Assembly: GCA_036378185.1 (NCBI GenBank)
Contig: DASUWX010000012.1
Span: forward strand, 2,890 to 66,889
Length of the DNA: 64,000 nucleotides
Origin: Streptosporangiales bacterium
Lineage (GTDB): Bacteria > Actinomycetota > Actinomycetes > Streptosporangiales > WHST01
Direction: 5' to 3'
The notes beneath the pieces are model-generated. The model did not search any database and was not told the DNA's origin. It was given only the letters and a program-made list of their open reading frames with translations. Numbering within the stretch: the stretch's first letter is position 1; each line of letters opens with the position of its first letter. Below, in pieces: positions 1 through 64,000 of this stretch. The position numbers and the translations under genes were made by a program.

Positions 1-1452
1 GTGACGGTCGTGCCGACGCCGGGTCACACGCCCGGTTCGGTGTCCTATCTCGTCGACACCGGTGGCGGGCGCCTGGCGTTCACCGGTGACCTGGTCTACG
101 GGCCGGGCAAGGTCTGGTCGCTCGCCGCGATGCAGTGGACCTACTCGGGGCTCGAGGGCGCGGGCGCCACCGTGCTGTCCCTGCGCGACCTGCTGGAGCG
201 CCGGCCCACGCTCGTCCTGCCGTCGCACGGGGAGCCGATCGACGACCCGATGCCGGCGTTCGCGTCGCTGGAACGCAGGCTGCGGCGGCTGATCGACAGC
301 CGGCGCGACCGTCCGTGGAACGTCGACCGGCTCTGGGACGACCCGTTCGTGCCGTTGAGCCCGCACCTGCTGCGCAACATGACGAGCCACGCCACGACCT
401 ACGTGCTGCTCTCCGACTCCGGCGGCGCGCTGGTGCTCGACTACGGCTTCGACATGATCACCGGGTTCCCGCCGCCCACGGCCGACCGGGCGGCGAGGCG
501 TCCGTGGCTCCCGTCACTACGGGCGTTGAAACGAGACCACGGGGTCGACCGGGTCGAAGTCGCGATCCCGACGCACTACCACGACGACCACGTGGCGGCG
601 TTCAACCTGCTCCGTGACACCGAGGGCACGCAGGTGTGGGCGGAACGGTCGATCGCCCGGATCCTGCGGGAACCCCGCAGGTACGACCTGCCGTGTCTGT
701 GGCGCGACCCGATCGCGGTCGAGCGCGAGCTGTCGCCCGGCGAACGCGTCCGGTGGCACGAGTACGAGCTCACCGTGTACCCGTTGCCCGGGCACACGCT
801 GTACGCCGTCGCCATCGCGTTCGACGTGGACGGCAGGCGGGTGGTCGCGACCGGCGACCAGCAGGACGGCGCGTGGGAGCCCGGCGTGCACACGGAGATC
901 CTGAACTTCCAGTACCAGAACAGGTTCCGCATCTACGACTTCGTCAGGAGCGCGGCGCTGTACCGGGAGCTGCGGCCGGACCTCATGATCAGCGGTCACT
1001 GGGCGCCGCGCGAGGTCGACGACGCGTACCTCGACATGCTCGCCGAGAAGGGCAGGGAGCTCGCCGACATCCACCGGGCGCTGCTGCCGCTGGACGACGT
1101 CGACTTCGACGCCGAGGGTGTCGGTGCGCGGATCGAGCCGTACCAGGCGACGGTGGCCGCCGGCGCTTCGGTGCGCTACGACGTCGAGGTCGTCAACCCG
1201 TTCGGGCACGACGAGACGGCCCGCGTCGAGTTGGTGGTGCCGCCAGGCTGGACGGCGGTGCCACCGCGTGCGTCGGTCGAGCTGGCCCCGCACGCCAGGG
1301 GCGTCGTGCACTTCGACGTGACGGCGGCGGGCCCCGCCGTCCGGCGGGTACGGATCGCGGCAGACCTGACCGTCGGCAACCGGCGGTTCGGGCAGCACGC
1401 CGAGGCGCTGGTGGACGTGGCCGGTGCCGGAAGCGACGAGGAGGGCGGATGA
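1..1452 (+). CDS. MBL-fold metallo-hydrolase with tandem MBL repeats and a beta-sandwich-like C-terminal tail (5' end probably outside window)
   Basis: ORF is open from base 1. First repeat remnants: PGHTPGS, TGD, PSHGEP. Second repeat: THYHDDH (HxHxDH), LPGHT, ATGD, SGHW. Stop 1450-1452 overlaps the next ATG (ATGA). Confidence 0.8.
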   Translation: MTVVPTPGHTPGSVSYLVDTGGGRLAFTGDLVYGPGKVWSLAAMQWTYSGLEGAGATVLSLRDLLERRPTLVLPSHGEPIDDPMPAFASLERRLRRLIDSRRDRPWNVDRLWDDPFVPLSPHLLRNMTSHATTYVLLSDSGGALVLDYGFDMITGFPPPTADRAARRPWLPSLRALKRDHGVDRVEVAIPTHYHDDHVAAFNLLRDTEGTQVWAERSIARILREPRRYDLPCLWRDPIAVERELSPGERVRWHEYELTVYPLPGHTLYAVAIAFDVDGRRVVATGDQQDGAWEPGVHTEILNFQYQNRFRIYDFVRSAALYRELRPDLMISGHWAPREVDDAYLDMLAEKGRELADIHRALLPLDDVDFDAEGVGARIEPYQATVAAGASVRYDVEVVNPFGHDETARVELVVPPGWTAVPPRASVELAPHARGVVHFDVTAAGPAVRRVRIAADLTVGNRRFGQHAEALVDVAGAGSDEEGG

Positions 1453-3212
1453 ACCCGACCGACGACCAGACGCTGAGCATGACGACGGCCGCGTACCGGT
1501 TGCGAGTCGACCCGGTGCGGGCCGTCGCCGACGTGCGGGGTGCCGACGGCCGGTTGTGGTTCCGGTTGCGGTTGCTGGGATCCCTGGACACGCTCGACGG
1601 GCCGGACGAGACGGTGGGCGACGTCGCGGTCAGCGGCCGCGGCGACGGTGACGGGCTGCTCGTCGAGGTGCGCTGCCGCAGCAGTCGGTGGACCGAGCGG
1701 ACGACGTACCTGCGCTGCACGGAGACGCGGCTCGAGCACTGGACGGTGGTACGGGGCGAGGGCCGGGTCCTCTCGGCCCAGCTGTTCGGCGGACGCCGCC
1801 TCCCGCGAGGCGCTCTGCCCAGCGGGTCCGGGCTGCACACCGTCGTGTCACCGAATCCGGACCATCCACGGCGGGTCGCGCGGTCGGCCGTGGAGCCGGC
1901 CGTCATCGGCGTCGTCGGCGAGGGCAGCGAACCCGGCGTCGGGCACTGGTTGTTCACGCCCGCACCGTGGTGTTACGCCGTCTGCCGGGAGCCCGCGGCG
2001 AACGACGTCGACCCGCCGGACGGCGAGTGGGCCGTGGTCGGCCTGCTCGCACCGGTCGCGGAGCAGACCTTCACCGCGTTCCACTACGACCCGGTGACCG
2101 ACGGATTCTCGCTGCGCCTCGAGTACGAGGGACACACCACCGTGGCGGGCGAGTTCCGCACGCCCACCGTCGTCGTCGACTTCGGCCACACCGACCCGTA
2201 CGACGCCTTCGCCGCGCACACGGCGCTGCTGCGGGAACGCGGGCTGCTGCCCGAGCCGCACGAGACGCTCGACCGCTGGATGCAGCCGCTGTTCTGCGGC
2301 TGGGGTGCGCAGAACTGGCTGGCCGTGGAGCGCCGCGGGTCCGCCCCGCAGTACGCCACGGAGCAGGCGTACGACGAGTTCCTCGCCCGGCTCACCGACA
2401 ACGGCGTCCTGCCGGGCACCGTCGTGGTGGACGACAAGTGGCAGGAGCAGTACGCCACCTGCCGTCCGGACCCGCGGAAGTGGCCGGACCTGCGGCGCTG
2501 GATCGCCCGGCGGCACCGGTCCGGCCAATCGGTGCTGTTGTGGTGGAAGGCGTGGGACCCCGAAGGCGCGCCGCGGGACGCGTGCGTGTGCACACCCGAC
2601 GGCGAGCCCGTCGCGCTCGACCCCGAGTCACCGTCCGGCCGGGCGTTGGTCGAGGACGCGGTGCGCTACATGCTCGCCCCCGAGGGGCTCGACGCCGACG
2701 GCTTCAAGGTCGACTTCACCGCACGCACGCCGAGTGGCGTCGGGCTGACGCACGCCGGGCCGTCATGGGGTGCGGCCCTGTTGCACCGGCTCCTTGCGGT
2801 CGTCTACGACACGGCCAAGGCGGTCAAGCCGTCGGCCTGCATCATCACGCACGCGGCGAACCCGGCGTTCGCGGACGTGACGGACCTGATCCGGCTGAAC
2901 GACGTGCTCATGCTCGACGCGCCGGAACCGTGGACGGCCGTCGCGCCGCACATGAGCTACCGTGCCGAGGTCGTCCGCGCGGCGTGCCCGGGCGTCCCGA
3001 TCGACACCGACGGCTGGATGATGCCGGGTCGCGTCGCGTGGCTGGAGTGGACGCGGCGCCAGCCCGGCATAGGCGTTCCCGCGCTGTACTACGTGACGCA
3101 CGTCGACCATTCCGGTGAGCCGCTGCTGCCCGAGGACCTGGCCGAGGTCGCGCGCCTCTGGGCGGAGTACCGGAAGAAGCACGACCTGCCCATGCCGCTC
3201 GGCTACAGCTGA
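1449..3212 (+). CDS. Hypothetical cytoplasmic protein with a TIM-barrel glycosidase-like C-terminal region
   Basis: ATG 1449 is in frame with ORF 636..3212, whose upstream part is an Arg/Gly-rich shadow. CGWGAQNW, VVVDDKWQ, LLWWKAWDPEG and DGFKVDF resemble melibiase-type barrels. Family assignment is by eye only. Confidence 0.6.
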   Translation: MNPTDDQTLSMTTAAYRLRVDPVRAVADVRGADGRLWFRLRLLGSLDTLDGPDETVGDVAVSGRGDGDGLLVEVRCRSSRWTERTTYLRCTETRLEHWTVVRGEGRVLSAQLFGGRRLPRGALPSGSGLHTVVSPNPDHPRRVARSAVEPAVIGVVGEGSEPGVGHWLFTPAPWCYAVCREPAANDVDPPDGEWAVVGLLAPVAEQTFTAFHYDPVTDGFSLRLEYEGHTTVAGEFRTPTVVVDFGHTDPYDAFAAHTALLRERGLLPEPHETLDRWMQPLFCGWGAQNWLAVERRGSAPQYATEQAYDEFLARLTDNGVLPGTVVVDDKWQEQYATCRPDPRKWPDLRRWIARRHRSGQSVLLWWKAWDPEGAPRDACVCTPDGEPVALDPESPSGRALVEDAVRYMLAPEGLDADGFKVDFTARTPSGVGLTHAGPSWGAALLHRLLAVVYDTAKAVKPSACIITHAANPAFADVTDLIRLNDVLMLDAPEPWTAVAPHMSYRAEVVRAACPGVPIDTDGWMMPGRVAWLEWTRRQPGIGVPALYYVTHVDHSGEPLLPEDLAEVARLWAEYRKKHDLPMPLGYS

Positions 3213-3226
3213 CGGAGGCCGGCGGG

Positions 3227-4069
3227 TCAGACCAGCCCGAGCAGCCGCCGGTAGCTGTCGAGCCGCAGGCTCCGTCCCTTGAGCCGGGACGTCTCCGCGG
3301 CGTCGAGCAGGCCACGCCCGGGCGCGTACGAGGCGCCGCCGTGCGGCCCGAGCGGCAGCGATATCGCCTCGGGCGCGGGCCGGTACGTGCGCAGCGCGGT
3401 GCCACCCCGGCTCAGCCTCGTGATGTTGGCCGCCACGACGTCGGCGTGAATGCCCGCGGACTTGGCCATCTTGGCCTCGGGAACCGCGGTGACGTCACCG
3501 ACGGCGAACACGCGGTCGTGTCCGCGCAGGCGTAGCTCAGGTGTGACGGCCAGCTGGCCGGACGGCTCCCGGGCGCCCGCGAGGTCGGTCGCCAGGAAGC
3601 CGGAGACGGGAGTGACGCCGTAGCACCGGAACCAGATGTCGGCGGCGACCTCGACCCCCGCGGTCGTCGAGAGGGTGAACGACTTCGGCTCCCCGGGATC
3701 GGACGGCGGTTCCTCGCGCAGCGGTGCTCCGAGGACGAGCTCGACGCCCATCGCGGCCAGCTGTGCGCGGATCTCCGCGCGCAGCTCCGGCGGGAACCGG
3801 CCGGAGAGCACGTCGGCGTTGCGGTCGAGGAGCGTCACCCGCTTGTCCGGCCAGGCAGCCGTCATCTCGCCGGCGAGCTCCAGGCCGACCGGGCCCGCGC
3901 CGAGCAGCAGGACCCGGGTCGCGTCGGCGAGCGCGGCCCGGGTCTCGTGGAGCCGGGCCCTGACGGCGTCGCTGTCGACGGCCTCGAACTTGGCGGGGAA
4001 CGGATACGTCGATCCGGTCGCGATGACGGTGTAGTCGGCCGAGATCCGCTCGCCCGAGCCGACCGTCAC
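3227..4069 (-). pseudogene. NAD(P)/FAD-dependent oxidoreductase (AIF/FSP1-like), apparently 5'-truncated
   Basis: The second Rossmann motif LLLGAGPVGLELAGEM and C-terminal VFAVGDV are present. The N-terminal FAD-binding GxGxxG segment (roughly 90 aa) is missing. The reading frame is closed by TGA just upstream of GTG 4069. Confidence 0.5.
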
Positions 4070-4104
4070 GGCCGCGGAGTCCGCTCGTACGGCGGGCCTT
4101 CAGC

Positions 4105-4266
4105 GTGACGTTGACCACCGAGGGCACACGGCTCGCCCATCGCGTGCACAACGCGGTCGTCAAGCGGCTGGCGGAGACGCTGGACGGTGTCAGCGCGGCG
4201 GATGAGGAGCGGTTGACGTCGCTCCTCACCCGCTTCACCCACTCCCAGGGCCACCGAGGCGCCTAG
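4105..4266 (+). pseudogene. MarR-family regulator, C-terminal fragment only
   Basis: The 53-aa frame VTLTTEGTRLAHRVHNAVVKRLAETLDGVSAADEERLTSLLTRF looks like the wing/C-terminal helix of MarR proteins. There is no winged-HTH N-terminal part and no RBS. Confidence 0.4.
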
Positions 4267-4276
4267 ACTCTCCTGC

Positions 4277-5341
4277 ATGCCCGGCCGGTCGAACAGCGCG
4301 CCGCCGCCGCAGCTGCGGCGTGCGACGATCGCCGACGTCGCGAAGGCGGCCGGCGTCTCGCCGTCCACGGCCTCCCGGGCGCTGAACGGCAGCGGGTACG
4401 CGGCGAAGCACGTCCGCGAGCAGGTGCGTGCCGCGGCGGAGCAGATCGGGTACGTGCCCGACGCGAACGCCCGCACCCTGCGGCAGCGCACCAGCCGGTC
4501 CGTCGGCGTCGTGATCTCGGACCTGCGCAACCCGTTCTACGCCGACCTCGCCGCCGGCGCTGAGCAACGGCTGCGCGAGGCCGGGTACTCGATGACGCTC
4601 GTGAGCGACAACGGTCTCGAGGACGAGGAACTGCGCGCGGTTCAGACGTTCGTGGCACTGCGCGTCCCCGGCGTGATCGTCACGCCGACCTCCGGCCGTG
4701 CGCTGAACGCGCTGCGGCGGCACGGCGTGCACGTCGTGCAGGCCGACCGCGTCGTCGGGCGGCCGCGCAGCGACGCGGTCCTCAGCGGCAACGAGGCGGG
4801 CGCGCGGGAGCTGACCCGGCACCTGCTCGAGCTGGGGCACCGGCGGATCGCGTTGCTGATCGACGAGACCAAGTGGACGACCGGCGCGGGTCGGCTCGCC
4901 GGCTACCGTGCGGCGCACGAGGAGCTGGGCGTGCCGGTCGACGACGAGCTGACGGCGTACGCGAGCTTCGACGTGGAGCAGGCACGGGTCGCGGCGGCGC
5001 GGCTGATCGACGCACACCGCGATCTCACCGCGCTGTTCGCGGCGAACAACGTCCTGGCACAGGCGGTCGTGCAGGAGGTGCAACAGCGCGGGTTGCGCGT
5101 CCCCGAGGACATCTCGATCGCGGCGTACGACGACGTGCCGTGGATGTCGATGGTGCGGCCCGGGCTCACCACCGTGTCGCAGCACACGGTCGAGATGGGC
5201 CGCAGGTGCGCGGACCTGCTGCTGGACCGGATGTCGGGCGACGCCGTCGGCGCGAGAGCGCGCACCGTCCACCTCGAGCCGGAGCTCAAGGTGCGCGGCT
5301 CGACCGGCAAGCCGCGTCGCGCCAAGCGTCTCCCGTCCTGA
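4277..5341 (+). CDS. LacI-family transcriptional regulator
   Basis: N-terminal HTH ATIADVAKAAGVSPSTASRALNG...YVPDANARTLR, followed by a periplasmic-binding-protein-like sugar domain (VGVVISDLRNPFYADL, AYDDVPW). Confidence 0.9.
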   Translation: MPGRSNSAPPPQLRRATIADVAKAAGVSPSTASRALNGSGYAAKHVREQVRAAAEQIGYVPDANARTLRQRTSRSVGVVISDLRNPFYADLAAGAEQRLREAGYSMTLVSDNGLEDEELRAVQTFVALRVPGVIVTPTSGRALNALRRHGVHVVQADRVVGRPRSDAVLSGNEAGARELTRHLLELGHRRIALLIDETKWTTGAGRLAGYRAAHEELGVPVDDELTAYASFDVEQARVAAARLIDAHRDLTALFAANNVLAQAVVQEVQQRGLRVPEDISIAAYDDVPWMSMVRPGLTTVSQHTVEMGRRCADLLLDRMSGDAVGARARTVHLEPELKVRGSTGKPRRAKRLPS

Positions 5342-5381
5342 CGCTGGAACCGGTGAGTTGAGTGGCGGTGGCCAGACGCGG

Positions 5382-5972
5382 TCATGTTGTTCCCTCTGTG
5401 TGCACTGTTCCCTTGTCGAGCAGCCCTCGGGCGCGCATCACGGCGTCGGTGTAGTCAGTGGCGTCCAGGTCGTCGAGCAGGTCGAGGTCGTCGAGCACGG
5501 CGCGGACGGCGCCGAGCGCGGCGTCCAGCTCGTTGGGCTCGGCGATGGTCTCCACCTCCAGAAAGGTGCCGTGCAGCTCGGGCACGGTGACAAGGGTCGC
5601 GAGCATGTCGCGACCGTGTACGCGGAATCGGTAGTTGCGGCAGTGCTTGGTCAGCTCGACGAGCACGGTCAGCCCGAGCCCGCGCAGCATCACGTCGACC
5701 GGCCGATCGTCGTCTACGGCGGTCTCGTGCTCCGGTTTCGACCCGCTGCCGGTGTCGGCGGGCGGTTCCTTGTAGGTGAGCAGCGTGCGCCGTCCGGCGT
5801 CGGTCTCGACGACGCGCACCCGTAGTTCCCAACCGCCATTGGTAAGCCGGCGATCAGGCCAGTCGTAGTAGGTGTCCGCGTAGGTAGCGGCTTCCTCGTC
5901 GGCGAGGCCGGCGAGCCGGGCGCGGACGGTATCGGGCGCATGCACGCGGGCTTTCAGCTCGGCTTCAATCAC
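5382..5972 (-). CDS. CYTH-domain protein (class IV adenylate cyclase / triphosphate tunnel metalloenzyme-like)
   Basis: N-terminal ExExK signature (MIEAELKAR), ELRVR and EVE strands, and a size of 196 aa are typical of CyaB/CYTH. Confidence 0.75.
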   Translation of the reverse strand: MIEAELKARVHAPDTVRARLAGLADEEAATYADTYYDWPDRRLTNGGWELRVRVVETDAGRRTLLTYKEPPADTGSGSKPEHETAVDDDRPVDVMLRGLGLTVLVELTKHCRNYRFRVHGRDMLATLVTVPELHGTFLEVETIAEPNELDAALGAVRAVLDDLDLLDDLDATDYTDAVMRARGLLDKGTVHTEGTT

Positions 5973-6136
5973 GCTCGTAAGCCTCGCAGAGCGTGCGTGT
6001 CGGGCGCACGCTGCCGACCATGCGTAGCGCCCGGTCGCCCCGTCGCATGGCTCGTGGGACTGCCATGAGCTATCAGGAACGGCAGACGCGGCACTGTCAT
6101 CCTGACCGGCTAGCGAAGCCGTGGCCTCGGGGCAGC

Positions 6137-6988
6137 TCAGACGACCCGCTCAGCGGTCACCCACTGGTCATCGAACGCCCGGAGGAAGCCGGCGTGCAGG
6201 ACGCTCACGGGCGCGGCGGCGAGCTTGTAGACGGCGCTGTGGTGCCCTTCGGCGGCGTCGGCGAACGCGGAGAGGTAGACAGTGCCGTCGACCCGGATCG
6301 TCCGCCATGTCGGCAGCGTCGTGTACGTCGCGGCCGCGAGGGTGACGCCGGGCTCGTCGGCGAGGTCGCGCAGCCGCGCGATGGCGAGCCGGATACCGGC
6401 GCTGAACGACTCGGGTGATTCGCCGATCTCGGTTGCGCGGCGCGCGGCGGTCTCGGCGTCCGGGTCGAGTAGCAGCACCCGAACGGTTACCGGCTTGGAC
6501 GGGTCCGCCGTCAACGGCTCGCGCAGTAGCGAGTCGTTGAGACCGATCAGCCCAAGTGCACGGACGGCGAGCAGGTCGACGACGCTCGCGGCGCGTACGG
6601 CGTCGCGTATGTCTGACGCGGCAGTCGACTGCGAGGCGAACACGCGGGCGATCTCGGCCCGGCCGGCCTGCGACGCCGCGTCGGCGGATTCGACCCGGCG
6701 GGGCGCGAGCCCGAGCAGCATGCGGGCGTCGTCTGGCATGCCGAGCCCGTCCGCGAGCCGTTCGAACACGTCTAAGCGGGTGATCTCCCGGCGCCCGTTG
6801 ATGACCTCGTTGAGCCGACCCTGCCCGATGCCGCAGGCGACGGCGAGTCGAGCCTGAGACGCACCGGCGTACTGCTGAGCGAACCGCAGCACGGCGGCGA
6901 CGTCGCGGGCGGCGAGCGCCTTGCGCACGTCGGGGCGCTGCCACGCCCACGCGGGCAGCTCGACGGGTGCGTGCAACGGTGCTGTCAT
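6137..6988 (-). CDS. XRE-family HTH regulator with a ~170-aa C-terminal domain of unknown function
   Basis: HTH ASQARLAVACGIGQGRLNEVINGRREI. The C-terminal part (VRVLLLDPD...TIRVDGTVYLSAF) has no motif I can name. Confidence 0.8.
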   Translation of the reverse strand: MTAPLHAPVELPAWAWQRPDVRKALAARDVAAVLRFAQQYAGASQARLAVACGIGQGRLNEVINGRREITRLDVFERLADGLGMPDDARMLLGLAPRRVESADAASQAGRAEIARVFASQSTAASDIRDAVRAASVVDLLAVRALGLIGLNDSLLREPLTADPSKPVTVRVLLLDPDAETAARRATEIGESPESFSAGIRLAIARLRDLADEPGVTLAAATYTTLPTWRTIRVDGTVYLSAFADAAEGHHSAVYKLAAAPVSVLHAGFLRAFDDQWVTAERVV

Positions 6989-7018
6989 CTCATAGCGAGA
7001 TTACCTCTCACCGTGAGA
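6987..7018. promoter_or_regulatory. Paired inverted repeats at the XRE gene start (operator candidate)
   Basis: ATCTC-N5-GAGAT (6987-7001) and TCTCAC-C-GTGAGA (7006-7018), with repeated GAGAT(T)ACC. They overlap the annotated XRE start codon at 6986-6988. Confidence 0.35.
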
Positions 7019-7068
7019 TACCCACGACGGGATCGGCATACCGTGGACGTTCCGGCATCGTCGAGCGC

Positions 7069-7317
7069 GTGCGAACCAACGGGGAACCGTCTGCGCGCAG
7101 GTCGCCGTACGACCTGCCCTGGCACAAGGTCGACGACCTGAACGCGGCACAGGTTGCTGCGATGCAGTCACTCGACGACGCCCGCCGCGCCGGGCTCGTC
7201 GCCTACGAAGACGCGCAGGTGATCGAGCGCGTGATCCGGGACGGGCACCCGCACGGCGCGCGGAAGCGGTTGACGGAAGCGAAGCGTAGGAACGGGAGCG
7301 GGAATGGCGCACGGTGA
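7069..7317 (+). CDS. Small hypothetical protein (82 aa), start uncertain
   Basis: High-GC3 frame divergent from the XRE gene with a GTG start and no clear RBS. No recognisable domain. Confidence 0.3.
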   Translation: MRTNGEPSARRSPYDLPWHKVDDLNAAQVAAMQSLDDARRAGLVAYEDAQVIERVIRDGHPHGARKRLTEAKRRNGSGNGAR

Positions 7318-7483
7318 CCTTGTGGCGCGTCTCGCGTGGCTTGGCGAGCATGACCGCGCGGCGCTGGTCGAGCTGTTGCGCACACTCGACCGCGACCTGC
7401 TGCGGATCGCGCTTGGACCGGCGTGCCCGTACTCGGCTGCCCCGACTGAGCCCGGTCACGCCCACACTCTCGGCAAGGGATGA
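7304..7483 (+). CDS. Small hypothetical protein (59 aa)
   Basis: ATG 7304 overlaps the end of the previous small ORF. GC3 bias is moderate and there is no domain, so this is a weak call. Confidence 0.2.
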   Translation: MAHGDLVARLAWLGEHDRAALVELLRTLDRDLLRIALGPACPYSAAPTEPGHAHTLGKG

Positions 7484-8338
7484 GGACCCTCCGGCATTGC
7501 CGAGACGGGAGCGTGGCGGCGAGCGTATGCCGTCGCGCTCCCAACCGCTCACACCGCGCATGGCCCTGCGCGGGGTGTAGCGCCTCGGCGGCGCAGGCGC
7601 GTACTTCTCGATCCGTGCGTCGGGCGAGGTGCGCGGCCGTACCGTCCCAGTCATGACGAGCGTCCGATGCCCACGGGGCGGGCACCCTGCGCCGCCGCTG
7701 GCGACGACCGGTCGTGGCATGCCGAAGCTCGCTGAATGCCCGTTGTGCGGCAGCAAGGTCCCGGTGGTGGGTGGGCTGCTGGTGCAGCATCTGGCGAGGT
7801 GGCCATTCCCGGGACGGGTGCGACCGCGCCCTTAGGCGCCCTGGTGCGCGGCTACGGGCGTGCGGTCAGTGCGACACTCCCAGTCGTGCCCGGATAACCA
7901 TTCTCGACGCCTCGACCCCCGCCGCCCACGGGACTCGCTCGTCGGTGGCGTCCGGCCGGTCCTCGGCGCGGTACGTCAGTAGCGCCTCGTCGACCACGGT
8001 GAGCATGGCGAGCCGGCGACGCCGCCATTCCCGCGCCCACGCAGTCGGTAGCAACTCGATGCCGGGCTCGGTGGCGCAGCCCTGTTGTGCGGTACGCCAC
8101 TGTTGCCGGCCGTCCCCGCGGTCACCTGGCGGTCGTACGCGCATTTCGTCCCGCCGGTCGAGACGACGCAGGAACGTGTCGTGCGTGGCCTCTCACCGCC
8201 ATCGACGATCTGCTGCTCGGCTCGCCACCGAGTGCCCGCATTGTGCCCCCGAAGGCACTTCCGGCAGGTCAGTGCGTCGCAGGCTTCACCCCACTGTGCC
8301 GGTGTGAGGGGCGCCCTCAGCGGTCACGGGCGGTCCTG

Positions 8339-9259
8339 TCAACCCTTGCGTGCCTGGGTCGCGACGCCGCTGACGAAGTAGCGCTGGCCGAAGGCGAACA
8401 ACACCAGCAACGGCAGCGTCACGAGCAACGAGGCCACCATCACGTACTGGTAGTCGCCCTGGCCGCCCGCGGTGGGACTGTACTTCGTCATCGCGTACGC
8501 GATCCCCAGCGGAACCGTGTAGTTGTCGACACTGCCGGCGTTCAGGTAGATGAGGCTGCCCATCAGGTTGTTCCAGCTCGCCTGGAACTCGAACAGGAAC
8601 ACGATGATGAAGGAGGGCTTGATCAGCGGCATGGCGATGCGCCAGAACGCCTGCCAGTAGCTGGCGCCGTCGATCCGCGCCGCCTCGAACAGCTCGCCCG
8701 GCAGGCCGAGGAAGAACTGCCGCTGCAGGAAGATGTAGAACGCCGAGCCGAACAGGTTGGTGCCGAACAGCGGCACCCAGGTGCCGACCAGGCCGAAGGA
8801 CTTCCAGATGAGGTAGGTCGGGATCATGGTGACCGACGTGGGCAGCATCATCGTCCCGAGCACGAGCGCGAACAGCACGCCGCGGCCGGGGAACCGGAAG
8901 CGGGCGAACCCGTACGCCACCATCGAACTCGACACGGCGACGAGACCGGCCGCCAGGAACGCGATCGCCACGCTGTTCAACAGCCAGTGCAGCACCGGCA
9001 GTTCGTGCCAGACCTGCGCCCAGTTGCTGAGCTGGAACGTCCGCGGGATCAGCCGGTTGTCGAACACCTGCGTCTTCGGCTTGAAGCTTGCCGCGAGCAG
9101 CCAGAAGAACGGGTACATGAACAGCAGCGCGAAGGCGACGAGCACGAGGTTGACGACGATGCGCACGATCCTGCGGCCGACGCCGCGTGCGGTGTCACCC
9201 CTGCCCGGGAGCGGGGGAGCCGGCTCGGCCGTCGGCTCGAGCACGTCGGCCCTGGCCAT
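8339..9259 (-). CDS. Carbohydrate ABC transporter permease (MalG/CUT1-type)
   Basis: Multi-span membrane protein with EAA loop FEAARIDGASYWQAFWRIAMPL. ATG 9257-9259 overlaps the upstream stop (ATGA). Confidence 0.9.
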   Translation of the reverse strand: MARADVLEPTAEPAPPLPGRGDTARGVGRRIVRIVVNLVLVAFALLFMYPFFWLLAASFKPKTQVFDNRLIPRTFQLSNWAQVWHELPVLHWLLNSVAIAFLAAGLVAVSSSMVAYGFARFRFPGRGVLFALVLGTMMLPTSVTMIPTYLIWKSFGLVGTWVPLFGTNLFGSAFYIFLQRQFFLGLPGELFEAARIDGASYWQAFWRIAMPLIKPSFIIVFLFEFQASWNNLMGSLIYLNAGSVDNYTVPLGIAYAMTKYSPTAGGQGDYQYVMVASLLVTLPLLVLFAFGQRYFVSGVATQARKG

Positions 9260-10227
9260 CACTTGCCCCCCTCGTAGTAGACGAAGCGATTGCCGACCTT
9301 CACCTGGATGAAGGTGAGGATCACGAGGATGACGAACAGCAGCCACGCCATCGCCGCGGCGAACCCGAAGTTGAACTGCTGGAACGCCTGCTGGAACAGG
9401 TAGACGACGTAGAACAGCGCGGAGTCCGGCGACGCGTTGCTCTGGTCCCGCCAGAACAGCAGGTACACCTGGTCGAAGACCTGGAACGCGGCGATGGTGA
9501 GCACGATGACGTTGAAGAACAACGCGCCCGAGATCATCGGCAGCGTGACCGAGAAGAACTTGCGCAGCGGGCCGGCGCCGTCGATCGACGCCGCCTCGTA
9601 CAGGTCCGTGGGCACGTTCTTCAACGCGGCAAGGAAGATGACCATCGTGCCGGAGAGCCCCCACAGGGTGATGAGCACGATCGACGGCTTGGCCCAGGTC
9701 GGGTCGACCAGCCACTGCGGCCCGGGAATGCCGACGGCACGGAGCGCCTGGTTGACCGCGCCGGTGTTGCCGTTGAGCAGCAACAGGAACATCGACGCGG
9801 TCGCCACCATGGGTGTCATCTTCGGCAGGTAGTAGACCGTCCGGAAGAAGCCCGCGCCGCGCCCGGCCCAGTTCAGCAGCATGGCGAGGAACAGCGCGAC
9901 GATGATCTCGAGCGGCACCGCGAGCAGCGCGTAGAACAGGGTGTTGCCCAGTGAGGTGAGCACCGTCGGGTCCTCGACCAGGCGCTCGTAGTTGCTGAAC
10001 CCCACCGGCGCGACCGTGTCGGTGGCGAGGTTGTAGTTGGTGAACGAGATGACCAGGCTGTAGATCATCGTGCCCGCGGTGAAGACGAGGAACCCGATGA
10101 TCCACGGCGAGATGAACGCGAAGCCGGCCAACGCCTCGCGACGGTCGTACTTCCTGGCCCGCCGAGGCTTCGTCGCCTCGCGCACCGCCGCCTCGGCGGG
10201 CCCGTCGATCGCCGTCTTCCGCGCCAT
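9259..10227 (-). CDS. Carbohydrate ABC transporter permease (MalF/CUT1-type)
   Basis: EAA loop YEAASIDGAGPLRKFFSVTLPM, six predicted TM segments, directly downstream of the SBP gene. Confidence 0.9.
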   Translation of the reverse strand: MARKTAIDGPAEAAVREATKPRRARKYDRREALAGFAFISPWIIGFLVFTAGTMIYSLVISFTNYNLATDTVAPVGFSNYERLVEDPTVLTSLGNTLFYALLAVPLEIIVALFLAMLLNWAGRGAGFFRTVYYLPKMTPMVATASMFLLLLNGNTGAVNQALRAVGIPGPQWLVDPTWAKPSIVLITLWGLSGTMVIFLAALKNVPTDLYEAASIDGAGPLRKFFSVTLPMISGALFFNVIVLTIAAFQVFDQVYLLFWRDQSNASPDSALFYVVYLFQQAFQQFNFGFAAAMAWLLFVILVILTFIQVKVGNRFVYYEGGK

Positions 10228-10229
10228 CG

Positions 10230-11600
10230 TCAGTGCACGACGTTGTTGTACGCCCGCAACGCCCCACGTTGCGCGTCGGCGAGCGCCTGCTTGGGGCTCT
10301 TCTTGCCCAGCAGCGCGGATGCGATGGCGTTGTTCATCTCCGTCTGGATCTGCTGGCCGGCCGGCGACGCCCCCATGGTGATGCCGTCACCGACGATGTC
10401 GTAGTAGGCATTGATGGTCTGGTCGAAGCCGGGGTTGCCGCTCGACTTGACGTACTTGCTCTTGATCTCCTTGTCCGGGCCCGGAGAGCCCGTGAACAGG
10501 CCGGTGTTGACGCCGCCGTTCTTCGCGATGGTGTCGGCACGGGCCTTGCCCGCGGCCATCCAGTCGGCCTGCGAGGTGACCGTGATCGCCCAGGCGCACG
10601 CCGCCGACTTGTTCTTGGCCTTCGTCGGGATGGCGAACGACGTGCCGCCCGCGTACGTGACGGGCTTGCCGTTCTTGTCCTTGAAGGGCACCGTCTCGAT
10701 GGAGATCTTGTTCTTGAACGGGCTCAGCACGTTCGGGTACCACTGGGCGTCCACCTCGGCGCCGACCTGGTTCTTCACGTACTGGTTGTTGTCGCCGAAG
10801 AAGTCGAACGAATCGGTGAAGCTCTTCAGCTTGGCGTAGCCGCCCTGGGCGTCCGTGATCTTCTTCAGCATCTCGAGCGGGTAGACGTTGTTCGGGTTGT
10901 CGAGCGTCGGCTTCCCGTTCTTGTCGACGATCTGCCCGCCGAGACCCAGCATCCACATCTGCCACTGGCCCGTCGGCTGCGGGTCGAAGCCGAGCGTGCT
11001 CGGGACGTTGCCCTTCTGCTTGTACATCTTCTTGATGGCGGCCAGCAGCACGTCCGGCTTGGACGTGTCGATCTGGTCGCTGGTCACGCCGGCGGCGTCC
11101 ATGACCTTCTTGTTCAGAATGATCGCGGTCGGCTGGTAGAACTGCGGCACCGCCCAGATCTTGCCCTTGTACGTCACGTCGCCGAGCACGGACGGGTACC
11201 ACACGGTCTTCGGGTCGACCTTGTGGGCGGAGAAGCACTGGTCCAGCGGCATGATGAGGTTCTGCGCGGCGTAGGTGGCCACGTACTGGCGGTCCATCTG
11301 CACGATGTCGGGCACGTTCCCGCTCGCCAGCCGCGTCGTGAACTTCTGCGCGTTGAACGCCGTCTGGTCGTACTTGACGGTGACGTTCTGCTTCTTCAGC
11401 TGCTCGTCCGCGTACTTCATCCGCGCCTTGCCGACGTCGTCGGCGCTGTCGAACGCCCACGCGTTGAGCGTGCCCTTGGGCTTGGCGTTGAAGGTGGCAC
11501 CGGACGAGGGGCTCCCGCTGCTCCCGCCGGACCCGCCACATGCGGCCGCGGCGAGCAGGGGCGCGACGGCCAGGACCGCGACGACTTGCCTTCTCTTCAC
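10230..11600 (-). CDS. Extracellular sugar-binding lipoprotein (ABC family 1 SBP)
   Basis: GTG 11600 is preceded by GGAGGGGAA. Lipobox LLAAAACGGSGG. Lys/Asp-rich mature part typical of CUT1 SBPs. The longer ORF to 11858 lacks an RBS. Confidence 0.9.
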   Translation of the reverse strand: MKRRQVVAVLAVAPLLAAAACGGSGGSSGSPSSGATFNAKPKGTLNAWAFDSADDVGKARMKYADEQLKKQNVTVKYDQTAFNAQKFTTRLASGNVPDIVQMDRQYVATYAAQNLIMPLDQCFSAHKVDPKTVWYPSVLGDVTYKGKIWAVPQFYQPTAIILNKKVMDAAGVTSDQIDTSKPDVLLAAIKKMYKQKGNVPSTLGFDPQPTGQWQMWMLGLGGQIVDKNGKPTLDNPNNVYPLEMLKKITDAQGGYAKLKSFTDSFDFFGDNNQYVKNQVGAEVDAQWYPNVLSPFKNKISIETVPFKDKNGKPVTYAGGTSFAIPTKAKNKSAACAWAITVTSQADWMAAGKARADTIAKNGGVNTGLFTGSPGPDKEIKSKYVKSSGNPGFDQTINAYYDIVGDGITMGASPAGQQIQTEMNNAIASALLGKKSPKQALADAQRGALRAYNNVVH

Positions 11601-11664
11601 AGGGGGTTCCCCTCCTATGGCAACGGATTGGTTACGGCTCATCGGACCAGGCGCCGAGCCGACC

Positions 11665-11678
11665 TGGAATCGTTGCCA
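11665..11678. promoter_or_regulatory. Second LacI-type operator candidate
   Basis: The reverse complement of TGGAATCGTTGCCA is TGGCAACGATTCCA, which matches the core of the 11791-11804 site at 13 of 14 positions. It lies 65 nt upstream of SBP start 11600. Confidence 0.45.
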
Positions 11679-11787
11679 CCCGACGTTAAACCACTCGGGT
11701 GAGCTGCACAAGTGGCAGCCTTGACCTGGCCGCGACGCAGTGCTACCGGCTCCCGGGTTGCACCTCCCCGGGCGGCTGCGGTTGGAT

Positions 11788-11807
11788 GTGTGGCATCGAT
11801 TCCACAC
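11788..11807. promoter_or_regulatory. LacI-type operator candidate (20-bp near-perfect palindrome)
   Basis: GTGTGGCATCGATTCCACAC is symmetric at 18 of 20 positions with a central CG, and lies 20 nt upstream of ATG 11827. Confidence 0.55.
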
Positions 11808-11826
11808 CACCAAGGTCTCAACCCGG

Positions 11827-14301
11827 ATGATCCGCCAGGTCCTGCTCGTCCCGCACACGCACCACTACGTCGGCTACACGAACAGCCCGCGCATCGTCGA
11901 CGACCTGCACAGCAGGATCGTCGACGAGGTACTCCGGCTCTGTGCCCGCCACGACCGCCCGGGGCCGGACCGGTTCCGCTGGACGTTCGAGGTCGCGCGG
12001 CCCGTGTTGCGGTTCCTCGACCGCGCCTCGACGACGGACGCCGGCCGTCTCCGCCGGCTCGTCCGTGCCGAGCGCATCAGCGTAACGGGCGGTTATCTCA
12101 ACATGACCCAGCTGCCGTCCGCGGCCGAGCTGGACGCCGGCTACGACGCGCTCGCGGCGTTGCGGGACGCCGGGCTGCCGGTGCGCACCCAGCAGCACGG
12201 TGACGTCAACGGCCTCGCCTGGGGCAGCGTCGAGGGGATGCGGCGTGCCGGGATCGACCGGCTCCTGATGGCCCTCAACCCCGATCACGGGCGCGCGCCG
12301 TACGAGCAGCCGACGGCGTTCTGGTGGGAGGGGCAGAGCGGCGGGCGGGTGTTCGTCTGGCTCTCGACCCACTACGGGGTCGGCGAGGAGTGGGGGATCG
12401 TCGACGGCGACACCGCCCTGGCGGAGGCGAGCATCGCCGGCTTCGTCGAGCGGCTCGAGGCGCGCCCGGATTATCCGTTCGACGCGGCGCTCGTCCACGC
12501 GGCGAACGACAACCGCTGGCCGACGGCGAAACTGCTCGACGTCGTCCGGCACTGGAACGCCGCGCATCCCGAGGCGCCGATGCGTACGGCGACCGTCGAC
12601 CAGGCCCTCGACGTCGTCCAGGCGCAGGCACGAGACGCCGACCTCCCGGTCGCGAGGGGCGAATGGTCGGACTGGTGGTCGCACGGGCACGGCTCGACGG
12701 CCCGCGAGGTGGCGGTCCACCGGGAGGCACGCTCGTTCGCCCGCGCCGCGCAGACCGGGCTCGGCCTGTCGCTGCTCAGGGAGGGCGCGGCACCGGTGGC
12801 CGCGACGGCGGAGGTCATCGGGTACCGCCGCGGCCCCGTGCGGCTGCGGGACGCGGACCGGGTCGTCGCCGACCTCGCCCGTGTCGACGAGGACCTCCTG
12901 CTGTTCGGCGAGCACACGTGGGGCTCCTGGGAGACCTACCGCAGGCCGCACTCCACGTTCAGCCACTCACACTGGAACGCCAAGGCCGGCTTCGCCTACG
13001 CCGCCTACGACCTGGCCAGGGACCTCGCGATCGAGGCGATGTTCAGGCTGGCCGCGCCCGACGGCAGGGCGGGCGGTGGCGACGGCGACGGCGTCCTGGT
13101 CGTCAACCCCACCGAACGCGACCGCACCGAGCCGGTCGTCGTCGAGGTCGACGGGGCGAAGCGGCGGCGGCTGGTCGCGACGGCGCCGGCGTTCGGCGTC
13201 GCCCTGGCTCCGCCGCCCGCGGCGCCGCGGCGTCGCCGCGGCCACGAGCTCGCGCTCGGCCGGTACCGGGTGCGCGTCGACCCGTCGTCCGGCGGGGTGG
13301 CGTCACTGGTGGACGTGCGGTCGGGACGGGAGCTGGTCGACGGCGGTGCCGGGCACGGCCTCGGCGCGGTCGTCGTCGAGCGGCCGGTGGCCGGCAGCAC
13401 CCACCCGATGTTGCACGGGGACCTGCGGGCGTTCCATCCGGACACCCCCGGCCCGGAGTTCGACCGGCACGCCGCCGCCGGCGCGTCCGACGACCCACCC
13501 GAAATCGCGGAGTCGGACGGCCTCGCCGGCATCACATGGCGGTCCAGCGCGCCCGGCGTACCCGAGATCACCACCACCTTGACGCTCCATCGAGACGTCG
13601 ACGCCGTCGACCTCGAGGTGGACCTGGTCAAACCCGAGCACGCCGGGCCGGAGAGCATCTTCGTCGCGTTCCCCTTCGCCGTCGACGATCCCGTCTTCCT
13701 GCTGGAGACCGCGGGCGCGGTGTACGCGGCCGGAACCGAGCAGCTGCCCGACACGAGCAAGGACTGGTTCTCGATCCAGCACGCGGTCGGCGTCACGTCC
13801 GGCACGCACGGTGTGCTGTGGGGGAGCTTCGACGCGCCGCTCGTCCAGCTCGGCGGGTTCCACACCGGCCTGTGGGCGAGAGAGCTCGAGGTGCGCGGCG
13901 GCCACGTGAACAGCTGGCTGATGAACAACCTGCACTTCACGAACTTCCAGGCCCGGCAGGACGGCACCCGCCGGTACCGGTACCGCTTCGCCGCGACCGA
14001 GGGCCCGGTCACCCGCGACCGGGTCGCGGTGTACGGGCGCGACCTGCTCGAGCCGCTGCAGGCGCGGCGGTACACCGGTCCGGTCGAACCTGGCGGGCGC
14101 GGGTTGCGGGTGGAGCCGGCCGAACGACTGTTCGCCGAGGTCCGGCCGGTCGGTACGGCCGCGGTGCGCGTCCGGCTGCGGAACGTCGCGGATGGCCCGG
14201 TGGAAGCGGTCGTGATGTGGGACGGTGCACGGCACGGCGTCCTGGTGCCGGGGCACGGCACGGGGGACGTCGTGCTGGGGCGGCAGGGGAGGATGCGTTG
14301 A
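11827..14301 (+). CDS. Divergent GH38-like (alpha-mannosidase family) protein
   Basis: N-terminus LLVPHTHHYVGYT resembles the GH38 PHSHxDxGW motif but has Tyr where Asp is expected. ~820 aa with no signal peptide. First gene of the operon. Confidence 0.7.
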   Translation: MIRQVLLVPHTHHYVGYTNSPRIVDDLHSRIVDEVLRLCARHDRPGPDRFRWTFEVARPVLRFLDRASTTDAGRLRRLVRAERISVTGGYLNMTQLPSAAELDAGYDALAALRDAGLPVRTQQHGDVNGLAWGSVEGMRRAGIDRLLMALNPDHGRAPYEQPTAFWWEGQSGGRVFVWLSTHYGVGEEWGIVDGDTALAEASIAGFVERLEARPDYPFDAALVHAANDNRWPTAKLLDVVRHWNAAHPEAPMRTATVDQALDVVQAQARDADLPVARGEWSDWWSHGHGSTAREVAVHREARSFARAAQTGLGLSLLREGAAPVAATAEVIGYRRGPVRLRDADRVVADLARVDEDLLLFGEHTWGSWETYRRPHSTFSHSHWNAKAGFAYAAYDLARDLAIEAMFRLAAPDGRAGGGDGDGVLVVNPTERDRTEPVVVEVDGAKRRRLVATAPAFGVALAPPPAAPRRRRGHELALGRYRVRVDPSSGGVASLVDVRSGRELVDGGAGHGLGAVVVERPVAGSTHPMLHGDLRAFHPDTPGPEFDRHAAAGASDDPPEIAESDGLAGITWRSSAPGVPEITTTLTLHRDVDAVDLEVDLVKPEHAGPESIFVAFPFAVDDPVFLLETAGAVYAAGTEQLPDTSKDWFSIQHAVGVTSGTHGVLWGSFDAPLVQLGGFHTGLWARELEVRGGHVNSWLMNNLHFTNFQARQDGTRRYRYRFAATEGPVTRDRVAVYGRDLLEPLQARRYTGPVEPGGRGLRVEPAERLFAEVRPVGTAAVRVRLRNVADGPVEAVVMWDGARHGVLVPGHGTGDVVLGRQGRMR

Positions 14302-15302
14302 CGCGCGACGGGTCGGGGGACGGCGGCGAGCCGTACGTCCTCGGGTTGGACATAGGTGGCACCAAGCTGGCCGCGGGCGTGGTCACCCCGCGCGGCGAGG
14401 CGCTGTCGTTCGTCGTCGGGCCCGGTGGTTCCGGCGACGACGCGGAGTCCGGCGTCAAGCGGTTGTTCGCGCTCGGGCGCGAGGCGATGACCGCCGCCGG
14501 GGTGGAGCCGTCCCGCATCGGCGCGGTGGGCATCGGCTGCGGCGGGCCGCTCGACCCCGCACGCGGTGTCCTCGTCGCGCCGCCGCACCTGCCCGGCTGG
14601 CGCGACGTGCCGATCACCGCCTGGGCACAGCACGAGTTCGACCGGCCGGCGGTCGTCGAGAACGACGGGACGGCTGCGGCGGCGGCCGAGTTCCGGTTCG
14701 GGGCGGGCCGCGGCGTGTCCGACCTCGTCTACCTGACCGTCTCCACCGGGGTCGGCGGCGGCGCCGTCGTCGCCGGGCGGCTGTTCCGCGGCGCGGCCGG
14801 CAACGGCGGCGAGTTCGGCCACGTCACCGTCGACTGGCACGGCCGGCGCTGTGTCGGCTGCGGGCGCCGCGGCTGCCTGGAGGCGTACGCGTCCGGGACG
14901 TCGATCGCGGAGCGCGCACGCGAAGCCGTGCACGCCGGCGAGCCCAGCTCGCTGCCCGGCGGTGCCACCGCCGCCGACGTCGCCGCGGCCGCCGCCGCGG
15001 GTGACCCGCTCGCCGTGCGCATCTGGGACGAGACCACCCTGGCGCTGGGCTGCGGGCTGACGTCGATCGTGAACGTGTTCGAGCCGGAGGTCGCGGTGCT
15101 CGGCGGCGGCGTGACCGAGTCCGGCGAGCAGCTGCTCGCCCCGGTGCGGGCGCGGGTCGAGGCGGATGCGATGGCCGCCGCGGCCGAACGGGTCCGCGTC
15201 GTCCCAGCGGCGCTCGGCCGCCGGGTCGGTGTCATCGGCGCCGCCGCCGCCGTGTGGGAACGTGAGCGGGAGACCGCCGACGGGCGACGGGAGTCGACAT
15301 GA
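14298..15302 (+). CDS. ROK-family sugar kinase
   Basis: LGLDIGGTKLAAG ATP motif, ENDGTAAA, and zinc motif CVGCGRRGCLEAY. TTG 14298 overlaps the GH38-like stop (TTGA). Start codon choice is uncertain. Confidence 0.85.
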   Translation: MTRDGSGDGGEPYVLGLDIGGTKLAAGVVTPRGEALSFVVGPGGSGDDAESGVKRLFALGREAMTAAGVEPSRIGAVGIGCGGPLDPARGVLVAPPHLPGWRDVPITAWAQHEFDRPAVVENDGTAAAAAEFRFGAGRGVSDLVYLTVSTGVGGGAVVAGRLFRGAAGNGGEFGHVTVDWHGRRCVGCGRRGCLEAYASGTSIAERAREAVHAGEPSSLPGGATAADVAAAAAAGDPLAVRIWDETTLALGCGLTSIVNVFEPEVAVLGGGVTESGEQLLAPVRARVEADAMAAAAERVRVVPAALGRRVGVIGAAAAVWERERETADGRREST

Positions 15303-15862
15303 CGGAGCAGCAGATCACCGAGCACGTCGAGCTGGCCGAGCGGGTGCGCGAACTCGTCCCGCTGCTGGACGACGTGGCGGCTCGGCTGATCGGCAGCTAC
15401 GAGTCCGGCGGGCGGCTGTTCACGTTCGGGAACGGCGGATCGGCCGCGGACGCGCAGCACCTCGCGGCCGAGCTCGTCGGCAGGTACAAGAGGGACCGCC
15501 GCCCGCTGCCGGCGGCGGCGCTGTCCGTCGACCCGTCCGTCGTGTCCTGCATCGGCAACGACTACGGGTTCGACGACGTGTTCGCGCGCCAGGTGGAGGC
15601 GTTCGCGGGCCCGTCCGACATGGTCGTCGCGTTCACGACGAGCGGTAGGTCGCTGAACGTCGTCCGCGGCCTCGACGCAGCGCGGAAGCAGGGTGCGACC
15701 GCCGTGCTGTTCGGCGGCGGCGACGGCGGTCCGGCGGTCGCGCACGCCGACGTCGCGCTCGTGGTGCCGTCGTCGACGACGGCGCGCATCCAGGAGATGC
15801 ACCTGATGCTGCTGCACCTGCTGAGCGAACGCGTGGACGCGTGGGCGGCCGGCGGCGACTGA
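15299..15862 (+). CDS. SIS-domain sugar-phosphate isomerase, GmhA/DiaA-type
   Basis: FGNGGSAADAQHLAAELVGRY, CIGNDYGFDDVF and AFTTSGRS are GmhA hallmarks. ATG overlaps the ROK stop (ATGA). Confidence 0.85.
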   Translation: MTEQQITEHVELAERVRELVPLLDDVAARLIGSYESGGRLFTFGNGGSAADAQHLAAELVGRYKRDRRPLPAAALSVDPSVVSCIGNDYGFDDVFARQVEAFAGPSDMVVAFTTSGRSLNVVRGLDAARKQGATAVLFGGGDGGPAVAHADVALVVPSSTTARIQEMHLMLLHLLSERVDAWAAGGD

Positions 15863-15913
15863 CGCCGTGACGTGGTGACCGGAGAGGACGAACGGTGAAC
15901 GGGTGTTGCCTGG

Positions 15914-18346
15914 ATGGTTGAACGCAGGCGGTTGTTGCACATGATCGGCAACGCGCACATCGACGCGGTGTGGCTCTGGCAGTGGCCGGAGGGCTACCAG
16001 GAGGTGCGCGCCACGTTCTGGTCGGCGATCCAGCGGATGGACGAGTATCCCGAGTTCGTCTTCACCTGCGACTCGGTCGCGTACCTCACCTGGGTCGAGG
16101 ACACCGATCCCGAGCTGTTCGAGGCGATCCGCAAGCGCATCGCGGACGGGCGCTGGCAGGTCGTCGGCGGCTGGTGGGTGGAGCCGGACTGCAACATCCC
16201 GTCCGGCGAGTCGTTCGTCCGGCAGGCGTTGCACGGCCAGCGCTACCTGCTGGAGCGGTTCGGCGTCGCCGCCACGGTCGGCTGCAACCTGGACCCGTTC
16301 GGCCACAACGCGCAGCTGCCGCAGCTGTTGCGCAAGGCCGGCATGGACTCCTACGTGTTCCTGCGTCCGGGTCCGCACGAGCAGTCGCTGCCGGGGCCGT
16401 ACTTCTGGTGGGAGGCGCCCGACGGCTCGCGGGTGCTGGCGTACCGGATCGCGCACGAGTACGGCAGCTCGGCGCAGGACGTCGGCTACCAGGTGGACAA
16501 GTCGCTCGCCCAACTGCCGGCCGACGAACCGGAGCTGATGGTGTTCTACGGCGTCGGCAACCACGGCGGCGGGCCGACGCGGGCGAACCTCGACAGCATC
16601 CGGAGACTGGACGCGCTGGACGGGCTGCCCTCGTTGCGGTGCAGCTCACCGCGTGCCTACTTCGACCGGCTGCTCGACCGCGGCGGCGATTTCCCGGTGC
16701 ACGCCGCCGAGCTCCAGCACCACGCCGTCGGCTGCTACTCGGCGCACTCAGGGGTCAAGCGCTGGAACCGCAGGGCGGAGAACATCCTGCAGCGTGCGGA
16801 GAAGTGGGGCGTCGTCGCGACCGTCGTGGGCGAGCTCGACTATCCGTCGGACGCGATGGCCGAGGCGTGGGAACTCGTGCTGTTCAACCAGTTCCACGAC
16901 ACTCTCGCGGGAACGGCGATCCCGTCCGCGTACGAGGACAGCAGGGACCAGTACGGGCACGCAGCCTCCGTCGGCATGTTCACGTTCAACCGCGCGATCC
17001 AGTCGCTGTCGCGCCGCGTGCGGATCCCGTACGAGTCCGACACCTCCCCGGTCGTCGTCTTCAACCCGCACCCGTGGCCCGTGCGCACCGAGGTCGAGCT
17101 GGAGTTCGGCGGCGGCTTCCCGCGGCAACGGGCCGAACTGGTGGACGACCAGGGCCGGCCGGTCGCGGTGCAGGAGGGACGCTCGCACGTCGTCGCGGCC
17201 GGGCGCCGGCGGCTCGTCTTCGCGGCCGAGCTGCCTGCGCTCGGATACCGGCTCTACCGCATCCGTGCGGCGAGCGAGCCCGCCCCGGTGCGGCACGCCG
17301 TCGACGCGCACCGGCTGGAGAACGACCACCTCGCCGTCGAGGTCGACCCCGACACCGGCGCGATCACCGTGCACGACAAGCGGATCGGCGCGGACCTCGT
17401 CGCCGGCGGCACGCACGCCGAGGTGCTCGCCGACACCTCCGACACGTGGGGCCACCGCGTGCGGAGGTACGACCGGGCGATCGGCTCGTTCCGGCCGCGG
17501 CGGCTCCGGATGGTCGAGGACGGGCCGGTGCGCTCGGTGCTGCGCGTGGAGAGCGGGTACGGGTCGTCCACGCTGGTCGAGGAGTTCGTGCTCGGGAGGG
17601 ACGCCGGCCACGTCGACGTCCGCGTCGTCGTCGACTGGCACGAGCAGATGAAGATGCTGAAGCTGCGCTTCCCGACCACGCTCGCGGACGCCCGGGCCAC
17701 GTTCGAGATCCCGTACGGGCACGTGGAACGCGCCACGAACGGCGGCGAGGAGCCGGCCCAGGCATGGGTCGACGTCACCGGCAGGCTCGGCGACGGATCG
17801 GTTGCGGGGTTCACCGTCGCCAACGACGGCAAGTACGGCCACGACGTGCGCGGTGGCGACATCGGCGTGACCTCCGTGCGCAGCCCGGCGTACGCCTGGC
17901 ACGAGCCGAAACCGCTGGACGACGACGTCCACGACTACCTCGACCAGGGCAGGCAGGAGTTCACGCTGCGGCTCATCCCGCACGCCGGCGACTGGCGCGA
18001 CGCCGGGGTCGTCCGGCGGGCGGCCGAGCTGAACCAGCCGGCGTTCCCGCTGCTGGAGTCCTACCACGACGGCGACCTTCCGCCGGACGCCTCGTTCGCC
18101 GAGGTGGACGCCGAGGCCGTGGTGCCGACGGTGTTGAAGCCCGCGGCCGACGGCAGCGGCGACATCGTGCTGCGCGCGTACGAGGCGCACGGCCGGCCCG
18201 CGCACGCGACCGTCACGCTGCGGCTGCTCGACCGCGCCGTGGAGGCGGACTTCGGGCCGGCGGAGGTGAAGACGTTCCGCATCCCGCGGGACGCCGCTCG
18301 CCCGGTCGTCGAGACCGACCTGCTCGAGCGCGAGATCCGGGAGTGA
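15914..18346 (+). CDS. GH38 alpha-mannosidase (cytoplasmic, MngB/AMS1-like)
   Basis: IGNAHIDAVWLWQW, GGWWVEPDCNIPSGESFVRQ and FYGVGNHGGGP are classic GH38 N-domain motifs. No signal peptide. Confidence 0.9.
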   Translation: MVERRRLLHMIGNAHIDAVWLWQWPEGYQEVRATFWSAIQRMDEYPEFVFTCDSVAYLTWVEDTDPELFEAIRKRIADGRWQVVGGWWVEPDCNIPSGESFVRQALHGQRYLLERFGVAATVGCNLDPFGHNAQLPQLLRKAGMDSYVFLRPGPHEQSLPGPYFWWEAPDGSRVLAYRIAHEYGSSAQDVGYQVDKSLAQLPADEPELMVFYGVGNHGGGPTRANLDSIRRLDALDGLPSLRCSSPRAYFDRLLDRGGDFPVHAAELQHHAVGCYSAHSGVKRWNRRAENILQRAEKWGVVATVVGELDYPSDAMAEAWELVLFNQFHDTLAGTAIPSAYEDSRDQYGHAASVGMFTFNRAIQSLSRRVRIPYESDTSPVVVFNPHPWPVRTEVELEFGGGFPRQRAELVDDQGRPVAVQEGRSHVVAAGRRRLVFAAELPALGYRLYRIRAASEPAPVRHAVDAHRLENDHLAVEVDPDTGAITVHDKRIGADLVAGGTHAEVLADTSDTWGHRVRRYDRAIGSFRPRRLRMVEDGPVRSVLRVESGYGSSTLVEEFVLGRDAGHVDVRVVVDWHEQMKMLKLRFPTTLADARATFEIPYGHVERATNGGEEPAQAWVDVTGRLGDGSVAGFTVANDGKYGHDVRGGDIGVTSVRSPAYAWHEPKPLDDDVHDYLDQGRQEFTLRLIPHAGDWRDAGVVRRAAELNQPAFPLLESYHDGDLPPDASFAEVDAEAVVPTVLKPAADGSGDIVLRAYEAHGRPAHATVTLRLLDRAVEADFGPAEVKTFRIPRDAARPVVETDLLEREIRE

Positions 18347-18354
18347 AACAGCGC

Positions 18355-20784
18355 ATGACGGGCCGGCTCGACGGGGACGACTGGCAGCTGCGCGGCTTCC
18401 TCGGCGACGAGTGGCGGTGGCATCTCGACAAGCCGTGGGACGCCCCCGGCTGGATGCCGGCCCGGGTGCCCGGCAGCGTGCTCGACGACCTCTGGCGCGC
18501 GGGGGAGATCCCGGACCCGTACGTCGCGAGGAACACCCTCGCGGCCGAGTGGGTGTGGCAACGGGCGTGGGTGTACCGCCGGCGGATCTCCTCTCCCGGC
18601 GACGGGAACGCGGTCCTGCGCTTCGACGGGGTCGACCACGCGGCGACCGTGTGCCTCGACGGGGACGTCGTGGCCGCGCACGAGGGCATGTTCGTGCCGT
18701 TCGAGGTCGACGTCACCGACGCGCTCGCGGACGGCGCCGAGCACCTGCTCGCCGTCGTCGTCCATCCCGCCCCCGCGAACGAGCCACAGGTCGGGGAGAC
18801 GCACCGGGTGTCGGTGCACAAGAGCCGGATGGGCTACGGCTGGGACTTCTGCCCACGCCTCGTGCACCAGGGCGTCTGGCGCCCGGTCACGCTGACGGCA
18901 TGGCGGCACGCGCGGCTCGTCGACGTCTCGGTCGGCACGATGCTGGCGGAGGATCTGGCCACCGGCTCCGTCGAGGTGGTCGCCGAGGTCGAGGGCGTGG
19001 CGGACGCCGGGCTGCGCGTGACCGTCGCCGACGGCGACACCGTGGTAGCGAGTTCGGTCGAGGACGTGCGCGTCGACGGGCGTTCCCGGGTCCGGTCGAC
19101 CCTGCCGGTCGAACGGCCCAGGCTGTGGTGGCCGAACGGAGCGGGCGAGCAGCCGCTCTACCGGGTCGGCGTCGAGCTGTCGGTGCCAGGCGTCGCTCCG
19201 GGTGCGTCCGGCACCGAGAGGTACGTGGGGTTCCGACACCTCGCGGGACTGCCGCACGAGCCGGCCGTCAACGGCGAGCGGATGTTCGTCAAGGGCTGGA
19301 ACTGGGTGCCGCTCGACGCGCTCTACGGCGTCCCGCGCCCGGAGAAGCTCGACCACCTGCTGCGCCTCGCGAAGGAGGCGAACGTCAACCTGCTGCGCGT
19401 CTGGGGCGGCGGGCTGATCGAGACGCCCGGGTTCTACGACCGCTGCGACCGGCTCGGCCTGCTCGTGTGGCAGGAGTTCGCCATGTCCAGCTCCGGCTTC
19501 GCGAGCGTGCCGTCGGACGCACCGGGCTTCGTCGACCTGATGGTGCGCGACGCGCACGCGATCGTGCCGCCGCTGCGGCATCATCCCTCGCTCGCGATGT
19601 GGTGCGGCGGCAACGAGTTGGCCGGTCCCGAGGGCCCGCTGGACGACACGACACCGGTGCTCGGTGCCTTGCGCGACGTGGTGCGCGAGCTCGACCCGGG
19701 CCGTGCCTGGCTGCCGACGTCGCCGTCGCCGCACGACGACCACGGGCCGTGGGAGCACCAGGGCGTGAACGAACACCAGCGCTGCTACGACGCCGGCACG
19801 ACGCCGCTGCACAGCGAGTTCGGCGTCGAGGGCATGACCAACCCGCGCACCCTCGACGCCGTCGTGCCCGCCGGCTCGCGCTGGCCGGCCGATCGCGACA
19901 ACCCGGTCTACGCGCACCTGGGCGCGTGGTGGAACAACGCACCGCTCGTCCGGGCGTCGTTCGGCGGCCGGCTGCACGACCTCGACACCCTCGGCAGGGC
20001 CAGCAGGTTCCTGCAGGCCGACGGGCTGCGTTACGCCGTGGAGGCCAACCGGCGCAGGGCGCCGCGGTGCGGCGGCACGCTCCCGTGGCAGTTCGACGAG
20101 TCGTACCCGAACGCCTGGTGCACTGCCGCTGTCGACCACCGCGGCGACCCCAAGCCCGCCTACCACGCCGTCCGCCGCGCGTACTCCCGCCATCACGTGA
20201 GCGCCGCGTTCGAGCGGCAGGCGTGGGCGGGCGAGTCCGCGTTCGCGGCGCGGGTGTGGGCGTGCCTGGACGCGGCCGGGCCGGCGACGGTGACCGCGCG
20301 GCTGGTCGACGTGTGGGGGATGCCGCTGGCCGATCGGACCTGGACGGTCGACCTGCCCGCCGGCGAGGCCCGGCAGCTCGGCGAGCTCACCGCCGACCTG
20401 ACCGTCTCCGGCAGCGACGTGGTCGTCCTCGACCTCTCGCTGGACGCCGGCGACGGCGGGCAGCGGAACCGGTATCTGTTCAGCCGCACGGATGACCTCG
20501 CGCCGTTGCTCGACCTCCCCCCTGCCACGGTCGACGTCGAGGCCCGGCACGGCAGCGACTCGACACGGATCCGGGCCCGGCATGTCGACGGGCCCGCCGC
20601 GCTCGGCCTCGTGTTCGCCGACGGCCGCCGGTACGACGCGCCGGGCTGGGCGGTGTTCTCGGACAACTGGCTCGACCTCCTGCCCGGGGAGTCGGCGGCG
20701 GTGGACGTCCGCTGGCGTGCCGCGGGTGACGAGCGTCTGCTCTCCCTGGACGGGTGGAACGTGACGGTGCCCGATGTCCGCTGA
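18355..20784 (+). CDS. GH2 family beta-mannosidase-like glycosidase
   Basis: ATG 18355 is in frame with ORF 15970..20784. VPGSVLDDLWRAGEIPDPY, WCGGNEL (acid/base) and HSEFGVEG (nucleophile) match the GH2 beta-mannosidase pattern. Confidence 0.85.
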   Translation: MTGRLDGDDWQLRGFLGDEWRWHLDKPWDAPGWMPARVPGSVLDDLWRAGEIPDPYVARNTLAAEWVWQRAWVYRRRISSPGDGNAVLRFDGVDHAATVCLDGDVVAAHEGMFVPFEVDVTDALADGAEHLLAVVVHPAPANEPQVGETHRVSVHKSRMGYGWDFCPRLVHQGVWRPVTLTAWRHARLVDVSVGTMLAEDLATGSVEVVAEVEGVADAGLRVTVADGDTVVASSVEDVRVDGRSRVRSTLPVERPRLWWPNGAGEQPLYRVGVELSVPGVAPGASGTERYVGFRHLAGLPHEPAVNGERMFVKGWNWVPLDALYGVPRPEKLDHLLRLAKEANVNLLRVWGGGLIETPGFYDRCDRLGLLVWQEFAMSSSGFASVPSDAPGFVDLMVRDAHAIVPPLRHHPSLAMWCGGNELAGPEGPLDDTTPVLGALRDVVRELDPGRAWLPTSPSPHDDHGPWEHQGVNEHQRCYDAGTTPLHSEFGVEGMTNPRTLDAVVPAGSRWPADRDNPVYAHLGAWWNNAPLVRASFGGRLHDLDTLGRASRFLQADGLRYAVEANRRRAPRCGGTLPWQFDESYPNAWCTAAVDHRGDPKPAYHAVRRAYSRHHVSAAFERQAWAGESAFAARVWACLDAAGPATVTARLVDVWGMPLADRTWTVDLPAGEARQLGELTADLTVSGSDVVVLDLSLDAGDGGQRNRYLFSRTDDLAPLLDLPPATVDVEARHGSDSTRIRARHVDGPAALGLVFADGRRYDAPGWAVFSDNWLDLLPGESAAVDVRWRAAGDERLLSLDGWNVTVPDVR

Positions 20785-22687
20785 CGACCTCGCGCTCGAC
20801 GTCTCCGTGCTCCTGAAGGACGGGGGAGTCTCGGGCGACTTCGACACGGCGTACGAGAAGAGCGACGAGGGCAGCGGGCGTACGCAGGTCCGGCTCACCG
20901 TGACGTGCACGGCGGACGAGCCGGTCGAGGCGGGCGTCCGCGTGGCGGCCGCGCTCGGCGTCACGTCCGACCCGCACTGGCTGATCCCCGGGCTGTTCTA
21001 CGGCGAGAACCGGCTGGCGTCGTGCACGCGGCTCTACCCGCGGTTCGTCGCGACCGGCGCCGACCCGGCCCGGTTCGAGTCGGCGTCCTGGAGCTTCCGC
21101 GCCGACCGGTGCGCGACGCCCGCGGTTTTCGCGTGGGACGACGAAGGAGGGCTGGCGCTCGTCACGGCCGAGACGTCGCCGCTGGGGCAGGCGGGTGTCG
21201 GGTTCGCCTTCGCGGACGGGAGACCGTTGCTGCGCCTGCACTTCCCGTACCGCGAGGAGCCGGTCGCCTACGACGGCTCGGACGTCGCCCGTCCCGCGGA
21301 CCTGCCCGCGTACCGCTGGGCGCCGGGGGAGACGGCCGTCCTCGAGTTCGCCGTCCACCGGCTGTCGGCCGACCGGCACGACTACACCCGGGTCATCCGC
21401 GACGTGCACGCGCGTGGCAGGCAGAAGGCGGACGCGGCATGGGTCCCGATCGAGCAGGCCGCCGAGCTGACCGCCTGGGGACTGTGGCGCTGGCACTACA
21501 GGCCGGACCCGCCCGTGCTGCTCGAGACCGCGGCGTTCGACCGCGACGCGTTCGGCGACACGGCCGACAGGAAGGCGATGCACGTCTCCTGGGTCAGTGG
21601 CGTGCCGTACGCGCACGCCCTTCTGCTGCACGGCCGCCGCGTCGGTGCCGACAGGTACGTCGACGCCGCGACCGCGGTCATCGACAACGTCGCCGCGAAC
21701 CTCGCGCCGGGCGGCACCTTCTGGGGGCAGTGGAGCGCTTCGCGGGGCTGGCCCGGCGGGGATTCCGGGGGTGGCGGAGTGTGGACCGTCGGGTGGACGC
21801 CTGACCCGCGCCGGTTGCACGCGCGGACGCTGGGGGACGCCGCATTGTTCCTGGCCCGCGCGATCGCCGCGGAGCGCGCGCACGGTGTCGAGCATCCCGA
21901 CTGGGTCGCCGCGCTGCGGTCGAACCTCGACGTCGCCTGCGGGAGCCGGCGTGCCGACGGCGCGCTCGGCGCGGCGTACGACGCGCACACCGGAGAGGTG
22001 CTGTCGTGGGAGGGCAGCGCGGGGCTCGCCTGGGTGCCCGCGCTCGCGGAGGCGTCGGTCGCGCTCGGCGAGCCGCGCTACCTCGACGCCGCACGCCGGG
22101 CCGGCGCGTACTACCGCGCGACGCTCGACACCGAGTGGCTGTGCGGCGCGCCCGAGGACGTCGACCTCGCGCCCACGTCCGAGGACGGCTACCTCGCCGT
22201 CGTCGCGTACGTGGTGCTGCACGAGCTCGACCGGGGCGGCGGATGGCTGGACGCGGCGCGGCGTGCCGCCGACTGGACGCTGAGCTTCCGCTACACCTAC
22301 GACGTCGCGTTCCCGCCGCGCACGCTGCTCGGCCGGTACGGGTTCCGCTCCCGCGGCGCCGACCAGGCGTCCCCGGCGAACCAGCACCTGCACTCGTTCG
22401 GGTTGATCTGCCTGCCCGAGATGGTGCGGCTCGCGCGGTACACCGGTGACGGGTACTACCTCGCGTCCACGCGGGAGAACCTCGACTGCTTCCGGCAGTT
22501 CGTCGCCCGGGAGGACGGCGACTTCGACGCGTACCGCGGCATGGTGAGCGAGCGCTTCTACCAGACCGCGTGCTTCCAGGCGAAGGGCATGCTGCTGACG
22601 CTCTCGCACGCGTGGTGCGTCGGCGTGCTGCTGTACGCCTGCGAGGCGGCGCTGTCGATCCAGGAGCTGAACGGCGGAAGAGCGTGA
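20774..22687 (+). CDS. Uncharacterised 637-aa cytoplasmic protein, helical-repeat (possibly alpha/alpha-barrel) C-terminal half
   Basis: Strong GC3 frame. The start overlaps the GH2 stop by 11 nt and the stop overlaps the GH1 GTG (GTGA). No motif I can assign to a known family. Confidence 0.75.
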   Translation: MSADDLALDVSVLLKDGGVSGDFDTAYEKSDEGSGRTQVRLTVTCTADEPVEAGVRVAAALGVTSDPHWLIPGLFYGENRLASCTRLYPRFVATGADPARFESASWSFRADRCATPAVFAWDDEGGLALVTAETSPLGQAGVGFAFADGRPLLRLHFPYREEPVAYDGSDVARPADLPAYRWAPGETAVLEFAVHRLSADRHDYTRVIRDVHARGRQKADAAWVPIEQAAELTAWGLWRWHYRPDPPVLLETAAFDRDAFGDTADRKAMHVSWVSGVPYAHALLLHGRRVGADRYVDAATAVIDNVAANLAPGGTFWGQWSASRGWPGGDSGGGGVWTVGWTPDPRRLHARTLGDAALFLARAIAAERAHGVEHPDWVAALRSNLDVACGSRRADGALGAAYDAHTGEVLSWEGSAGLAWVPALAEASVALGEPRYLDAARRAGAYYRATLDTEWLCGAPEDVDLAPTSEDGYLAVVAYVVLHELDRGGGWLDAARRAADWTLSFRYTYDVAFPPRTLLGRYGFRSRGADQASPANQHLHSFGLICLPEMVRLARYTGDGYYLASTRENLDCFRQFVAREDGDFDAYRGMVSERFYQTACFQAKGMLLTLSHAWCVGVLLYACEAALSIQELNGGRA

Positions 22688-24057
22688 CCGCGTTGCGGTT
22701 CCCCGACGGGTTCCTGTGGGGCGTGGCGACGTCGGCGTACCAGGTCGAGGGCTCGGTGCGCGCGGACGGCCGCGGCGAGTCGATCTGGGACCGGTTCAGC
22801 CACGAGCCGGGCCGGATCGACGGCGGCGACACCGGCGACGTCGCCTGCGACCACTACGCGCGCTGGCGCGAGGACGTCGACCTGATGACCGAGCTCGGCG
22901 TCAACGCGTACCGCTTCTCGATCGCCTGGCCGCGGCTGTTCCCTACCGGTGCGGGGCCGGTCGAGCGGCGCGGCCTCGACCATTACGACCGGTTGCTGGA
23001 CGCCTTGCTGGACAAGGGGATCACGCCGATCGTCACCCTGTACCACTGGGATCTGCCGCAGGCGCTGCAGGACCGCGGCGGCTGGCGGGACCGTGCCACC
23101 GTCGACCGGTTCGCCGACTACGCCCGCACCTGCTTCGACGCGTACGGCGACCGCGTCGACTGGTGGGTGACCCAGAACGAGCCGTGGATCGTCGGGTTGC
23201 TCGGCCACCGGCTCGGGCTGCACGCGCCGGGGGAGCGCGACCTCGCCGCGTCCGTCACCGTCATGCACCACCTGCTGCTCGCGCACGGCCGGGCGAGCGC
23301 CGCGCTGCGGGCGAGCGACCACCCGGGCAGGGCCGGCGTGGCGCAGGCCCTGTTCCCGAACTACCCCGCCACCGACTCTCCCGAGGACAGGGCGGCGGCG
23401 TACGCCTCGGACGGCTACGTGAACCGCTGGGTGCTCGACCCTCTGTTCCGCGGCGAGTACCCGCGGGACATGGCGGAACACTACGAGCGCATCGGCGCGC
23501 CGCTGTCGGCCGTCCGCGACGGCGACCTGGCCGAGATCGCGACGGGCTGCGACTTCATCGGCGTCAACTACTACACCGACCGGGTGATCCGTGCGGGGGA
23601 GGGCGACGGGCCGTTCGGCTGGCAGGTACTGCCGGTGCCCGAGGGCACCCGCGTGACCGACGCCGGCTGGAAGGTGACACCGGAGGCGTTCACCGACCTG
23701 CTCGTCCGGCTGCACACCGACTATCCCGGCGTACCGCTTCTCGTCACCGAGAACGGCGGCGTCTACGGCGACGGGCCGGACGCCGACGGCCGGGTCAGGG
23801 ACGCCCGGCGGGTGGCGTTCCTGCACGACCACCTCACCGCGTTGCACCGCGCGGTCTCCGCCGGCGTTCCCGTCCGCGGCTACTGCCACTGGTCCCTCAT
23901 GGACAACTTCGAGTGGGCGATGGGCTACGCGAAACGGTTCGGCCTGGTGCACGTCGACTACGCGACGCAGCGGCGGACGGTGAAGGACAGCGGCCGGTAC
24001 TACCGGCAGGTCGCGACGTCCGGCGTCCTGCCGCCGACCCCGTGCGGCGAACCGTGA
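22684..24057 (+). CDS. GH1 beta-glucosidase/beta-glycosidase
   Basis: FLWGVATSAYQVEG, TLYHWDLPQ, VTQNEPW (acid/base) and VTENG (nucleophile). Confidence 0.92.
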   Translation: MTALRFPDGFLWGVATSAYQVEGSVRADGRGESIWDRFSHEPGRIDGGDTGDVACDHYARWREDVDLMTELGVNAYRFSIAWPRLFPTGAGPVERRGLDHYDRLLDALLDKGITPIVTLYHWDLPQALQDRGGWRDRATVDRFADYARTCFDAYGDRVDWWVTQNEPWIVGLLGHRLGLHAPGERDLAASVTVMHHLLLAHGRASAALRASDHPGRAGVAQALFPNYPATDSPEDRAAAYASDGYVNRWVLDPLFRGEYPRDMAEHYERIGAPLSAVRDGDLAEIATGCDFIGVNYYTDRVIRAGEGDGPFGWQVLPVPEGTRVTDAGWKVTPEAFTDLLVRLHTDYPGVPLLVTENGGVYGDGPDADGRVRDARRVAFLHDHLTALHRAVSAGVPVRGYCHWSLMDNFEWAMGYAKRFGLVHVDYATQRRTVKDSGRYYRQVATSGVLPPTPCGEP

Positions 24058-24124
24058 CGTGGTGGCCTTGCTGCCCTGGTAGGGGCCACGACGCACCCAC
24101 GGGGCGGGTGCGGAAGGAGAGCCC

Positions 24125-25657
24125 GTGACGGCGACGGGACGGCACGCCGAGCTGGTGGTGTACGCCGCGACCGCGGCGGGTGTCGCCGCGGCCGTGTCCG
24201 CGGCGAGGCACGGCGTCGGCGTCGTGCTGCTCGAACCCGGCCGCCACGTCGGCGGCATGGTGTCGGGCGGCCTGGGGTACACCGACGTCGGCGACGCCCG
24301 GGTCGTCGGCGGCATCGCGCGCGAGTTCGCCGCGGCCGTCGCGGAGCACTACGGCGTGCGGATCGGGGACTATGCGGGGCCCGAGCCGCACGTCGCCGAG
24401 CAGATCTTCCGTCGCTGGCTCGAGGACGCCGGTGTCGAGGTCGTGCACGACGCACCGCTCGGCGGCGTCGAACTGGCGGGCGCTCGGATCGTCGCCGTCA
24501 CCGCGGGCGGGAAGCGTTACACCGCAGGGGTCTTCGTGGACGCCGGCTACGAGGGCGATCTGCTCGCGAAGGCGGGCGTGCCGTACGCCGTCGGCCGCGA
24601 GGACCGGTCGCTGCACGGTGAGTCGCTCGCCGGGCGCACCGAGATCCGGCCCGGCAAGCATCAGTTCCCGCACTACGTCTCGCCGTTCCGCGCCGGCACC
24701 GACGAGGTGGTGCCGTTCGTCAGGAACGAGCCGATGGCCGACGTGGGCGCCGGCGACGGCGCGGTGATGTCCTACGGCTACCGCGTCTGCCTGAGCAGCG
24801 GGCCCGACCGCCGGCCCTTCGAGCGCCGTGACGGGTACGACCCGGCGCAGTGGGAGCTGGCGCGCAACTGGTTCCGCCGGCTCGCCGAGGACGGCGTCGA
24901 GCTGCGCGCCGACCAGGTCGTCGGCCTGGTGCGCAACCTGCCCAACGGCAAGTGCGACGGCAACTCGATCGGGCCGTTCTCCCTGAACCTGCTGGACGGC
25001 ACCAACCGGGCGTACCCCGACGGCTCACCGGAGGATCGCGAGCGCGTGCGGCGCGTGCACCGCGACTACACGCGCGACTTCTTCTGGTTCATGTCGACCG
25101 ACCCCGACGTGCCCCGTGGCGTGCGCGACGGGCTCGCCGCATGGGGCTGGGCCGCCGACGAGTTCCTCGACACCGACGGCCTGCCGCACCAGTTCTACGT
25201 CCGCGAGGCGCGGCGCATGCGGGGTGAGTACGTGCTGACCCAGCACGACCTGCTGCCGGCACCCCGCCGCCAGTACGACGTCGTGGCGATGGGTTCGTAC
25301 CACATCGACGTCCGCGAGGTGCAGCGCGTGTGGCGCAGCGCGTACGAGCACCCGGACGAGCGCTGCGAGGTCGTCAACGAGGGCTACCAGTCCATCGGCG
25401 TGCGGCCGTACCCGATCCCGTACCGCTCCCTGGTGCCCCGCTTCGACGACTGCTCGAACCTGATCGTCCCGGTGTGCGTGAGCGCGTCGCACGTGGCGTT
25501 CGCGTCGGTCCGGATGGAGCCGCAGTACGAGATGCTCGGCCACATCGCCGGCCTGGCCGCCGTGCTCGCTCTCGCCGGCGACCGGGAGGTGCAGCGCGTC
25601 GACGTCGGCGAGCTGCAGCGCCGGCTGGTGGACGAGGGCCAGGTCCTGGCCCTGTGA
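24125..25657 (+). CDS. FAD-dependent oxidoreductase (FAD_oxidored-type, function unknown)
   Basis: N-terminal dinucleotide fold LVVYAATAAGVAAAVSAARHGVGVVLLEPGRHVGGM. Last gene of the mannoside operon. Confidence 0.8.
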   Translation: MTATGRHAELVVYAATAAGVAAAVSAARHGVGVVLLEPGRHVGGMVSGGLGYTDVGDARVVGGIAREFAAAVAEHYGVRIGDYAGPEPHVAEQIFRRWLEDAGVEVVHDAPLGGVELAGARIVAVTAGGKRYTAGVFVDAGYEGDLLAKAGVPYAVGREDRSLHGESLAGRTEIRPGKHQFPHYVSPFRAGTDEVVPFVRNEPMADVGAGDGAVMSYGYRVCLSSGPDRRPFERRDGYDPAQWELARNWFRRLAEDGVELRADQVVGLVRNLPNGKCDGNSIGPFSLNLLDGTNRAYPDGSPEDRERVRRVHRDYTRDFFWFMSTDPDVPRGVRDGLAAWGWAADEFLDTDGLPHQFYVREARRMRGEYVLTQHDLLPAPRRQYDVVAMGSYHIDVREVQRVWRSAYEHPDERCEVVNEGYQSIGVRPYPIPYRSLVPRFDDCSNLIVPVCVSASHVAFASVRMEPQYEMLGHIAGLAAVLALAGDREVQRVDVGELQRRLVDEGQVLAL

Positions 25658-25672
25658 CGAGCCGTCCGCCTG

Positions 25673-26056
25673 CTACTGGACGATCTCCAGCCGGTTGCCG
25701 TCCTGGTCGCGGAACGCGAACATAGGCGGGGTGCCCGGCCACCGGAGCAGCTCGCCGACCGTGACCCCGGCCGCCTCGAGCTGCGCGTGCAGGGCGGCGG
25801 CGTCCGGCGTACTGAGCCTGATGCCGGTCTCGACGCCCGTGGGCTTGTCCTCGGACGCGGGGACGAGCGCGATCGTGACGTTCGAACCCCGGGGCGCCAC
25901 CTGGATCCAGCGGCCGCCGAGCTGCGGCAGCGGGACGTCCATGCGCTTCTCGAGACCCAGCGTCTCGACGTAGAATGAGACGGCGCGGTCCTGGTCGGTG
26001 ACCGGGACGCCCACGACGGGGATCCCGGTGATCGGGGTACTGGTCTGCTCGGTCAT
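25673..26056 (-). CDS. VOC/glyoxalase-family protein
   Basis: VPVTDQDRAVSFYVETLGL...AFRDQDGNRLEIVQ is the typical glyoxalase/bleomycin-resistance fold pattern. Confidence 0.85.
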   Translation of the reverse strand: MTEQTSTPITGIPVVGVPVTDQDRAVSFYVETLGLEKRMDVPLPQLGGRWIQVAPRGSNVTIALVPASEDKPTGVETGIRLSTPDAAALHAQLEAAGVTVGELLRWPGTPPMFAFRDQDGNRLEIVQ

Positions 26057-26231
26057 GATGGTTCTCCAAGGTCGTGAGGTCGTCCGTCACCGCCTACACG
26101 AACGGGGCACGCCCGGATCGACACCGACAGCGGGCAGGAACCGCGGCGCGGCCGATCCGGCGCGGGCGACCGGCGGTGGTGCCCGGCCCGTGCCCTCGGG
26201 AACACCCGGTACCTGCGCCCCGGCTGGGACG

Positions 26232-26966
26232 GTGGACGAGACGCCTGGAATCGAACCGGTCACCGCGACCGCCCCCGGCAAGGTCACGCGCACGCTGTCG
26301 CAGACCTGGGCCGACGTGGTCATGGTGCACTGGCGGGCCGACCCCGGCGCCGTGGCCCCGCTGCTCCCGGCCGGCACCCGCGTCGACACGCTGAACGGTT
26401 CGACGTTCGTGAGCCTGGTGTGCCTGGTGGCGCGGCGGAGCCGGCTCGGCGGCGTCGTGCCGGCCGCGCCGCCGTTCGGCGAGGTGAACGTACGGCTCTA
26501 CGCCGTCGACGGCAGCGGCCGCAGGGGAACGGTCTTCGTCACGATGGAGGCGTCGTCCTCGGTGCCGGTGCTGACCGCGCGGCCGCTGCTCGGCCTGCCC
26601 TACCGGCGTGCCCGCATCGCCGTGGGGCGGGGGCCGACGGCGGTCCGGTACGAGACGGTACGGCGTACCCCGCGCGGCGACACGGGCATCAGGCTGCGGG
26701 CGCGGATCGGCCCGCCGCGCCCGGCGGACCCGACGGTGTCGTTCCTGACCGCCAGGTGGCGGCTGTTCACCGCCCGCGGGCACCGCTCGCTGAGCCTCGA
26801 CGTGGCCCATCCGCCCTGGTCCCTGTGCACGGTCGACGGTCTCGACGTCTCGGGGACGCTCCTCCAGGACGTGGGCGTCGAGCCGTACGGGCCGCCGTTG
26901 CACCCGACCTGGTCGCCGCGCTGCCCGGTGCGGTTCGGCGTCCCTGAGCCACTGACGGCCGCGTGA
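26232..26966 (+). CDS. DUF2071 (YqjF-like) family protein, start uncertain
   Basis: The pattern WADVVMVHWRADPGAVAPLLPAG...FGEVNVRLY resembles DUF2071. GTG 26232 was chosen because the upstream part of the ORF is a low-complexity shadow. Confidence 0.55.
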   Translation: MDETPGIEPVTATAPGKVTRTLSQTWADVVMVHWRADPGAVAPLLPAGTRVDTLNGSTFVSLVCLVARRSRLGGVVPAAPPFGEVNVRLYAVDGSGRRGTVFVTMEASSSVPVLTARPLLGLPYRRARIAVGRGPTAVRYETVRRTPRGDTGIRLRARIGPPRPADPTVSFLTARWRLFTARGHRSLSLDVAHPPWSLCTVDGLDVSGTLLQDVGVEPYGPPLHPTWSPRCPVRFGVPEPLTAA

Positions 26967-27105
26967 TCAGCTCACGAGCGTCCGGCATCTGCGTTCCCGT
27001 CCGCCGACGGCCGGTAGTGCCCGGAACGAGGTCCCCGGCAGGGTTGTCCGGCAGCGGACGGCGTGGCCGAATGGAGGTGAACGGAACGCGGCACGGAGAG
27101 CGAGG

Positions 27106-28524
27106 GTGACCATGAGCGAGTCCGGCGTCCTGGATCCCACGTTCTACCGATCGGCCGCGGACGCCGCGGCCGCTCCGCCCGAGCGGCTCGCGTACGTGGT
27201 CGCCTTCGACCGGGCCGGCCGGAGCCACGACGCCATGACCGTCGTCGACGTCGACCCCGGGTCGGCCGCGTACGGCACCGTCGTCGGGTGGACCGACATG
27301 CCCGGGCTCGGTGACGAACTGCACCACTTCGGCTGGAACGCCTGCTGCAGCGCGCTCAGGCACGAGGGCCACGACATGGCGAGTCTCGCCCGCCGGTACC
27401 TGTTGACGCCCGGGATACGTTCGTCCAACGTCTACGTGCTGGACACGCGACCCGACCCGCGGGCGCCGCGGCTGGTCAAGACGGTCGACGCCCGCGAGCT
27501 GTCGGCCAAGGCCGGCTACTCCCGGCCGCACACCCTGCACTGTGGTCCCGACGGCGTCTTCCTGACCTGCCTCGGCGGGAGCGAGGGCGACGACGACGGG
27601 CCCGCGGGCATCGCGCTGCTCGACCACGACACGTTCGAGGTGGTGCGGGCCTTCGAGACCGACCGCGGGCCGCAGCACTTCCACTACGACGCCTGGTGGC
27701 ACCTCAACCAGAACGTCCTGGTCTCCAGCGAGTGGGGCAGCCCGTCGATGATCGAGGACGGCGTCGTCCCGGAGCTGTTGCTCGGCAACGAGTACGGGCA
27801 CGCCCTGCACTTCTGGGATCTCTCCACGGGCAGGCACCTGCAGCGCGTCGACCTCGGCGACGAGCAGCAGATGGTCCTGGAGGTCCGGCCGTCGCACGAT
27901 CCCGACGCCACCTGGGGATTCGTCGGTTGCGTCGTCTCCACCGCCGACCTCTCCGGGTCGGTCTGGCGCTGGTTCCGTTCCGGAGACGAGTGGAGCGTCG
28001 AGAAGGTGATCACCGTCCCGGCTGAACCGGCGGACCCGGACCGGCTCCCGCCTCTGTTGCGGCCGTTCGGTGCGGTGCCGCCGCTCATCACCGACATCGA
28101 CCTGTCCGTCGACGACCGGTTCCTCTACGTGTCGTGCTGGGGGACCGGGGAGCTGAAGCAGTTCGACGTCTCCGATCCCGCCAACCCCAGGCAGAGCGGC
28201 TCGGTGCGCCTCGGCGGGATCGTCGAGCGGGCTGCTCACCCGGCCGCGCCGGACCTGCCGCTCGCCGGCGGTCCGCAGATGGTGGAGGTGAGCAGGGACG
28301 GGCGCCGGGTCTACTTCACCAACTCCCTGTACGGGGCCTGGGACGACCAGTTCTACCCCGACGGAGTCGGCGCGTGGATGGCGAAGCTGGACACCGGCCC
28401 GGACGGCGGGCTGGGCGTCGACGAGCGCTTCTTCCCGCACGGCGACGAGTTCCGCGGCCGGCGCGTCCACCAGATCCGCCTGCAGGGCGGAGACGCGTCC
28501 TCGGACTCCTACTGCTACCGGTAG
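27106..28524 (+). CDS. Selenium-binding protein family (SBP56) / methanethiol oxidase-like
   Basis: ELHHFGWNACCSAL, HTLHCGPDG, FHYDAWWHLNQNVLVSSEWG and the C-terminal DASSDSYCY are strongly SBP56-like. Confidence 0.9.
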   Translation: MTMSESGVLDPTFYRSAADAAAAPPERLAYVVAFDRAGRSHDAMTVVDVDPGSAAYGTVVGWTDMPGLGDELHHFGWNACCSALRHEGHDMASLARRYLLTPGIRSSNVYVLDTRPDPRAPRLVKTVDARELSAKAGYSRPHTLHCGPDGVFLTCLGGSEGDDDGPAGIALLDHDTFEVVRAFETDRGPQHFHYDAWWHLNQNVLVSSEWGSPSMIEDGVVPELLLGNEYGHALHFWDLSTGRHLQRVDLGDEQQMVLEVRPSHDPDATWGFVGCVVSTADLSGSVWRWFRSGDEWSVEKVITVPAEPADPDRLPPLLRPFGAVPPLITDIDLSVDDRFLYVSCWGTGELKQFDVSDPANPRQSGSVRLGGIVERAAHPAAPDLPLAGGPQMVEVSRDGRRVYFTNSLYGAWDDQFYPDGVGAWMAKLDTGPDGGLGVDERFFPHGDEFRGRRVHQIRLQGGDASSDSYCYR

Positions 28525-28555
28525 CGCTCGCCGACGAGGCTGCTAGCTTGCGGCC

Positions 28556-29212
28556 GTGGATCTCTTCATGCGCGCGTGGGCCGCGTTGCGCGCCGCGGTC
28601 GCCGGACTCCCCGACGAGGACTTCGCGCAGCCATCGGGCTGCACCGGGTGGCTGGTGCGCGACCTGGTGTGCCATCTGGTCGTCGACGCACAGGACGTGC
28701 TGATCACGCTCGCCACGCCGGCCGGGTCGGAGCCGACGCACGACGCGCTGACCTACTGGAACGTCACGGACACCCCGCCCGCCGGCGACGACCCGCTCGA
28801 CGCGCTGGTGGTCCGGCTGGCCGCCGCGTACGAGGAGCCGTGGCTGCTGAAGGCTCACCTCGACGACGTCGGCTCCGCCGCGGGGCGCGCGGCCGAACTC
28901 GCCGAGCCGAGCCGCGCGGTCGCCACCCAGGACATGGTGCTGACGGTGGGCGAGTATCTCTGCGCGTACGTCCTCGAGTGGACCCTGCACCACCTCGACC
29001 TGACCGCGCACCTTCCGGGCGCGCCGGCCCCTCCCGCCGAGTGCCTCGCCCGGTCCCGCGAGATGCTGGAGCGGATCGCCGGCGCCGCGTTCCCCGCGGC
29101 GTGGCCCGACGACCGGGCCCTCCTCGTCGGCACCGGACGGCGCGTCCCGACCGGCGCCGAGAAGGCCGAACTCGGCGGACTGGCGGCGCGGCTCCCGCTC
29201 GTCCTCGGCTGA
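28556..29212 (+). CDS. DinB/maleylpyruvate-isomerase-N-domain family protein (mycothiol-dependent enzyme family)
   Basis: The N-terminal pattern WAALRAAVAGLPDEDFAQPSGCTGWLVRDLVCHL is typical of the actinobacterial mycothiol-dependent MDMPI/DinB_2 family. Confidence 0.7.
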   Translation: MDLFMRAWAALRAAVAGLPDEDFAQPSGCTGWLVRDLVCHLVVDAQDVLITLATPAGSEPTHDALTYWNVTDTPPAGDDPLDALVVRLAAAYEEPWLLKAHLDDVGSAAGRAAELAEPSRAVATQDMVLTVGEYLCAYVLEWTLHHLDLTAHLPGAPAPPAECLARSREMLERIAGAAFPAAWPDDRALLVGTGRRVPTGAEKAELGGLAARLPLVLG

Positions 29213-29213
29213 T

Positions 29214-29234
29214 CCGGGCACGCGCGGTGCCCGG
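29214..29234. terminator. Hairpin between convergent genes
   Basis: CCGGGCAC-GCGCG-GTGCCCGG: 8-bp stem and 5-nt loop, just after stop 29212. Confidence 0.45.
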
Positions 29235-29258
29235 CCCGCGGCCGGCACGGCGGCGGAG

Positions 29259-30089
29259 TCAGTAGCGGACGTCGGCCTGCAGCGCGTAGTGGTCGGACGG
29301 GTAGGTGCCGGCGACGGGACGGGTGCCCAGGAGCGCGGCACCCTGCGGGTGCCCGGCACCGCCGCGCCGTGGCGCCGCCGTGAAGACGTAGTCGATCCTG
29401 CGGTCGGGCCACAGCAGCTGCGTCGCCCACGGGTTGGCGTTGGACCAGGTGTGTCCGGGGACGGCCGGACCTGCGGCGTCCCACGCGTCGTAGAACGACA
29501 TGCCGGGCACGGGCGCGGTGGTGCGGCCCGTGAGCATGCGGATCTCGTCGCTGTCCGGGTCGGCGTTGAAGTCCCCGCAGACGACCAGCGGGACGCTCTC
29601 GTCCCGTGTCGCGCCGGCGTGCTCCAGCAGGCCGCGTACCGCGTTCTGGCGTGCCTCGCTCTCGTCGAACCACCAGGCGTCCATCACGAGGCCGAAGACC
29701 TGGATCGGCCCGCGCGGCCCGGCCAGCTCCGCATACTGCACCCGCGCGCCGCCGAACGTGTGGGCGGCTTCGTGCCGGATCGGCCACCGCGACAGCACCG
29801 CGACGCCGGAGAGCGCGTCCTCGTCCTCCTGCGCGGGGACGCCGCTGAAGACGTGATGCGGCAGCTCGAGCGGTTCGGCCAGGCGCGCGCACTGGCTGTC
29901 GTCGCCCTTCGCCCACGACTCGGTGAGCACGACGACGTCCGCGCGGGCGTTGCGCAACGTCGCGACGATCGCGGCTTCCCGCTCCTGCCAGGGGCCGTAC
30001 CGACCCCAGACGTTCCAGGTGACGATGCGCGCGGTCGTCGCGACCAAGGGGCCGTACGAGTGCGGCGGGATGTCCGGGTCGGGTGCCAT
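29259..30089 (-). CDS. Endonuclease/exonuclease/phosphatase (EEP) family protein
   Basis: VTWNVWG, VVVLTESW, VCGDFNADPDSDE, SDHYAL. Confidence 0.85.
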   Translation of the reverse strand: MAPDPDIPPHSYGPLVATTARIVTWNVWGRYGPWQEREAAIVATLRNARADVVVLTESWAKGDDSQCARLAEPLELPHHVFSGVPAQEDEDALSGVAVLSRWPIRHEAAHTFGGARVQYAELAGPRGPIQVFGLVMDAWWFDESEARQNAVRGLLEHAGATRDESVPLVVCGDFNADPDSDEIRMLTGRTTAPVPGMSFYDAWDAAGPAVPGHTWSNANPWATQLLWPDRRIDYVFTAAPRRGGAGHPQGAALLGTRPVAGTYPSDHYALQADVRY

Positions 30090-30364
30090 CCGCCCATGCT
30101 GCTACACCGTACGCGCCCGTGGTGGTCCCCGCCGAAATGTCTCGCCGTCGTTGAACCGATGCGGGCAGACCCGCGTATTGCGTAAGGGGGCGGGCCGCTC
30201 GCCGGCCGGTGGATCTCAGGACCCTGATTCCGGGGGATCGGCATGTCGCACGGCACGGCACCGCGCTCTGTACGACTTGTGCCCCTGTCGGCGATGCCGT
30301 CTCGAGCTTCTGTGACAGCGCGCTCCATCAGTGCGCGCTCCTTCGATGAGGCAGGAGTCGACAG

Positions 30365-32272
30365 ATGCACAAACATCCGATCGCCGCGACGCTGCTGTCG
30401 GCGGCAGCGCTCGTCGCCGGGGTCCTGACCGCCCCGGCGGCGAACGCGAGTGTCGTCCCGAAGGCCGTGCCCGACACCAAGCCGGCGTGGCTCGCCCGGG
30501 CGACTCATCTCGGGCACGCGGGCTCGGCCGCGAAGGTCGACGCGCGCGTCTACCTCGCGCCGCGGGGCGGGCTGGCCGCCCTGCAGCGGCAGGCGCTCGC
30601 CGTGTCGACGCCGGGCGACGCCCGGTACGGGCACTTCCTCACCGCGGCGCAGTACCAGGCGACGTACGGCGTCACCGACGCGGCGGTGAACGCGGTCGAG
30701 AACTGGCTGAGGTCGGCCGGGCTGACCGTCACGGGAGTGGGGGCCGGCAGGTCCTACGTGCGCGTGCGGGGCACCGTACGGCAGGCCGAGCAGGCCTTCG
30801 ACGTGACCATCGACCGCTATCGACACGACGGGCAGACGGTGCAGGCGCCCACCTCGGCGGTGCGGGTCCCGGGCCGGGTCGCCTCGTCGGTGCTCACCGT
30901 CACCGGACTGGACAGCTCGGTGTCGGTCGCGAAGCCGGCCAGCACCGTCGAACCACCGCCTCCCGGGTTCCGCAACGCCCGTCCGTGCTCTGTGTTCTAC
31001 GGGCAGCTCGAGGCCAGGTTCCAGGCGGACTTCAAGACCAGGCTGCCGGCGTTCAAGGGGCAGCGGCTGCCGTACGCGGTGTGCGGCTACACCGGCCCGC
31101 AGCTGCGCGCAGCGTACGAACCCGGAACGGACCTCGACGGAACCGGCGCGACCGTGGCGATCGTGGACGCCTACGACGCGCCGACGATCGTCGGTGACGC
31201 GCAACGCTACGCGGTGGAGAACGGCGACGGCGGCTACGCGAAGAACCAGCTCAGGCTGATCGACGCGGCGCGGTTCACCCACCAGAACCTCTGTGTCCCG
31301 ACCGGCTGGGCCGGTGAGCAGACCCTCGACATCGAGGCGGTCCACGCCATGGCGCCCGGCGCGGACATCCGCTACTACGGCGCGGCCAGCTGCGAGGACG
31401 TCGACCTGATCGACACGCTGGCCAAGGTCGTCGACCAGGACAAGGCGCAGATCGTGACCAACTCCTGGGGCGAACCGGAGGAGGGCGAGACCACCGGATC
31501 GATCGCCAAGTTCGAGCAGGTCTTCGCCCAGGGCGCGGTCGAGGGCATCTCGTTCACCTTCTCCTCCGGTGACTCCGGAGACGAGCTCGCGAATACCGGG
31601 ATCCGGCAGGCGGACTACCCGACCTCCGACCCGTTCGTGACGTCGGTCGGCGGCACCTCACTGGCCGTCGGCGCCGACGGCAGCCGGCTGTTCGAGACCG
31701 GCTGGGGGACCGACGAGGTCCTCCTGTCGGCCAACGGGAAGAGGTGGGCGCCGGACGAGGGCTTCACCAGCGGCGCCGGCGGTGGCGTCTCGCACCTGTT
31801 CGACAAGCCCGCGTACCAGAACGGGACCGTGCCCGGCGCGCACCGGCAGGTCCCCGACGTCGGCATGGACGCCGACCCGACGACCGGGTTCCTCGTCGGC
31901 GAGACCCAGACGTTCCCCGAGGGCGTCTCGTTCGACACGTTCCGCCTCGGCGGGACCAGTCTCGCCTCGCCGCTGTTCGCCGGCATGACCGCACTCGCGA
32001 TCGGCGCCCGCGGCGGTACCGGGCTCGGGCTGCTCAACCCGACGATCTACGCCAACCCGTCCGCGTTCGACGACGTGACCGGTGCGGGCGCGGACATCGG
32101 CAACGTCCGGGTCGACTTCGACAACGGCGTCGACGCCAGCAAGGGCGTGTTCTACTCGGTCCGCCAGTTCGACATGGACTCCAGCCTCACGACCGGACCC
32201 GGCTGGGACGACGTGACCGGCCTCGGCAGCCCGAACGACGGCTGGCTGGACCTCGCCCGTTCGGCCGGCTGA
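30365..32272 (+). CDS. Secreted S53 (sedolisin/kumamolisin-like) serine peptidase with pro-domain
   Basis: Signal peptide ending AANA. Pro-kumamolisin-like activation region (YLAPRGG...YGHFLT...WLRSAGLTV). SGDSGD and GGTSLASPLFAG catalytic-Ser motif. Confidence 0.9.
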   Translation: MHKHPIAATLLSAAALVAGVLTAPAANASVVPKAVPDTKPAWLARATHLGHAGSAAKVDARVYLAPRGGLAALQRQALAVSTPGDARYGHFLTAAQYQATYGVTDAAVNAVENWLRSAGLTVTGVGAGRSYVRVRGTVRQAEQAFDVTIDRYRHDGQTVQAPTSAVRVPGRVASSVLTVTGLDSSVSVAKPASTVEPPPPGFRNARPCSVFYGQLEARFQADFKTRLPAFKGQRLPYAVCGYTGPQLRAAYEPGTDLDGTGATVAIVDAYDAPTIVGDAQRYAVENGDGGYAKNQLRLIDAARFTHQNLCVPTGWAGEQTLDIEAVHAMAPGADIRYYGAASCEDVDLIDTLAKVVDQDKAQIVTNSWGEPEEGETTGSIAKFEQVFAQGAVEGISFTFSSGDSGDELANTGIRQADYPTSDPFVTSVGGTSLAVGADGSRLFETGWGTDEVLLSANGKRWAPDEGFTSGAGGGVSHLFDKPAYQNGTVPGAHRQVPDVGMDADPTTGFLVGETQTFPEGVSFDTFRLGGTSLASPLFAGMTALAIGARGGTGLGLLNPTIYANPSAFDDVTGAGADIGNVRVDFDNGVDASKGVFYSVRQFDMDSSLTTGPGWDDVTGLGSPNDGWLDLARSAG

Positions 32273-32286
32273 CGCACCGCATCGTG

Positions 32287-32322
32287 CCGGTGGAGCGGCC
32301 GAAAGGGAACACGCTCCACCGG
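32287..32322. terminator. Bidirectional intrinsic terminator candidate between convergent genes
   Basis: Perfect 11-bp stem CCGGTGGAGCG / CGCTCCACCGG with a 14-nt loop, between the S53 stop (32272) and the phosphoesterase stop (32342). Confidence 0.6.
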
Positions 32323-32341
32323 CCCGATGGCCGGGACGGCC

Positions 32342-33157
32342 CTACGAGCCCTGCGGCTGCCAGGTGCCGTCGTCCCACAGCCAGCGTTCCTGCCGGGCGC
32401 ACAGGAACGGGTCGACCGGTGCGGTGTCCTCGAACGTCTCCGTGCGCCGCACGACCTCGACCACGGCCGAGATCTGGTCCACCGACAGGTCGACGACGGT
32501 GTACGCGTGCGGTCGTTCGACCAGCGACGCGTGCTGCAGCTGCAGCACGGGCCCGGCCGCGACCGACGCGTGGACGTGCAGATGACCCGACAACACGACG
32601 ACGGGGCCGTCGTGGGCGGTGAGGAACCGCTCGACGGTGGACCGGTTGGCGAGGTCACCCGGGTGCGGCAGGCGGCGCTGCCGCAGTGCCGGCGCGAGGT
32701 CGAGCACCGGGAAATGCGACAACCACAGGTACGGCCGGTCCCCGCCTGGAGCCGGTGTCCGGCCCTCGCGGTACGCCTGCCCGCCGTCCCGTTCGAGCGT
32801 CCCGGCGGCCAGCGTGAACCCGGCGGCGTCCGTGCCCTCGGGACCCGGGCGGCGCGCTCCGGCCACCTCGACGGGATCGGTGGCCCCGCCGACGTCGTGG
32901 TTGCCGGCGACGGCGAACACCGGAACCCCGACCGCGGCCAGTTGCCGCCGGACGAGCCCGGACTCGGCGACGGCGCCGTTCTCGGTGAGATCGCCCAGCA
33001 GAACGACGGCGTCGACGCCGGCGTCGCCCAGCGCGTCGACCGCCCGGGCGAGCAACTCCGCCGAGCGGCCCAGGCGTTTGGTGTTGATCCACGTGTCGTC
33101 GGGCGTCCCCGGCTCGGCGACGTGGAGGTCGGTCAGCACGCCCAGTCTCAGTGTCAC
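32342..33157 (-). CDS. Metallophosphoesterase
   Basis: GTG 33157 is preceded by GGGAG. Motifs: LTDLHV, LLGDLTENG, VAGNHD, SGHLHVH. Confidence 0.8.
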   Translation of the reverse strand: MTLRLGVLTDLHVAEPGTPDDTWINTKRLGRSAELLARAVDALGDAGVDAVVLLGDLTENGAVAESGLVRRQLAAVGVPVFAVAGNHDVGGATDPVEVAGARRPGPEGTDAAGFTLAAGTLERDGGQAYREGRTPAPGGDRPYLWLSHFPVLDLAPALRQRRLPHPGDLANRSTVERFLTAHDGPVVVLSGHLHVHASVAAGPVLQLQHASLVERPHAYTVVDLSVDQISAVVEVVRRTETFEDTAPVDPFLCARQERWLWDDGTWQPQGS

Positions 33158-33234
33158 GGATCTCCCTGCCCGGTAACGATGCCCTGGATCGAACGCGGTC
33201 GCCTGCGAGCGGCGCGGCGGCGCAGCGAGGCGGG

Positions 33235-34320
33235 TCAGGCCACCGGCCGCGGACGCGCCTGTCCCGCGCCCGCGTCCGGCCCGATCTCGGACTGCTCGCG
33301 CCACATGTCGATCTCCCTGTCGTCCTTCGCCACCGCGTCGATGGCAGTCAGCTCGGCCGGGTCGAACTCGGTCTGCGCCGCGGCCGCGACGGTCTCCTCG
33401 AGCTGGGTGACGGAACTGGCGCCGACGACGACCGAGGTGACCCGCGGGTCGCGCAGCACCCAGGACACCGCGAGCTGAGCCAGCGACTGTCCGCGCTGCT
33501 CGGCGATCCGGTTCAGCTCGCGGAGAGCCGTGAGCCGGTCTCCGGTCAGGAGCCCGCGAGACAACGTGCCGCCGCGAGCCGCCCGGGATCCCTCGGGGAC
33601 GCCGCCGAGGTACTTGCCGGTGAGCAGGCCCTGGGCGAGGGCGGTGAACGCGATGGCGCCGGCGCCGACGTCGGCCAGGACGTCGAGCAGGCCGTGCTCG
33701 ATCCACCTGTTGAGCACCGAGTACGACGGCTGGTGGATCAGCAGCGGCGTGCCGAGGTCACGCAGGATCGCCGCCGCCTGGCGGGTGCGCTCGGGGCCGT
33801 ACGAGGAGATCCCGGCGTAGAGCGCCTTGCCCTGCTGCACCGCGGAGTGCAGCGCGCCCATCGTCTCCTCGAGCGGCGTGTCTGGGTCGGGGCGGTGGGA
33901 GTAGAAGATGTCGACGTAGTCCAGGCCGAGCCGGTGCAGCGACTGGTCGAGGCTGGCCAGGAGGTACTTGCGGGAGCCGCGGTCGCCGTACGGCCCGGGC
34001 CACATGTCCCAGCCCGCCTTGGTGCTGACGATGAGCTCGTCGCGGTACCTGCCGAAGTCCTCGGCGAGCAGCCGGCCGACGTTCTCCTCGGCCGCGCCGT
34101 ACGGCGGCCCGTAGTTGTTGGCCAGGTCGAAGTGGGTGATCCCGAGGTCGAACGCGCGCCGCACGATCGCGCGCTGCACCTCCAGCGGGCGGTCGCCGCC
34201 GAAGTTCTGCCAGAACCCGAGCGAGATCGTCGGCAGCAGCACGCCGCTGCGCCCGCACCGCCGGTAGGTCATCTTCTCGTACCGACCGTCGTCGGCGACG
34301 AAAGTACTCGTGGTGTCCAT
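33235..34320 (-). CDS. Aldo/keto reductase (YghZ/L-glyceraldehyde-3-phosphate reductase-like)
   Basis: ITHFDLANNYGPPYG, VSTKAG, VDIFYSHRPD and GISSY. ATG 34320 has an AAAGGA RBS and is preferred over 34350. Confidence 0.9.
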   Translation of the reverse strand: MDTTSTFVADDGRYEKMTYRRCGRSGVLLPTISLGFWQNFGGDRPLEVQRAIVRRAFDLGITHFDLANNYGPPYGAAEENVGRLLAEDFGRYRDELIVSTKAGWDMWPGPYGDRGSRKYLLASLDQSLHRLGLDYVDIFYSHRPDPDTPLEETMGALHSAVQQGKALYAGISSYGPERTRQAAAILRDLGTPLLIHQPSYSVLNRWIEHGLLDVLADVGAGAIAFTALAQGLLTGKYLGGVPEGSRAARGGTLSRGLLTGDRLTALRELNRIAEQRGQSLAQLAVSWVLRDPRVTSVVVGASSVTQLEETVAAAAQTEFDPAELTAIDAVAKDDREIDMWREQSEIGPDAGAGQARPRPVA

Positions 34321-34371
34321 CAGCCTGTCCTTTCCCGCCGTGCCTGCCATGGTCGTGTGGGTTCCGGGTCG

Positions 34372-35295
34372 CTACGGCGGGCCCGAGCCGTCACGGGCGG
34401 GGACGGAAGGCCGGCCGAGCGCGGAGACGAACAGCCCGAGGTCCCGCCGGTGCGAGCTCGCCGGCCAGGCGGCCCACGTCCGCCGCACCAGCGGGTGTCC
34501 CGCCAGCGGCGACCAGGCCACGGAGTCGGGTATCGGCTGTGCCCAGTCCGGCGGCGCGAGCGCGAACGCGCCGCCGGCCGTGACGGCGGCCAGCTTCACC
34601 TCGGCGATGAGTTCCTGCCCCTCCGGCGGCTGCGGCCCCAGATCGAGGCCGTGACTGCGGAGGATCGCGGTCAGCTCGTCGTACCAGGCAGGACTGCCCG
34701 AGCGGGGGAAGCCGATCCAGTCGAGCTCCGAGAGGGCGTCCAGCCGTACGCCATCCGGTCCGGCGATCTCGGCGGCCAGCCCGGTGGCGAGCAGCACGCC
34801 GAGCCGTTCCTCCATGACGAGCATGGCGTCGAGGTCCGGGCCGATCGGGTGTTCGCGGACCAGGCCGAGATCCAGCTCCCCGGCCCGCAACGCGTCGAGC
34901 TGCGCGGCGGTCGACAGGTGGCGTGCCTGGACCCGGGTGCCGGGATGGGCCGCGGCGAGCTCGGCGAGCGGCCGGTCCAGCAGGCCCGCCGGCAGCTCGA
35001 GCGGTATGCCGATGCGCAGGACACTGCCACCTGCCCCGGTGTACCGGGCGAGCGCGGCCAATGCCTGGTCGTGCCGGGCGAGCACCGCACGCGCCTCCGA
35101 CAGCAGGGTCATGCCGGCCTCGGTAGCCCGCACACCGGTGCGGCTCCGGACGAGCAGCGGGATGCCGAGCTGCCGTTCCAGCGCCGCCACCGTCTGCGAC
35201 AACGCCGGCTGGCTGACGTGGAGCCGCCGCGCCGCGGCCGAGAGGCTGCCTTCCTCCACCACCGCGACGAACGCTCGCATTTCCCGCAATTCCAC
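34372..35295 (-). CDS. LysR-family transcriptional regulator
   Basis: MELREMRAFVAVVEEGSLSAAARRLHVSQPALSQTVAALE HTH plus a LysR substrate-binding domain. Confidence 0.9.
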   Translation of the reverse strand: MELREMRAFVAVVEEGSLSAAARRLHVSQPALSQTVAALERQLGIPLLVRSRTGVRATEAGMTLLSEARAVLARHDQALAALARYTGAGGSVLRIGIPLELPAGLLDRPLAELAAAHPGTRVQARHLSTAAQLDALRAGELDLGLVREHPIGPDLDAMLVMEERLGVLLATGLAAEIAGPDGVRLDALSELDWIGFPRSGSPAWYDELTAILRSHGLDLGPQPPEGQELIAEVKLAAVTAGGAFALAPPDWAQPIPDSVAWSPLAGHPLVRRTWAAWPASSHRRDLGLFVSALGRPSVPARDGSGPP

Positions 35296-35468
35296 CCGCC
35301 CATCTCATCACACGCGGCCGGGAACACGGCCCGTCGCGCGGTGCATGGGGCGGCCGGCCCGGGGAGCCAATCGCTGCTTATGGCGGCCATCGGGGATCGT
35401 TCTCGCCCCGCTGGTATCGATCGCCCCGGGAAAGGACTTGAGGCCGTCGCAGCTCAGTTCTTCCGCGA

Positions 35469-36242
35469 GTGGAGAGTCCGATGTCCGAACCGAGTTATTT
35501 CCGAAAGTACAAAGACCTGGCGTTCCAGCGAACCGACGACGGCATCCTCACCCTGCGCTTCCAGACCGCGGGCGGGCCGGCCGTCTTCACCGGCCGGACG
35601 CACGAGGACCTGCCCAAGGCGCTCGAAGAGGCCGCCCTCGACGCCGACAACAAGGCGATGATCCTCACCGGTAGCGGTGACGTGTTCATGGACGACATCG
35701 ACGGTCCCAGCCTCGGCGAGATCTTCAGGCCGGCGGTCTGGGAGAAGATCCGCAATGAGGGGCTCGCCGTCCTGCAGCGCCTGCTCAGCCTGCCGTTCCC
35801 GGTCGTCGGCGTCGCGAACGGGCCCGCGACGGTGCACTCGGAGTACCTGCTCCTCACCGACGTCCACATCGCCTCGGAACGGGCCACGTACAGGGACTTC
35901 CCGCACCCGGCCTTCGGCATCACCGCCGGCGACGGCCTGCAGGTCGTCTGGGAGGAGGCGGTCGGGACCGCCCGCACCAAGTGGCTGCTCTGGACCGGGG
36001 AGACCATCGATGCCGCCACGGCGGAGCGGTGGGGTGTCGTCAACGAGGTGGTGCCGCACGACCAGGCGTACGCCAGGGGCCTGGAGATCGCACGCAAGCT
36101 CGCCGCGAGGCCGCGGTTGTACCGGTCGTTGCAGAAGCAGACCCTGAACCAGCGGCTGTTGCGCCGCATCGTCGAGGGGGTGCCCTTCGGCATGGCCCTC
36201 GAGGGCCTCACCGCCGCCGACCTCGCATATCAGCAGCAGTAG
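35469..36242 (+). CDS. Enoyl-CoA hydratase/isomerase (crotonase) superfamily protein
   Basis: Crotonase-like pattern ILTGSGDVF...VANGPA...LLTDV. The start could instead be ATG 35481. Confidence 0.75.
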   Translation: MESPMSEPSYFRKYKDLAFQRTDDGILTLRFQTAGGPAVFTGRTHEDLPKALEEAALDADNKAMILTGSGDVFMDDIDGPSLGEIFRPAVWEKIRNEGLAVLQRLLSLPFPVVGVANGPATVHSEYLLLTDVHIASERATYRDFPHPAFGITAGDGLQVVWEEAVGTARTKWLLWTGETIDAATAERWGVVNEVVPHDQAYARGLEIARKLAARPRLYRSLQKQTLNQRLLRRIVEGVPFGMALEGLTAADLAYQQQ

Positions 36243-36256
36243 GGAAAGAGAGAGCA

Positions 36257-37345
36257 ATGCCGAACAAGGTGCTCGTCACCGGAGCCAGTGGCCTGCTGGG
36301 GGTCGCGGCGATCGAGAAGTTCCTGTCCGCCGGCTGGGACGTCGTCGGCGTATCGCGCCGCAGGCCGAGCCTGCCTAGCGGCCGGGAGATCGAATTCCTG
36401 TCCGTCGACCTGCGCGACGCCGACGCCACCCGTGCCGCGCTCGAACCGCTGACCGACGTGACGCACATCGCGTACACGGCCCTGCACGAGAAGCGCGAGC
36501 TGGTCGAGGGCTGGTCGAGCAGGGACCAGATCGACACCAACAACGCCATGCTCCGCAACGTGCTCGAACCGGTCGTCCGCAACGCCGAGGGCTTCCGGCA
36601 CATCAGCATCCTGCAGGGAACGAAGATCTACGGTGTGCACCTGCACCCGATCCCCATCCCGGCGCGAGAACGGGACGCCGTGGCCGACCACGACAACTTC
36701 TTCTTCGACCACGAGGAATACGTGCGTGAGATGGGCGCGAGACATGGTTTCAGCTACACGGCACTACGCCCGCAACTCGTCGCCGGCGCGACCCCGGGCG
36801 CGTTGAACGTGCTGCCCGCGATCGGCGTCTACGCCGCCATCCGCCGCGAGAAGGGCGAGCCGTTCGGGTTTCCCGGTGGCCCGTCGTTCGTCTGGGAGGC
36901 GGCCGACGCCGACCTCGTCGCGGACGTGATGGTGTGGGCCGCGCAGTCACCGCAGGCGGCCGACGAGGCGTTCAACATCACCAACGGCGACGTGTTCGAG
37001 TGGCGCAACCTGTGGCCGGCCCTCGCCGAGACGCTGGGGGTCGAGACCGGGCCGGACACGCCCCTCAGCGTGGCCGCCTATCTCGCGGAGAACGCCGACG
37101 TCTGGGAGCGGGTCGCCGCGAAGTACGACCTCCGCTCACGTGACCTGCGGGAGTTGGTGGGCCGCGGGGACCAGCACGCGGACTTCGCCTTCGCCTACGG
37201 CGCTCCGGAGGGCCCGCGCGCGTTCGTGAGCACGGTCAAGCTGCGCCAGGCCGGGTTCACGGAGACGACCGACACCGAGGTCTCGTTCCGCAACGCCCTG
37301 CAGACGCTCATCGAGCAGCGGCTGCTCCCTCCGGCAGCGAAGTAG
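36257..37345 (+). CDS. NAD-dependent epimerase/dehydratase-type SDR
   Basis: ATG 36257 follows GGGAAAGAGAGAG. Rossmann motif VLVTGASGLLG. Extended SDR length. Confidence 0.8.
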   Translation: MPNKVLVTGASGLLGVAAIEKFLSAGWDVVGVSRRRPSLPSGREIEFLSVDLRDADATRAALEPLTDVTHIAYTALHEKRELVEGWSSRDQIDTNNAMLRNVLEPVVRNAEGFRHISILQGTKIYGVHLHPIPIPARERDAVADHDNFFFDHEEYVREMGARHGFSYTALRPQLVAGATPGALNVLPAIGVYAAIRREKGEPFGFPGGPSFVWEAADADLVADVMVWAAQSPQAADEAFNITNGDVFEWRNLWPALAETLGVETGPDTPLSVAAYLAENADVWERVAAKYDLRSRDLRELVGRGDQHADFAFAYGAPEGPRAFVSTVKLRQAGFTETTDTEVSFRNALQTLIEQRLLPPAAK

Positions 37346-37381
37346 CCCGGGCGGCCGGGGCCGCGTGTCGGACCGCCCGGG
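37346..37381 (+). terminator. Hairpin after the SDR gene
   Basis: CCCGGGCGG...CCGCCCGGG: 9-bp stem and 18-nt loop, immediately after stop 37345. No U-tract. Confidence 0.35.
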
Positions 37382-37553
37382 TGGGGAGCTCGTAACGCTC
37401 GCCTCCCGGGCGGTTCTCGCTCGCGTGCCTATCTCGGCATGTGAGACGGCCGTCGCGGCGGTTGGTAACGGTTCGATCTGCCCATTGCCCAGAGGACGGA
37501 CCACGCGGAATACTGTCCGCCGGTAAGAGATCATCGGGCAGGAGCAGCTTACG

Positions 37554-39350
37554 GTGGAAAACCTCCGGCATCGCGTTTCCTTTCGTCCCCTGAGAGCCTG
37601 CGCGCTGCTGGCGGCCGCCGCGATCGTGCTCGTCGCATGCACCGGCGGCAACGGCTCCAAGCAGAACGGCAACGTCGCGACGGTGGCGCTGACCGCGGGT
37701 GAGGCGCCGACCTACATCCTTCCGTCCGACCCGAACTGCACCGCGACGAACCACTACGACCTGCGTGCCCTGCTCTACCGGCCGCTGTACTGGTACGGCG
37801 GCGTGCCGGGCAAGGAGTTCGAGCGCAACGACGAGCTCAGCCTCGCCGAGCCGCCGGTCTACAGCAACGGCAACAAGCAGGTGAGCGTCACGCTCAAGGA
37901 CTACAAGTGGTCCGACGGCAAGCCCGTGACGAGCAAGGACCTCAAGTTCTACTTCGACCTCTACAGCGCGAGCAAGAAGGACTGGGGCTGCTACTCGCCG
38001 GGCAGCGTCCCCGACAACATCAAGAAGGTGCAGATCAAGGACGACAAGACGGTCGTCCTCACCCTCGACCAGCAGTACGCGCCGACCTGGTTCACCGTCA
38101 ACGCGCTCGCCGACATCGCCCCGATTCCCGAGCACGTGTGGGACAAGACGTCGGCGGACGGCAAGGTCGGTGACTACGCCAGCACGCCGTCGGGCGCGAA
38201 GAAGGTCTTCGACTTCCTCACCGCACAGGCGAAGAGCCCGGACAAGTACGACTCCGACCCCTTGTGGGGAGTCGTCGACGGCCCCTGGAAGCTGCAGAAG
38301 TTCGACCCGCGCGGCGACATCGACTTCGTTCCCAACAAGAACTACTCGGGCCCGGACAAGCCGAAGCTCTCGAAACTCGTCGAACGGCGTTTCACCACCG
38401 ACCAGGCCGAGTTCGACGCACTGCTGTCCGACCAGTCGATCACGACCGGCTACATCCCGAGCCAGGACTCCAGCCGGAAGCGGCAGGTGACCGACCAGGG
38501 CTTCACGGTCTACCAACAGGGCAACTTCGGCATCAACTACATCACGCTGAACTACCACAGCAACCAGCACGGCCCGTTGTTCAACCAGCTCTACATCCGG
38601 CAGGCGCTGCAGCACATGATCGACGAGCCCGAGTACGTGAAGGTCGCGTACAACGGCAACGCCGAGCCGATCAACGGCCCGGTACCGATCAAGCCGGCCA
38701 ACCCCTACGCCTCGGCGTACGAGAAGTCGGTGCCGTACCCGTACGACCCCGGCAAGGCGGTCGCGCTGTTGAAGTCCCACGGCTGGACGGTGAAGCCGGA
38801 CGGCGTGAGCACGTGCGCCAAGCCGGGCACGGGGGCGGACCAGTGCGGCGCCGGCATCTCCAGCGGTGACAAGCTGCAGTTCACCCTCGACTACAGCAAG
38901 GACGTGTCCTCCGACCGCTCGATGGAGGCGTTCCAGTCGTCCGCCGCCAAGGCCGGCATCAAGATCACCCTCCGCGCGGGGACGTTCGACCACGCGGTGT
39001 CGATCACGAACGACTGCAAGCGCGGCTCGCAGGACTGCAACTGGGACGCGGTCGGCTGGGGCGGCTGGCACTTCGGTCCGTATCCGACGGGTGAGGACCT
39101 GTTCGCCACCGGCGCCTGCCAGTGCGGCTACAGCGACCCGAAGACGGACAAGCTCGTCGCCGCCACCAAGACCCAGGGCGGGCAGCAGGCGATGACCGAG
39201 TACGAGGACTACGTCGCGAAGACGCTGCCATACCTCTGGCTGCCGCGGGCGCAGGGCGGTCTGAACGTCGTACGTTCCGACGTGAAGGGATACGACCGGG
39301 ACAAGCAGTCGCTGTTCGGCTACAACTACCCGCAGTACTGGCACTTCTGA
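37554..39350 (+). CDS. Peptide/nickel-type ABC substrate-binding lipoprotein (family 5 SBP)
   Basis: Lipobox IVLVACTGG. ~600 aa with the family 5 pattern (LYRPLYWY, KWSDGKPVT, NYSGPDKPK). Confidence 0.9.
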   Translation: MENLRHRVSFRPLRACALLAAAAIVLVACTGGNGSKQNGNVATVALTAGEAPTYILPSDPNCTATNHYDLRALLYRPLYWYGGVPGKEFERNDELSLAEPPVYSNGNKQVSVTLKDYKWSDGKPVTSKDLKFYFDLYSASKKDWGCYSPGSVPDNIKKVQIKDDKTVVLTLDQQYAPTWFTVNALADIAPIPEHVWDKTSADGKVGDYASTPSGAKKVFDFLTAQAKSPDKYDSDPLWGVVDGPWKLQKFDPRGDIDFVPNKNYSGPDKPKLSKLVERRFTTDQAEFDALLSDQSITTGYIPSQDSSRKRQVTDQGFTVYQQGNFGINYITLNYHSNQHGPLFNQLYIRQALQHMIDEPEYVKVAYNGNAEPINGPVPIKPANPYASAYEKSVPYPYDPGKAVALLKSHGWTVKPDGVSTCAKPGTGADQCGAGISSGDKLQFTLDYSKDVSSDRSMEAFQSSAAKAGIKITLRAGTFDHAVSITNDCKRGSQDCNWDAVGWGGWHFGPYPTGEDLFATGACQCGYSDPKTDKLVAATKTQGGQQAMTEYEDYVAKTLPYLWLPRAQGGLNVVRSDVKGYDRDKQSLFGYNYPQYWHF

Positions 39351-39354
39351 CGGC

Positions 39355-40308
39355 ATGGTCTTCTTCCTGGCACGGCGGGCGGTGCAGGCTCTGCTCGTCA
39401 TCGTCATCGTGTCGATCGTGACGTTCCTGCTCAGCCGGCTGCTGCCCGGCGACCCGGCCCGTGCCATCCTCGGGCTGCACGCGACCCACGCGCAGCTCGA
39501 GGCGTTCCGCCAGGAGCAGGGCTACGACCACCCGCTGTTCGTCCAGTACTGGGACTACGTCAGCCGGCTGCTGCACGGCGACCTCGGCTTCTCGTACAAG
39601 CAGAACGAGAGCGTCGTCGCACTGCTCGGGCAACGGCTGCCGCCCACCGCACTGCTCATCGGGCTGTCCATCGTCGTGGCGGTCGTGCTGGCGGTCCCGC
39701 TGGGACTGCTGCAGGCCACGCGTCGCTACACGCCGCTCGACTACGGCCTGACGGGCGCGTCGTTCGTCTTCTACTCGATGCCGTCGTTCTGGCTCGGCGT
39801 GCTGCTCATCACGATCTTCGCGGTCTACCTCAGGCTGCTGCCGTCGGGCGCGCCGCAGGGCTCGGTCCTCAACGTGCTGGCGCATCCGGCCGGGCTGATC
39901 CTGCCGGTCGCCACGCTGGCCCTCGTCACCGTCGCGGAGTTCAGCCGGTACATGCGGTCCTCGACCCTGGACAACCTCGGCGAGGGCTACGTCGACACGG
40001 CCCGGGCCAAGGGCGCCTCGGAACGCCGCGTCCTCTACCGCCACATCATGCGCAACGCGCTCGTCCCCATCGTCACGCTGCTCGGGCTCCGGCTGCCGCA
40101 CATCCTCGACGGCGCGCTCATCACCGAAGGCGTGTTCAACTACCCCGGGATCGGGCGGCTGTTCTGGGATGCGACGCAGTCGCACGACTACTCGATCCTG
40201 CTCGGAGTGACGCTGATCGTCTCGGTGGCCACCGTCGTGGGCTCACTGCTGGCGGACGTCGTCTACGCGGTCCTCGACCCTCGGGTGCGGTATGTCAAGC
40301 CACGCTGA
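39355..40308 (+). CDS. ABC transporter permease (DppB/OppB-like)
   Basis: N-terminal FLARRAVQALLVIVIVSIVTFLL and YVDTARAKGASERRVLYRHIMRNAL EAA loop. Confidence 0.9.
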   Translation: MVFFLARRAVQALLVIVIVSIVTFLLSRLLPGDPARAILGLHATHAQLEAFRQEQGYDHPLFVQYWDYVSRLLHGDLGFSYKQNESVVALLGQRLPPTALLIGLSIVVAVVLAVPLGLLQATRRYTPLDYGLTGASFVFYSMPSFWLGVLLITIFAVYLRLLPSGAPQGSVLNVLAHPAGLILPVATLALVTVAEFSRYMRSSTLDNLGEGYVDTARAKGASERRVLYRHIMRNALVPIVTLLGLRLPHILDGALITEGVFNYPGIGRLFWDATQSHDYSILLGVTLIVSVATVVGSLLADVVYAVLDPRVRYVKPR

Positions 40309-41200
40309 CGCATCGGTTCACCAAGCTCCTGCCGGCGGCGAGATCCCCGGCAGGAAGGGCCTGTGGCGGCTCGTGCTCGAGGTCTTCATGGAGCACCGCG
40401 GTGCGCTCGTGGGCGTCGGCATCGTCGTTTTCATGGTGCTGTTCTCGTTCGTCGGCCCGCTGCTGTACCACACGGACCAGGTACACACGAACCTCGCGCA
40501 GGCGAGCCAGGCGCCGAGCAGGGCACACCTGCTCGGCACGAACGAGGTCGGCTACGACCAGCTGGGCCGGCTCATGCTCGGTGGGCAGACGTCGCTGGAG
40601 GTCGGGTTCGCGGCCGCGATCCTCGCCACGGTCATCGGCACGCTGTGGGGCGCCGTCTCCGGGTTCACCGGCGGCGCGCTCGACGCCGTCATGATGCGCG
40701 TCGTCGACGGGTTCATCGCGATACCGACGCTGTTCCTGCTGCTCTACCTCACCACGGTGTTCCAGGCCAACACGGCGATGCTCATCCTCGTCATCGGCTT
40801 CGTCGCCTGGCTGGGCCCGGCGCGGCTGGTCCGCGGTGAGGCGCTCAAGCTGCGGGTGCTGGAGTACGTCGACGCGGTACGGATGATGGGCGGCAGCCGG
40901 CGGCGCATCGTCGGGCAGCACATCATCCCCAACACGATCGGCACCGTGATGGTCAACATGACCTTCCAGATCGCGGACGCGGTACTGGCCGTCGCGGCGC
41001 TCAGCTTCCTCGGCCTCGGCATCCCGCCGCCCGCCGCCAACTGGGGCGGCATGCTCTCCGACGGGATCAACTACAGCTACGCCGGGTACTGGTGGCTCAT
41101 CTACCCGCCCGGGCTGGTCATCGTCCTCACCGTCGCCGCGTTCAACTTCATCGGTGACGGGCTGCGGGACGCGTTCGAGCAACGGCTGCGGCGCGACTGA
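40292..41200 (+). CDS. ABC transporter permease (DppC/OppC-like)
   Basis: YVDAVRMMGGSRRRIVGQHIIPN EAA loop. Start overlaps the upstream gene by 17 nt. Confidence 0.9.
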   Translation: MSSHADASVHQAPAGGEIPGRKGLWRLVLEVFMEHRGALVGVGIVVFMVLFSFVGPLLYHTDQVHTNLAQASQAPSRAHLLGTNEVGYDQLGRLMLGGQTSLEVGFAAAILATVIGTLWGAVSGFTGGALDAVMMRVVDGFIAIPTLFLLLYLTTVFQANTAMLILVIGFVAWLGPARLVRGEALKLRVLEYVDAVRMMGGSRRRIVGQHIIPNTIGTVMVNMTFQIADAVLAVAALSFLGLGIPPPAANWGGMLSDGINYSYAGYWWLIYPPGLVIVLTVAAFNFIGDGLRDAFEQRLRRD

Positions 41201-41221
41201 ATCCGGGGGTGCGGACCCGGC

Positions 41222-42808
41222 TCAGCCGCGGCGCCCGTTGAGCGCGCGTCCCGCGAGGCGGCCGGTGAACACGCCGTCCCGGATCGCCGCCTCCCCGTTG
41301 ACGACGACGTCGGAGACGCCGACGGACAGCTGGTGCGGGTCGGCGAAGGTCGCGCGGTCGGCGACCGTGTCCGGGTCGAGGACGACGATGTCCGCGAAGC
41401 TGCCCTCGGTCAGCTCGCCCCGCCCGGTGAGGCCGAGATTGGCGGCGGGCAGCCGGGTCATCCGCTCGACGGCCTCCTGCAGGGTGAGCAGCTTCTCCTC
41501 GCGGACGTACCTGCCGAGCACGCGGGTGAACGAGCCGTAGGCGCGTGGATGGGTCGGCGAGCGGAGGAAGACTCCTTCGGGCGCCATCGACGACCCGTCG
41601 GACCCGATGCTCACCCACGACCTGCGCAGCTGTTCCCGCAGGTTGTCCTCGGACATCGACGCGAAGGCGACGCTGACCCGGGACCGGTCGTCGCGGATGA
41701 GATCGAGCGCGGCGTCGACCGGGTCGGTGTTCTTCTCCTCCGCGACCGCGGTGAGGGTCATGCCCTGGTACCGGCGGTTCTCCTCGCGCTGCACGCCGAG
41801 GATCAGCACGCCGTCGGCGTTCTCGGCGCCCTCCCAGCGTCCGCTGTCGACGAGCGCCTGCCTGATCTCGCTGCGCGCCGCGGGATCGGCCAGGCGGTCG
41901 TAGAGGGCCTCGGACCCGCCTTCGTGGAAACGCTGCGGTATCACGCTGTTCAGCCCGGTCGAGCTGGACGTGTACGGGTAGACGTCCGCCGTGACCGGAG
42001 CGCCGTCCGCCCGTACGCGCTCCAGCAGCTCGAGCGCGTCGGTCATGAGCGGCCAGTTCGCGCGTCCCGACGCCTTCAGGTGGTAGATCTCGGCCGGTAG
42101 CCCGGCCTCCTTCGAGATCCGGAGCAGCTCGTCGATGGCGGTCAGCAGGCCGGCGCCCTCGTCGCGCATGTGCGAGATGTACCTGCCGCCGTAGGACGCG
42201 GCCACCTCGCTCAGGGCGATGAGCTCCTCGGTCGAGGCGTAGCTCTCCGGCGGGTAGATCAGGGCGGTCGCGAGACCCAGGGCGCCGTCGGCCATCTCCT
42301 CGGCGAGAACCCCGCACATGGTGTCGAGCTCCGCCGCGGTGGCGGGGCGGTCGTCGTAGCCGACGGCGTACGGCCGCAGTGTGCCGTTGCCCACGAACGA
42401 CGCGACGTTCTGCGAGCAGCCGCGCTTCTCCAGGTGGGAGAGGAACTCCGAGAGCCGGCTCCAGGTCACCTCCAGCGACAGGTGCGCGTTGCGCCGCTCC
42501 AGCTCCCGCTTCGTCGCCTCGGTGAGCGGGCCCATCGCGCCCCCCTCGCCGAAGACCTGCGTGGTGACGCCCTGGGTGAGCTCCCCGAGCGACCTGCCGT
42601 CGTAGAGCATGCTGAAGTAGGAGTGGCTGAGCACGTTGATGAACCCGGGCGTGACCGCCTTGCCCGTCGCGTCGATCCGGGTGCCGGCCTCGACGTCGCC
42701 GAGCTGTCCCACCGCCGCGATCCGGTCGCCGGCGACGGCGAGGTCCGCACGCACCGGGCCGTCGCCGGCGCCGTAGACGGTTCCGCCGTGCACCACAAGG
42801 TCGTACAT
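41222..42808 (-). CDS. N-acyl-D-amino-acid deacylase (D-aminoacylase) family amidohydrolase
   Basis: [14 protein letters not shown]...IDATGKAVTPGFINVLSHS, with the C-terminal DIVVLDPDTVADRATF...GV pattern of the family. The usual N-terminal HxH appears degenerate (NVLSHS). ATG overlaps the upstream stop (ATGA). Confidence 0.8.
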   Translation of the reverse strand: MYDLVVHGGTVYGAGDGPVRADLAVAGDRIAAVGQLGDVEAGTRIDATGKAVTPGFINVLSHSYFSMLYDGRSLGELTQGVTTQVFGEGGAMGPLTEATKRELERRNAHLSLEVTWSRLSEFLSHLEKRGCSQNVASFVGNGTLRPYAVGYDDRPATAAELDTMCGVLAEEMADGALGLATALIYPPESYASTEELIALSEVAASYGGRYISHMRDEGAGLLTAIDELLRISKEAGLPAEIYHLKASGRANWPLMTDALELLERVRADGAPVTADVYPYTSSSTGLNSVIPQRFHEGGSEALYDRLADPAARSEIRQALVDSGRWEGAENADGVLILGVQREENRRYQGMTLTAVAEEKNTDPVDAALDLIRDDRSRVSVAFASMSEDNLREQLRRSWVSIGSDGSSMAPEGVFLRSPTHPRAYGSFTRVLGRYVREEKLLTLQEAVERMTRLPAANLGLTGRGELTEGSFADIVVLDPDTVADRATFADPHQLSVGVSDVVVNGEAAIRDGVFTGRLAGRALNGRRG

Positions 42809-44928
42809 CAGGCCTCCGGACTCGTCGAAGTGGTGGTTGTCCGTTCCGGGACGGCGCGTACCTCGAGCGGGAAGTGACAGGCCGTGCGGTGTCCCTCGGG
42901 GCCGACCGGACGCAGTTGCGGCTCCTCGCGCGCGCAGATCTCCTCGGACAGCGGGCACCGGGTCCGGAACCGGCACCCCGACGGCGGGTGGAGTGCGCTC
43001 GGCAACTCGCCGGCGACTCCCTCCGCCCGCTTCGCCTTCTCCCGCCACGGATCGGCGACCGGGACGGTGTCGATCAGGCCGCGGGTGTACGGGTGCCCGG
43101 GGTGCTCGTAGACCGACGTGGCCGGGCCGATCTCGACGAGCTTGCCGAGGTACATCACGCCGATCGTGTCGGCGACGTAGCGGACCACCGACAGGTCGTG
43201 CGAGATGACGACGTAGGTGAGCCCGTGCCGGCGCTGCAGGTCCTGCATCAGGTTGAGGATCTGCGCCTGGATCGACACGTCCAGCGCGGAGACCGGCTCG
43301 TCGGCCACCACGAGCCTCGGGTTCAGTGTGAGTGCACGCGCGAGGCCGATCCGTTGCCGCTGGCCGCCGGAGAACTCGTGCGGATACCGCTCGACGGCCC
43401 GGCGGGGGAGCCCGACCTCGTCGAGCAGTTCCGCAACCCGCCTCTCCTGCGCCGCGCGCGAGCCGATCTGCTGGATGGCGAGGGGCTCACGGACGATGGC
43501 CCCGACCCGGCGGCGTGGGTCGAGCGAGGAGTACGGGTCCTGGAACACCAGTTGCACGTCGCGGCGGATCCGCCGGGCCTCCTTGCGGTCGAGCCGGAAG
43601 AAGTCCTTCCCGTCGATGCGCACCGTTCCCGACGTGGGCCGCTCGAGGCCGACGACGAGCCGTCCGATGGTCGACTTGCCGCACCCCGACTCGCCGACCA
43701 GGCCGAGCGTCTGCCCGTGCGTCACGTCGAGTGTCACGTCGGCCACCGCGGAGACGGTGCCCACCTTGCGTTGCAGTACCGCACCGGCGGTGACGGGGAA
43801 GTCCTTGACCAGACGGTCGAGTTCGAGCAGCTTGCCCGCCTGCCCGACCGGGCCGCCGGCCGGCACCTGCTCGGCGCCGGCGTCGCCGTCGAGCAACCGC
43901 GAGCGCACGCTGACCGGCCGGGACGCACCGCTCGTCTCCGGGCGCCCGACGGGATGGATGCAGGCGAACAGGTGGCCCGGCACGTCTCCCTGCAGCTGCG
44001 GGTCGGTCGACCGGCACTCGTCCGTGGCGTAGGTGCAGCGTGGCGCGAACCTGCACCCGGCCGGTGGATTCGTCAGGTCCGGCGGCAGTCCGGGGATGCT
44101 GTACAGCTTCCGTCCCGTCTCCGCGGCGTTCTCCGGGAGGCCGGTGAACAGCGCCTCGGTGTACGGGTGCCTGGCGTTGCCGAACAGCGCCTCGGTGTCG
44201 GTGGTCTCGACGACCCGTCCGGCGTACATCACGGCGACGCGGTCGGCCCGCCCGGCGATGACGCCGAGGTCGTGGGTCACCAGGATCACGGCCATGCCGA
44301 GCCGCCGCCGCAGGTCGTCGATGAGCTCGAGGATCTGCTTCTGGATGGTGACGTCCAGCGCGGTCGTCGGCTCGTCGGCGATGAGCAGCTTCGGCTCGCA
44401 CGCCAACGCGATCGCGATCATCACGCGTTGCCGCATGCCGCCGGACAACTGGTGCGGGTAGGACCTCATCACCTCCCGCGGTTGCGGCATGCGCACGAGG
44501 CCGAGCGTCTCGACCGCCCGCTCGTACGCGGCCCGCTTCGAGACGTCGCGGTGCAACCGCACGGCCTCCGCCACCTGCGCACCGATCGGCATCGTCGGGT
44601 TGAGCGACGTCATCGGGTCCTGGAAGATCATGCCGATCTCGTTGCCGCGGACGCGGCGCATCTGGTCGTCGGAGAGCGCGGTGAGCTCGGTGCCGTCGAG
44701 CACGATGCGGCCGCCGGTCACGTGGCCGCCGGGCGGCAGCAGGCGCAGCACCGAACGGACGGTCATCGTCTTGCCCGACCCGGACTCGCCGACGATGCCG
44801 AGCGTCTCACCAGCGTGCACCTCGAGGCTGACGCCGTCCAGCGCGTGCACCGCGCCGCGCCGGAGGTTGATGCGCGTACGCAGGTTCTCGATGGACAGGA
44901 GCGCGGACTCCGGGTACGTCACCGTCAC
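42808..44928 (-). CDS. Fused double ABC ATPase (DppD-DppF-like)
   Basis: Two Walker A motifs ([17 protein letters not shown]), two LSGGxRQR signatures, and two oligopeptide C-terminal Cys-containing tails. Confidence 0.9.
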
Positions 44929-45062
44929 CTCCAGGCGATGGACGACCAGTCACATCGATGCGTGCAGGGCGACTCTATCGGGTCGTAAGGCTCGGTATGG
45001 CCGGTCGGACATTACGTTCCGTCCCACTGCCGCCGGTGCGACGCGACGGCCACCACCGGGGG

Positions 45063-45995
45063 TCAGCTCCGCCGGTCCGTCCGCCTGCGGAGCTCGTTGG
45101 CCTGGCGGATGACCGCCCATGCGTCCGCGACCGGGCCGACGTGCCCGAGCTTGTCCGGGTTCAGCACCGCGCGGATCGCCTGGATCTGCCCGTCGCGTAT
45201 GTCGAGCGCCACGGTGCTGATGACCTTGCCGTCGCGGTCGCGGAAGACGGCACCCGGCTGGCCGTTGACCTCGTGCGGTTCCGCCACGACGCCGATCCGG
45301 AGTGACGGCGGGACCATCGCCGCGAGCACCCGGGAGACGTTGCCGGCCCCGAAGACGCCGTCGCCCCACCGCGGGGCGTTGCCGCCGCTGTCGCCGACCA
45401 TGGACACGTCGGCGGCGAGCAGCTCGCGCAACCCGTCGACGTCGCCCTCCTTGAACGCGTCGAAGAAGCGCGCGGCGAGCTCCTCGCGCTCCCTCCGGTC
45501 GGCCTCGAACCGTGGGCGGCCCTCCTCCATGTGCCGACGCGCCCGCACCACGAGCTGGCGGCATGCCGCCTCAGAACGGCCGACCGCGGACGCGACCTCG
45601 GAGAAGTCGAACCCGAACACCTCGCGCAGCACGAAGACGGCGCGCTCGAGCGGGCTCAGCCGTTCCAGCAGCAACAGCGCCGCCATCGACACGGAGTCGG
45701 CCAGCTCGGCCGAGCGCTCCGGGTCCTCGTAGGGGTCGGTGAGCAGCGGCTCGGGGAACCACGGCCCGGCGTACTCCTCCCTGCGGACGCGGGCCGAGCG
45801 CAGCACGTCGATCGAGATCCGGGTCACCACGGCGGAGAGGTACGCCTTGACCGAGGCAGGCTCCGTCGGCGACGTCTCGTAACGCAGCCAGGTCTCCTGG
45901 ACGGCGTCCTCGGCCTCGCTCACGCTGCCGAGGATCCGGTACGCGATCGCGAACAGCAGCGTGCGCAGCTCCTCGAACTCCTCCGACCTGGTCAA
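45063..45995 (-). CDS. ECF sigma factor with fused C-terminal SnoaL-like domain (ECF41/SigJ-type)
   Basis: Sigma-2/sigma-4 regions (LFAIAYRILGSVSEAEDAVQETW; LSPLERAVFVLREVFGFDFSEVA) plus WFPEP, GDSGGN and NPDKL motifs. TTG 45995 overlaps the upstream stop (TTGA) after GGAGGAG. Confidence 0.85.
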   Translation of the reverse strand: MTRSEEFEELRTLLFAIAYRILGSVSEAEDAVQETWLRYETSPTEPASVKAYLSAVVTRISIDVLRSARVRREEYAGPWFPEPLLTDPYEDPERSAELADSVSMAALLLLERLSPLERAVFVLREVFGFDFSEVASAVGRSEAACRQLVVRARRHMEEGRPRFEADRREREELAARFFDAFKEGDVDGLRELLAADVSMVGDSGGNAPRWGDGVFGAGNVSRVLAAMVPPSLRIGVVAEPHEVNGQPGAVFRDRDGKVISTVALDIRDGQIQAIRAVLNPDKLGHVGPVADAWAVIRQANELRRRTDRRS

Positions 45996-46927
45996 GTCAA
46001 CTCCTCCTTGAAGCCCAGTCGCCACGACGGATAACGCAGTTGCCAGCCGAGCTCCCGCTTCGCCTTGGCGTTGGAGAAGCCGCGTCCCTCGGTCATCATC
46101 GTCACCGCGACCTCGCCCGCCAGCAGCCGGGCCAGCCACTTCGGCACCCGGATCGGCGGTTTGGCACCGGCGCACTCGGCCAAGTAGGGGAGCCACTCGC
46201 TGGCCGGGGCCGGTTCGTCGTCGACGATGTTGTAGATCCCGGTCGCATGCTGCTCGACGGCGAGGACGGCGGCACTGGCCGCGTCGTCCAGATGCACCCA
46301 CGAGCACCAACCGGTGCCGCCCCCGACGAGGGGGAACTGCCGCTTGCGCACGAGCTCGACCTGGTCGTCGGTGGCGCCGGGCCCGTAGAGCCCGCCGTAC
46401 CGCAGCGCGGCCCCACCGGCCTTGACGACCACGTCCTCGAGGTGGCGGATCGCCTCCATCACCGGCTGCGCGGCCGTACCCAGGTGCAGGTCCAGCGGGT
46501 CCTCCTCGGTCTTCACCCACCCGCCCTCGCGGATCCCGTTCCAGTTGGCATAGCTCTGCGCGACGAAACGGGACACGCCGGTCGCCTCGGCCGCGGCCAG
46601 CAGATGATCCGTGCCCTCGGTGCGCAGCCGGTTGGTCGTGGCGAACCACCTGTCGATGTGCCGCATGTCCGGCTTCCTGCCGCCGCCGATCGCGGTCATC
46701 TGGTGCACGATCGCGTCCGGCCGGGCCCTCGCCACCGCCTCACCCACCGACGCCGCGTCCAGCGCGTCCATCAGCACCGCCTCGGCCCCGAGTTGGCGCA
46801 GCAGGCCCAGCTTGCCCGCGTTCGTCGTCGTCGCCGTCACCTCGTGCCCTCGGGCCACGAGCTGCGGCACCAGCCGGCGCCCCACGACTCCGGTCCCGCC
46901 CGCCACGAACACCCGCACGTCAGCCAC
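45992..46927 (-). CDS. NAD-dependent epimerase/dehydratase-type SDR (COE partner of the sigma factor)
   Basis: VFVAGGTGVVGRRLVPQL Rossmann motif. GTG 46927 follows AGGAAGGA. GTG 46918 is an alternative start. Confidence 0.8.
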   Translation of the reverse strand: MADVRVFVAGGTGVVGRRLVPQLVARGHEVTATTTNAGKLGLLRQLGAEAVLMDALDAASVGEAVARARPDAIVHQMTAIGGGRKPDMRHIDRWFATTNRLRTEGTDHLLAAAEATGVSRFVAQSYANWNGIREGGWVKTEEDPLDLHLGTAAQPVMEAIRHLEDVVVKAGGAALRYGGLYGPGATDDQVELVRKRQFPLVGGGTGWCSWVHLDDAASAAVLAVEQHATGIYNIVDDEPAPASEWLPYLAECAGAKPPIRVPKWLARLLAGEVAVTMMTEGRGFSNAKAKRELGWQLRYPSWRLGFKEELT

Positions 46928-46958
46928 CGTCCTTCCTGAGTCCGTTCCCAACAGCGGT

Positions 46959-46986
46959 GACGAGACAGCCCCGTCCCGGTGTGACA
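46959..46986 (-). promoter_or_regulatory. ECF41-type promoter candidate upstream of the epimerase-sigma operon
   Basis: The minus strand reads TGTCACA-N17-CGTC. A further TGTCACA copy sits at 47003-47009, 16 nt upstream. Confidence 0.5.
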
Positions 46987-47115
46987 TGGGCGGGTCCGAA
47001 AGTGTGACACACGCCACATCCGCCCCCCGAGACATCCGGGTGCCCCGCCGGGTCAACGTCCCGAAGCCGCCGGCCGGTACCGGTCGGGGGAGACGTCAGC
47101 GAGGAGTTCGTTCCG

Positions 47116-47460
47116 ATGTCCACTGCACATCTCGTCGTCACGATCCTGGCGGCCGCCTGGGTGGCCTTCTCGGCCGTCTCGTTGTTCGCCCACGCGAAAT
47201 GGGTCGTGGAACCGTTGGCCGAGTACGGAGTGCCGAGGTCCTGGTGGCCGTGGCTGGGAACGGCGAAGGCAGCGGGGGCCCTGGGCATGCTGGTCGGCCT
47301 GTTCGTGCCGGTGATCGGCGTGCTGGCCGCCGTCGGGCTGGTCCTGTACTTCATCGGCGCGGTCGTCACCGTGGTCCGGGCCCGCTCGTACGCGCACATC
47401 CCGTTCCCGCTGCTGTACCTCGTCCCGGTCGCCGTCGCGTTCACGCTCGGCCAGTTGTGA
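47116..47460 (+). CDS. DoxX-family small membrane protein
   Basis: 114 aa with 3-4 TM helices. The pattern PRSWWPWLGTAKAAGALGMLVG is typical of DoxX-like proteins. GAGGAG RBS. Confidence 0.7.
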   Translation: MSTAHLVVTILAAAWVAFSAVSLFAHAKWVVEPLAEYGVPRSWWPWLGTAKAAGALGMLVGLFVPVIGVLAAVGLVLYFIGAVVTVVRARSYAHIPFPLLYLVPVAVAFTLGQL

Positions 47461-47496
47461 GCGGCGCGCCGCCGTAGGACGCCGGGCTGCCCGCGC

Positions 47497-47523
47497 TGTC
47501 ACGCCCGGGACACGTGCCGCGTC
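47497..47523 (+). promoter_or_regulatory. ECF41-type promoter candidate upstream of the second sigma gene
   Basis: TGTCACG-N16-CGTC, again with exactly 37 nt between CGTC and ATG 47561. Confidence 0.5.
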
Positions 47524-47560
47524 TTGAGAGGGGAATCCGACTCTCCGGAAAGGCGCTGGC

Positions 47561-48508
47561 ATGGGTGCTGATGTCGAGGAGTTCCTCCGGTTGCGTCCGC
47601 TGCTGTTCTCGATCGCGTACAACATGACGGGCAGCGTGGCCGACGCGGAGGACATCGTGTCCGAGGCGTTCCTCCGCCTGCACGGCGCACGCGCCGAGGG
47701 CGTGGCGGTGGAGTCGCTGAAGCCGTACCTGTCGACCGTCGTGTCGCGGCTCTCGATCAGCCACCTCCGGTCGGCGCGGGTACGGCGGGAGCGGTACTTC
47801 GGCACCTGGCTGCCCGAGCCGCTCGTGGCCGAGCAGACCTCCGTCGCCGACCTGTCCGACTCGCTGTCCCTCGCGCTCCTGGTCGTGCTGGAGAACCTCA
47901 CTCCCGTGGAGCGGGCGGTGTTCCTGCTGCACGACATCTTCGACTTCGAGTACGCGGACGTCGCCGGGGTGGTGGGGAAGACCGAGGTGAACTGCCGGCA
48001 GATCGCCACCCGTGCCCGCCGGCACATCGACGCGCGACGGCCGCGCTTCGAGGCGCCGCCCCAACAGCGCACGGCGCTCGCCGACCGCTTCTTCGCCGCC
48101 GTCGAGAACGGCGACGTCGACGGCCTGGTCGACATGCTCGCCGCCGACGTCGTGATGTACGGGGACGGGGGCGGTCGCGGCCCGTCCCTGCCGCTACCGG
48201 TGTACGGGCGACACAGGACGCTGCGGCTGCTCGAGGTGCTGTCGGCCACGTTGCGGCGCTTCGACCTGCACCTCGACCGCGGGTCGGTGAACGGGCAGCC
48301 TGGCGCGCTCGTGCGCGACGGATCCGGCGCACTGCTCAACGTCCTGTCCGTCGACGTGTTCGGCGGCCGGGTGCAGACGGTCCACTCGATCCTCAACCCC
48401 GACAAGCTCGGGCACCTCGCCCCGCTCGTCGGGCCGGACCATCCGCTGCGCCGCACCGGAACCCGGCGCGCGAGCCCGGACCCGGGTGTGTCACAACGCG
48501 GCCGGTGA
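47561..48508 (+). CDS. ECF sigma factor with fused C-terminal SnoaL-like domain (ECF41/SigJ-type), second copy
   Basis: LFSIAYNMTGSVADAEDIVSEAF, LTPVERAVFLLHDIFDFEYADVA, WLPEP, GDGGGRG, NPDKL. Confidence 0.85.
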   Translation: MGADVEEFLRLRPLLFSIAYNMTGSVADAEDIVSEAFLRLHGARAEGVAVESLKPYLSTVVSRLSISHLRSARVRRERYFGTWLPEPLVAEQTSVADLSDSLSLALLVVLENLTPVERAVFLLHDIFDFEYADVAGVVGKTEVNCRQIATRARRHIDARRPRFEAPPQQRTALADRFFAAVENGDVDGLVDMLAADVVMYGDGGGRGPSLPLPVYGRHRTLRLLEVLSATLRRFDLHLDRGSVNGQPGALVRDGSGALLNVLSVDVFGGRVQTVHSILNPDKLGHLAPLVGPDHPLRRTGTRRASPDPGVSQRGR

Positions 48509-48515
48509 CTGCGTC
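48489..48515 (+). promoter_or_regulatory. ECF41-type promoter candidate upstream of the NDH-2-like oxidoreductase gene
   Basis: Exact TGTCACA-N16-CGTC. The -35 lies inside the last codons of the sigma gene and the spacer spans its stop. 37 nt lie between CGTC and ATG 48553. Confidence 0.6.
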
Positions 48516-48552
48516 TGAGAGGGCACACGCGTTGCGAGGAAAGAGGTTCGAG

Positions 48553-49773
48553 ATGCATGACGTGCTCGTGTTGGGTGCCGGATACGCAGGTCTGGTCGCG
48601 GCGAAACGGCTCGCCAGGCAGGTACACGCCGACGAGGTGACGGTGACGCTGGTGACCGCGTTCCCCGACTTCGTCGAACGCCCGCGACTGCACCAGGTCG
48701 CGACGGGGCAACGGATCAGGCCCGTTCCCGTGGCGGGCTTCCTGGCCGGCACCGGTGTCCGTCTGGTGGTCGCCTCGGTGACCGACATCGATCTCGCCGG
48801 ACGCACCGTCGCGGCCGTCCGCGACGGCGAACCCGAGGTGATCCCGTACGACACCCTGGTCTACGCCCTGGGCAGCAACATCGACGTCGCGCGGGTGCCG
48901 GGTGTCGCCGCGCACGCCCACAGTCTGGTCGGCAGGGACGCGGCCGACCGGGTACAGGTCCGCCTGCACGAGGTCGCCGAGCGGGAGGGCCGGGTCGTCG
49001 TCTGCGGTGGCGGGTTGACCGGGATCGAGATCGCGACGGAGGTCGCGGAGTACTCGCCGGCTCTCCGGGTGACCCTCGTGAGCGGGAGCGAGCCCGGTGC
49101 CTGGTTGTCGGGGAAGGCGCGCGCGTACATGCGGCGGGCCTTCGACGACCTGGGCGTGCGGGTCCGCAGCGGTGCGCGGGTCCGGGAGGTGCACGCCGAC
49201 GCGGTCGAGCTCGACGACGGCCGGCGCGTCCCGTTCGAGCTCTGCCTGTGGGCGGGTGGGTTCCGCGTGCCCGCGCTCGCGCGCACCAGCGGTCTCGCGG
49301 TGAACAGCGAGGACCGTGCGCTGGTGGACGAGACGCTCGAGTCGGTGTCGCATCCGGGAGTGTACGTGATCGGTGACGCCGCCGCCGTCGCCGGATCGTG
49401 GGGTACGGAGCTCGCGATGGGGTGCCGGAGCGGTGGCTTCACGGGGCCGCAGGTCGCCGACGTGATCGCCGCCCGGCTCGCCGGACGGGAGCCGAAGCCG
49501 TTCCGGTTCCGCTACGTCCACGAGTGCATCAGCCTGGGCCGGCGACACGGCCTCGTCCAGTTCCTGGACGCCGACGAGACGCCGAAGACGCGGATACTCA
49601 CCGGGCGGGCCGCCATCGCGTACAAGAACATGACCCTCAACGGGGCCAAGCTCCTGTTCCGGCACGCGGGGCCCGTGCTCGCGCGCCGCCGCCACGTCGC
49701 GCCGGGCTCGCACGACCTGCGACGCGGGTCCGCGTCCGCCGGCCGCGGACAAGTCGTCGCCGGACCCTGGTGA
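48553..49773 (+). CDS. NAD(P)/FAD-dependent oxidoreductase (NDH-2-like)
   Basis: ATG 48553 follows AGGAAAGAGG. Two dinucleotide folds are present: VLVLGAGYAGLVAA and VVVCGGGLTGIEIA. GDAA motif. Confidence 0.85.
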   Translation: MHDVLVLGAGYAGLVAAKRLARQVHADEVTVTLVTAFPDFVERPRLHQVATGQRIRPVPVAGFLAGTGVRLVVASVTDIDLAGRTVAAVRDGEPEVIPYDTLVYALGSNIDVARVPGVAAHAHSLVGRDAADRVQVRLHEVAEREGRVVVCGGGLTGIEIATEVAEYSPALRVTLVSGSEPGAWLSGKARAYMRRAFDDLGVRVRSGARVREVHADAVELDDGRRVPFELCLWAGGFRVPALARTSGLAVNSEDRALVDETLESVSHPGVYVIGDAAAVAGSWGTELAMGCRSGGFTGPQVADVIAARLAGREPKPFRFRYVHECISLGRRHGLVQFLDADETPKTRILTGRAAIAYKNMTLNGAKLLFRHAGPVLARRRHVAPGSHDLRRGSASAGRGQVVAGPW

Positions 49774-49822
49774 CGGCTTCCATATAGTCGTAGCCGGGCC
49801 ACGGACACGAGGAGGCGGCACC

Positions 49823-50569
49823 TTGCGGATCGCAGTCGTCGGAGCGACCGGTCAGATCGGCACCCGCACCGTCGCGGCGCTCGAACGAGCCGGCCACGAC
49901 GCCGTACGGATCAGCCGGTCCCTCGGCGTCGACGTCTACGCCGGCACGGGTCTCGCCGGCGCACTCGAGGGCGTCGACGCGGTGGTCGACTCGTCCAACA
50001 CGAGCTCCACCGACCGCGCGGAGGTGCTGGACTTCTTCACCACCAGCACCGCGAACCTGCTCGACGCGGAGCGGGCCGCGGGTGTACGCCACCACGTGTT
50101 GCTGTCCATCGTCGGGATCGACCGCGGGCAGCGCAACTTCCACTACGACGGCAAGCGCGCGCAGGAGCGCCTCGTCACCGAAGGACCGGTGCCCTGGACC
50201 ATCCTGCGCGCGACGCAGTTCCACGACTTCGCCGAGACGGCCGTCGGCTGGACCGAGCAGGACGGCAGCGCGACCGTCGCGCCGCTGCTCATCCAGCCGG
50301 TCGCGCCGGCCGACGTCGCCGACGTGCTCGCCGAGCTCGCGACCGGTGAGCCGCACCTGGGGCGCATCGAACTCGCCGGGCCGCAGACCGAGGACCTCGT
50401 GGACATGGCCCGCCGTGCCCTGGCGGCCCGCGGCCGGGCGGTCAGGCTGGTCCCGACCTGGCGTGGCAGGTTCGACGTGTCGATGGCGGGCGAGGTGCAG
50501 TTGCCGGGCGACGGCGCCCGCATCGGGCCGACCAGCTTCGACGACTGGCTCGCCGACGGCATGCGCTGA
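49823..50569 (+). CDS. NmrA-like/atypical SDR NAD(P)H-binding protein
   Basis: TTG start after GGAGG. IAVVGATGQIGTRTVAAL. Confidence 0.8.
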   Translation: MRIAVVGATGQIGTRTVAALERAGHDAVRISRSLGVDVYAGTGLAGALEGVDAVVDSSNTSSTDRAEVLDFFTTSTANLLDAERAAGVRHHVLLSIVGIDRGQRNFHYDGKRAQERLVTEGPVPWTILRATQFHDFAETAVGWTEQDGSATVAPLLIQPVAPADVADVLAELATGEPHLGRIELAGPQTEDLVDMARRALAARGRAVRLVPTWRGRFDVSMAGEVQLPGDGARIGPTSFDDWLADGMR

Positions 50570-50593
50570 CAGCCGCGGACGGCCGGGACCAGG

Positions 50594-51160
50594 GTGAGCG
50601 TCTACAACTGGGGCGGGACCGCCGCCGAACACGCGCGGCGATACCCGTGCGACGACTACCTGCCCCGGCCGAACGTCCGGATCACCCGGGCGATCACCGT
50701 CCACGCGCCGGCCGCGACCGTGTACCGGTGGTTCTGCCAGATCTCGATCGCGCCGTACAGCTACGACCTGATCGACAACCGGGGCCGGCGCAGCCCCAGG
50801 CGGCTCGTCCCGGGCGCGGACGCGCTGGTCGTCGGACAACGCGTGGGCGTCTTCCGACTCGTCGACATCGAGCCCGGGCGGCAGTTCTCCGGCGTGTTCC
50901 ACCCGGCGGCCCGGCGGGTGTTCGGGCCCGGCGCCGGCACGTACGCCGCCGAGCCGATCGACACGGCGAGCTGCCGGCTGCTCTGCCGGTTCGTCCTGAG
51001 CCGCAGCGGGCTGGGCCGGCTGCGGGCCCCGCTGCTCGCCGCCGGCGATCTCGTCATGGTGCGCAAGCAGTTCCACACCTTCAAGGCCCTCGCCGAGCGC
51101 GATGCGGCGCGCGGCGAGCGGGGCGACGGGGCGTCGTCCGGCACACGACGACACGGTTAG
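50594..51160 (+). CDS. SRPBCC-like (polyketide cyclase/START fold) hypothetical protein
   Basis: The pattern ITVHAPAATVYRWFCQISIAPYSYDLIDNRGRRSP...FRLVDIEPGR resembles actinobacterial SRPBCC proteins. By eye only. Confidence 0.55.
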   Translation: MSVYNWGGTAAEHARRYPCDDYLPRPNVRITRAITVHAPAATVYRWFCQISIAPYSYDLIDNRGRRSPRRLVPGADALVVGQRVGVFRLVDIEPGRQFSGVFHPAARRVFGPGAGTYAAEPIDTASCRLLCRFVLSRSGLGRLRAPLLAAGDLVMVRKQFHTFKALAERDAARGERGDGASSGTRRHG

Positions 51161-51169
51161 GCTCACCAC

Positions 51170-51367
51170 ATGGCTGACGGCAGCGACCTCCCGCGATACC
51201 GCGTGCTCACCGGACCCGACGACGCCGCCTTCTGCTGGCGGGTCAGCGAAGCGCTCGACCTCGGGTACGAGCTGCACGGCTCGCCTTCGCTGACCTTCGA
51301 CGGCGACCGCGTGATCGTGGCCCAGGCGCTCGTCCGCCGTGCCGACACCGGTCCGCGCCCGGTCTGA
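51170..51367 (+). CDS. DUF1737-like small protein
   Basis: 65 aa. YRVLTGPDDAAFCWRVSEALDLGYELHGSPSLTFDG matches my recollection of DUF1737. Confidence 0.55.
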   Translation: MADGSDLPRYRVLTGPDDAAFCWRVSEALDLGYELHGSPSLTFDGDRVIVAQALVRRADTGPRPV

Positions 51368-51485
51368 ACGCGGGTGAGGCGCGTCGGGACGGCGGGGCGG
51401 CGGCCGGGCGGACGCTGACCGAGCCGTCGGTACCGACCGCGCCGAGATCGTCGGCGGATCGGTCCGGGGGCAGGGAGGGTGAGCC

Positions 51486-52226
51486 GTGTTCACGGTCGCT
51501 GAGCGGGTACGCGTCCGGGACGCGCTGGTCGAACTGGCCCGCGAAGACCGGCGGATCACCGGTGCCGCGATCACCGGGTCCGGAGCGGTGGGGCGCGAGG
51601 ACGAGTGGTCCGACGTGGATCTCGCGCTCTGCCTCGCCCCTGACGCCGACACCGACGAGGTCGTCGCGGAGTGGACCCGGGTGCTCTACGAACGGTGCGC
51701 CGCGGTGCATCACGTCGACGTCGTCAGCGGTCACACGCTCTTCCGCGTCTTCCTGCTCGCGAGCACGCTGCAGGTCGACGTCGCGTTCTGGCCCGCGGAC
51801 GAGTTCGGGCCGACCGCGCCCACGTTCCGGCTGCTGTTCGGCACGGCCAACGAGCGCCCGCGGCCGACGGCACCCGACGCCGCGGATCTGGTCGGCATGA
51901 CGTGGCTGTACGCGCTGCACGCGAGGTCCAGCATCGAACGCGGGCGCGGGTGGCAGGCCGAGTACATGATCAGCGGTGTCCGCGACCACGTGCTCGCGTT
52001 GCAGTGCCTGCGGCACGGCGTCCCCACCGCGCAGGGCCGCGGCATCGACCAGGTGCCGGACGAGGTGACCGCGCCCGTCGCGGACACCCTGGTCAGCTCG
52101 CTCGAGCCCGCCGAGCTGCGGCGCGCGTTCCGCGCCGCCGTCGACGCGCTGCTCGCCGAGGCGCGTCTCGTCGACCCCGGGCTGGCCGCCCGCCTGCACG
52201 ACCCTCTCCGGGAGCTCGCCGGCTGA
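51486..52226 (+). CDS. Nucleotidyltransferase-domain protein
   Basis: GSGAVGREDEWSDVDLAL minimal NTase motif (GS...D.D) plus a helical C-terminal domain. Confidence 0.7.
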   Translation: MFTVAERVRVRDALVELAREDRRITGAAITGSGAVGREDEWSDVDLALCLAPDADTDEVVAEWTRVLYERCAAVHHVDVVSGHTLFRVFLLASTLQVDVAFWPADEFGPTAPTFRLLFGTANERPRPTAPDAADLVGMTWLYALHARSSIERGRGWQAEYMISGVRDHVLALQCLRHGVPTAQGRGIDQVPDEVTAPVADTLVSSLEPAELRRAFRAAVDALLAEARLVDPGLAARLHDPLRELAG

Positions 52227-52334
52227 GCAGGCGCCGCAGGACAGGCGGCGTTCACGGCGACGCAAGCCGGGCGTCGTCAGGGCGCCATCTGGACGTGGGA
52301 CGGTTCCGGTGCCCTCACCTGGAGGAGCACGTCC

Positions 52335-53417
52335 ATGCGCGACCGGAAGCTCGTCGCCGTCGCGGGCGCACTCGCGGCCGCCTGTATCGCCGCCACCGTG
52401 AGCTGGCAGGCCGCCGAAGCGGGTCAGCCGCGACAGGCGAGTGTCGGCGCCAGGCCTTACGAGATCGGGCTGTTCGGCGACATGCCGTACGGAGACACCG
52501 GACGTGCGCAGTAACCGAACGTGCTCGCGGACATGAACCGGCACGAGCTGGCGTTCTCCGCGTTCGACGGCGACATCAAGAACGGCAGTGAGCCGTGCTA
52601 CGCCGACGTCGACGGCTCGGCCCAGGCGGCCGGCAGGCCGGACATCTACAAGTACGCGCTGCAGCGGTTCGACCAGCTCGACGCACCCGTCGTCGTGGTA
52701 CCGGGCGACAACGAGTGGACCGACTGCGACCGCCCGTCGACAGCGGGCCCGACGTTCGACGCCGTCCAGCGGCTCGGGTACGAGCGGCAGGTGTTCTACC
52801 CGACCGACCAGAGCCTCGGGCGGCGGACGCTCACGCTCACCAGGCAGAGCGCCGCGTACCCGGAGAACGTCCGCTGGACCTACGGGCAGGTGACGTACGT
52901 GGGCCTGAACGTGCCGGGCAGCGACAACGACTTCATTCCCGACGGTGACACGAGCGACGGCCCGCAGGCCGAGGCGAACGCCGAGTACGCGGCGCGGAAC
53001 GCCGCCAACCTGCGGTGGATCCACCAGTCCTTCGCCGCGGCGGAGGCGAGCAGGTCGAAGGCGGTGATGCTGGTGCTCCAGGCGGACATGTTCGGGGACT
53101 CCCCCGACGACCCCGCAGGCACGACCGCGGACCCGACCGACCACTTCGCCGACACCAAGGCCGCCCTGGCGCGGGAAGCGGCCGCGTACGGCAAGCCCGT
53201 CGTCCTCGTCAACGGCGACAGTCACTTCCTCACCATCGACAAGCCGCTCACCGACGACGCGGGCAACGTCATCATGAACGTCACGCGCGTGATGACCTTC
53301 GGCAGCGCGCTGAACCACTGGGTGAGTGCGACCGTCGACACGCGGGACCCGCAGGTGTTCACGTTCCACCAGCACGTCGTGGCCGCGAACGTGCCCACGT
53401 ACCGGTTCAACGGCTAG
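52335..53417 (+). pseudogene. Secreted calcineurin-like metallophosphoesterase interrupted by an in-frame TAA (52512-52514)
   Basis: GGAGGA RBS, ATG 52335, signal-like LVAVAGALAAACIAA and GDMPYG metal motif. Then RAQ-TAA-PNVLADMN continues in the same frame into ORF 52521..53417 (GDNEWTDC, VNGDSHF). Confidence 0.7.
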
Positions 53418-53447
53418 CGGGGCGCCGGCCCCCCGTAGGCTGGCGGG

Positions 53448-55103
53448 GTGGTCAAGGTCCGCCCTCGGGGACGCCTGGTCGACCGGCTCGCCGGGCGGGT
53501 GCTCGGGCTGGGGCGCCCGACGACGGCTTACGTCGTGGGGCGTGGCGCACGGGTGCCGATGCGGGACGGGGTGATGCTCGCCGCCGATCTCTACCGTCCG
53601 GTGTCGCCGCCGCTCGGCACGGTGCTCGTGCGGGGGCCGTACGGGCGAGGGCTCTCGCAGTCGCTGCTCAGCGCCCGCGTCTTCGCGGCCCGCGGCTACC
53701 AGGTGTTGTTCGTCAGCAGCCGCGGCACGTTCGGGTCCGGAGGCGTGTTCACGCCGATGCTCTCGGAGGCGGAGGACGGGCAGGACGTCGTCGCGTGGAT
53801 GCGCCGCCAGAGCTGGTTCACGGGGACGTTCGCGACGATCGGCCTGTCGTACCTCGGGTACACGCAGTGGGCGCTGCTGGCCGATCCGCCGCCGGAACTC
53901 GTCGCCGCCGTGGTCGCGGTCGGCCCGCACGACTTCAGCCGGCACCACTGGGGCACCGGCGCCTTCAATCTCGACGCCCTCGGCTGGAGCGACCTGATCG
54001 CCCACCAGCAGGACGCGGCGTTGGCGCACCTGTTCCACCTCGCGACCAGCGCCCGGCGGCTGCGGCCGGTGCTCGACGCGGTGCCACTGGTCGACGCGGC
54101 CGAACGGCACTTCGCCGGTCGTGCGCCCTGGTACCGCGAGGTGGTCACCCACCCCGACCCGGACGACGCGTTCTGGGCGCCGATGCGGCACACCGAGGCC
54201 CTCGACCGCGTGACCGTGCCGGTTCTCCTCATCGGCGGCTGGCAGGACATCTTCCTGCCCCAGACCGTACAGCAGTACGCCCGGCTGCGCGAACGCGACG
54301 TCGACGTCGCGCTGACGATCGGTCCGTGGAGCCACCAGGACCTGGTGGGGAAGGGGGCACCCGCCGTCGCGCAGGAGACCTTGACCTGGCTCGACGAGCA
54401 CCTGGCACACCGCGCCGGCCGGCGCCGGTCCACACCGGTCGCCGTGTACGTCACAGGTGCGCGACGCTGGCGCCGGCACCGCGCATGGCCGCCGCCGACG
54501 ACGCCGCACGCCCTCTACCTGCGTACCGGCGGAGCGCTGTCCCCGGACGCGCCGAGCCGCGCCGAGCGGCCCTCGACCTTTACCTTCGACCCGGCGGATC
54601 CCACGCCGACAGTCGGCGGACCCACGTTGACCGGGGGCGGCTATTGCGACGACACCGCGCTGTCGGAACGGACCGACGTGCTCGCCTTCACCGGCCCGGT
54701 GCTCGACGCCGACCTCGACGTGCTCGGTCCGCCGGCCGTCGAGCTCGAGCACGAGGGCGACAACCCGCACGCGGACCTGTTCGTCCGGCTCAGCGACGTC
54801 GACAGCCAGGGCAGGTCCCACAACGTCACCGAGGGGTACGTCCGGCTCGACCCGGCGCGCGCGACCGGCGGCGTGTCCGTCCGTATGCGGGACACGGCGC
54901 ACAGCTTCGTGGCGGGGCACCGGGTGCGGCTCCTCGTCGCGGGCGGTTCGCATCCGCAGTACGCGCGCAACCTCGGTACGGGTGAGCATCCGGGCACCGG
55001 CAAGGGCTTCCAGCCCGCGAGGCACGTGCTCCGGCACGACGCCGACCGCCCGTCGTGCGTGGTGCTCCCGGTCGCGGCGAGCGGCGCCGACCGCGCCGGG
55101 TGA
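53448..55103 (+). CDS. CocE/NonD-family hydrolase (X-Pro dipeptidyl-peptidase S15-like)
   Basis: VPMRDGVMLAADLYRP, SSRGTFGSGG, and GLSYLGYTQW nucleophile elbow, plus a C-terminal beta-sandwich. Confidence 0.85.
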   Translation: MVKVRPRGRLVDRLAGRVLGLGRPTTAYVVGRGARVPMRDGVMLAADLYRPVSPPLGTVLVRGPYGRGLSQSLLSARVFAARGYQVLFVSSRGTFGSGGVFTPMLSEAEDGQDVVAWMRRQSWFTGTFATIGLSYLGYTQWALLADPPPELVAAVVAVGPHDFSRHHWGTGAFNLDALGWSDLIAHQQDAALAHLFHLATSARRLRPVLDAVPLVDAAERHFAGRAPWYREVVTHPDPDDAFWAPMRHTEALDRVTVPVLLIGGWQDIFLPQTVQQYARLRERDVDVALTIGPWSHQDLVGKGAPAVAQETLTWLDEHLAHRAGRRRSTPVAVYVTGARRWRRHRAWPPPTTPHALYLRTGGALSPDAPSRAERPSTFTFDPADPTPTVGGPTLTGGGYCDDTALSERTDVLAFTGPVLDADLDVLGPPAVELEHEGDNPHADLFVRLSDVDSQGRSHNVTEGYVRLDPARATGGVSVRMRDTAHSFVAGHRVRLLVAGGSHPQYARNLGTGEHPGTGKGFQPARHVLRHDADRPSCVVLPVAASGADRAG

Positions 55104-55456
55104 GGCTCGGACCAGGCCGGGGAGAGACCGCCGGCGAGGGCCCGTACGCGCTGCGATCCCGGCGAGCCGCAACGGGGGCTGCCGCGCAGCGCCGTGAGGA
55201 CCGCCGCGGTGTCGATCTCGCGCGGTAGCAGGCATTCCGGAGCGATCCGCACAGGTTCGCGGCCGGCGGCCGGTCGCGCGCCGTAGCTCCTCCTGGCCGC
55301 CTCTTGACGGACGCACGCCGCCGGGCGCAAAGTATCAAAGGACTTTTCGAAACATCGTTACTTATTCGGACCGGCCGAGTGGGACCGAGGCCTGTTCGCC
55401 GCAGTGACGTGGGGTGCTCGGCGGCCCGCTCGACCACAGCGTGGGGAGTAGCCGTG

Positions 55457-58400
55457 ATGAGTGCGACCCGTCGGCGACCGAGGCCGTCCTCCGCCCTCCT
55501 TGCCTGCCTCGGCCTGTTGGCCGCGGCGGTCGTGCCGGCCGGTGTGCTCGCGAGTCCGGCGTCGGCGGACGAGCCGGGGCCCGGCCCGATACCCCGCATC
55601 GACCCGATCCGGAGCCCGTACGGGAACCCGTACAACGACTTCCTGCGCCGGCCCTACGGCGTGCTCGACTCACCGCAACAGCAGGCCGACCTGCCACCGG
55701 TCGCGGACGACCCGAACGAGCCGTTCGACTGGTACCGCTACCCGCGTGCGGCCATTGGCGTCCTCGGCGGCCCGGAGGAGTCGATCATCACTCCCGAGGG
55801 TTATCTGCAGACCGTCTTCGGCACGCTCACCTTCGCCACCGGTGCGGACCGCACTCCGGTGAACCAGCGGGTCAAGACGTGGAAGGACGGCTACCTGCCC
55901 ATCCTCGAGGAGGGCTTCACCCGCGACGGCGTCGCGAACCACGTCGAGTTCTTCGCGGCGAAGGTGCCGGGCGTCACGAAGGTCGCGTACCGGGAGAGGT
56001 ACGGAAACCCCTCCCGCACACTCGACGCGCAGGTCGACAACATGGTCGACTTCGTCAAGGTCGACCTCACGAACTCCGGTGACACGGCGAGGACCTACCG
56101 CTTCTCCGTGGGGCTGGCCAGCCAGCGGATCTCCGCGGTGGACGGCAACAACGGGCCGGCCAGGCCGCAGAGCCCGTCGTGGAACGCCGCGGAGCAGGCC
56201 TACGTCGGCGACGGCAAGCTGCTCTTCACCGCGTCGGAGAACCCGTCGCAGGCGAGCGGCGGCAACCTCGACTACGACGTCCAGCTGGCCCCCGGCGCCA
56301 CCAAGTCGCTCACCTTCGCGATGCCGTACTTCGTGGCACAGGAGTCCGACCTGAACGCGATCCGCGGCGTCGACTACGAGACCGAGCTCGCGCGGACCGC
56401 GAAGTTCTGGCACGACACACTCGACAACGGAACGCGGATCGAGATCCCGGGTGACGGCGTCGAGCGCAAGGTCATCGACACCTACAAGGCCAACCTCGCG
56501 TTCTCCCTGCTGCTGTTCGACCAGGTGGGCGGCAAGTACTTCTGGGACGCCAACCCCACGGTCTACGACCATTACTGGCTTCGCGACACCGCGTTCGACG
56601 TCGACGGCATACTCGGGGCGGGATTCACCGACCTGGCGCGGAACGTCGTGCTCGAGATGCTCGACTGGCAGATGGCCGACGGCCAGTTCGAGTCGCAGTC
56701 CGGCGAGAACGACGGCAACGGGCAGGCGCTGTGGGCGTTCGGCAACTACTACGCCCGCACCCACGACAGGGCCTTCGCCGAGGCGGTATGGCCCGCCGTG
56801 CAGCGCGCGATGGCGTGGGAGTGGCAGACGCGGCAGGCGAGCTGGGACACCGACGGCGGGCTCTTCCCCTCCTCGTCCATGGGCGACAACGAGGGCGTAC
56901 AGGGCCACGTGCTCACCTACGACCTGTGGAACATCGCGGGTGAGGCGGGTGCCGCGCAGATCGCGACGGCGGTCGGTGCGGACGCGACGGCGCACGCATG
57001 GAGCAAGCGCCGCGACCAGTACATCTCGATCCTGCACGAGAAGCTCACTCCCGCCGTCGACGAGCTGGGCTGGATCCCGCCGGCCGTCGAGGGGCTGAAG
57101 GCGCCCGCGATCCGCAACGGCTGGTACGGCAACGTGTACGGCATCGACTGGGGCAACCTCGAGGTCGTCTGGCCGACCGAGGCGTTCACGCCCGACGACC
57201 CGTGGGTCACCTCGAGCCTCGCGGCGTGGCGGGAGAAGACGTTCGAGGGCGTGTTCGGCTACCCGCAGAACGGCGTGGAGAGCACGTTGCACTCCTACAC
57301 GCCCATCTCGATCGCCGGCACCTACGTGCGCCGCGGCGACCAGTGGAAGGCACTGCAGGACCTCTACGGCCTGCTCACGCACACCTCCGCGACGGACATG
57401 GCGTCCGAAGGCATGAGCTCCGCCCAGCGGTGGGGGTGGTCCGCGAGCGACCAGACACAGCCGCACGCGGAGTTCTCCGGCAAGTACCTCACCCTGCTCC
57501 GCGACATGCTCGCGTACGAGGGTCAGGAGGGGAGCCTGCATCTGGCCAACGTGTGGTCGCCGGTGTGGGCGCAGCCGGGCAAGCGGTTGGCGTTCGACGG
57601 CGAGACCGACTTCGGGCACGTCGCGTACTCGATCGACGTGCGGAGCGACGGCGCGACGATGCACCTGGACCCGCCGACCCGCAACGCGCCGAAGAGCATC
57701 GTGGTCAGCGTCCCGCAGAACGACGACGTGACGGGCGTGACCGTCGACGACCGGTCCGTCGGCTCCTTCGACGGGAACCGGATCACCCTGCCCGCGCTGA
57801 CCAGCTCCGCGACCGTGCAGATCACGTGGCACCAGCGCGAGGCCGCACCGGCGTACTCGTTCGGCCGGGCGGTCGAGGACTACCTCGCGAACTACCACCG
57901 GATGACCTCGCCTGCCGACGTGCACGTCGACGGCATCGAGGCGAACCACCCGACCGTGCGGGCCGGGTACCCGCTGCAGGTCAAGGCCGACGTCGTCAAC
58001 ACGGGCGGGGCTGCGTACCTCGACGACCCCAGGCTCGTCTGGTACGTCGACGGGAAGCCGGTGTGGACCGACAAGCGCTCGCTCGCGAACGGCATCGGGT
58101 TCACCACTCCGAAGGGATTCATCTCCTTCGACAGCAGGAACGAAGGACTGGTGCCGGTCGGGGTGACCACGACGCTGTGTGCGCCGGGTGAACACACCAT
58201 CGGCGTGGGCCTCGGTGGCGACCCGCCCGCCCGGACGGTCACCGTCGACGTGCTGCCGTTGGTGCCCTCGCAGGACGCGCCGCCGGCCGACCTGGCCCTG
58301 CACGCGAGTCCCGTGTTCACGGGCGGGGACGACGGCGGCACCGCCACCGCGACGATCACCAACCAGGGCTGCGCAGCCATGACCGACGTCCACGCCACGA

Positions 58401-59266
58401 TCCAGGCACCCGACGGCTGGACGGTGCAGGCGACCTCGGCGACCACCGTGGACAGCATCGCCCCGGGCCGGTCGGCGACCGTCACGTGGCAGGTCCGGCC
58501 GCCGGCGAACGCCGATGGCGGCGCGGGGGAGTCGGGAGACGGTCTCACGGCCAAGGCCGAGTACGGCTGGGGAACCGACCAGTGGAAGGGCGAGACGACC
58601 GGAAGCGCGACCGCTGAGACGACGCTCGTCGTCTGTGCCGGCTCACGCCCGCCCGTCGACGGCAAGGCCCGTGCCCAGTGGGACTTCACCCTCGGCTGCG
58701 CCGCCGACCTGTCCGGCCACGGGCAGGACGGGACCGCCGGGCCGGGCGTCTCGTTCGACGACGCCGGGGCGCGGTTCGACGGCACCGACGACGGCGCGAT
58801 CACGATCCCGTACGGCGCGGGCTACCAGCCGGAGGCGATCAGTAACGGGCAGTCGTGGACACTCGACCTGACCGGTGTCGTGCCCGCGAAGATCGGCGGG
58901 AACTACCAGGCGCTCGCGAACGCGCGCAGCACGGCTGGTGGCTTCGCGTCCGGCTGGACGGTCTACGTCACCCCCGACGGCAGCATCGTGTTCTGGATGT
59001 CGCGGGTCGACCACACCTACGCCATCGCGTCGTCCGGGGTCAGGGCGGAGGCCGGGAAGCGTTACGACATCGCGGCGCGGTGGGACGGCAGCCACCTGTC
59101 CGTGACGGTCTCCGGCGACGGCAGCGGGACCGGCTCCGCGTCGATCGGTGCGGGATACCTGCCCGACGACGGCTCCGCGTTGACGTTGGGCCGGGGCGCG
59201 AGCGCCTCGTCGGACGACTACTTCTACACGGGGACGATGGCCGCCGCCAAGATGACCGTCGATTGA
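55457..59266 (+). CDS. Secreted 1269-aa multidomain protein: N-terminal unknown region, alpha/alpha-barrel glycosidase-like core, beta-sandwich (NEW3/CARDB-like) modules, C-terminal LamG/concanavalin-like domain
   Basis: GGGGAG RBS. Arg-rich signal peptide TRRRPRPSSALLACLGLLAAAVVPAGVLASPASA. Core motifs HYWLRDTAF and GQALWAFGNYY resemble GH15-like six-hairpin enzymes. The C-terminal FDGTDD...LTLGRG pattern is LamG-like. Confidence 0.8.
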   Translation: MSATRRRPRPSSALLACLGLLAAAVVPAGVLASPASADEPGPGPIPRIDPIRSPYGNPYNDFLRRPYGVLDSPQQQADLPPVADDPNEPFDWYRYPRAAIGVLGGPEESIITPEGYLQTVFGTLTFATGADRTPVNQRVKTWKDGYLPILEEGFTRDGVANHVEFFAAKVPGVTKVAYRERYGNPSRTLDAQVDNMVDFVKVDLTNSGDTARTYRFSVGLASQRISAVDGNNGPARPQSPSWNAAEQAYVGDGKLLFTASENPSQASGGNLDYDVQLAPGATKSLTFAMPYFVAQESDLNAIRGVDYETELARTAKFWHDTLDNGTRIEIPGDGVERKVIDTYKANLAFSLLLFDQVGGKYFWDANPTVYDHYWLRDTAFDVDGILGAGFTDLARNVVLEMLDWQMADGQFESQSGENDGNGQALWAFGNYYARTHDRAFAEAVWPAVQRAMAWEWQTRQASWDTDGGLFPSSSMGDNEGVQGHVLTYDLWNIAGEAGAAQIATAVGADATAHAWSKRRDQYISILHEKLTPAVDELGWIPPAVEGLKAPAIRNGWYGNVYGIDWGNLEVVWPTEAFTPDDPWVTSSLAAWREKTFEGVFGYPQNGVESTLHSYTPISIAGTYVRRGDQWKALQDLYGLLTHTSATDMASEGMSSAQRWGWSASDQTQPHAEFSGKYLTLLRDMLAYEGQEGSLHLANVWSPVWAQPGKRLAFDGETDFGHVAYSIDVRSDGATMHLDPPTRNAPKSIVVSVPQNDDVTGVTVDDRSVGSFDGNRITLPALTSSATVQITWHQREAAPAYSFGRAVEDYLANYHRMTSPADVHVDGIEANHPTVRAGYPLQVKADVVNTGGAAYLDDPRLVWYVDGKPVWTDKRSLANGIGFTTPKGFISFDSRNEGLVPVGVTTTLCAPGEHTIGVGLGGDPPARTVTVDVLPLVPSQDAPPADLALHASPVFTGGDDGGTATATITNQGCAAMTDVHATIQAPDGWTVQATSATTVDSIAPGRSATVTWQVRPPANADGGAGESGDGLTAKAEYGWGTDQWKGETTGSATAETTLVVCAGSRPPVDGKARAQWDFTLGCAADLSGHGQDGTAGPGVSFDDAGARFDGTDDGAITIPYGAGYQPEAISNGQSWTLDLTGVVPAKIGGNYQALANARSTAGGFASGWTVYVTPDGSIVFWMSRVDHTYAIASSGVRAEAGKRYDIAARWDGSHLSVTVSGDGSGTGSASIGAGYLPDDGSALTLGRGASASSDDYFYTGTMAAAKMTVD

Positions 59267-59303
59267 CCGAAGCCTTACCTGCGTCCGAGGAATCAGCGTC
59301 CGG

Positions 59304-60470
59304 GTGCGGGTGTTGCCGCTTGACGTGACACAGCACTGTCCCGCACTCGGCTGCTCGCAGCAGACGTGGACCGCACGGCGGAGGACCACGACGCCGCGGG
59401 CTTTGGGGAGCTTCGTGGCGCGGCGGTGGTCGGTCGTCGCGCGTGCCCTGTTGGCCGCGGGCGGTGTCGGCTATCTCGCCTGGAAGGTCCCGGCCGACCT
59501 CCGTTCGGCCGCGCCGTCGTTGGGCGGCGTCCCGCCGGTTCGCTGGGGCTGGCTCGCGGCCGCGGTGCTGCTCGCCGTCGCGTCGCTGGCAGCGTACGGC
59601 GAGATGCACCGCCGGCTGCTGTCCGCCGGTGGCAGGCACGTGCCGGCCGTCCCGGTGCAGGAGATGACGTTCGCGCAGAACGCGGTGTCGCAGACCGTCC
59701 CGGCGGTCGGCGGACCGCTGTCCGCGGGGTACGCGGTGAGCCAGCTGCGCCGGCTCGGCATCGACACCGCGCTGGCGACCTGGGTCGTCGTGCTCGCCGG
59801 CGCCCTGACCATCGCGACCTTCGTGCCGCTCGGCCTCGCCGCGCTCGCCTGGGCCGGCCTGTTGCCCGTACCGGTCGTCGCGGTGGTGGAGCTCCTCGCG
59901 ATCGGGGCGATCACGGCCGCGGGCGCGTTGCTCACCCGTCCGCGGGTGCTGCGCCGTGGCGTGGGCGTGCTCGCCGCGGCCGTGGCCCACGTGCCCTCGG
60001 CGCGCCGGATGGCCTGGACGGGCGATCCCGGCGGTGCCGCCGAGCGCGTCGCCACGAGGTTGTCGGGGGTGCGTCCCAGCGGGCGGCAGTGGGCCGTGCT
60101 GTTGGGTCTCGCCGCGGGAACATGGATCCTCGACTTCCTCACCCTCGCGGCCGGCTTCACGGTGTTCGCGACGCAGCTGCCCTGGACGGCGCTGGCCGTC
60201 GGCTACCTGATCGTGCAGGTGAGCATCGCCGTGCAGATAACGCCAGGGGGCGCGGGGTTGGCCGACGCCGGACTGTTCGGCGCGCTCGTCGCCTTCGGCG
60301 TCGCCCCCGGCGCGGCGGCCGGGGCGGCGCTCACCTACCGCGGAATCGCCTGGCTCGGCATGGCCGTGCTCGGCTGGGTGGCGTACGGCAGGCGTGCTCT
60401 CCGGCGGAGGCAGCCCGCTACCGTCACCGCGCTGCCCACCGCCCGCAAGGAGGAGTCCCGCGCCGCCTGA
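59304..60470 (+). CDS. Lysylphosphatidylglycerol-synthase-TM-like (flippase-like, UPF0104) membrane protein, start uncertain
   Basis: Eight or so hydrophobic segments and an overall pattern like PF03706-type proteins. GTG 59415 is an alternative start. Confidence 0.65.
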   Translation: MRVLPLDVTQHCPALGCSQQTWTARRRTTTPRALGSFVARRWSVVARALLAAGGVGYLAWKVPADLRSAAPSLGGVPPVRWGWLAAAVLLAVASLAAYGEMHRRLLSAGGRHVPAVPVQEMTFAQNAVSQTVPAVGGPLSAGYAVSQLRRLGIDTALATWVVVLAGALTIATFVPLGLAALAWAGLLPVPVVAVVELLAIGAITAAGALLTRPRVLRRGVGVLAAAVAHVPSARRMAWTGDPGGAAERVATRLSGVRPSGRQWAVLLGLAAGTWILDFLTLAAGFTVFATQLPWTALAVGYLIVQVSIAVQITPGGAGLADAGLFGALVAFGVAPGAAAGAALTYRGIAWLGMAVLGWVAYGRRALRRRQPATVTALPTARKEESRAA

Positions 60471-60511
60471 CCGGAGGCCGGCGGTACCTCGTCGTCGTCG
60501 ACCGGGGGAGC

Positions 60512-61495
<984 letters not shown>

Positions 61496-61592
61496 GCGTC
61501 GGCCTCCGCGGCTTGCCGGTCGAATGTCGAGGTTGCGCCCGCCCGGCGGTGGCATGACGAGCAGTGCATATGATTCCCTCGCTGGCGCTCGG

Positions 61593-62597
61593 TCATGAGG
61601 CGTCGACCTCCGCGCGGGTGTTGCGCATCAGTACCCAGCAACGCGCCCGCCGGTCGTCGCCGACCAGGTCGAGCTCGGGCTCGTCCTCGGTGCACCGGTC
61701 GACGCGGAACGGGCACCGCGGATGGAAGGTGCAGCCGTGCGGCGGGTCGGTCAGGTCCGGCGGCTGACCGGTGATGCTCACGAGCCGGTCGCGGGGCTCG
61801 TCGACACGCGGGATGGAGCGGAGCAGCGACCAGGTGTACGGGTGCTGCGGGTCGCCGAGGACCTGCCGGGTCGGCCCTTCCTCGACGACGCGGCCCGCGT
61901 ACATCACGACGACGCGTGTGCAGAGGCTGACGACGAGCGAGATGTTGTGCGTGATCAGGACGATCGCCATGCCGGTGTCGCGGTTCAGCTCGCGGAGCAG
62001 CTCGATGATGCCGGACTGCACGGTGACGTCCAGCGCCGTCGTCGGCTCGTCGGCGATCAGCAGGCTCGGTTCGTTCGCCAGCGCCATCGCGATCATCGCC
62101 CGCTGCCGCATGCCGCCGGAGAACCGGTGCGGGTAGTCGCGGGAGCGTTGCTCCGGCGACGGGATGCGCACCCGCGCCAGCAGCGACACCACCCGCTCGT
62201 GCAGCTCCCGTCGCGGCACGCGGGCGTGTGCCTCGATGGCCTCCTCGATCTGCCGGCCGACGGTGTGCACCGGGTTCAGCGACGTCATCGGGTCCTGGAA
62301 CACCATCGCGATGTCGCGCCCGCGCACGGCGCGGATCTCCTCGTCGCTCATCGTCAACAGGTCGCGTTGCCGACCCGGCTCGCCGAACAGGACGGACCCG
62401 CCGACGATCCGGCCGGGGCGCGGGACGAGCCGCAACGTGCTCAGGGCGGTCATCGACTTGCCGCTGCCGGACTCGCCGACGACGCCGACGGTCTCACCGC
62501 GGCCGACGGTGAGGCTCACGCCGTCGACGGCGCGGACGACCCGGCCGTGGGTCTCGAACCGGGTCCGCAGGCCGTCGATGCGCAGCAGCTCGGTCAT
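61593..62597 (-). CDS. Oligopeptide/dipeptide ABC ATPase (OppD/DppD-like)
   Basis: [18 protein letters not shown]-terminal CTFHPRCPF. Confidence 0.9.
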
Positions 62598-62708
62598 CTG
62601 GCCACCTCCGCGACCCGGGCCGTCGCCGAACCCGTCGGGGTGCCCCGCACCGCGCCGTCACGCCGTGCGGGTGCCCCTGCCGGGTCGCGGGGTCGAGGCT
62701 CGGGCATG

Positions 62709-63557
62709 TCAGTCGTCCGACGCGCTCGCCCAGGGCATGTGCCCGGAGTTCTGCTCGGCCACGATCTCGCCGGTCGCCGTCACGACGATGAGCCCGCCCC
62801 AGCCGTCCGTGCGGTCGCGCAACGCGGCCAGGGCGTCGCCGGCGGCGTCGCGGGCCGGCTGCCCGGCGCGCAGGCGGGTGACGAGGTCGTACGCGAGGCA
62901 CAGCCGGATGAAGCCCTCGCCGGTGCCCGTCGTGCAGACGGCGCCGGCGGAGTCGTCGGCGTAGAAACCCGCGCCGGCGATGGGGGAGTCGCCCACCCGG
63001 CCGGCCGTCTTCGCGGTGACGCCGCCGGTCGACACGGCGACGGCGAGCCGCCCGCTGCGGTCGCGGGCGACCGCGCCCACGGTGTCGCCCGCGTCACCGG
63101 CCGCGGCGGCGGCCGCGGCCGCGCGCCGGTGCTCGGTGACGAAGATCGACGGGTCGGCCAGCTCGACGCCGTGCTCCCGCGCGTACCGGCTGGCGCCGCC
63201 CGCGGCGAGCAGCACGTGCGGGCTGTGCTCGAGGACGTGCCGGGCGAGCTCGACCGGATGGCGGACGTCGCGCACCGCCGCGACCGCGCCCACGCCGAGA
63301 GCGGTGCCCTCCATCACGCCGGCGTCGAGTTCGACGGCGCCCTCGTCGTTGAGGCACGCGCCGATCCCGGCGTTCAGGAGCGGCTCGTCCTCCAGTCGGC
63401 ACACCGCCGCGACGACGGCCGTCAACGCGCCCTCGCCGATCCGGCTCCAGCCGGCGTCGAGACCACGCCGCACCGCGGCCTGCCGCTCGCCGTCGTCACC
63501 CACCGGCCGCCGGCCGGCGCCGCCGTGGACGACCATCGCCGCCTTGTGTTCAGCCAC
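62709..63557 (-). CDS. iaaA: Isoaspartyl peptidase / L-asparaginase (Ntn hydrolase, IaaA-like)
   Basis: VVHGGAG, NAGIGA, autoprocessing site GDTVGAVA, GRVGDSPIAGAG. Start overlaps the upstream permease stop by 8 nt. Confidence 0.88.
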   Translation of the reverse strand: MAEHKAAMVVHGGAGRRPVGDDGERQAAVRRGLDAGWSRIGEGALTAVVAAVCRLEDEPLLNAGIGACLNDEGAVELDAGVMEGTALGVGAVAAVRDVRHPVELARHVLEHSPHVLLAAGGASRYAREHGVELADPSIFVTEHRRAAAAAAAAGDAGDTVGAVARDRSGRLAVAVSTGGVTAKTAGRVGDSPIAGAGFYADDSAGAVCTTGTGEGFIRLCLAYDLVTRLRAGQPARDAAGDALAALRDRTDGWGGLIVVTATGEIVAEQNSGHMPWASASDD

Positions 63558-64000
63558 CTACTCTCCCTTCGGTCTCCCCGCGCATCCGTGGGTCGAGCGC
63601 GTCGCGCAGCCCGTCCCCGAAGAGGTTGAGCGCCAGCACCGTCACCAGGATCGCCAGGCCGGGGAACAACGCGACCAGTGGCGCGACGGTGAGCAGCTCG
63701 CGGCCGTCGGCGAGCATCGTGCCCCACTCCGGCGACGGCGGTTGCGCGCCGAGTCCCAGGAATCCCAACGAGGACGCGATCAGGATGGCGGTGGCGACGC
63801 GCAGCGTTGCGTAGACGATGATCAGCGGCAGCACGTTGGGCATCAGGTGCCGGGTCATGATGTGCACCGAGCGGGTGCCGGCGGCGCGCGCGGCCTCGAC
63901 GAACGGCTGCTCGCGCAGTCGCAGCACCTCGCCGCGAACGACGCGGGCGAAGATCGGCACACCGAACACGCTGACGGCGAGGACGACATTCGCCTCGCCG
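63550..64000 (-). CDS. ABC transporter permease (DppC/OppC-like), 5' part outside window
   Basis: EAA loop FVEAARAAGTRSVHIMTRHLMPN and C-terminal NLFGDGLRDALDPR. The ORF runs off the window end. Confidence 0.85.
   Translation of the reverse strand, partial: GEANVVLAVSVFGVPIFARVVRGEVLRLREQPFVEAARAAGTRSVHIMTRHLMPNVLPLIIVYATLRVATAILIASSLGFLGLGAQPPSPEWGTMLADGRELLTVAPLVALFPGLAILVTVLALNLFGDGLRDALDPRMRGETEGRVGG

Follow-up and report, generated by a model that had tools for sequence, protein, structure and literature searches.

A GmhA-like isomerase tied to a ROK kinase and an α-mannosidase probably also feeds mannose into glycolysis

Results

The analyzed window, a 64,000-nucleotide stretch of DNA from a Streptosporangiales bacterium, contains an operon in which a single-SIS isomerase of the GmhA family (P0001) is encoded between a ROK-family sugar kinase and a GH38 α-mannosidase. 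In the best explanation of this arrangement, to which we assign a probability of about 0.5, P0001 would be a GmhA-type isomerase recruited as a catabolic mannose-6-phosphate (Man-6-P) isomerase, while still keeping sedoheptulose-7-phosphate activity. The operon and its surroundings comprise the following features:

1–1452 (cut by the window edge), plus strand: MBL-fold protein (Pfam Lactamase_B)
1688–3118, plus strand: partner of the MBL-fold protein, a conserved locus companion
4277–5341, plus strand: LacI-family regulator (Pfam LacI and Peripla_BP_3), kept in orthologous loci
8339–11858, minus strand: divergent ABC importer, with substrate-binding protein (10230–11858) and permeases (9259–10227 and 8339–9277)
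11740–14301, plus strand: P0003, divergent GH38-like protein, 853 aa (Pfam Glyco_hydro_38N, E = 3.9e-8)
14298–15302, plus strand: P0002, ROK-family sugar kinase, translationally coupled to the SIS gene
15299–15862, plus strand: P0001, GmhA-family single-SIS isomerase (SIS_2 and TIGR00441 matches)
15914–18346, plus strand: P0004, cytoplasmic GH38 α-mannosidase, Ams1/MAN2C1-like, 810 aa (four GH38 Pfam domains)
18411–20495, plus strand: 694-aa protein, probable divergent GH2 β-mannosidase-like hydrolase (ESM Atlas lead only)
20774–22687, plus strand: 637-aa protein, GH76/GH127-like with an (α/α)6 fold according to language-model features and structure prediction (lead only)
22716–24057, plus strand: 447-aa protein of the same operon, a high-GC3 ORF with no family match
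24083–25657, plus strand: FAD_oxidored-family protein, encoded at the end of the operon (Pfam PF12831, E = 1.2e-93)

The 334-aa kinase, in which the HTH domain is absent, starts at a TTG codon overlapping the stop of the GH38-like gene. The ATG of the SIS gene sits within the kinase stop codon (ATGA), as an earlier sequence-only reading of this DNA had described. The GC3 of the SIS gene (0.94) is usual for a genuine gene in this 72% GC genome; its 187-aa product includes GNGGSAADAQHLAAEL and CIGNDYGFDDVF. P0002 belongs to the ROK family (Pfam ROK, E = 2.5e-58; ROK_glcA_fam, 185.7 bits), with the glucokinases 3VOV and 3VGK as its closest solved structures, whereas those closest to P0004 are Ams1-type α-mannosidases. 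Both permeases of the importer match Pfam BPD_transp_1, and the binding protein has weak NgcE/MalE-like matches. The 694-aa protein, which has no Pfam or NCBIfam match, yielded an ESM Atlas feature score of 0.97 to β-mannosidase/GH2 clusters, and the Pfam-negative 637-aa protein a score of 0.98, with TM values of 0.89–0.95, to GH76/GH127-like clusters; we treat both matches as leads only.

P0001 has the sequence features of GmhA

P0001 shares with GmhA (EC 5.3.1.28; 1TK9, 1X92, 2I22, and 2X3Y) the architecture of a single SIS domain in ~190 aa (Pfam SIS_2, E = 2.6e-18, residues 17–135; SIS, residues 103–164) and is ~50% identical to solved members, such as 1TK9 and 1X92. Its score against the NCBIfam gmhA model TIGR00441 (169.8 bits, E = 4e-50) lies below the cut-off of 209.45. 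Across the 401 genomes of the class, no GmhA-family gene reaches this value, not even those in heptose clusters, which score about 120–190 bits. P0001 scores in the same way as canonical actinobacterial GmhAs.

The catalytic residues H54, E58, Q165, and H173 are kept in P0001 and across its clade, as are the phosphate loop T113-T114-S115-G-x-S118 and N45, G47, and S48. We take the E. coli GmhA counterparts of the four catalytic residues, in numbering and zinc-ligand roles, to be H61, E65, Q172, and H180, and the zinc ligands of P0001 presumably correspond to those in the B. pseudomallei GmhA structure. The zinc, substrate, and phosphate residues of P0001 match those of GmhA, residue roles having been described for the M. 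tuberculosis enzyme (N53, G55, E66, S121–S126, and Q173; PMC7705670). P0001 is not a diverged GmhA: the clade is the same as heptose-linked GmhAs at N45, G47, S48, H54, E58, N87, D88, T114, S115, S118, Q165, H168, and H173, and the comparison with these GmhAs revealed no residue change towards a shorter substrate. T42, C84, F112, and T113, located near binding loops, are typical of the clade but present in heptose-linked fusion proteins too, so that the sole clade-wide signature is the C-terminal W182-A183 (DAWAAG motif).

Other assignments of P0001 were rejected. DiaA, for which the substitutions are listed in PMC7705670, is incompatible with the retained E58 and with a score of 107.6 bits against NF008138 (cut-off 352); a class I or II cupin phosphomannose isomerase (PMI) would require a PMI match, and none was obtained in Pfam or NCBIfam; and the PGI/PMI type of SIS protein does not agree with a 187-aa single-SIS protein for which every best match is a GmhA or DiaA.

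The ROK–SIS–GH38 linkage is conserved

Among 21 other loci with orthologues of 58–91% identity (from Streptomyces, Wenjunlia, Actinophytocola, and genomes of five family codes), 19 have the SIS gene immediately upstream of GH38, and in 15 of them, the ROK gene directly precedes SIS. The SIS–GH38 adjacency recurs in 45 of 63 metagenome loci, namely, GH38-alignment matches having upstream DNA, with the ROK gene present as well in 40. The coupling extends to gene fusions: ROK::SIS proteins, the closest longer relatives of P0001 (52–71% identity), form more than 35 clusters, and four SIS::GH38 fusions were found. Fusions to domains of the heptose pathway (PfkB, cytidylyltransferase, HAD, GT4, and GT9) start lower in the list of relatives, mostly at 45–59% identity. 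A Chloroflexota contig carries a ROK::SIS fusion directly upstream of GH38, and the coupling is kept across several actinobacterial families and the Chloroflexota. This linkage is not due to chance, and the coupling of the isomerase to a ROK kinase and to mannosidases that had been proposed from this operon is real; our literature search found no paper describing the ROK–SIS–GH38 arrangement.

Other genes of the locus recur as well. The same ABC importer trio comes before ROK–SIS–GH38 in most orthologous loci, and homologues of the 694-aa protein follow the GH38 gene in most of them; homologues of the 637-aa protein recur in these loci, and those of the FAD_oxidored protein are found near several. 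P0003, the first gene of the operon here, likewise has homologues in orthologous loci, where they lie on the opposite strand. The MBL-fold protein and its partner have homologues flanking loci L115 and L116, the former additionally at L117–L127 and L140. In Streptomyces, the locus additionally includes NagB and a BadF-type GlcNAc kinase, as separate genes.

Phylogenetic analysis is in line with the gene neighborhoods. In a FastTree phylogeny of 398 SIS domains, 62 of the 65 ROK/GH38-linked sequences fall into one clade, which contains none of the 130 heptose-linked sequences. IQ-TREE places P0001 in a 17-row clade, all rows of which are ROK/GH38-linked (SH-aLRT 97). Judging from these trees, the ROK/GH38-linked sequences are a clade of their own inside the GmhA family, separated by a short branch. 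In contrast to GmhAs of same-order relatives, which sit between GT4 and PfkB/CTP-transferase genes, members of the core clade of P0001 never adjoin hldE, gmhB, or GT9. The relatives of the gene sit with mannosidases rather than with heptose genes, the association that, according to the sequence-only reading, would speak against a mannose role. Furthermore, of the 401 genomes from the class, 15 contain the SIS clade and 16 the GH38 orthologue (this genome is counted in each), and 13 of the 14 other SIS-clade genomes carry both.

An AGE-family enzyme replaces the ROK–SIS pair

In three otherwise orthologous loci, those of genome G205 (L138), the Logan contig L140, and the metagenome locus L209, an AGE-family enzyme (PF07221, E = 1e-104) fills the slot preceding GH38 in place of ROK and SIS. 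L140 matches gene for gene, in the order MBL, LacI, GH38-like, substrate-binding protein, permease, permease, the exchanged slot, and GH38. The sole NCBIfam match of the AGE enzyme is to D-mannose isomerase (NF051846), at 422 bits, below the equivalog cut-off of 600. A small PRK-family kinase follows it in L140, the only one of the three swap loci with this gene, and AGE::PRK-kinase fusions exist. The AGE enzyme thus appears interchangeable in function with the ROK–SIS pair, and the swap fits a mannose-to-fructose-phosphate role.

Carrier genomes encode ManA, and some contain heptose clusters

The sequence-only reading had noted that the operon has no cupin PMI. This holds for the SIS slot, in which no cupin PMI was found in any locus examined, but not for the genome, which encodes a cupin class I ManA on a separate contig, C169 (TIGR00218, 221.9 bits; cut-off 116.2). 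ManA was likewise matched in all 14 other carrier genomes, the score exceeding the family cut-off in 13. The SIS enzyme is therefore not required to close the pathway, and the argument that the operon needs it for want of a cupin PMI falls.

The claim that no heptose genes are nearby stands: no hldE-, gmhB-, or GT9-like genes were identified in the window, nor any above threshold in this 79%-complete genome. No ADP-heptose pathway was found in eight of the 14 other carriers (no hldE). Four genomes (G059, G122, G336, and G380), however, contain ADP-heptose clusters that are complete except for gmhA, and these genomes have no GmhA homologue other than the clade SIS protein. By comparison, of the 86 genomes that are hldE-positive but lack the clade SIS, 85 have a GmhA-family gene from outside the clade. 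This distribution indicates that sedoheptulose-7-phosphate isomerization is probably kept, and P0001, too, could probably still provide ADP-heptose clusters with GmhA activity.

Discussion

The operon would serve the cytoplasmic use of mannosides, such as N-glycan or mannan oligosaccharides. Oligosaccharides would be taken up by the ABC importer and degraded by the GH38 enzymes and other glycosidases to free mannose, which the ROK kinase would phosphorylate to Man-6-P. P0001, a putative zinc-dependent aldose-ketose isomerase catalyzing the second step of this two-enzyme module, would then convert Man-6-P to fructose-6-phosphate (Fru-6-P) by way of the C1/C2 enediol chemistry that GmhA also uses on its manno-configured heptose-7-phosphate. 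The 7-phosphate of D-glycero-D-manno-heptose is the C7 homologue of Man-6-P, and sedoheptulose-7-phosphate that of Fru-6-P. We infer these substrates for both enzymes from the gene order, fusions, phyletic coupling, and module swap; in particular, the conserved order, the fusions, the separate clade, and the AGE swap support the route from mannose through Man-6-P to Fru-6-P. The mannose-centered context, with an Ams1-like GH38, a glucokinase-type ROK, and the β-mannosidase-like and GH76/GH127-like neighbor leads, also counts for a mannose role, as does the fact that no ADP-heptose pathway to serve was found here or in eight of the 14 other carriers.

Comparable logic is known from Bacillus subtilis, in which a mannan operon includes gmuE (ROK kinase) and gmuF (cupin class I PMI). 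In both cases, a ROK kinase and a Man-6-P isomerase, predicted in ours, would be encoded beside glycosidases and an importer, but here a GmhA homologue occupies the slot of the cupin enzyme. PMIs of the PGI/PMI type are roughly 300-aa, metal-independent proteins, whereas P0001 is of the 187-aa GmhA type and matches no PGI/PMI model. These enzymes, the archaeal PGI/PMIs and Dehalococcoides DmPMI, belong to the PGI superfamily, bear the archaeal PGI/PMI signature motifs, and are SIS-fold rather than cupin Man-6-P isomerases (PMC4720418), a precedent for a SIS-fold enzyme with this activity in a bacterium. The AGE D-mannose isomerase (YihS-type) has an unrelated fold, an (α/α)6 barrel, and uses the free, not yet phosphorylated sugar, whereas the SIS enzyme would act after phosphorylation.

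The main rival, which we regard as unlikely, is that P0001 is a genuine, specific GmhA run catabolically. The glycosidases would free D-glycero-D-manno-heptose, the ROK kinase would phosphorylate it at O7, and the SIS enzyme would produce sedoheptulose-7-phosphate for the pentose-phosphate pathway, the same enzyme supplying any ADP-heptose cluster present. An active site identical to that of canonical GmhAs and the four gmhA-less heptose clusters are in keeping with such salvage, as are an outlying ROK::SIS fusion adjoining an HldE-like PfkB kinase and a HAD hydrolase and the metagenome locus L220, where hldE-like genes lie 3–5 kb upstream of ROK–SIS–GH38. The surrounding enzymes point elsewhere, however: the GH38 protein is Ams1-like, its neighbors look β-mannosidase-like and GH76/GH127-like, and, to our knowledge, all characterized members of the families to which the locus glycosidases belong act on mannosides. 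The NagB and BadF-type GlcNAc kinase of the Streptomyces loci suggest N-glycan-like substrates, the swapped-in AGE enzyme is nearest to D-mannose isomerase, and the carriers devoid of hldE further argue against salvage. We know of no described heptosidase or heptose catabolic pathway, and none was found in the literature searched.

It is improbable that the kinase and the isomerase act on an amino sugar, an N-acetylhexosamine, or another manno- or altro-configured hexose, with the SIS enzyme isomerizing the phosphate of that sugar instead of Man-6-P or heptose-7-phosphate. Specificity varies widely among ROK kinases, and P0002 reaches no NCBIfam equivalog cut-off; several proteins of the locus have no assigned family; and actinomycete SIS enzymes can have unexpected activities, as exemplified by NagS, a GlcNAc-6-phosphate dehydratase (PMC12680351). 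Yet the zinc, catalytic, and phosphate residues of P0001 are as in a GmhA-type ketose/manno-aldose isomerase, its tightest and most conserved partner, gene fusions included, is the GH38 α-mannosidase, and the GlcNAc-specific genes are separate where present. Finally, an ordinary biosynthetic GmhA with no functional tie to the kinase or mannosidase, making heptose-7-phosphate for some heptose-containing product, would agree with the database annotation (D-sedoheptulose 7-phosphate isomerase) and the fully conserved GmhA residues but is very unlikely given the adjacency kept at dozens of loci in two phyla, the repeated ROK and GH38 fusions, the matching distribution, and the finding of no heptose kinase, phosphatase, or nucleotidyltransferase in this genome and eight other carriers.

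The catabolic Man-6-P reading of P0001 originally put forward is thus strengthened by the mannoside linkage and the AGE swap and tempered by the presence of ManA and the unchanged GmhA residues. E. coli manA mutants fail to grow on mannose despite having gmhA, so that a canonical GmhA is not obviously a source of PMI activity in vivo. Further points against the mannose reading are the short branch leading to the clade, the want of a cupin PMI in the same slot at any locus examined, the score of the AGE enzyme below its equivalog cut-off, and the hldE-like genes near one outlying ROK::SIS fusion and in L220. Together, the unchanged catalytic, zinc, and phosphate residues, the ubiquity of ManA among the carriers, and the four heptose-cluster genomes argue against a clear-cut switch in function. 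The ancestral sedoheptulose-7-phosphate activity was most likely not lost, and P0001, in this reading a dual-substrate GmhA and not a specialized new PMI, is tied to a ROK kinase and an α-mannosidase and probably also feeds mannose into glycolysis.

Organization of the operon

The gene for P0001, a 187-aa GmhA-family SIS protein, is embedded in an operon that also encodes a ROK kinase (P0002), a GH38-like protein (P0003), and a GH38 alpha-mannosidase (P0004). The window has a GC content of 72% and is located on contig C12 of an actinomycete assembly that is 79% complete.

Genes of the operon and its flanks in the window
11740-14301, + strand, GH38-like protein (P0003), first gene of the operon
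14298-15302, + strand, ROK kinase (P0002), operon gene
15299-15862, + strand, GmhA-like SIS protein (P0001), operon gene
15914-18346, + strand, GH38 alpha-mannosidase (P0004), operon gene
18411-24057, + strand, three Pfam-negative proteins, between the GH38 and FAD_oxidored genes
ending at 25657, + strand, FAD_oxidored-family protein, end of the operon
upstream, - strand, divergent ABC importer (one binding protein and two permeases)
further upstream, beyond the importer, LacI regulator and MBL-fold protein

As described in the sequence-only reading, the SIS start codon lies inside the ROK stop (ATGA), and both motifs quoted there are present in P0001. The three consecutive genes at 18411-24057, coding for proteins of 694, 637, and 447 aa, have no match in Pfam or NCBIfam and may represent unclassified glycoside hydrolase families. 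As leads only, ESM Atlas language-model features suggest that the 694-aa protein is a divergent GH2 beta-mannosidase-like protein and the 637-aa protein a GH76/GH127-like barrel. Just downstream of the sugar locus (26956-29212) lie genes for a homologue of the 56-kDa selenium-binding protein SBP56 (E 6e-181) and, after it, a mycothiol-dependent protein with an MDMPI_N domain.

Linkage of the SIS gene to the ROK kinase and GH38 mannosidase genes

Five lines of evidence show that the link of the SIS gene to ROK and GH38 is real. The genome synteny set consisted of eight contexts of 71-79% identical homologues, taken from gene calls, and 14 from further genomes of the class. Among the 21 distinct non-window loci, the SIS gene lies directly upstream of the GH38 orthologue in 19 and is itself directly preceded by the ROK gene in 15, with the importer, LacI, and MBL genes usually surrounding these loci as they do in the window; in one genome (G284), ROK and GH38 are neighbors with no gene between them. 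In metagenomes, a scan with the GH38 alignment as seed yielded 63 loci with usable upstream DNA. In 45 of these, SIS immediately precedes GH38, with ROK also present in 40 of the 45; in two others, SIS lies just downstream of GH38. Neither the 63 metagenome loci nor the genome loci have a cupin phosphomannose isomerase (PMI) in the slot before GH38. The proposed coupling of the SIS protein to the kinase and the mannosidase is well supported, and the same holds for its catabolic role.

At the edges of orthologous loci, genes for an FGGY kinase and a DeoC/LacD-type aldolase recur (L006/L007, 17776-20318; L113, 18045-20633; L115, 17933-20187), joined once, in L116, by an OtnK-like four-carbon acid kinase. 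None of these genes occurs in the window; their recurrence may point to an additional product, a small sugar or polyol, from the same substrate.

The clade of ROK/GH38-linked SIS sequences is represented in 15 of the 401 genomes of the class sample and the GH38 orthologue in 16, the window genome being counted in both; 13 of the other genomes contain both. Three other genomes of the window's genus and a family relative (G001-G004) gave no GmhA-family match at E ≤ 1e-10, and the distribution as a whole marks the locus as an accessory, patchily distributed island. Orthologues are nevertheless present in Chloroflexota and in actinobacterial families that are only distantly related, and horizontal spread of the locus is suggested.

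P0001 genuinely belongs to the GmhA structural family

P0001 matches the Pfam SIS_2 and NCBIfam gmhA models, is ~50% identical to solved GmhA structures, and has counterparts of the zinc, substrate, and phosphate residues of GmhA (N45, G47, S48, H54, E58, Q165, H173, and the T113-T114-S115-G-x-S118 loop). The zinc ligands are assigned after the GmhA structure of B. pseudomallei. Most of the residue roles are taken from the literature on GmhA (PMC7705670). The TIGR00441 score of P0001 (169.8 bits against a cut-off of 209.45) need not be a sign of divergence: the GmhA-family genes found in 152 of the 401 genomes of the class, including those in heptose clusters, all remain below this cut-off. 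The divergence from GmhA implied by the sequence-only reading is not supported, given that the active-site residues are the same in the clade and in heptose-linked GmhAs; a diagnostic active-site difference between the two groups was looked for and none was found. Four residues considered as diagnostic of the clade (T42, C84, F112, and T113) occur in heptose-linked fusion proteins as well, and the sole clade-wide signature is the C-terminal W182-A183 (DAWAAG).

A second glycosidase-SIS-ROK trio is present in the window's genome on contig C179 (L002), comprising a GH100/MGH1-like (alpha/alpha)6 hydrolase (44-1351), a divergent GmhA-like SIS protein (1417-2022; 73 bits), and a NanK-like ROK kinase (2019-2906), in that order. 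This SIS protein differs in having G47->A, E58->D, T114->A, and Q165->E replacements and an insertion.

Domain fusions and phylogeny

Among relatives longer than P0001, the closest are fusions of ROK and SIS (ROK::SIS), which form >35 clusters with 52-71% identity, with named sources including Virgisporangium, Mangrovihabitans, Paractinoplanes, Kribbellaceae, and Chloroflexota; on a Limnocylindrales contig, a ROK::SIS gene is directly followed by GH38. Four SIS::GH38 fusions were identified as well. Relatives fused to heptose-pathway domains, namely PfkB (HldE domain I), cytidylyltransferase (HldE domain II), HAD, GT4, and GT9, rank lower, mostly at 45-59% identity. In the scan of genome contigs with P0001, the matches listed were mostly canonical GmhAs of other phyla (41-57% identity), which served solely as an outgroup and as heptose-context labels.

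In a FastTree phylogeny of 398 SIS domains, each labelled by fusion partner or neighbors, 62 of the 65 ROK/GH38-linked sequences group in a single 103-row clade (SH-like support 87), from which all 130 heptose-linked sequences are absent. Under LG+C20, IQ-TREE run on 70 thinned rows places P0001 within a 17-row clade (SH-aLRT 97) composed solely of ROK/GH38-linked rows. A short stem branch leads to the clade, which is nested within the heptose-linked GmhAs. Outside the core clade are the ROK::SIS fusions P0383, P0359, P0170, and P0229 and one Treponema locus. P0001 belongs to a distinct GmhA subfamily, with a cytosolic alpha-mannosidase and a ROK kinase as its selective context.

The outlying fusion P0359 directly follows an HldE-like PfkB kinase and a HAD hydrolase in L144 (7145-10557), with an AraA-like isomerase and RhaM nearby; this is a different setting for the ROK-GmhA pairing and may be heptose-related. 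The metagenome contig L220 (263-2679 and 5348-9517) carries HldE-like genes, for PfkB and CTP-transferase, at a distance of 3-5 kb upstream from ROK-SIS-GH38.

Mannose as the likely substrate

In the best-supported mechanism, to which we assign a probability of about 0.5, the ROK kinase would convert mannose to Man-6-P and the SIS enzyme would convert Man-6-P to Fru-6-P, while keeping sedoheptulose-7-P activity alongside. The nearest relatives of P0004 are cytosolic alpha-mannosidases of the Ams1/MAN2C1 type, and those of P0002 are glucokinase-type hexokinases. The Streptomyces versions of the locus additionally carry GH2, GH1, and GH4, a BadF-type kinase, and NagB, which is suggestive of N-glycan-like substrates.

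The strongest piece of evidence for mannose is a module swap. Three loci have an AGE-family enzyme, rather than ROK and SIS, in the slot that precedes the orthologous GH38 gene.

Loci with an AGE-family enzyme in place of ROK and SIS
L138 (genome G205), 2118-3497, - strand
L140 (Logan contig), 8001-9919
L209 (metagenome locus), 2-514

L140 preserves the full architecture (MBL / LacI / GH38-like / SBP / permease / permease / [X] / GH38, with X denoting the slot), and the visible part of L138 (MBL / LacI / [X] / GH38) agrees with the ROK+SIS loci; the visible part of L209 is limited to [X] / GH38 and the next gene. The AGE enzyme matches PF07221 at E 1e-104, and its sole NCBIfam match is to the D-mannose isomerase NF051846 (422 bits; cut-off 600). 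The next gene in L140 encodes a small PRK-family kinase; AGE and PRK-family kinase genes also lie side by side in a Microlunatus genome, and three protein clusters (P0398, P0404, and P0407) are fusions of the two. This isomerase and small-kinase module appears to be uncharacterised. Exchange of a kinase-then-isomerase pair for an isomerase-then-kinase pair is what would be expected if each pair yields a ketose phosphate from the released aldose. By itself, the swap does not separate C6 from C7 sugars, but the surrounding mannose-specific families do. A specific GmhA acting in a so far undescribed heptose salvage route is an unlikely reading, and activity of the SIS enzyme on another sugar phosphate is somewhat less likely again.

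The original missing-PMI argument is not supported: cupin class I ManA is matched in the window genome and in all 14 other genomes carrying a clade SIS (above the family cut-off in 13 of the 14), and a search among these 14 for carriers devoid of ManA found none.

Probable retention of heptose chemistry

HldE domain II is encoded in 91 of the 401 class genomes, of which 90 also have a GmhA-family gene; in roughly 76 of the 90, it is no more than about 2 kb away from hldE, as judged by comparison of two tables. (Four unpublished genomes, G045, G070, G074, and G081, are counted in the class-sample tallies, but the argument holds without them.) hldE and the clade SIS occur together in five genomes, and in four of these, representing three families (G059, G122, G336, and G380), the clade SIS is the only GmhA homologue. 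The heptose clusters of G122 (L131), G380 (L133), and G059 (L134) have the order GT9-GT4-PfkB-CTP-transferase without gmhA, with a second GT9 following in G122. In the relative G019 (L135), gmhA is located between GT4 and PfkB and is exactly the gene missing from the three clusters. In G336 (L132), two GT9 genes adjoin the PfkB/CTP-transferase pair, and gmhA is absent. The simplest reading of these gene contents is that the clade enzyme would still make heptose-7-P, so that the cluster copy of gmhA became dispensable. Conversely, hldE was undetected in eight of the 14 other carriers and in the window genome (79% complete), and hence the enzyme must have a role outside ADP-heptose synthesis. 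That the SIS protein is a passenger biosynthetic GmhA is very improbable.

Discussion

GmhA is regarded as a one-pathway enzyme, serves as an annotation marker of heptose and LPS biosynthesis, and has attracted work as an antibiotic-adjuvant target. We put at somewhat below even odds a broader proposal, in which soil bacteria widely share a mannoside pathway whose physiological Man-6-P isomerase would be a zinc-dependent, single-SIS GmhA-type enzyme, a further structural class of PMI, often fused to a ROK mannokinase, dual-specific, and in some genomes the sole sedoheptulose-7-P isomerase for ADP-heptose synthesis. Of the initial idea of GmhA as a Man-6-P isomerase, the coupling and the catabolic role are well supported, but the missing-PMI argument and the implied divergence from GmhA are not. 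The SIS-fold PMIs on record, the archaeal PGI/PMI enzymes and DmPMI of Dehalococcoides, belong to the PGI superfamily rather than to GmhA (PMC4720418), in contrast to P0001, a member of the GmhA family. NagS of Streptomyces is a MurQ-like SIS enzyme that is unrelated to P0001. A literature search found no paper on a GmhA-type PMI, a ROK::GmhA fusion, ROK/SIS/GH38 loci, or heptose catabolism.

The analysis delineates a large, well-delimited GmhA subfamily in Actinomycetota and Chloroflexota that is tied, up to gene fusion, to a hexokinase-type ROK kinase and a cytosolic alpha-mannosidase and that occurs also in genomes without a detectable heptose pathway. The four genomes that seemingly have to rely on the clade SIS alone for GmhA function are a natural test case for dual specificity. 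If Man-6-P is indeed turned over, the subfamily would represent a new structural solution for phosphomannose isomerase and a clear case of enzyme recruitment across C7/C6 sugar chemistry without active-site change. Many automatic annotations and metabolic models would then need correction, and thousands of database entries for 'D-sedoheptulose 7-phosphate isomerase' would need a second function.

Follow-up and report, generated by a model that had tools for sequence, protein, structure and literature searches.

A cytoplasmic two-domain protein of an unnamed six-hairpin family as a fixed part of an actinobacterial operon for imported mannose-containing sugars

The window, which is the whole stretch of 64,000 nucleotides of a Streptosporangiales bacterium contig that was analysed, contains a co-directional run of eight genes with overlaps or gaps of no more than 68 nt, and the target gene lies in this run between a GH2 and a GH1 gene. 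The features of the run and of its surroundings are as follows.

1..1452, + strand: MBL-fold (Lactamase_B) protein, truncated at the window start, conserved member at the 5' end of the cluster
1449..3212, + strand: c13, second unassigned protein of the conserved cluster, 587 aa, GH36/GH31-like fold according to fold matches
8339..11864, - strand: ABC importer, with permeases at 8339-9277 and 9259-10227 and a solute-binding protein at 10230-11864
14298..15302, + strand: ROK-family sugar kinase, its TTG start overlapping the stop of the upstream gene (TTGA)
15299..15862, + strand: SIS-domain isomerase, GmhA-like, below the equivalog cut-offs in the profile search
15914..18346, + strand: GH38 alpha-mannosidase, Ams1 type (cytosolic), complete (Ams1 structures, E 4e-74)
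18355..20784, + strand: GH2 of the beta-mannosidase type, directly upstream of the target (best PDB matches 5n6u and 2je8, E 1e-66 to 1e-63)
20774..22687, + strand: target gene, 637 aa, ATG start (ORF list, translation, codon-position GC, homologues and AF2 model)
20774..20784, + strand: overlap of target start and GH2 stop, 11 nt, translational coupling (junction sequence)
22684..22687, + strand: overlap of GH1 start and target stop, GTGA, 4 nt (junction sequence and GH1 model matches)
22684..24057, + strand: GH1 beta-glucosidase (TIGR03356, above its cut-off)
24125..25657, + strand: PF12831 FAD-dependent oxidoreductase, final gene of the co-directional run (profile search)

The GC content of the window (72-75%) yields long chance ORFs in every frame, such as one of 709 aa on the minus strand (20480..22609), and ORF length alone is therefore no proof of the target gene. 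It is a real gene, judged so because of its codon-position GC of 0.72/0.55/0.95 (GC3 0.95) and its more than 1283 homologues at E<=1e-3, nearly all of which are named 'hypothetical'. In the 5' junction (cccgATGtccgcTGAcg) the target ATG begins at 20774 and the GH2 stop codon occupies 20782-20784; in the 3' junction (...gagcGTGAcc...) the GTG of GH1 begins at 22684 and the target TGA spans 22685-22687, with GH1 models aligning from residue 5-6 of the protein that starts at 22684. Both overlaps described in the original prediction, including the 11 nt shared with the GH2 gene, were confirmed in this way, and its view of a gene translationally coupled inside a glycan-degrading operon is borne out by the overlaps and by the GH38, GH2 and GH1 neighbours. 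An ATGA overlap couples the c13 gene translationally to the MBL gene, and YihQ structures are among the fold matches of its product. The ABC importer is divergent from the operon in the window and co-directional in most relatives, and the PF12831 oxidoreductase (24125..25657) has no PDB sequence relative. No GH125, GH76 or GH92 was observed among the scanned coding-like ORFs of the window, which agrees, for the window, with the earlier statement that GH125 has no recognised gene here; DeoC and FGGY genes are absent from the window's own operon.

Synteny was counted over 80 genomes, and the proposed check of co-occurrence with GH38 and GH2 gave a clear pattern, with an Ams1-type GH38 gene upstream on the same strand in 77/80 genomes and the nearest upstream gene of the target homologue being GH2 in 38 and GH38 in 33. 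The usual partners are a ROK kinase, a GmhA-like SIS isomerase and an ABC importer, often with GH2, GH1 and the PF12831 flavoprotein (24/80 loci), and the 5' end of the conserved cluster is formed by the MBL-fold protein and the GH36/GH31-like protein; the target homologue is fused to an MBL domain in one relative (P0141). DeoC-type aldolase genes were observed in 56/80 loci and FGGY kinase genes in 36/80, and the flavoprotein gene comes straight after the target homologue, or overlaps it, in several Pseudonocardiales loci. A homologue of 42% identity (L091) belongs to overlapping genes in the order PfkB-MPI-FGGY-DeoC-target, on a 9.8-kb contig where no GH38 was found. Uronate-catabolic genes were absent from the operons examined, and the conserved operon has no phosphomannomutase/phosphoglucomutase, while sugar kinases are always there. 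Among the distant relatives, one from Lentisphaera has GH2, GH28, GH31 and esterase genes around it; it adjoins ThuA and a 2-hydroxyacid dehydrogenase, and a TRAP transporter lies close by, as does GH28. Another adjoins permeases and GH13. The target family is a constant component of a conserved operon with which actinobacteria break down imported mannose-containing sugars.

Searches with the target returned no match in Pfam (E<=1), in NCBIfam or among PDB sequences (E<=10), in keeping with the original observation that no CAZy-type motif could be matched; PF07221 does not match the target itself, and a GH125 sequence signal is absent from it and from 64 diverse relatives. These relatives display weak Pfam signals of GH127_cat (20/64), GH88 (8/64), GlcNAc_2-epim (7/64, the best at 2.1e-7) and GH76 (3/64). 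Among PDB sequences the family profile reaches only GH76 alpha-1,6-mannanases (Aman6, E 1.5e-5), where two alignments fall on the same hairpin type, and GH105/GH88 (YteR/GH105, E 2e-4), while hhalign gave a probability of 22% against YihS over a single 32-residue hairpin and of 0.3% against GH63 YgjK, and the PL27 sequence, present in the PDB set, was matched by neither family profile. The remote sequence signal points solely to the six-hairpin clan. The target belongs to no described family, which supports the earlier suggestion of a new one. As a candidate for a new family of carbohydrate-active enzymes it is good, though not extraordinary.

The AlphaFold2 model of the target (pLDDT 87.9, pTM 0.91) has a beta-sandwich at the N-terminus and, after it, an (alpha/alpha)6 barrel with 12-13 paired helices, encoded as follows.

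20774..21373, + strand: N-terminal beta-sandwich, approximately residues 1-200, strands within 8-197 (AF2 secondary structure, conservation)
21374..22687, + strand: (alpha/alpha)6 barrel, approximately residues 201-627 (AF2 model, structure matches, conservation)

The helical-hairpin look of the C-terminal half, from which an alpha/alpha barrel had been guessed, is real: the '...YL.aA...A.w' motif is repeated there, hairpins align to GH76, and the model and the structure matches give the barrel. No signal-peptide-like stretch was observed at the N-terminus, and the target is a two-domain cytoplasmic protein whose family, as yet unnamed, belongs to the six-hairpin superfamily. Foldseek against the PDB, the structure search that had been proposed, returned 140 structures at E<=1e-3, and the best 50 of these are nearly all (alpha/alpha)6 carbohydrate-active enzymes. 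The PL27 lyase 5no8 ranks first (E 1.3e-10, full-length, the only match at E<1e-9), and GH94, AGE-type isomerases, GH63, GH76 and GH88 come next. The sandwich-and-barrel layout is shared by three full-length matches, namely PL27 5no8, GH94 8bou and GH63 YgjK, all of which cleave glycosidic bonds. The barrels of GH76 and GH105/GH88 reach TM-scores of 0.6-0.69 normalised to the target; AGE-type isomerases, with TMt of 0.58-0.66, match as well as glycosidases, with mannose isomerase, cellobiose 2-epimerases and YihS at ranks 4-5, 9, 14, 41 and 49, and GH125 is absent from the best 50 of the 140. The outcomes that the original prediction named as counter-evidence were not observed: no confident match to a family of non-glycan function emerged, the link with glycosidase genes is kept in relatives, and the fold is similar to that of carbohydrate-active enzymes.

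Six long loops (242-276, 309-349, 391-415, 453-468, 504-546 and 577-612) lie on one face of the barrel and hold nearly all of its conserved polar residues, as seen from the AF2 model and the alignment. The residues kept down to 21-25% identity are D462, E470, E593, H538, N536, S533, Q575, Y447 and W614 in the barrel and Y76, N79, W106, D111 and R112 in the N-domain. The codons of the candidate active site, all taken from the alignment, are as follows.

21104..21109, + strand: D111-R112, N-domain
22157..22159, + strand: D462, 'GAPED' loop, 60/64 diverse relatives, candidate catalytic carboxylate
22181..22186, + strand: E470-D471, 'SED', N-terminus of an inner helix, E470 being a candidate catalytic carboxylate
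22550..22552, + strand: E593, last catalytic-face loop, candidate general base

Position 470 is Glu in 53/64 relatives and Asp in 6 more, and E593 occurs in 49/64 overall and in nearly all of the most distant ones. Judging from this conservation, D462, E470 and E593 may have catalytic roles, and D111-R112 probably form part of the active site. Conserved His residues in the close family are H241, H270, H349, H538 and H612, and conserved basic residues are R112, R351 and R506.

The explanation we prefer, though with somewhat less than even confidence, is that the target acts on a mannose-containing hetero-oligosaccharide, breaking a glycosidic bond which GH38, GH2 and GH1 cannot cut. The oligosaccharide, for example a fragment of fungal mannoprotein or N-glycan, would be imported through the ABC transporter and dismantled in the cytoplasm by the operon enzymes. 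The gene order of the operon runs from the MBL-fold enzyme, GH36/GH31-like protein, transporter, ROK kinase, SIS isomerase and Ams1-type GH38 to an optional GH2 beta-mannosidase, the target, an optional GH1 and an optional flavoprotein, usually with a DeoC-type aldolase and FGGY kinase at the 3' end. The beta-sandwich would pack against the barrel, at whose mouth the six loops would form the walls of the pocket and the N-domain loop D111-R112 its lid. The general acid would be D462 or E470 and the general base E593, and the mechanism a single displacement like that of GH15, GH63 and GH125. Hydrolysis as the chemistry, the individual residue roles and the substrate are what we infer; as the operon has a kinase and no phosphomutase, hydrolysis fits better than phosphorolysis. 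In Streptomyces lavendulae feeding on yeast, secreted GH92 genes are induced first and intracellular GH38 genes afterwards (PMC13170338). Several observations count against a glycosidase: the structure that matches best belongs to a lyase and not to a hydrolase; on the barrel, AGE-type isomerases equal glycosidases (TMt 0.6-0.66); a simple glycosidase role gives no explanation for the frequent DeoC-type aldolase and FGGY kinase, or for the direct coupling to DeoC in L091; and the Ams1-type GH38 and GH2 might already suffice for oligomannose.

These aldolase and kinase partners would be accounted for by a serious rival, itself unlikely, in which the target is a sugar isomerase or epimerase like YihS, mannose isomerase or cellobiose 2-epimerase and converts an aldose or reducing-end residue to a ketose; the sugar released by the glycosidases would become a ketose, be phosphorylated by the FGGY kinase and be split by the DeoC/LacD-type aldolase in an EMP-like side pathway. 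The gene set parallels E. coli sulfoglycolysis (GH31 YihQ, isomerase YihS, kinase YihV and aldolase YihT), where YihS is an (alpha/alpha)6 isomerase and YihT is of the DeoC/LacD type, and c13 folds like GH36/GH31 including YihQ, so that the neighbourhood logic is comparable. The L091 gene order, the fold matches, the GlcNAc_2-epim signals and the conserved His residues of the close family point the same way. However, the hhalign match to YihS is confined to one hairpin, the residues conserved family-wide are carboxylates and not the His pair of AGE enzymes, and the most conserved of all lie in an extra N-domain, whereas AGE-family enzymes are, to our knowledge, single-domain. Moreover, ROK and SIS (PfkB and MPI in L091) already complete a route from mannose to fructose-6-P, and the window operon has neither DeoC nor FGGY gene.

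That the target is an exo-alpha-1,6-mannosidase replacing GH125, with GH38 taking the alpha-1,2/1,3 mannose and the target the alpha-1,6 branch of imported oligomannose, seems quite improbable. GH125 (SpGH125, CpGH125) is of the same fold class, the scanned window ORFs include no GH125, GH76 or GH92 gene, the linkage to GH38 is near-obligate and the best PDB sequence matches of the family profile are alpha-1,6-mannanases. Against this, GH125 lacks both a sequence signal in the 64 relatives and a place in the best 50 fold matches; we know of no GH125 enzyme other than single-domain proteins of about 430 aa, and of none with the extra N-terminal beta-sandwich, which in the 637-aa target carries family-invariant residues. 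The likeness to GH76 (Aman6, BT2949, BT3782) and GH105/GH88 (YteR, UGL), which have no N-domain, is confined to one or two generic 'TGD..YL..A' hairpins, and the helix aligned to GH76 is preceded by WEGSAG in place of the consecutive catalytic Asp pair of GH76. Characterised Ams1-type GH38 enzymes cut alpha-1,2, alpha-1,3 and alpha-1,6 bonds, c13, a putative alpha-glycosidase, could equally supply a missing alpha-linkage activity, and L091 has no GH38 on its contig. The GH38/GH125 pairing that the original prediction named for Actinomycetota is documented in Cutibacterium acnes, with a cytoplasmic GH38 partner in N-glycan loci (PMC6160142). The proposal that the target supplies a GH125-like activity therefore stands as to fold class and is neither proven nor favoured as to function.

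A lyase of PL27-related mechanism, which would release a sugar through beta-elimination at a uronic acid, or at a residue pre-oxidised by the PF12831 flavoprotein, is a long shot. Its evidence comes from the top-ranking L-rhamnose-alpha-1,4-D-glucuronate lyase BACCELL_00875 (5no8), whose N-terminal beta-sandwich and following (alpha/alpha)6 barrel (PMC8377490) repeat the target layout, from the flavoprotein genes adjoining the target in Pseudonocardiales, from the Lentisphaera neighbourhood and from R112, R351 and R506. Yet the identity is 11%, TMq is 0.48, no sequence profile connects the two and the flavoprotein occurs in just 24/80 loci; PL27 is extracellular/periplasmic and acts on glucuronate-containing arabinogalactan, whereas the target is cytoplasmic in a mannoside operon without uronate genes. 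A glycoside phosphorylase like GH94/GH65, with the beta-sandwich adding to the phosphate site, is highly improbable, since the full-length fold matches of GH94 (8bou, 8ho7, 3s4c and 4zle) and the conserved Arg and His are set against the missing phosphomutase beside ever-present kinases, low GH94 TM-scores (0.31-0.35) and E593, a third conserved carboxylate where hydrolases place the base.

The two-domain inverting enzymes GH63 (YgjK) and GH15 and the GH94/GH65 phosphorylases share beta-sandwich and (alpha/alpha)6 barrel with the target. Judged by position, the placing of its candidate acid in the middle of the barrel and of its candidate base in the last catalytic-face loop would also be common to them; the domain arrangement differs from the GH63/GH94 type because full-length alignments give TMq 0.31-0.35 and rmsd >22 A. 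No entry labelled as MmpH, which has a structure in the PDB, appeared among the sequence matches or the best 50 fold matches of the target. MmpH, the mycobacterial endo-alpha-1,4-mannosidase for methylmannose polysaccharide, is like the target a cytoplasmic (alpha/alpha)6 enzyme of actinobacteria; its substrate is an alpha-mannoside and it stands outside the classical families (PMC9883506), but it is single-domain and closest to GH15/GH125, whereas the target has two domains.

The open reading frame at 20774–22687 (+) comprises 637 codons from an ATG start and is a real gene, as evidenced by its codon-position GC of 0.72/0.55/0.95 (positions 1/2/3) and by more than 1283 database homologues, many of which are 60–84% identical over the full length. 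ORF length was given no weight as evidence, because in DNA of 66–75% G+C, as in the window, long ORFs arise by chance on both strands, such as a 709-aa frame at 20480–22609 (−). The overlaps with both neighbors that the original prediction had described were observed, with the ATG at 20774 preceding the GH2 TGA at 20782–20784 (11 nt) and the stop codon at 22685–22687 lying on the GH1 GTG at 22684; GH1 models align from residue 5–6 of the protein starting there. The gene belongs to a co-directional run of eight, in which neighboring genes overlap or are separated by at most 68 nt.

Genes of the co-directional run, in order
Gene 1: 853-aa protein with weak likeness to the GH38 N-domain
Gene 2: ROK kinase, in TTGA overlap with the preceding gene
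Gene 3, 15299–15862 (+): SIS isomerase, overlapping the ROK stop by 4 nt
Gene 4: GH38 of the Ams1 (cytosolic) type
Gene 5: GH2 of the beta-mannosidase type
Gene 6, 20774–22687 (+): the 637-aa protein
Gene 7, GTG start at 22684: GH1
Gene 8, 24125–25657 (+): PF12831 flavoprotein

No N-terminal signal-like sequence was found in the products of the eight genes, and a scan of the operon for promoters and terminators was uninformative in this GC-rich DNA. The first ORF (11740–14301 (+), probable start near 11827) exhibits a weak GH38 N-domain match (E 4e-8), the N-terminal motif LLVPHTHHYVG and TTGA coupling to the ROK gene; it is absent from all 80 related loci and is therefore an addition specific to the window. 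For the PF12831 FAD-dependent oxidoreductase, PDB sequences gave no relative at E ≤ 0.01, and in several Pseudonocardiales loci its gene lies directly 3′ of, or overlaps, the relative of the 637-aa gene.

Neither Pfam (E ≤ 1) nor NCBIfam produced a match for the 637-aa protein, and PDB sequences gave none at E ≤ 10 with the protein or with a 61-sequence profile, in line with the earlier remark that it carries no CAZy-type motif. The AlphaFold2 model built on the 61-sequence alignment (mean pLDDT 87.9, pTM 0.91) contains a beta-sandwich (residues 8–197) followed by 12–13 paired helices (residues 201–627), and its sole internal segment with pLDDT below 50 is a Gly-rich insertion, PGGDSGGGGVWTV (residues ~324–340, window ~21746–21796), which is missing from most relatives and stands where the family consensus reads GW.AGWTPD. 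Foldseek returned 140 PDB matches to the model at E ≤ 1e-3, and nearly all of the best 50 of these are (alpha/alpha)6 carbohydrate-active enzymes, so that model and matches both agree with the alpha/alpha barrel guessed at first reading. The top match was the PL27 rhamnose-glucuronate lyase 5no8 (E 1.3e-10, full length, 11% identity, TMq 0.48), followed by GH94 phosphorylases, a mannose isomerase, cellobiose 2-epimerases, YihS, GH63 YgjK, GH76 mannanases and GH88 hydrolases.

Sequence-level signals were faint and all directed to the six-hairpin clan. Among 64 diverse relatives, sub-threshold Pfam matches were observed to GH127_cat (20), GH88 (8), GlcNAc_2-epim (7), C5-epimerase (6), GH76 (3) and LanC (2), and the profile of diverse relatives (A2) reached GH76 Aman6 (E 1.5e-5) and YteR/GH105 (E 2e-4) in the PDB, spanning just one or two repeated 'TGD..YL..A' hairpins. 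These are the helical-hairpin repeats that had been noticed by eye; as evidence of family membership the A2 matches were rejected, being generic hairpins of GH76 and GH105 alone. The protein exhibits the (alpha/alpha)6 toroid, the conserved polar long-loop face and the remote signal to several families that mark the six-hairpin glycosidase-like superfamily, and it belongs to that superfamily at the fold level and to no described family, because the fold matches are accompanied by only faint sequence signals. As a candidate new family of carbohydrate-active enzymes it is well supported, its fold and the type of its operon being known ones.

Similarity to individual families remained below the family level. 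The Aman6 profile match covers 84 of ~340 residues, and Pfam GH76 left the protein itself unmatched, its best E among the three matching relatives being 7e-4. In GH76 enzymes an inner helix begins with a pair of adjacent catalytic Asp; in the register of the profile match, the aligned helix of the 637-aa protein is preceded by 'WEGSAG' and has no Asp-Asp, and a conserved E470-D471 at a helix start one hairpin later could be an analogous pair. For GH63/GH15-type enzymes, hhalign against E. coli YgjK gave 0.3% probability, and the full-length Foldseek alignment to YgjK has an rmsd of ~24 Å. The GH127/GH146 signal was below the gathering score in all 20 relatives (best 7e-5) and absent from the protein itself, with the match in one relative confined to profile positions 71–215. 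C572 and C600 never vary among close relatives but are not kept across the wider family, and a GH127-like mechanism with a Cys nucleophile was accordingly rejected. The closest parallel in the literature is one of spirit, with the actinobacterial MmpH, an alpha-mannosidase of (alpha/alpha)6 fold that falls outside the classical families (PMC9883506); no MmpH-labelled entry occurred among the sequence matches or the best 50 of 140 Foldseek matches.

Over 140 positions show no variation within the close family, and D462 (60/64 relatives), E470 (53/64, with Asp in a further 6) and E593 (49/64) are kept down to 21–25% identity. Other polar residues conserved across the wide family are H538, N536, S533, Q575, Y447 and W614 in the barrel and Y76, N79, W106, D111 and R112 in the N-domain. 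In the model, the conserved barrel residues all lie within the six long loops joining the helix pairs, which share one barrel face; (alpha/alpha)6 enzymes usually have their active site on this long-loop face. The conservation of the N-domain loop suggests that it contributes to the pocket, as such loops also do in GH15, GH63, GH65, GH94 and GH92. D462 and E470 lie at ~60% and E593 at ~92% of the barrel, and in GH125, GH63 and GH15 the catalytic acid and base, as in YihS the two His, occupy similar relative positions. D462, E470 and E593 are putative catalytic residues, judged from conservation and position.

The family is large and almost entirely unnamed. An exhaustive profile search recovered 1144 clusters (50% identity) at E ≤ 1e-3 and 181 at E ≤ 1e-30; nearly all source names seen were 'hypothetical protein', the sole other being 'YyaL domain-containing', and the literature search found no paper describing the family. 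With a pattern derived from the close-family alignment and one genome per species, relatives were detected in 297 of ~185,000 species genomes, in Streptomyces, Micromonosporaceae, Pseudonocardiales, Actinoallomurus/Actinomadura, Gaiellales, Acidimicrobiia and one Chloroflexia MAG. Neighborhoods were counted by tblastn with the proteins of the window in the best 80 loci of these 297 species.

Genes accompanying the relatives in the best 80 loci
GH38, upstream on the same strand: 77/80 (the other three contigs too short)
SIS isomerase: 68/80
ROK kinase: 66/80
GH1: 61/80
DeoC/LacD-type aldolase: 56/80
GH2: 42/80
FGGY kinase: 36/80
Asp/Glu-racemase-like protein: 30/80
PF12831 flavoprotein: 24/80
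GH13: 11/80

In terms of the co-occurrence with GH38 and GH2 that had been proposed as a check, the nearest gene 5′ of the relative is GH2 in 38 loci and GH38 in 33. By eye, a look-alike of the DUF1537-type (four-carbon acid sugar) kinase was also seen downstream in 6 of the 80. Pfam annotation of six related contigs agrees with the cluster layout. Two further genes head the cluster: both were detected in 26 of the 27 loci with a 10-kb flank that extends far enough, and both are present in the window.

Genes at the 5′ end of the cluster in the window
1–1452 (+), cut by the window start: MBL-fold (Lactamase_B) protein, with ATGA coupling to the next gene at 1449–1452
1449–3212 (+): 587-aa protein, c13

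Homologues of the MBL-fold protein are ~600 aa long and constitute the first gene of the operon in related genomes; a role as phosphodiesterase, lactonase or sulfatase is conceivable. The c13 protein has no Pfam match and more than 1000 homologues, a few of which are auto-named as alpha-galactosidase or alpha-amylase family. Its AlphaFold2 model (pLDDT 92) shows a beta-sandwich and a TIM barrel, with the GH36 alpha-galactosaminidase 9ayu as best fold match (E 5.5e-22) ahead of GH36 alpha-galactosidases and of GH31 enzymes, among them the sulfoquinovosidase YihQ, and it carries the motifs VVIDDKWQ and GLK.DF. c13 may represent a new alpha-glycosidase family as well, the second such candidate in the cluster.

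The isomerase and kinase of the run were illuminated by a distant locus (L091, a 9.8-kb contig without GH38), where a 42%-identical homologue follows a PfkB kinase, a mannose-6-phosphate-isomerase-type cupin, FGGY and DeoC, in that order, the run being divergent from c13 and MBL. There, PfkB and the MPI-type cupin (3730–5624) take the place of ROK and SIS, which supports a hexose kinase and a mannose-6-P-type isomerase for the latter two and suggests that the SIS protein of the operon works as a mannose-6-phosphate-type isomerase. This protein scores 170 bits against the sedoheptulose-7-phosphate isomerase GmhA, below the equivalog cut-offs, and heptose salvage was set aside, as the swap points to ordinary hexose phosphate isomerization. 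MBL, c13, the aldolase and FGGY are the most persistent partners.

The operon as a whole is interpreted as importing an oligosaccharide and dismantling it in the cytoplasm, with mannose converted to fructose-6-P by its kinase and isomerase. Fungal mannoprotein or N-glycan fragments are a reasonable guess for the substrate, because of the Ams1-type GH38, the beta-mannosidase, the beta-glucosidase and a possible MBL phosphodiesterase acting on mannosyl-phosphate; intracellular GH38 genes are induced in a Streptomyces preying on yeast (PMC13170338). Our tentative first choice for the 637-aa protein itself is that it cleaves a glycosidic bond that the other glycosidases of the operon cannot cut, because every structural relative with its two-domain layout cuts such bonds, carboxylates are the residues kept throughout the family, its gene holds a constant place flanked by glycosidase genes, and it is accompanied by kinases and not by phosphomutases.

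The strongest rival, though an unlikely one, is a YihS-like isomerase. A GH31/36-like glycosidase, an (alpha/alpha)6 protein, a kinase and a DeoC/LacD-type aldolase together mirror the sulfoglycolysis cluster of E. coli, but the family profile, aligned to E. coli YihS with hhalign, gave an insignificant 22.5% probability over 32 columns. The AGE superfamily model (PF07221) likewise left the protein unmatched, with seven of the 64 relatives sub-threshold; as to the catalytic His pair on the barrel loops of AGE enzymes, H538 is nearly universal in the family and the other universal residues are Asp/Glu.

The original prediction had offered the protein as a possible substitute for the missing exo-alpha-1,6-mannosidase GH125, a reading that has a small chance and is not favored. 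Both have an (alpha/alpha)6 barrel, a feature common to many families and hence non-discriminating; Pfam Glyco_hydro_125 gave no match in the protein at E ≤ 1, the family was absent from the 18 matched by any of the 64 diverse relatives, and the GH125 structures 3qt3, 3qpf and 3qry were not among the best 50 of 140 Foldseek matches.

A similarly small chance is given to a broader, more novel reading. The aldolase, FGGY, Asp/Glu-racemase-like, GH13 and DUF1537-like genes recur downstream in related loci (L006–L085) and none occurs in the window, and a simple mannoside reading leaves them unexplained. The 637-aa protein, c13, MBL, the DeoC-type aldolase and FGGY might together constitute a cytoplasmic pathway, so far undescribed, that handles an unusual sugar or head group of a glycoconjugate. 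The protein would then not be a classical hydrolase and would serve either as the isomerase in an EMP-like route comparable to sulfoglycolysis or as an eliminase with the PF12831 flavoprotein; if true, the enzyme family and the catabolic route would both be new, the route being widespread in soil Actinomycetota.

Even less probable is a PL27-like lyase, possibly partnered by the PF12831 flavoprotein. PL27 combines a beta-sandwich with a barrel (PMC8377490), and 5no8 shares this layout with the protein; the 5no8 sequence, present in the searched PDB set, had no match at E ≤ 10 with the protein or with the close-family (A1) or A2 profile, and uronate catabolic genes are absent from the operon. 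A glycoside phosphorylase is very improbable, since kinases are present in the operons and a phosphomutase is not.

Once a reaction is assigned, the protein would most likely found a new family, either in CAZy or among isomerases, and the assignment would help to define the food of the operon, possibly fungal mannoprotein or N-glycan fragments. For the CAZyme specialist this is an expected rather than surprising kind of discovery, concerning a large family with a fixed place in a well-conserved sugar-utilization operon of soil Actinomycetota, and since the operon holds at least two more conserved enzymes without a family, a single substrate discovery would annotate several 'hypothetical' families.

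Distant relatives occupy other contexts. In Lentisphaera araneosa (ABCK01000021.1, 10001–11983), a 28%-identical relative adjoins a GDSL esterase, a 2-hydroxyacid dehydrogenase and ThuA, with GH2, GH28, GH31 and a TRAP transporter nearby, and this subfamily probably acts on a different substrate; another relative lies between ABC permeases and GH13, and three further contexts gave little or no information. Fused forms were also observed, such as P0141, where a relative is joined to an MBL domain, and the metagenomic P0238 (1234 aa), which unites a GH2 C-terminal Ig domain, the 637-aa family and the start of a GH1 domain and is either a real fusion or a gene-call merger across overlapping genes.

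Elsewhere in the window, a 1345-aa protein (55229–59266 (+)) has only C-terminal matches, to NPCBM_assoc and Laminin_G_3, the first ~1000 residues being without a match, and apparently unrelated genes occupy 25998–32272, 3′ of the operon.

Genes 3′ of the operon
Within 25998–32272: DUF2071 gene
27106–28524: selenium-binding-protein-56 homologue
Within 25998–32272: MDMPI_N protein gene
29259–30089 (−): endonuclease/exonuclease/phosphatase-family protein
30365–32272: pro-kumamolisin-type peptidase
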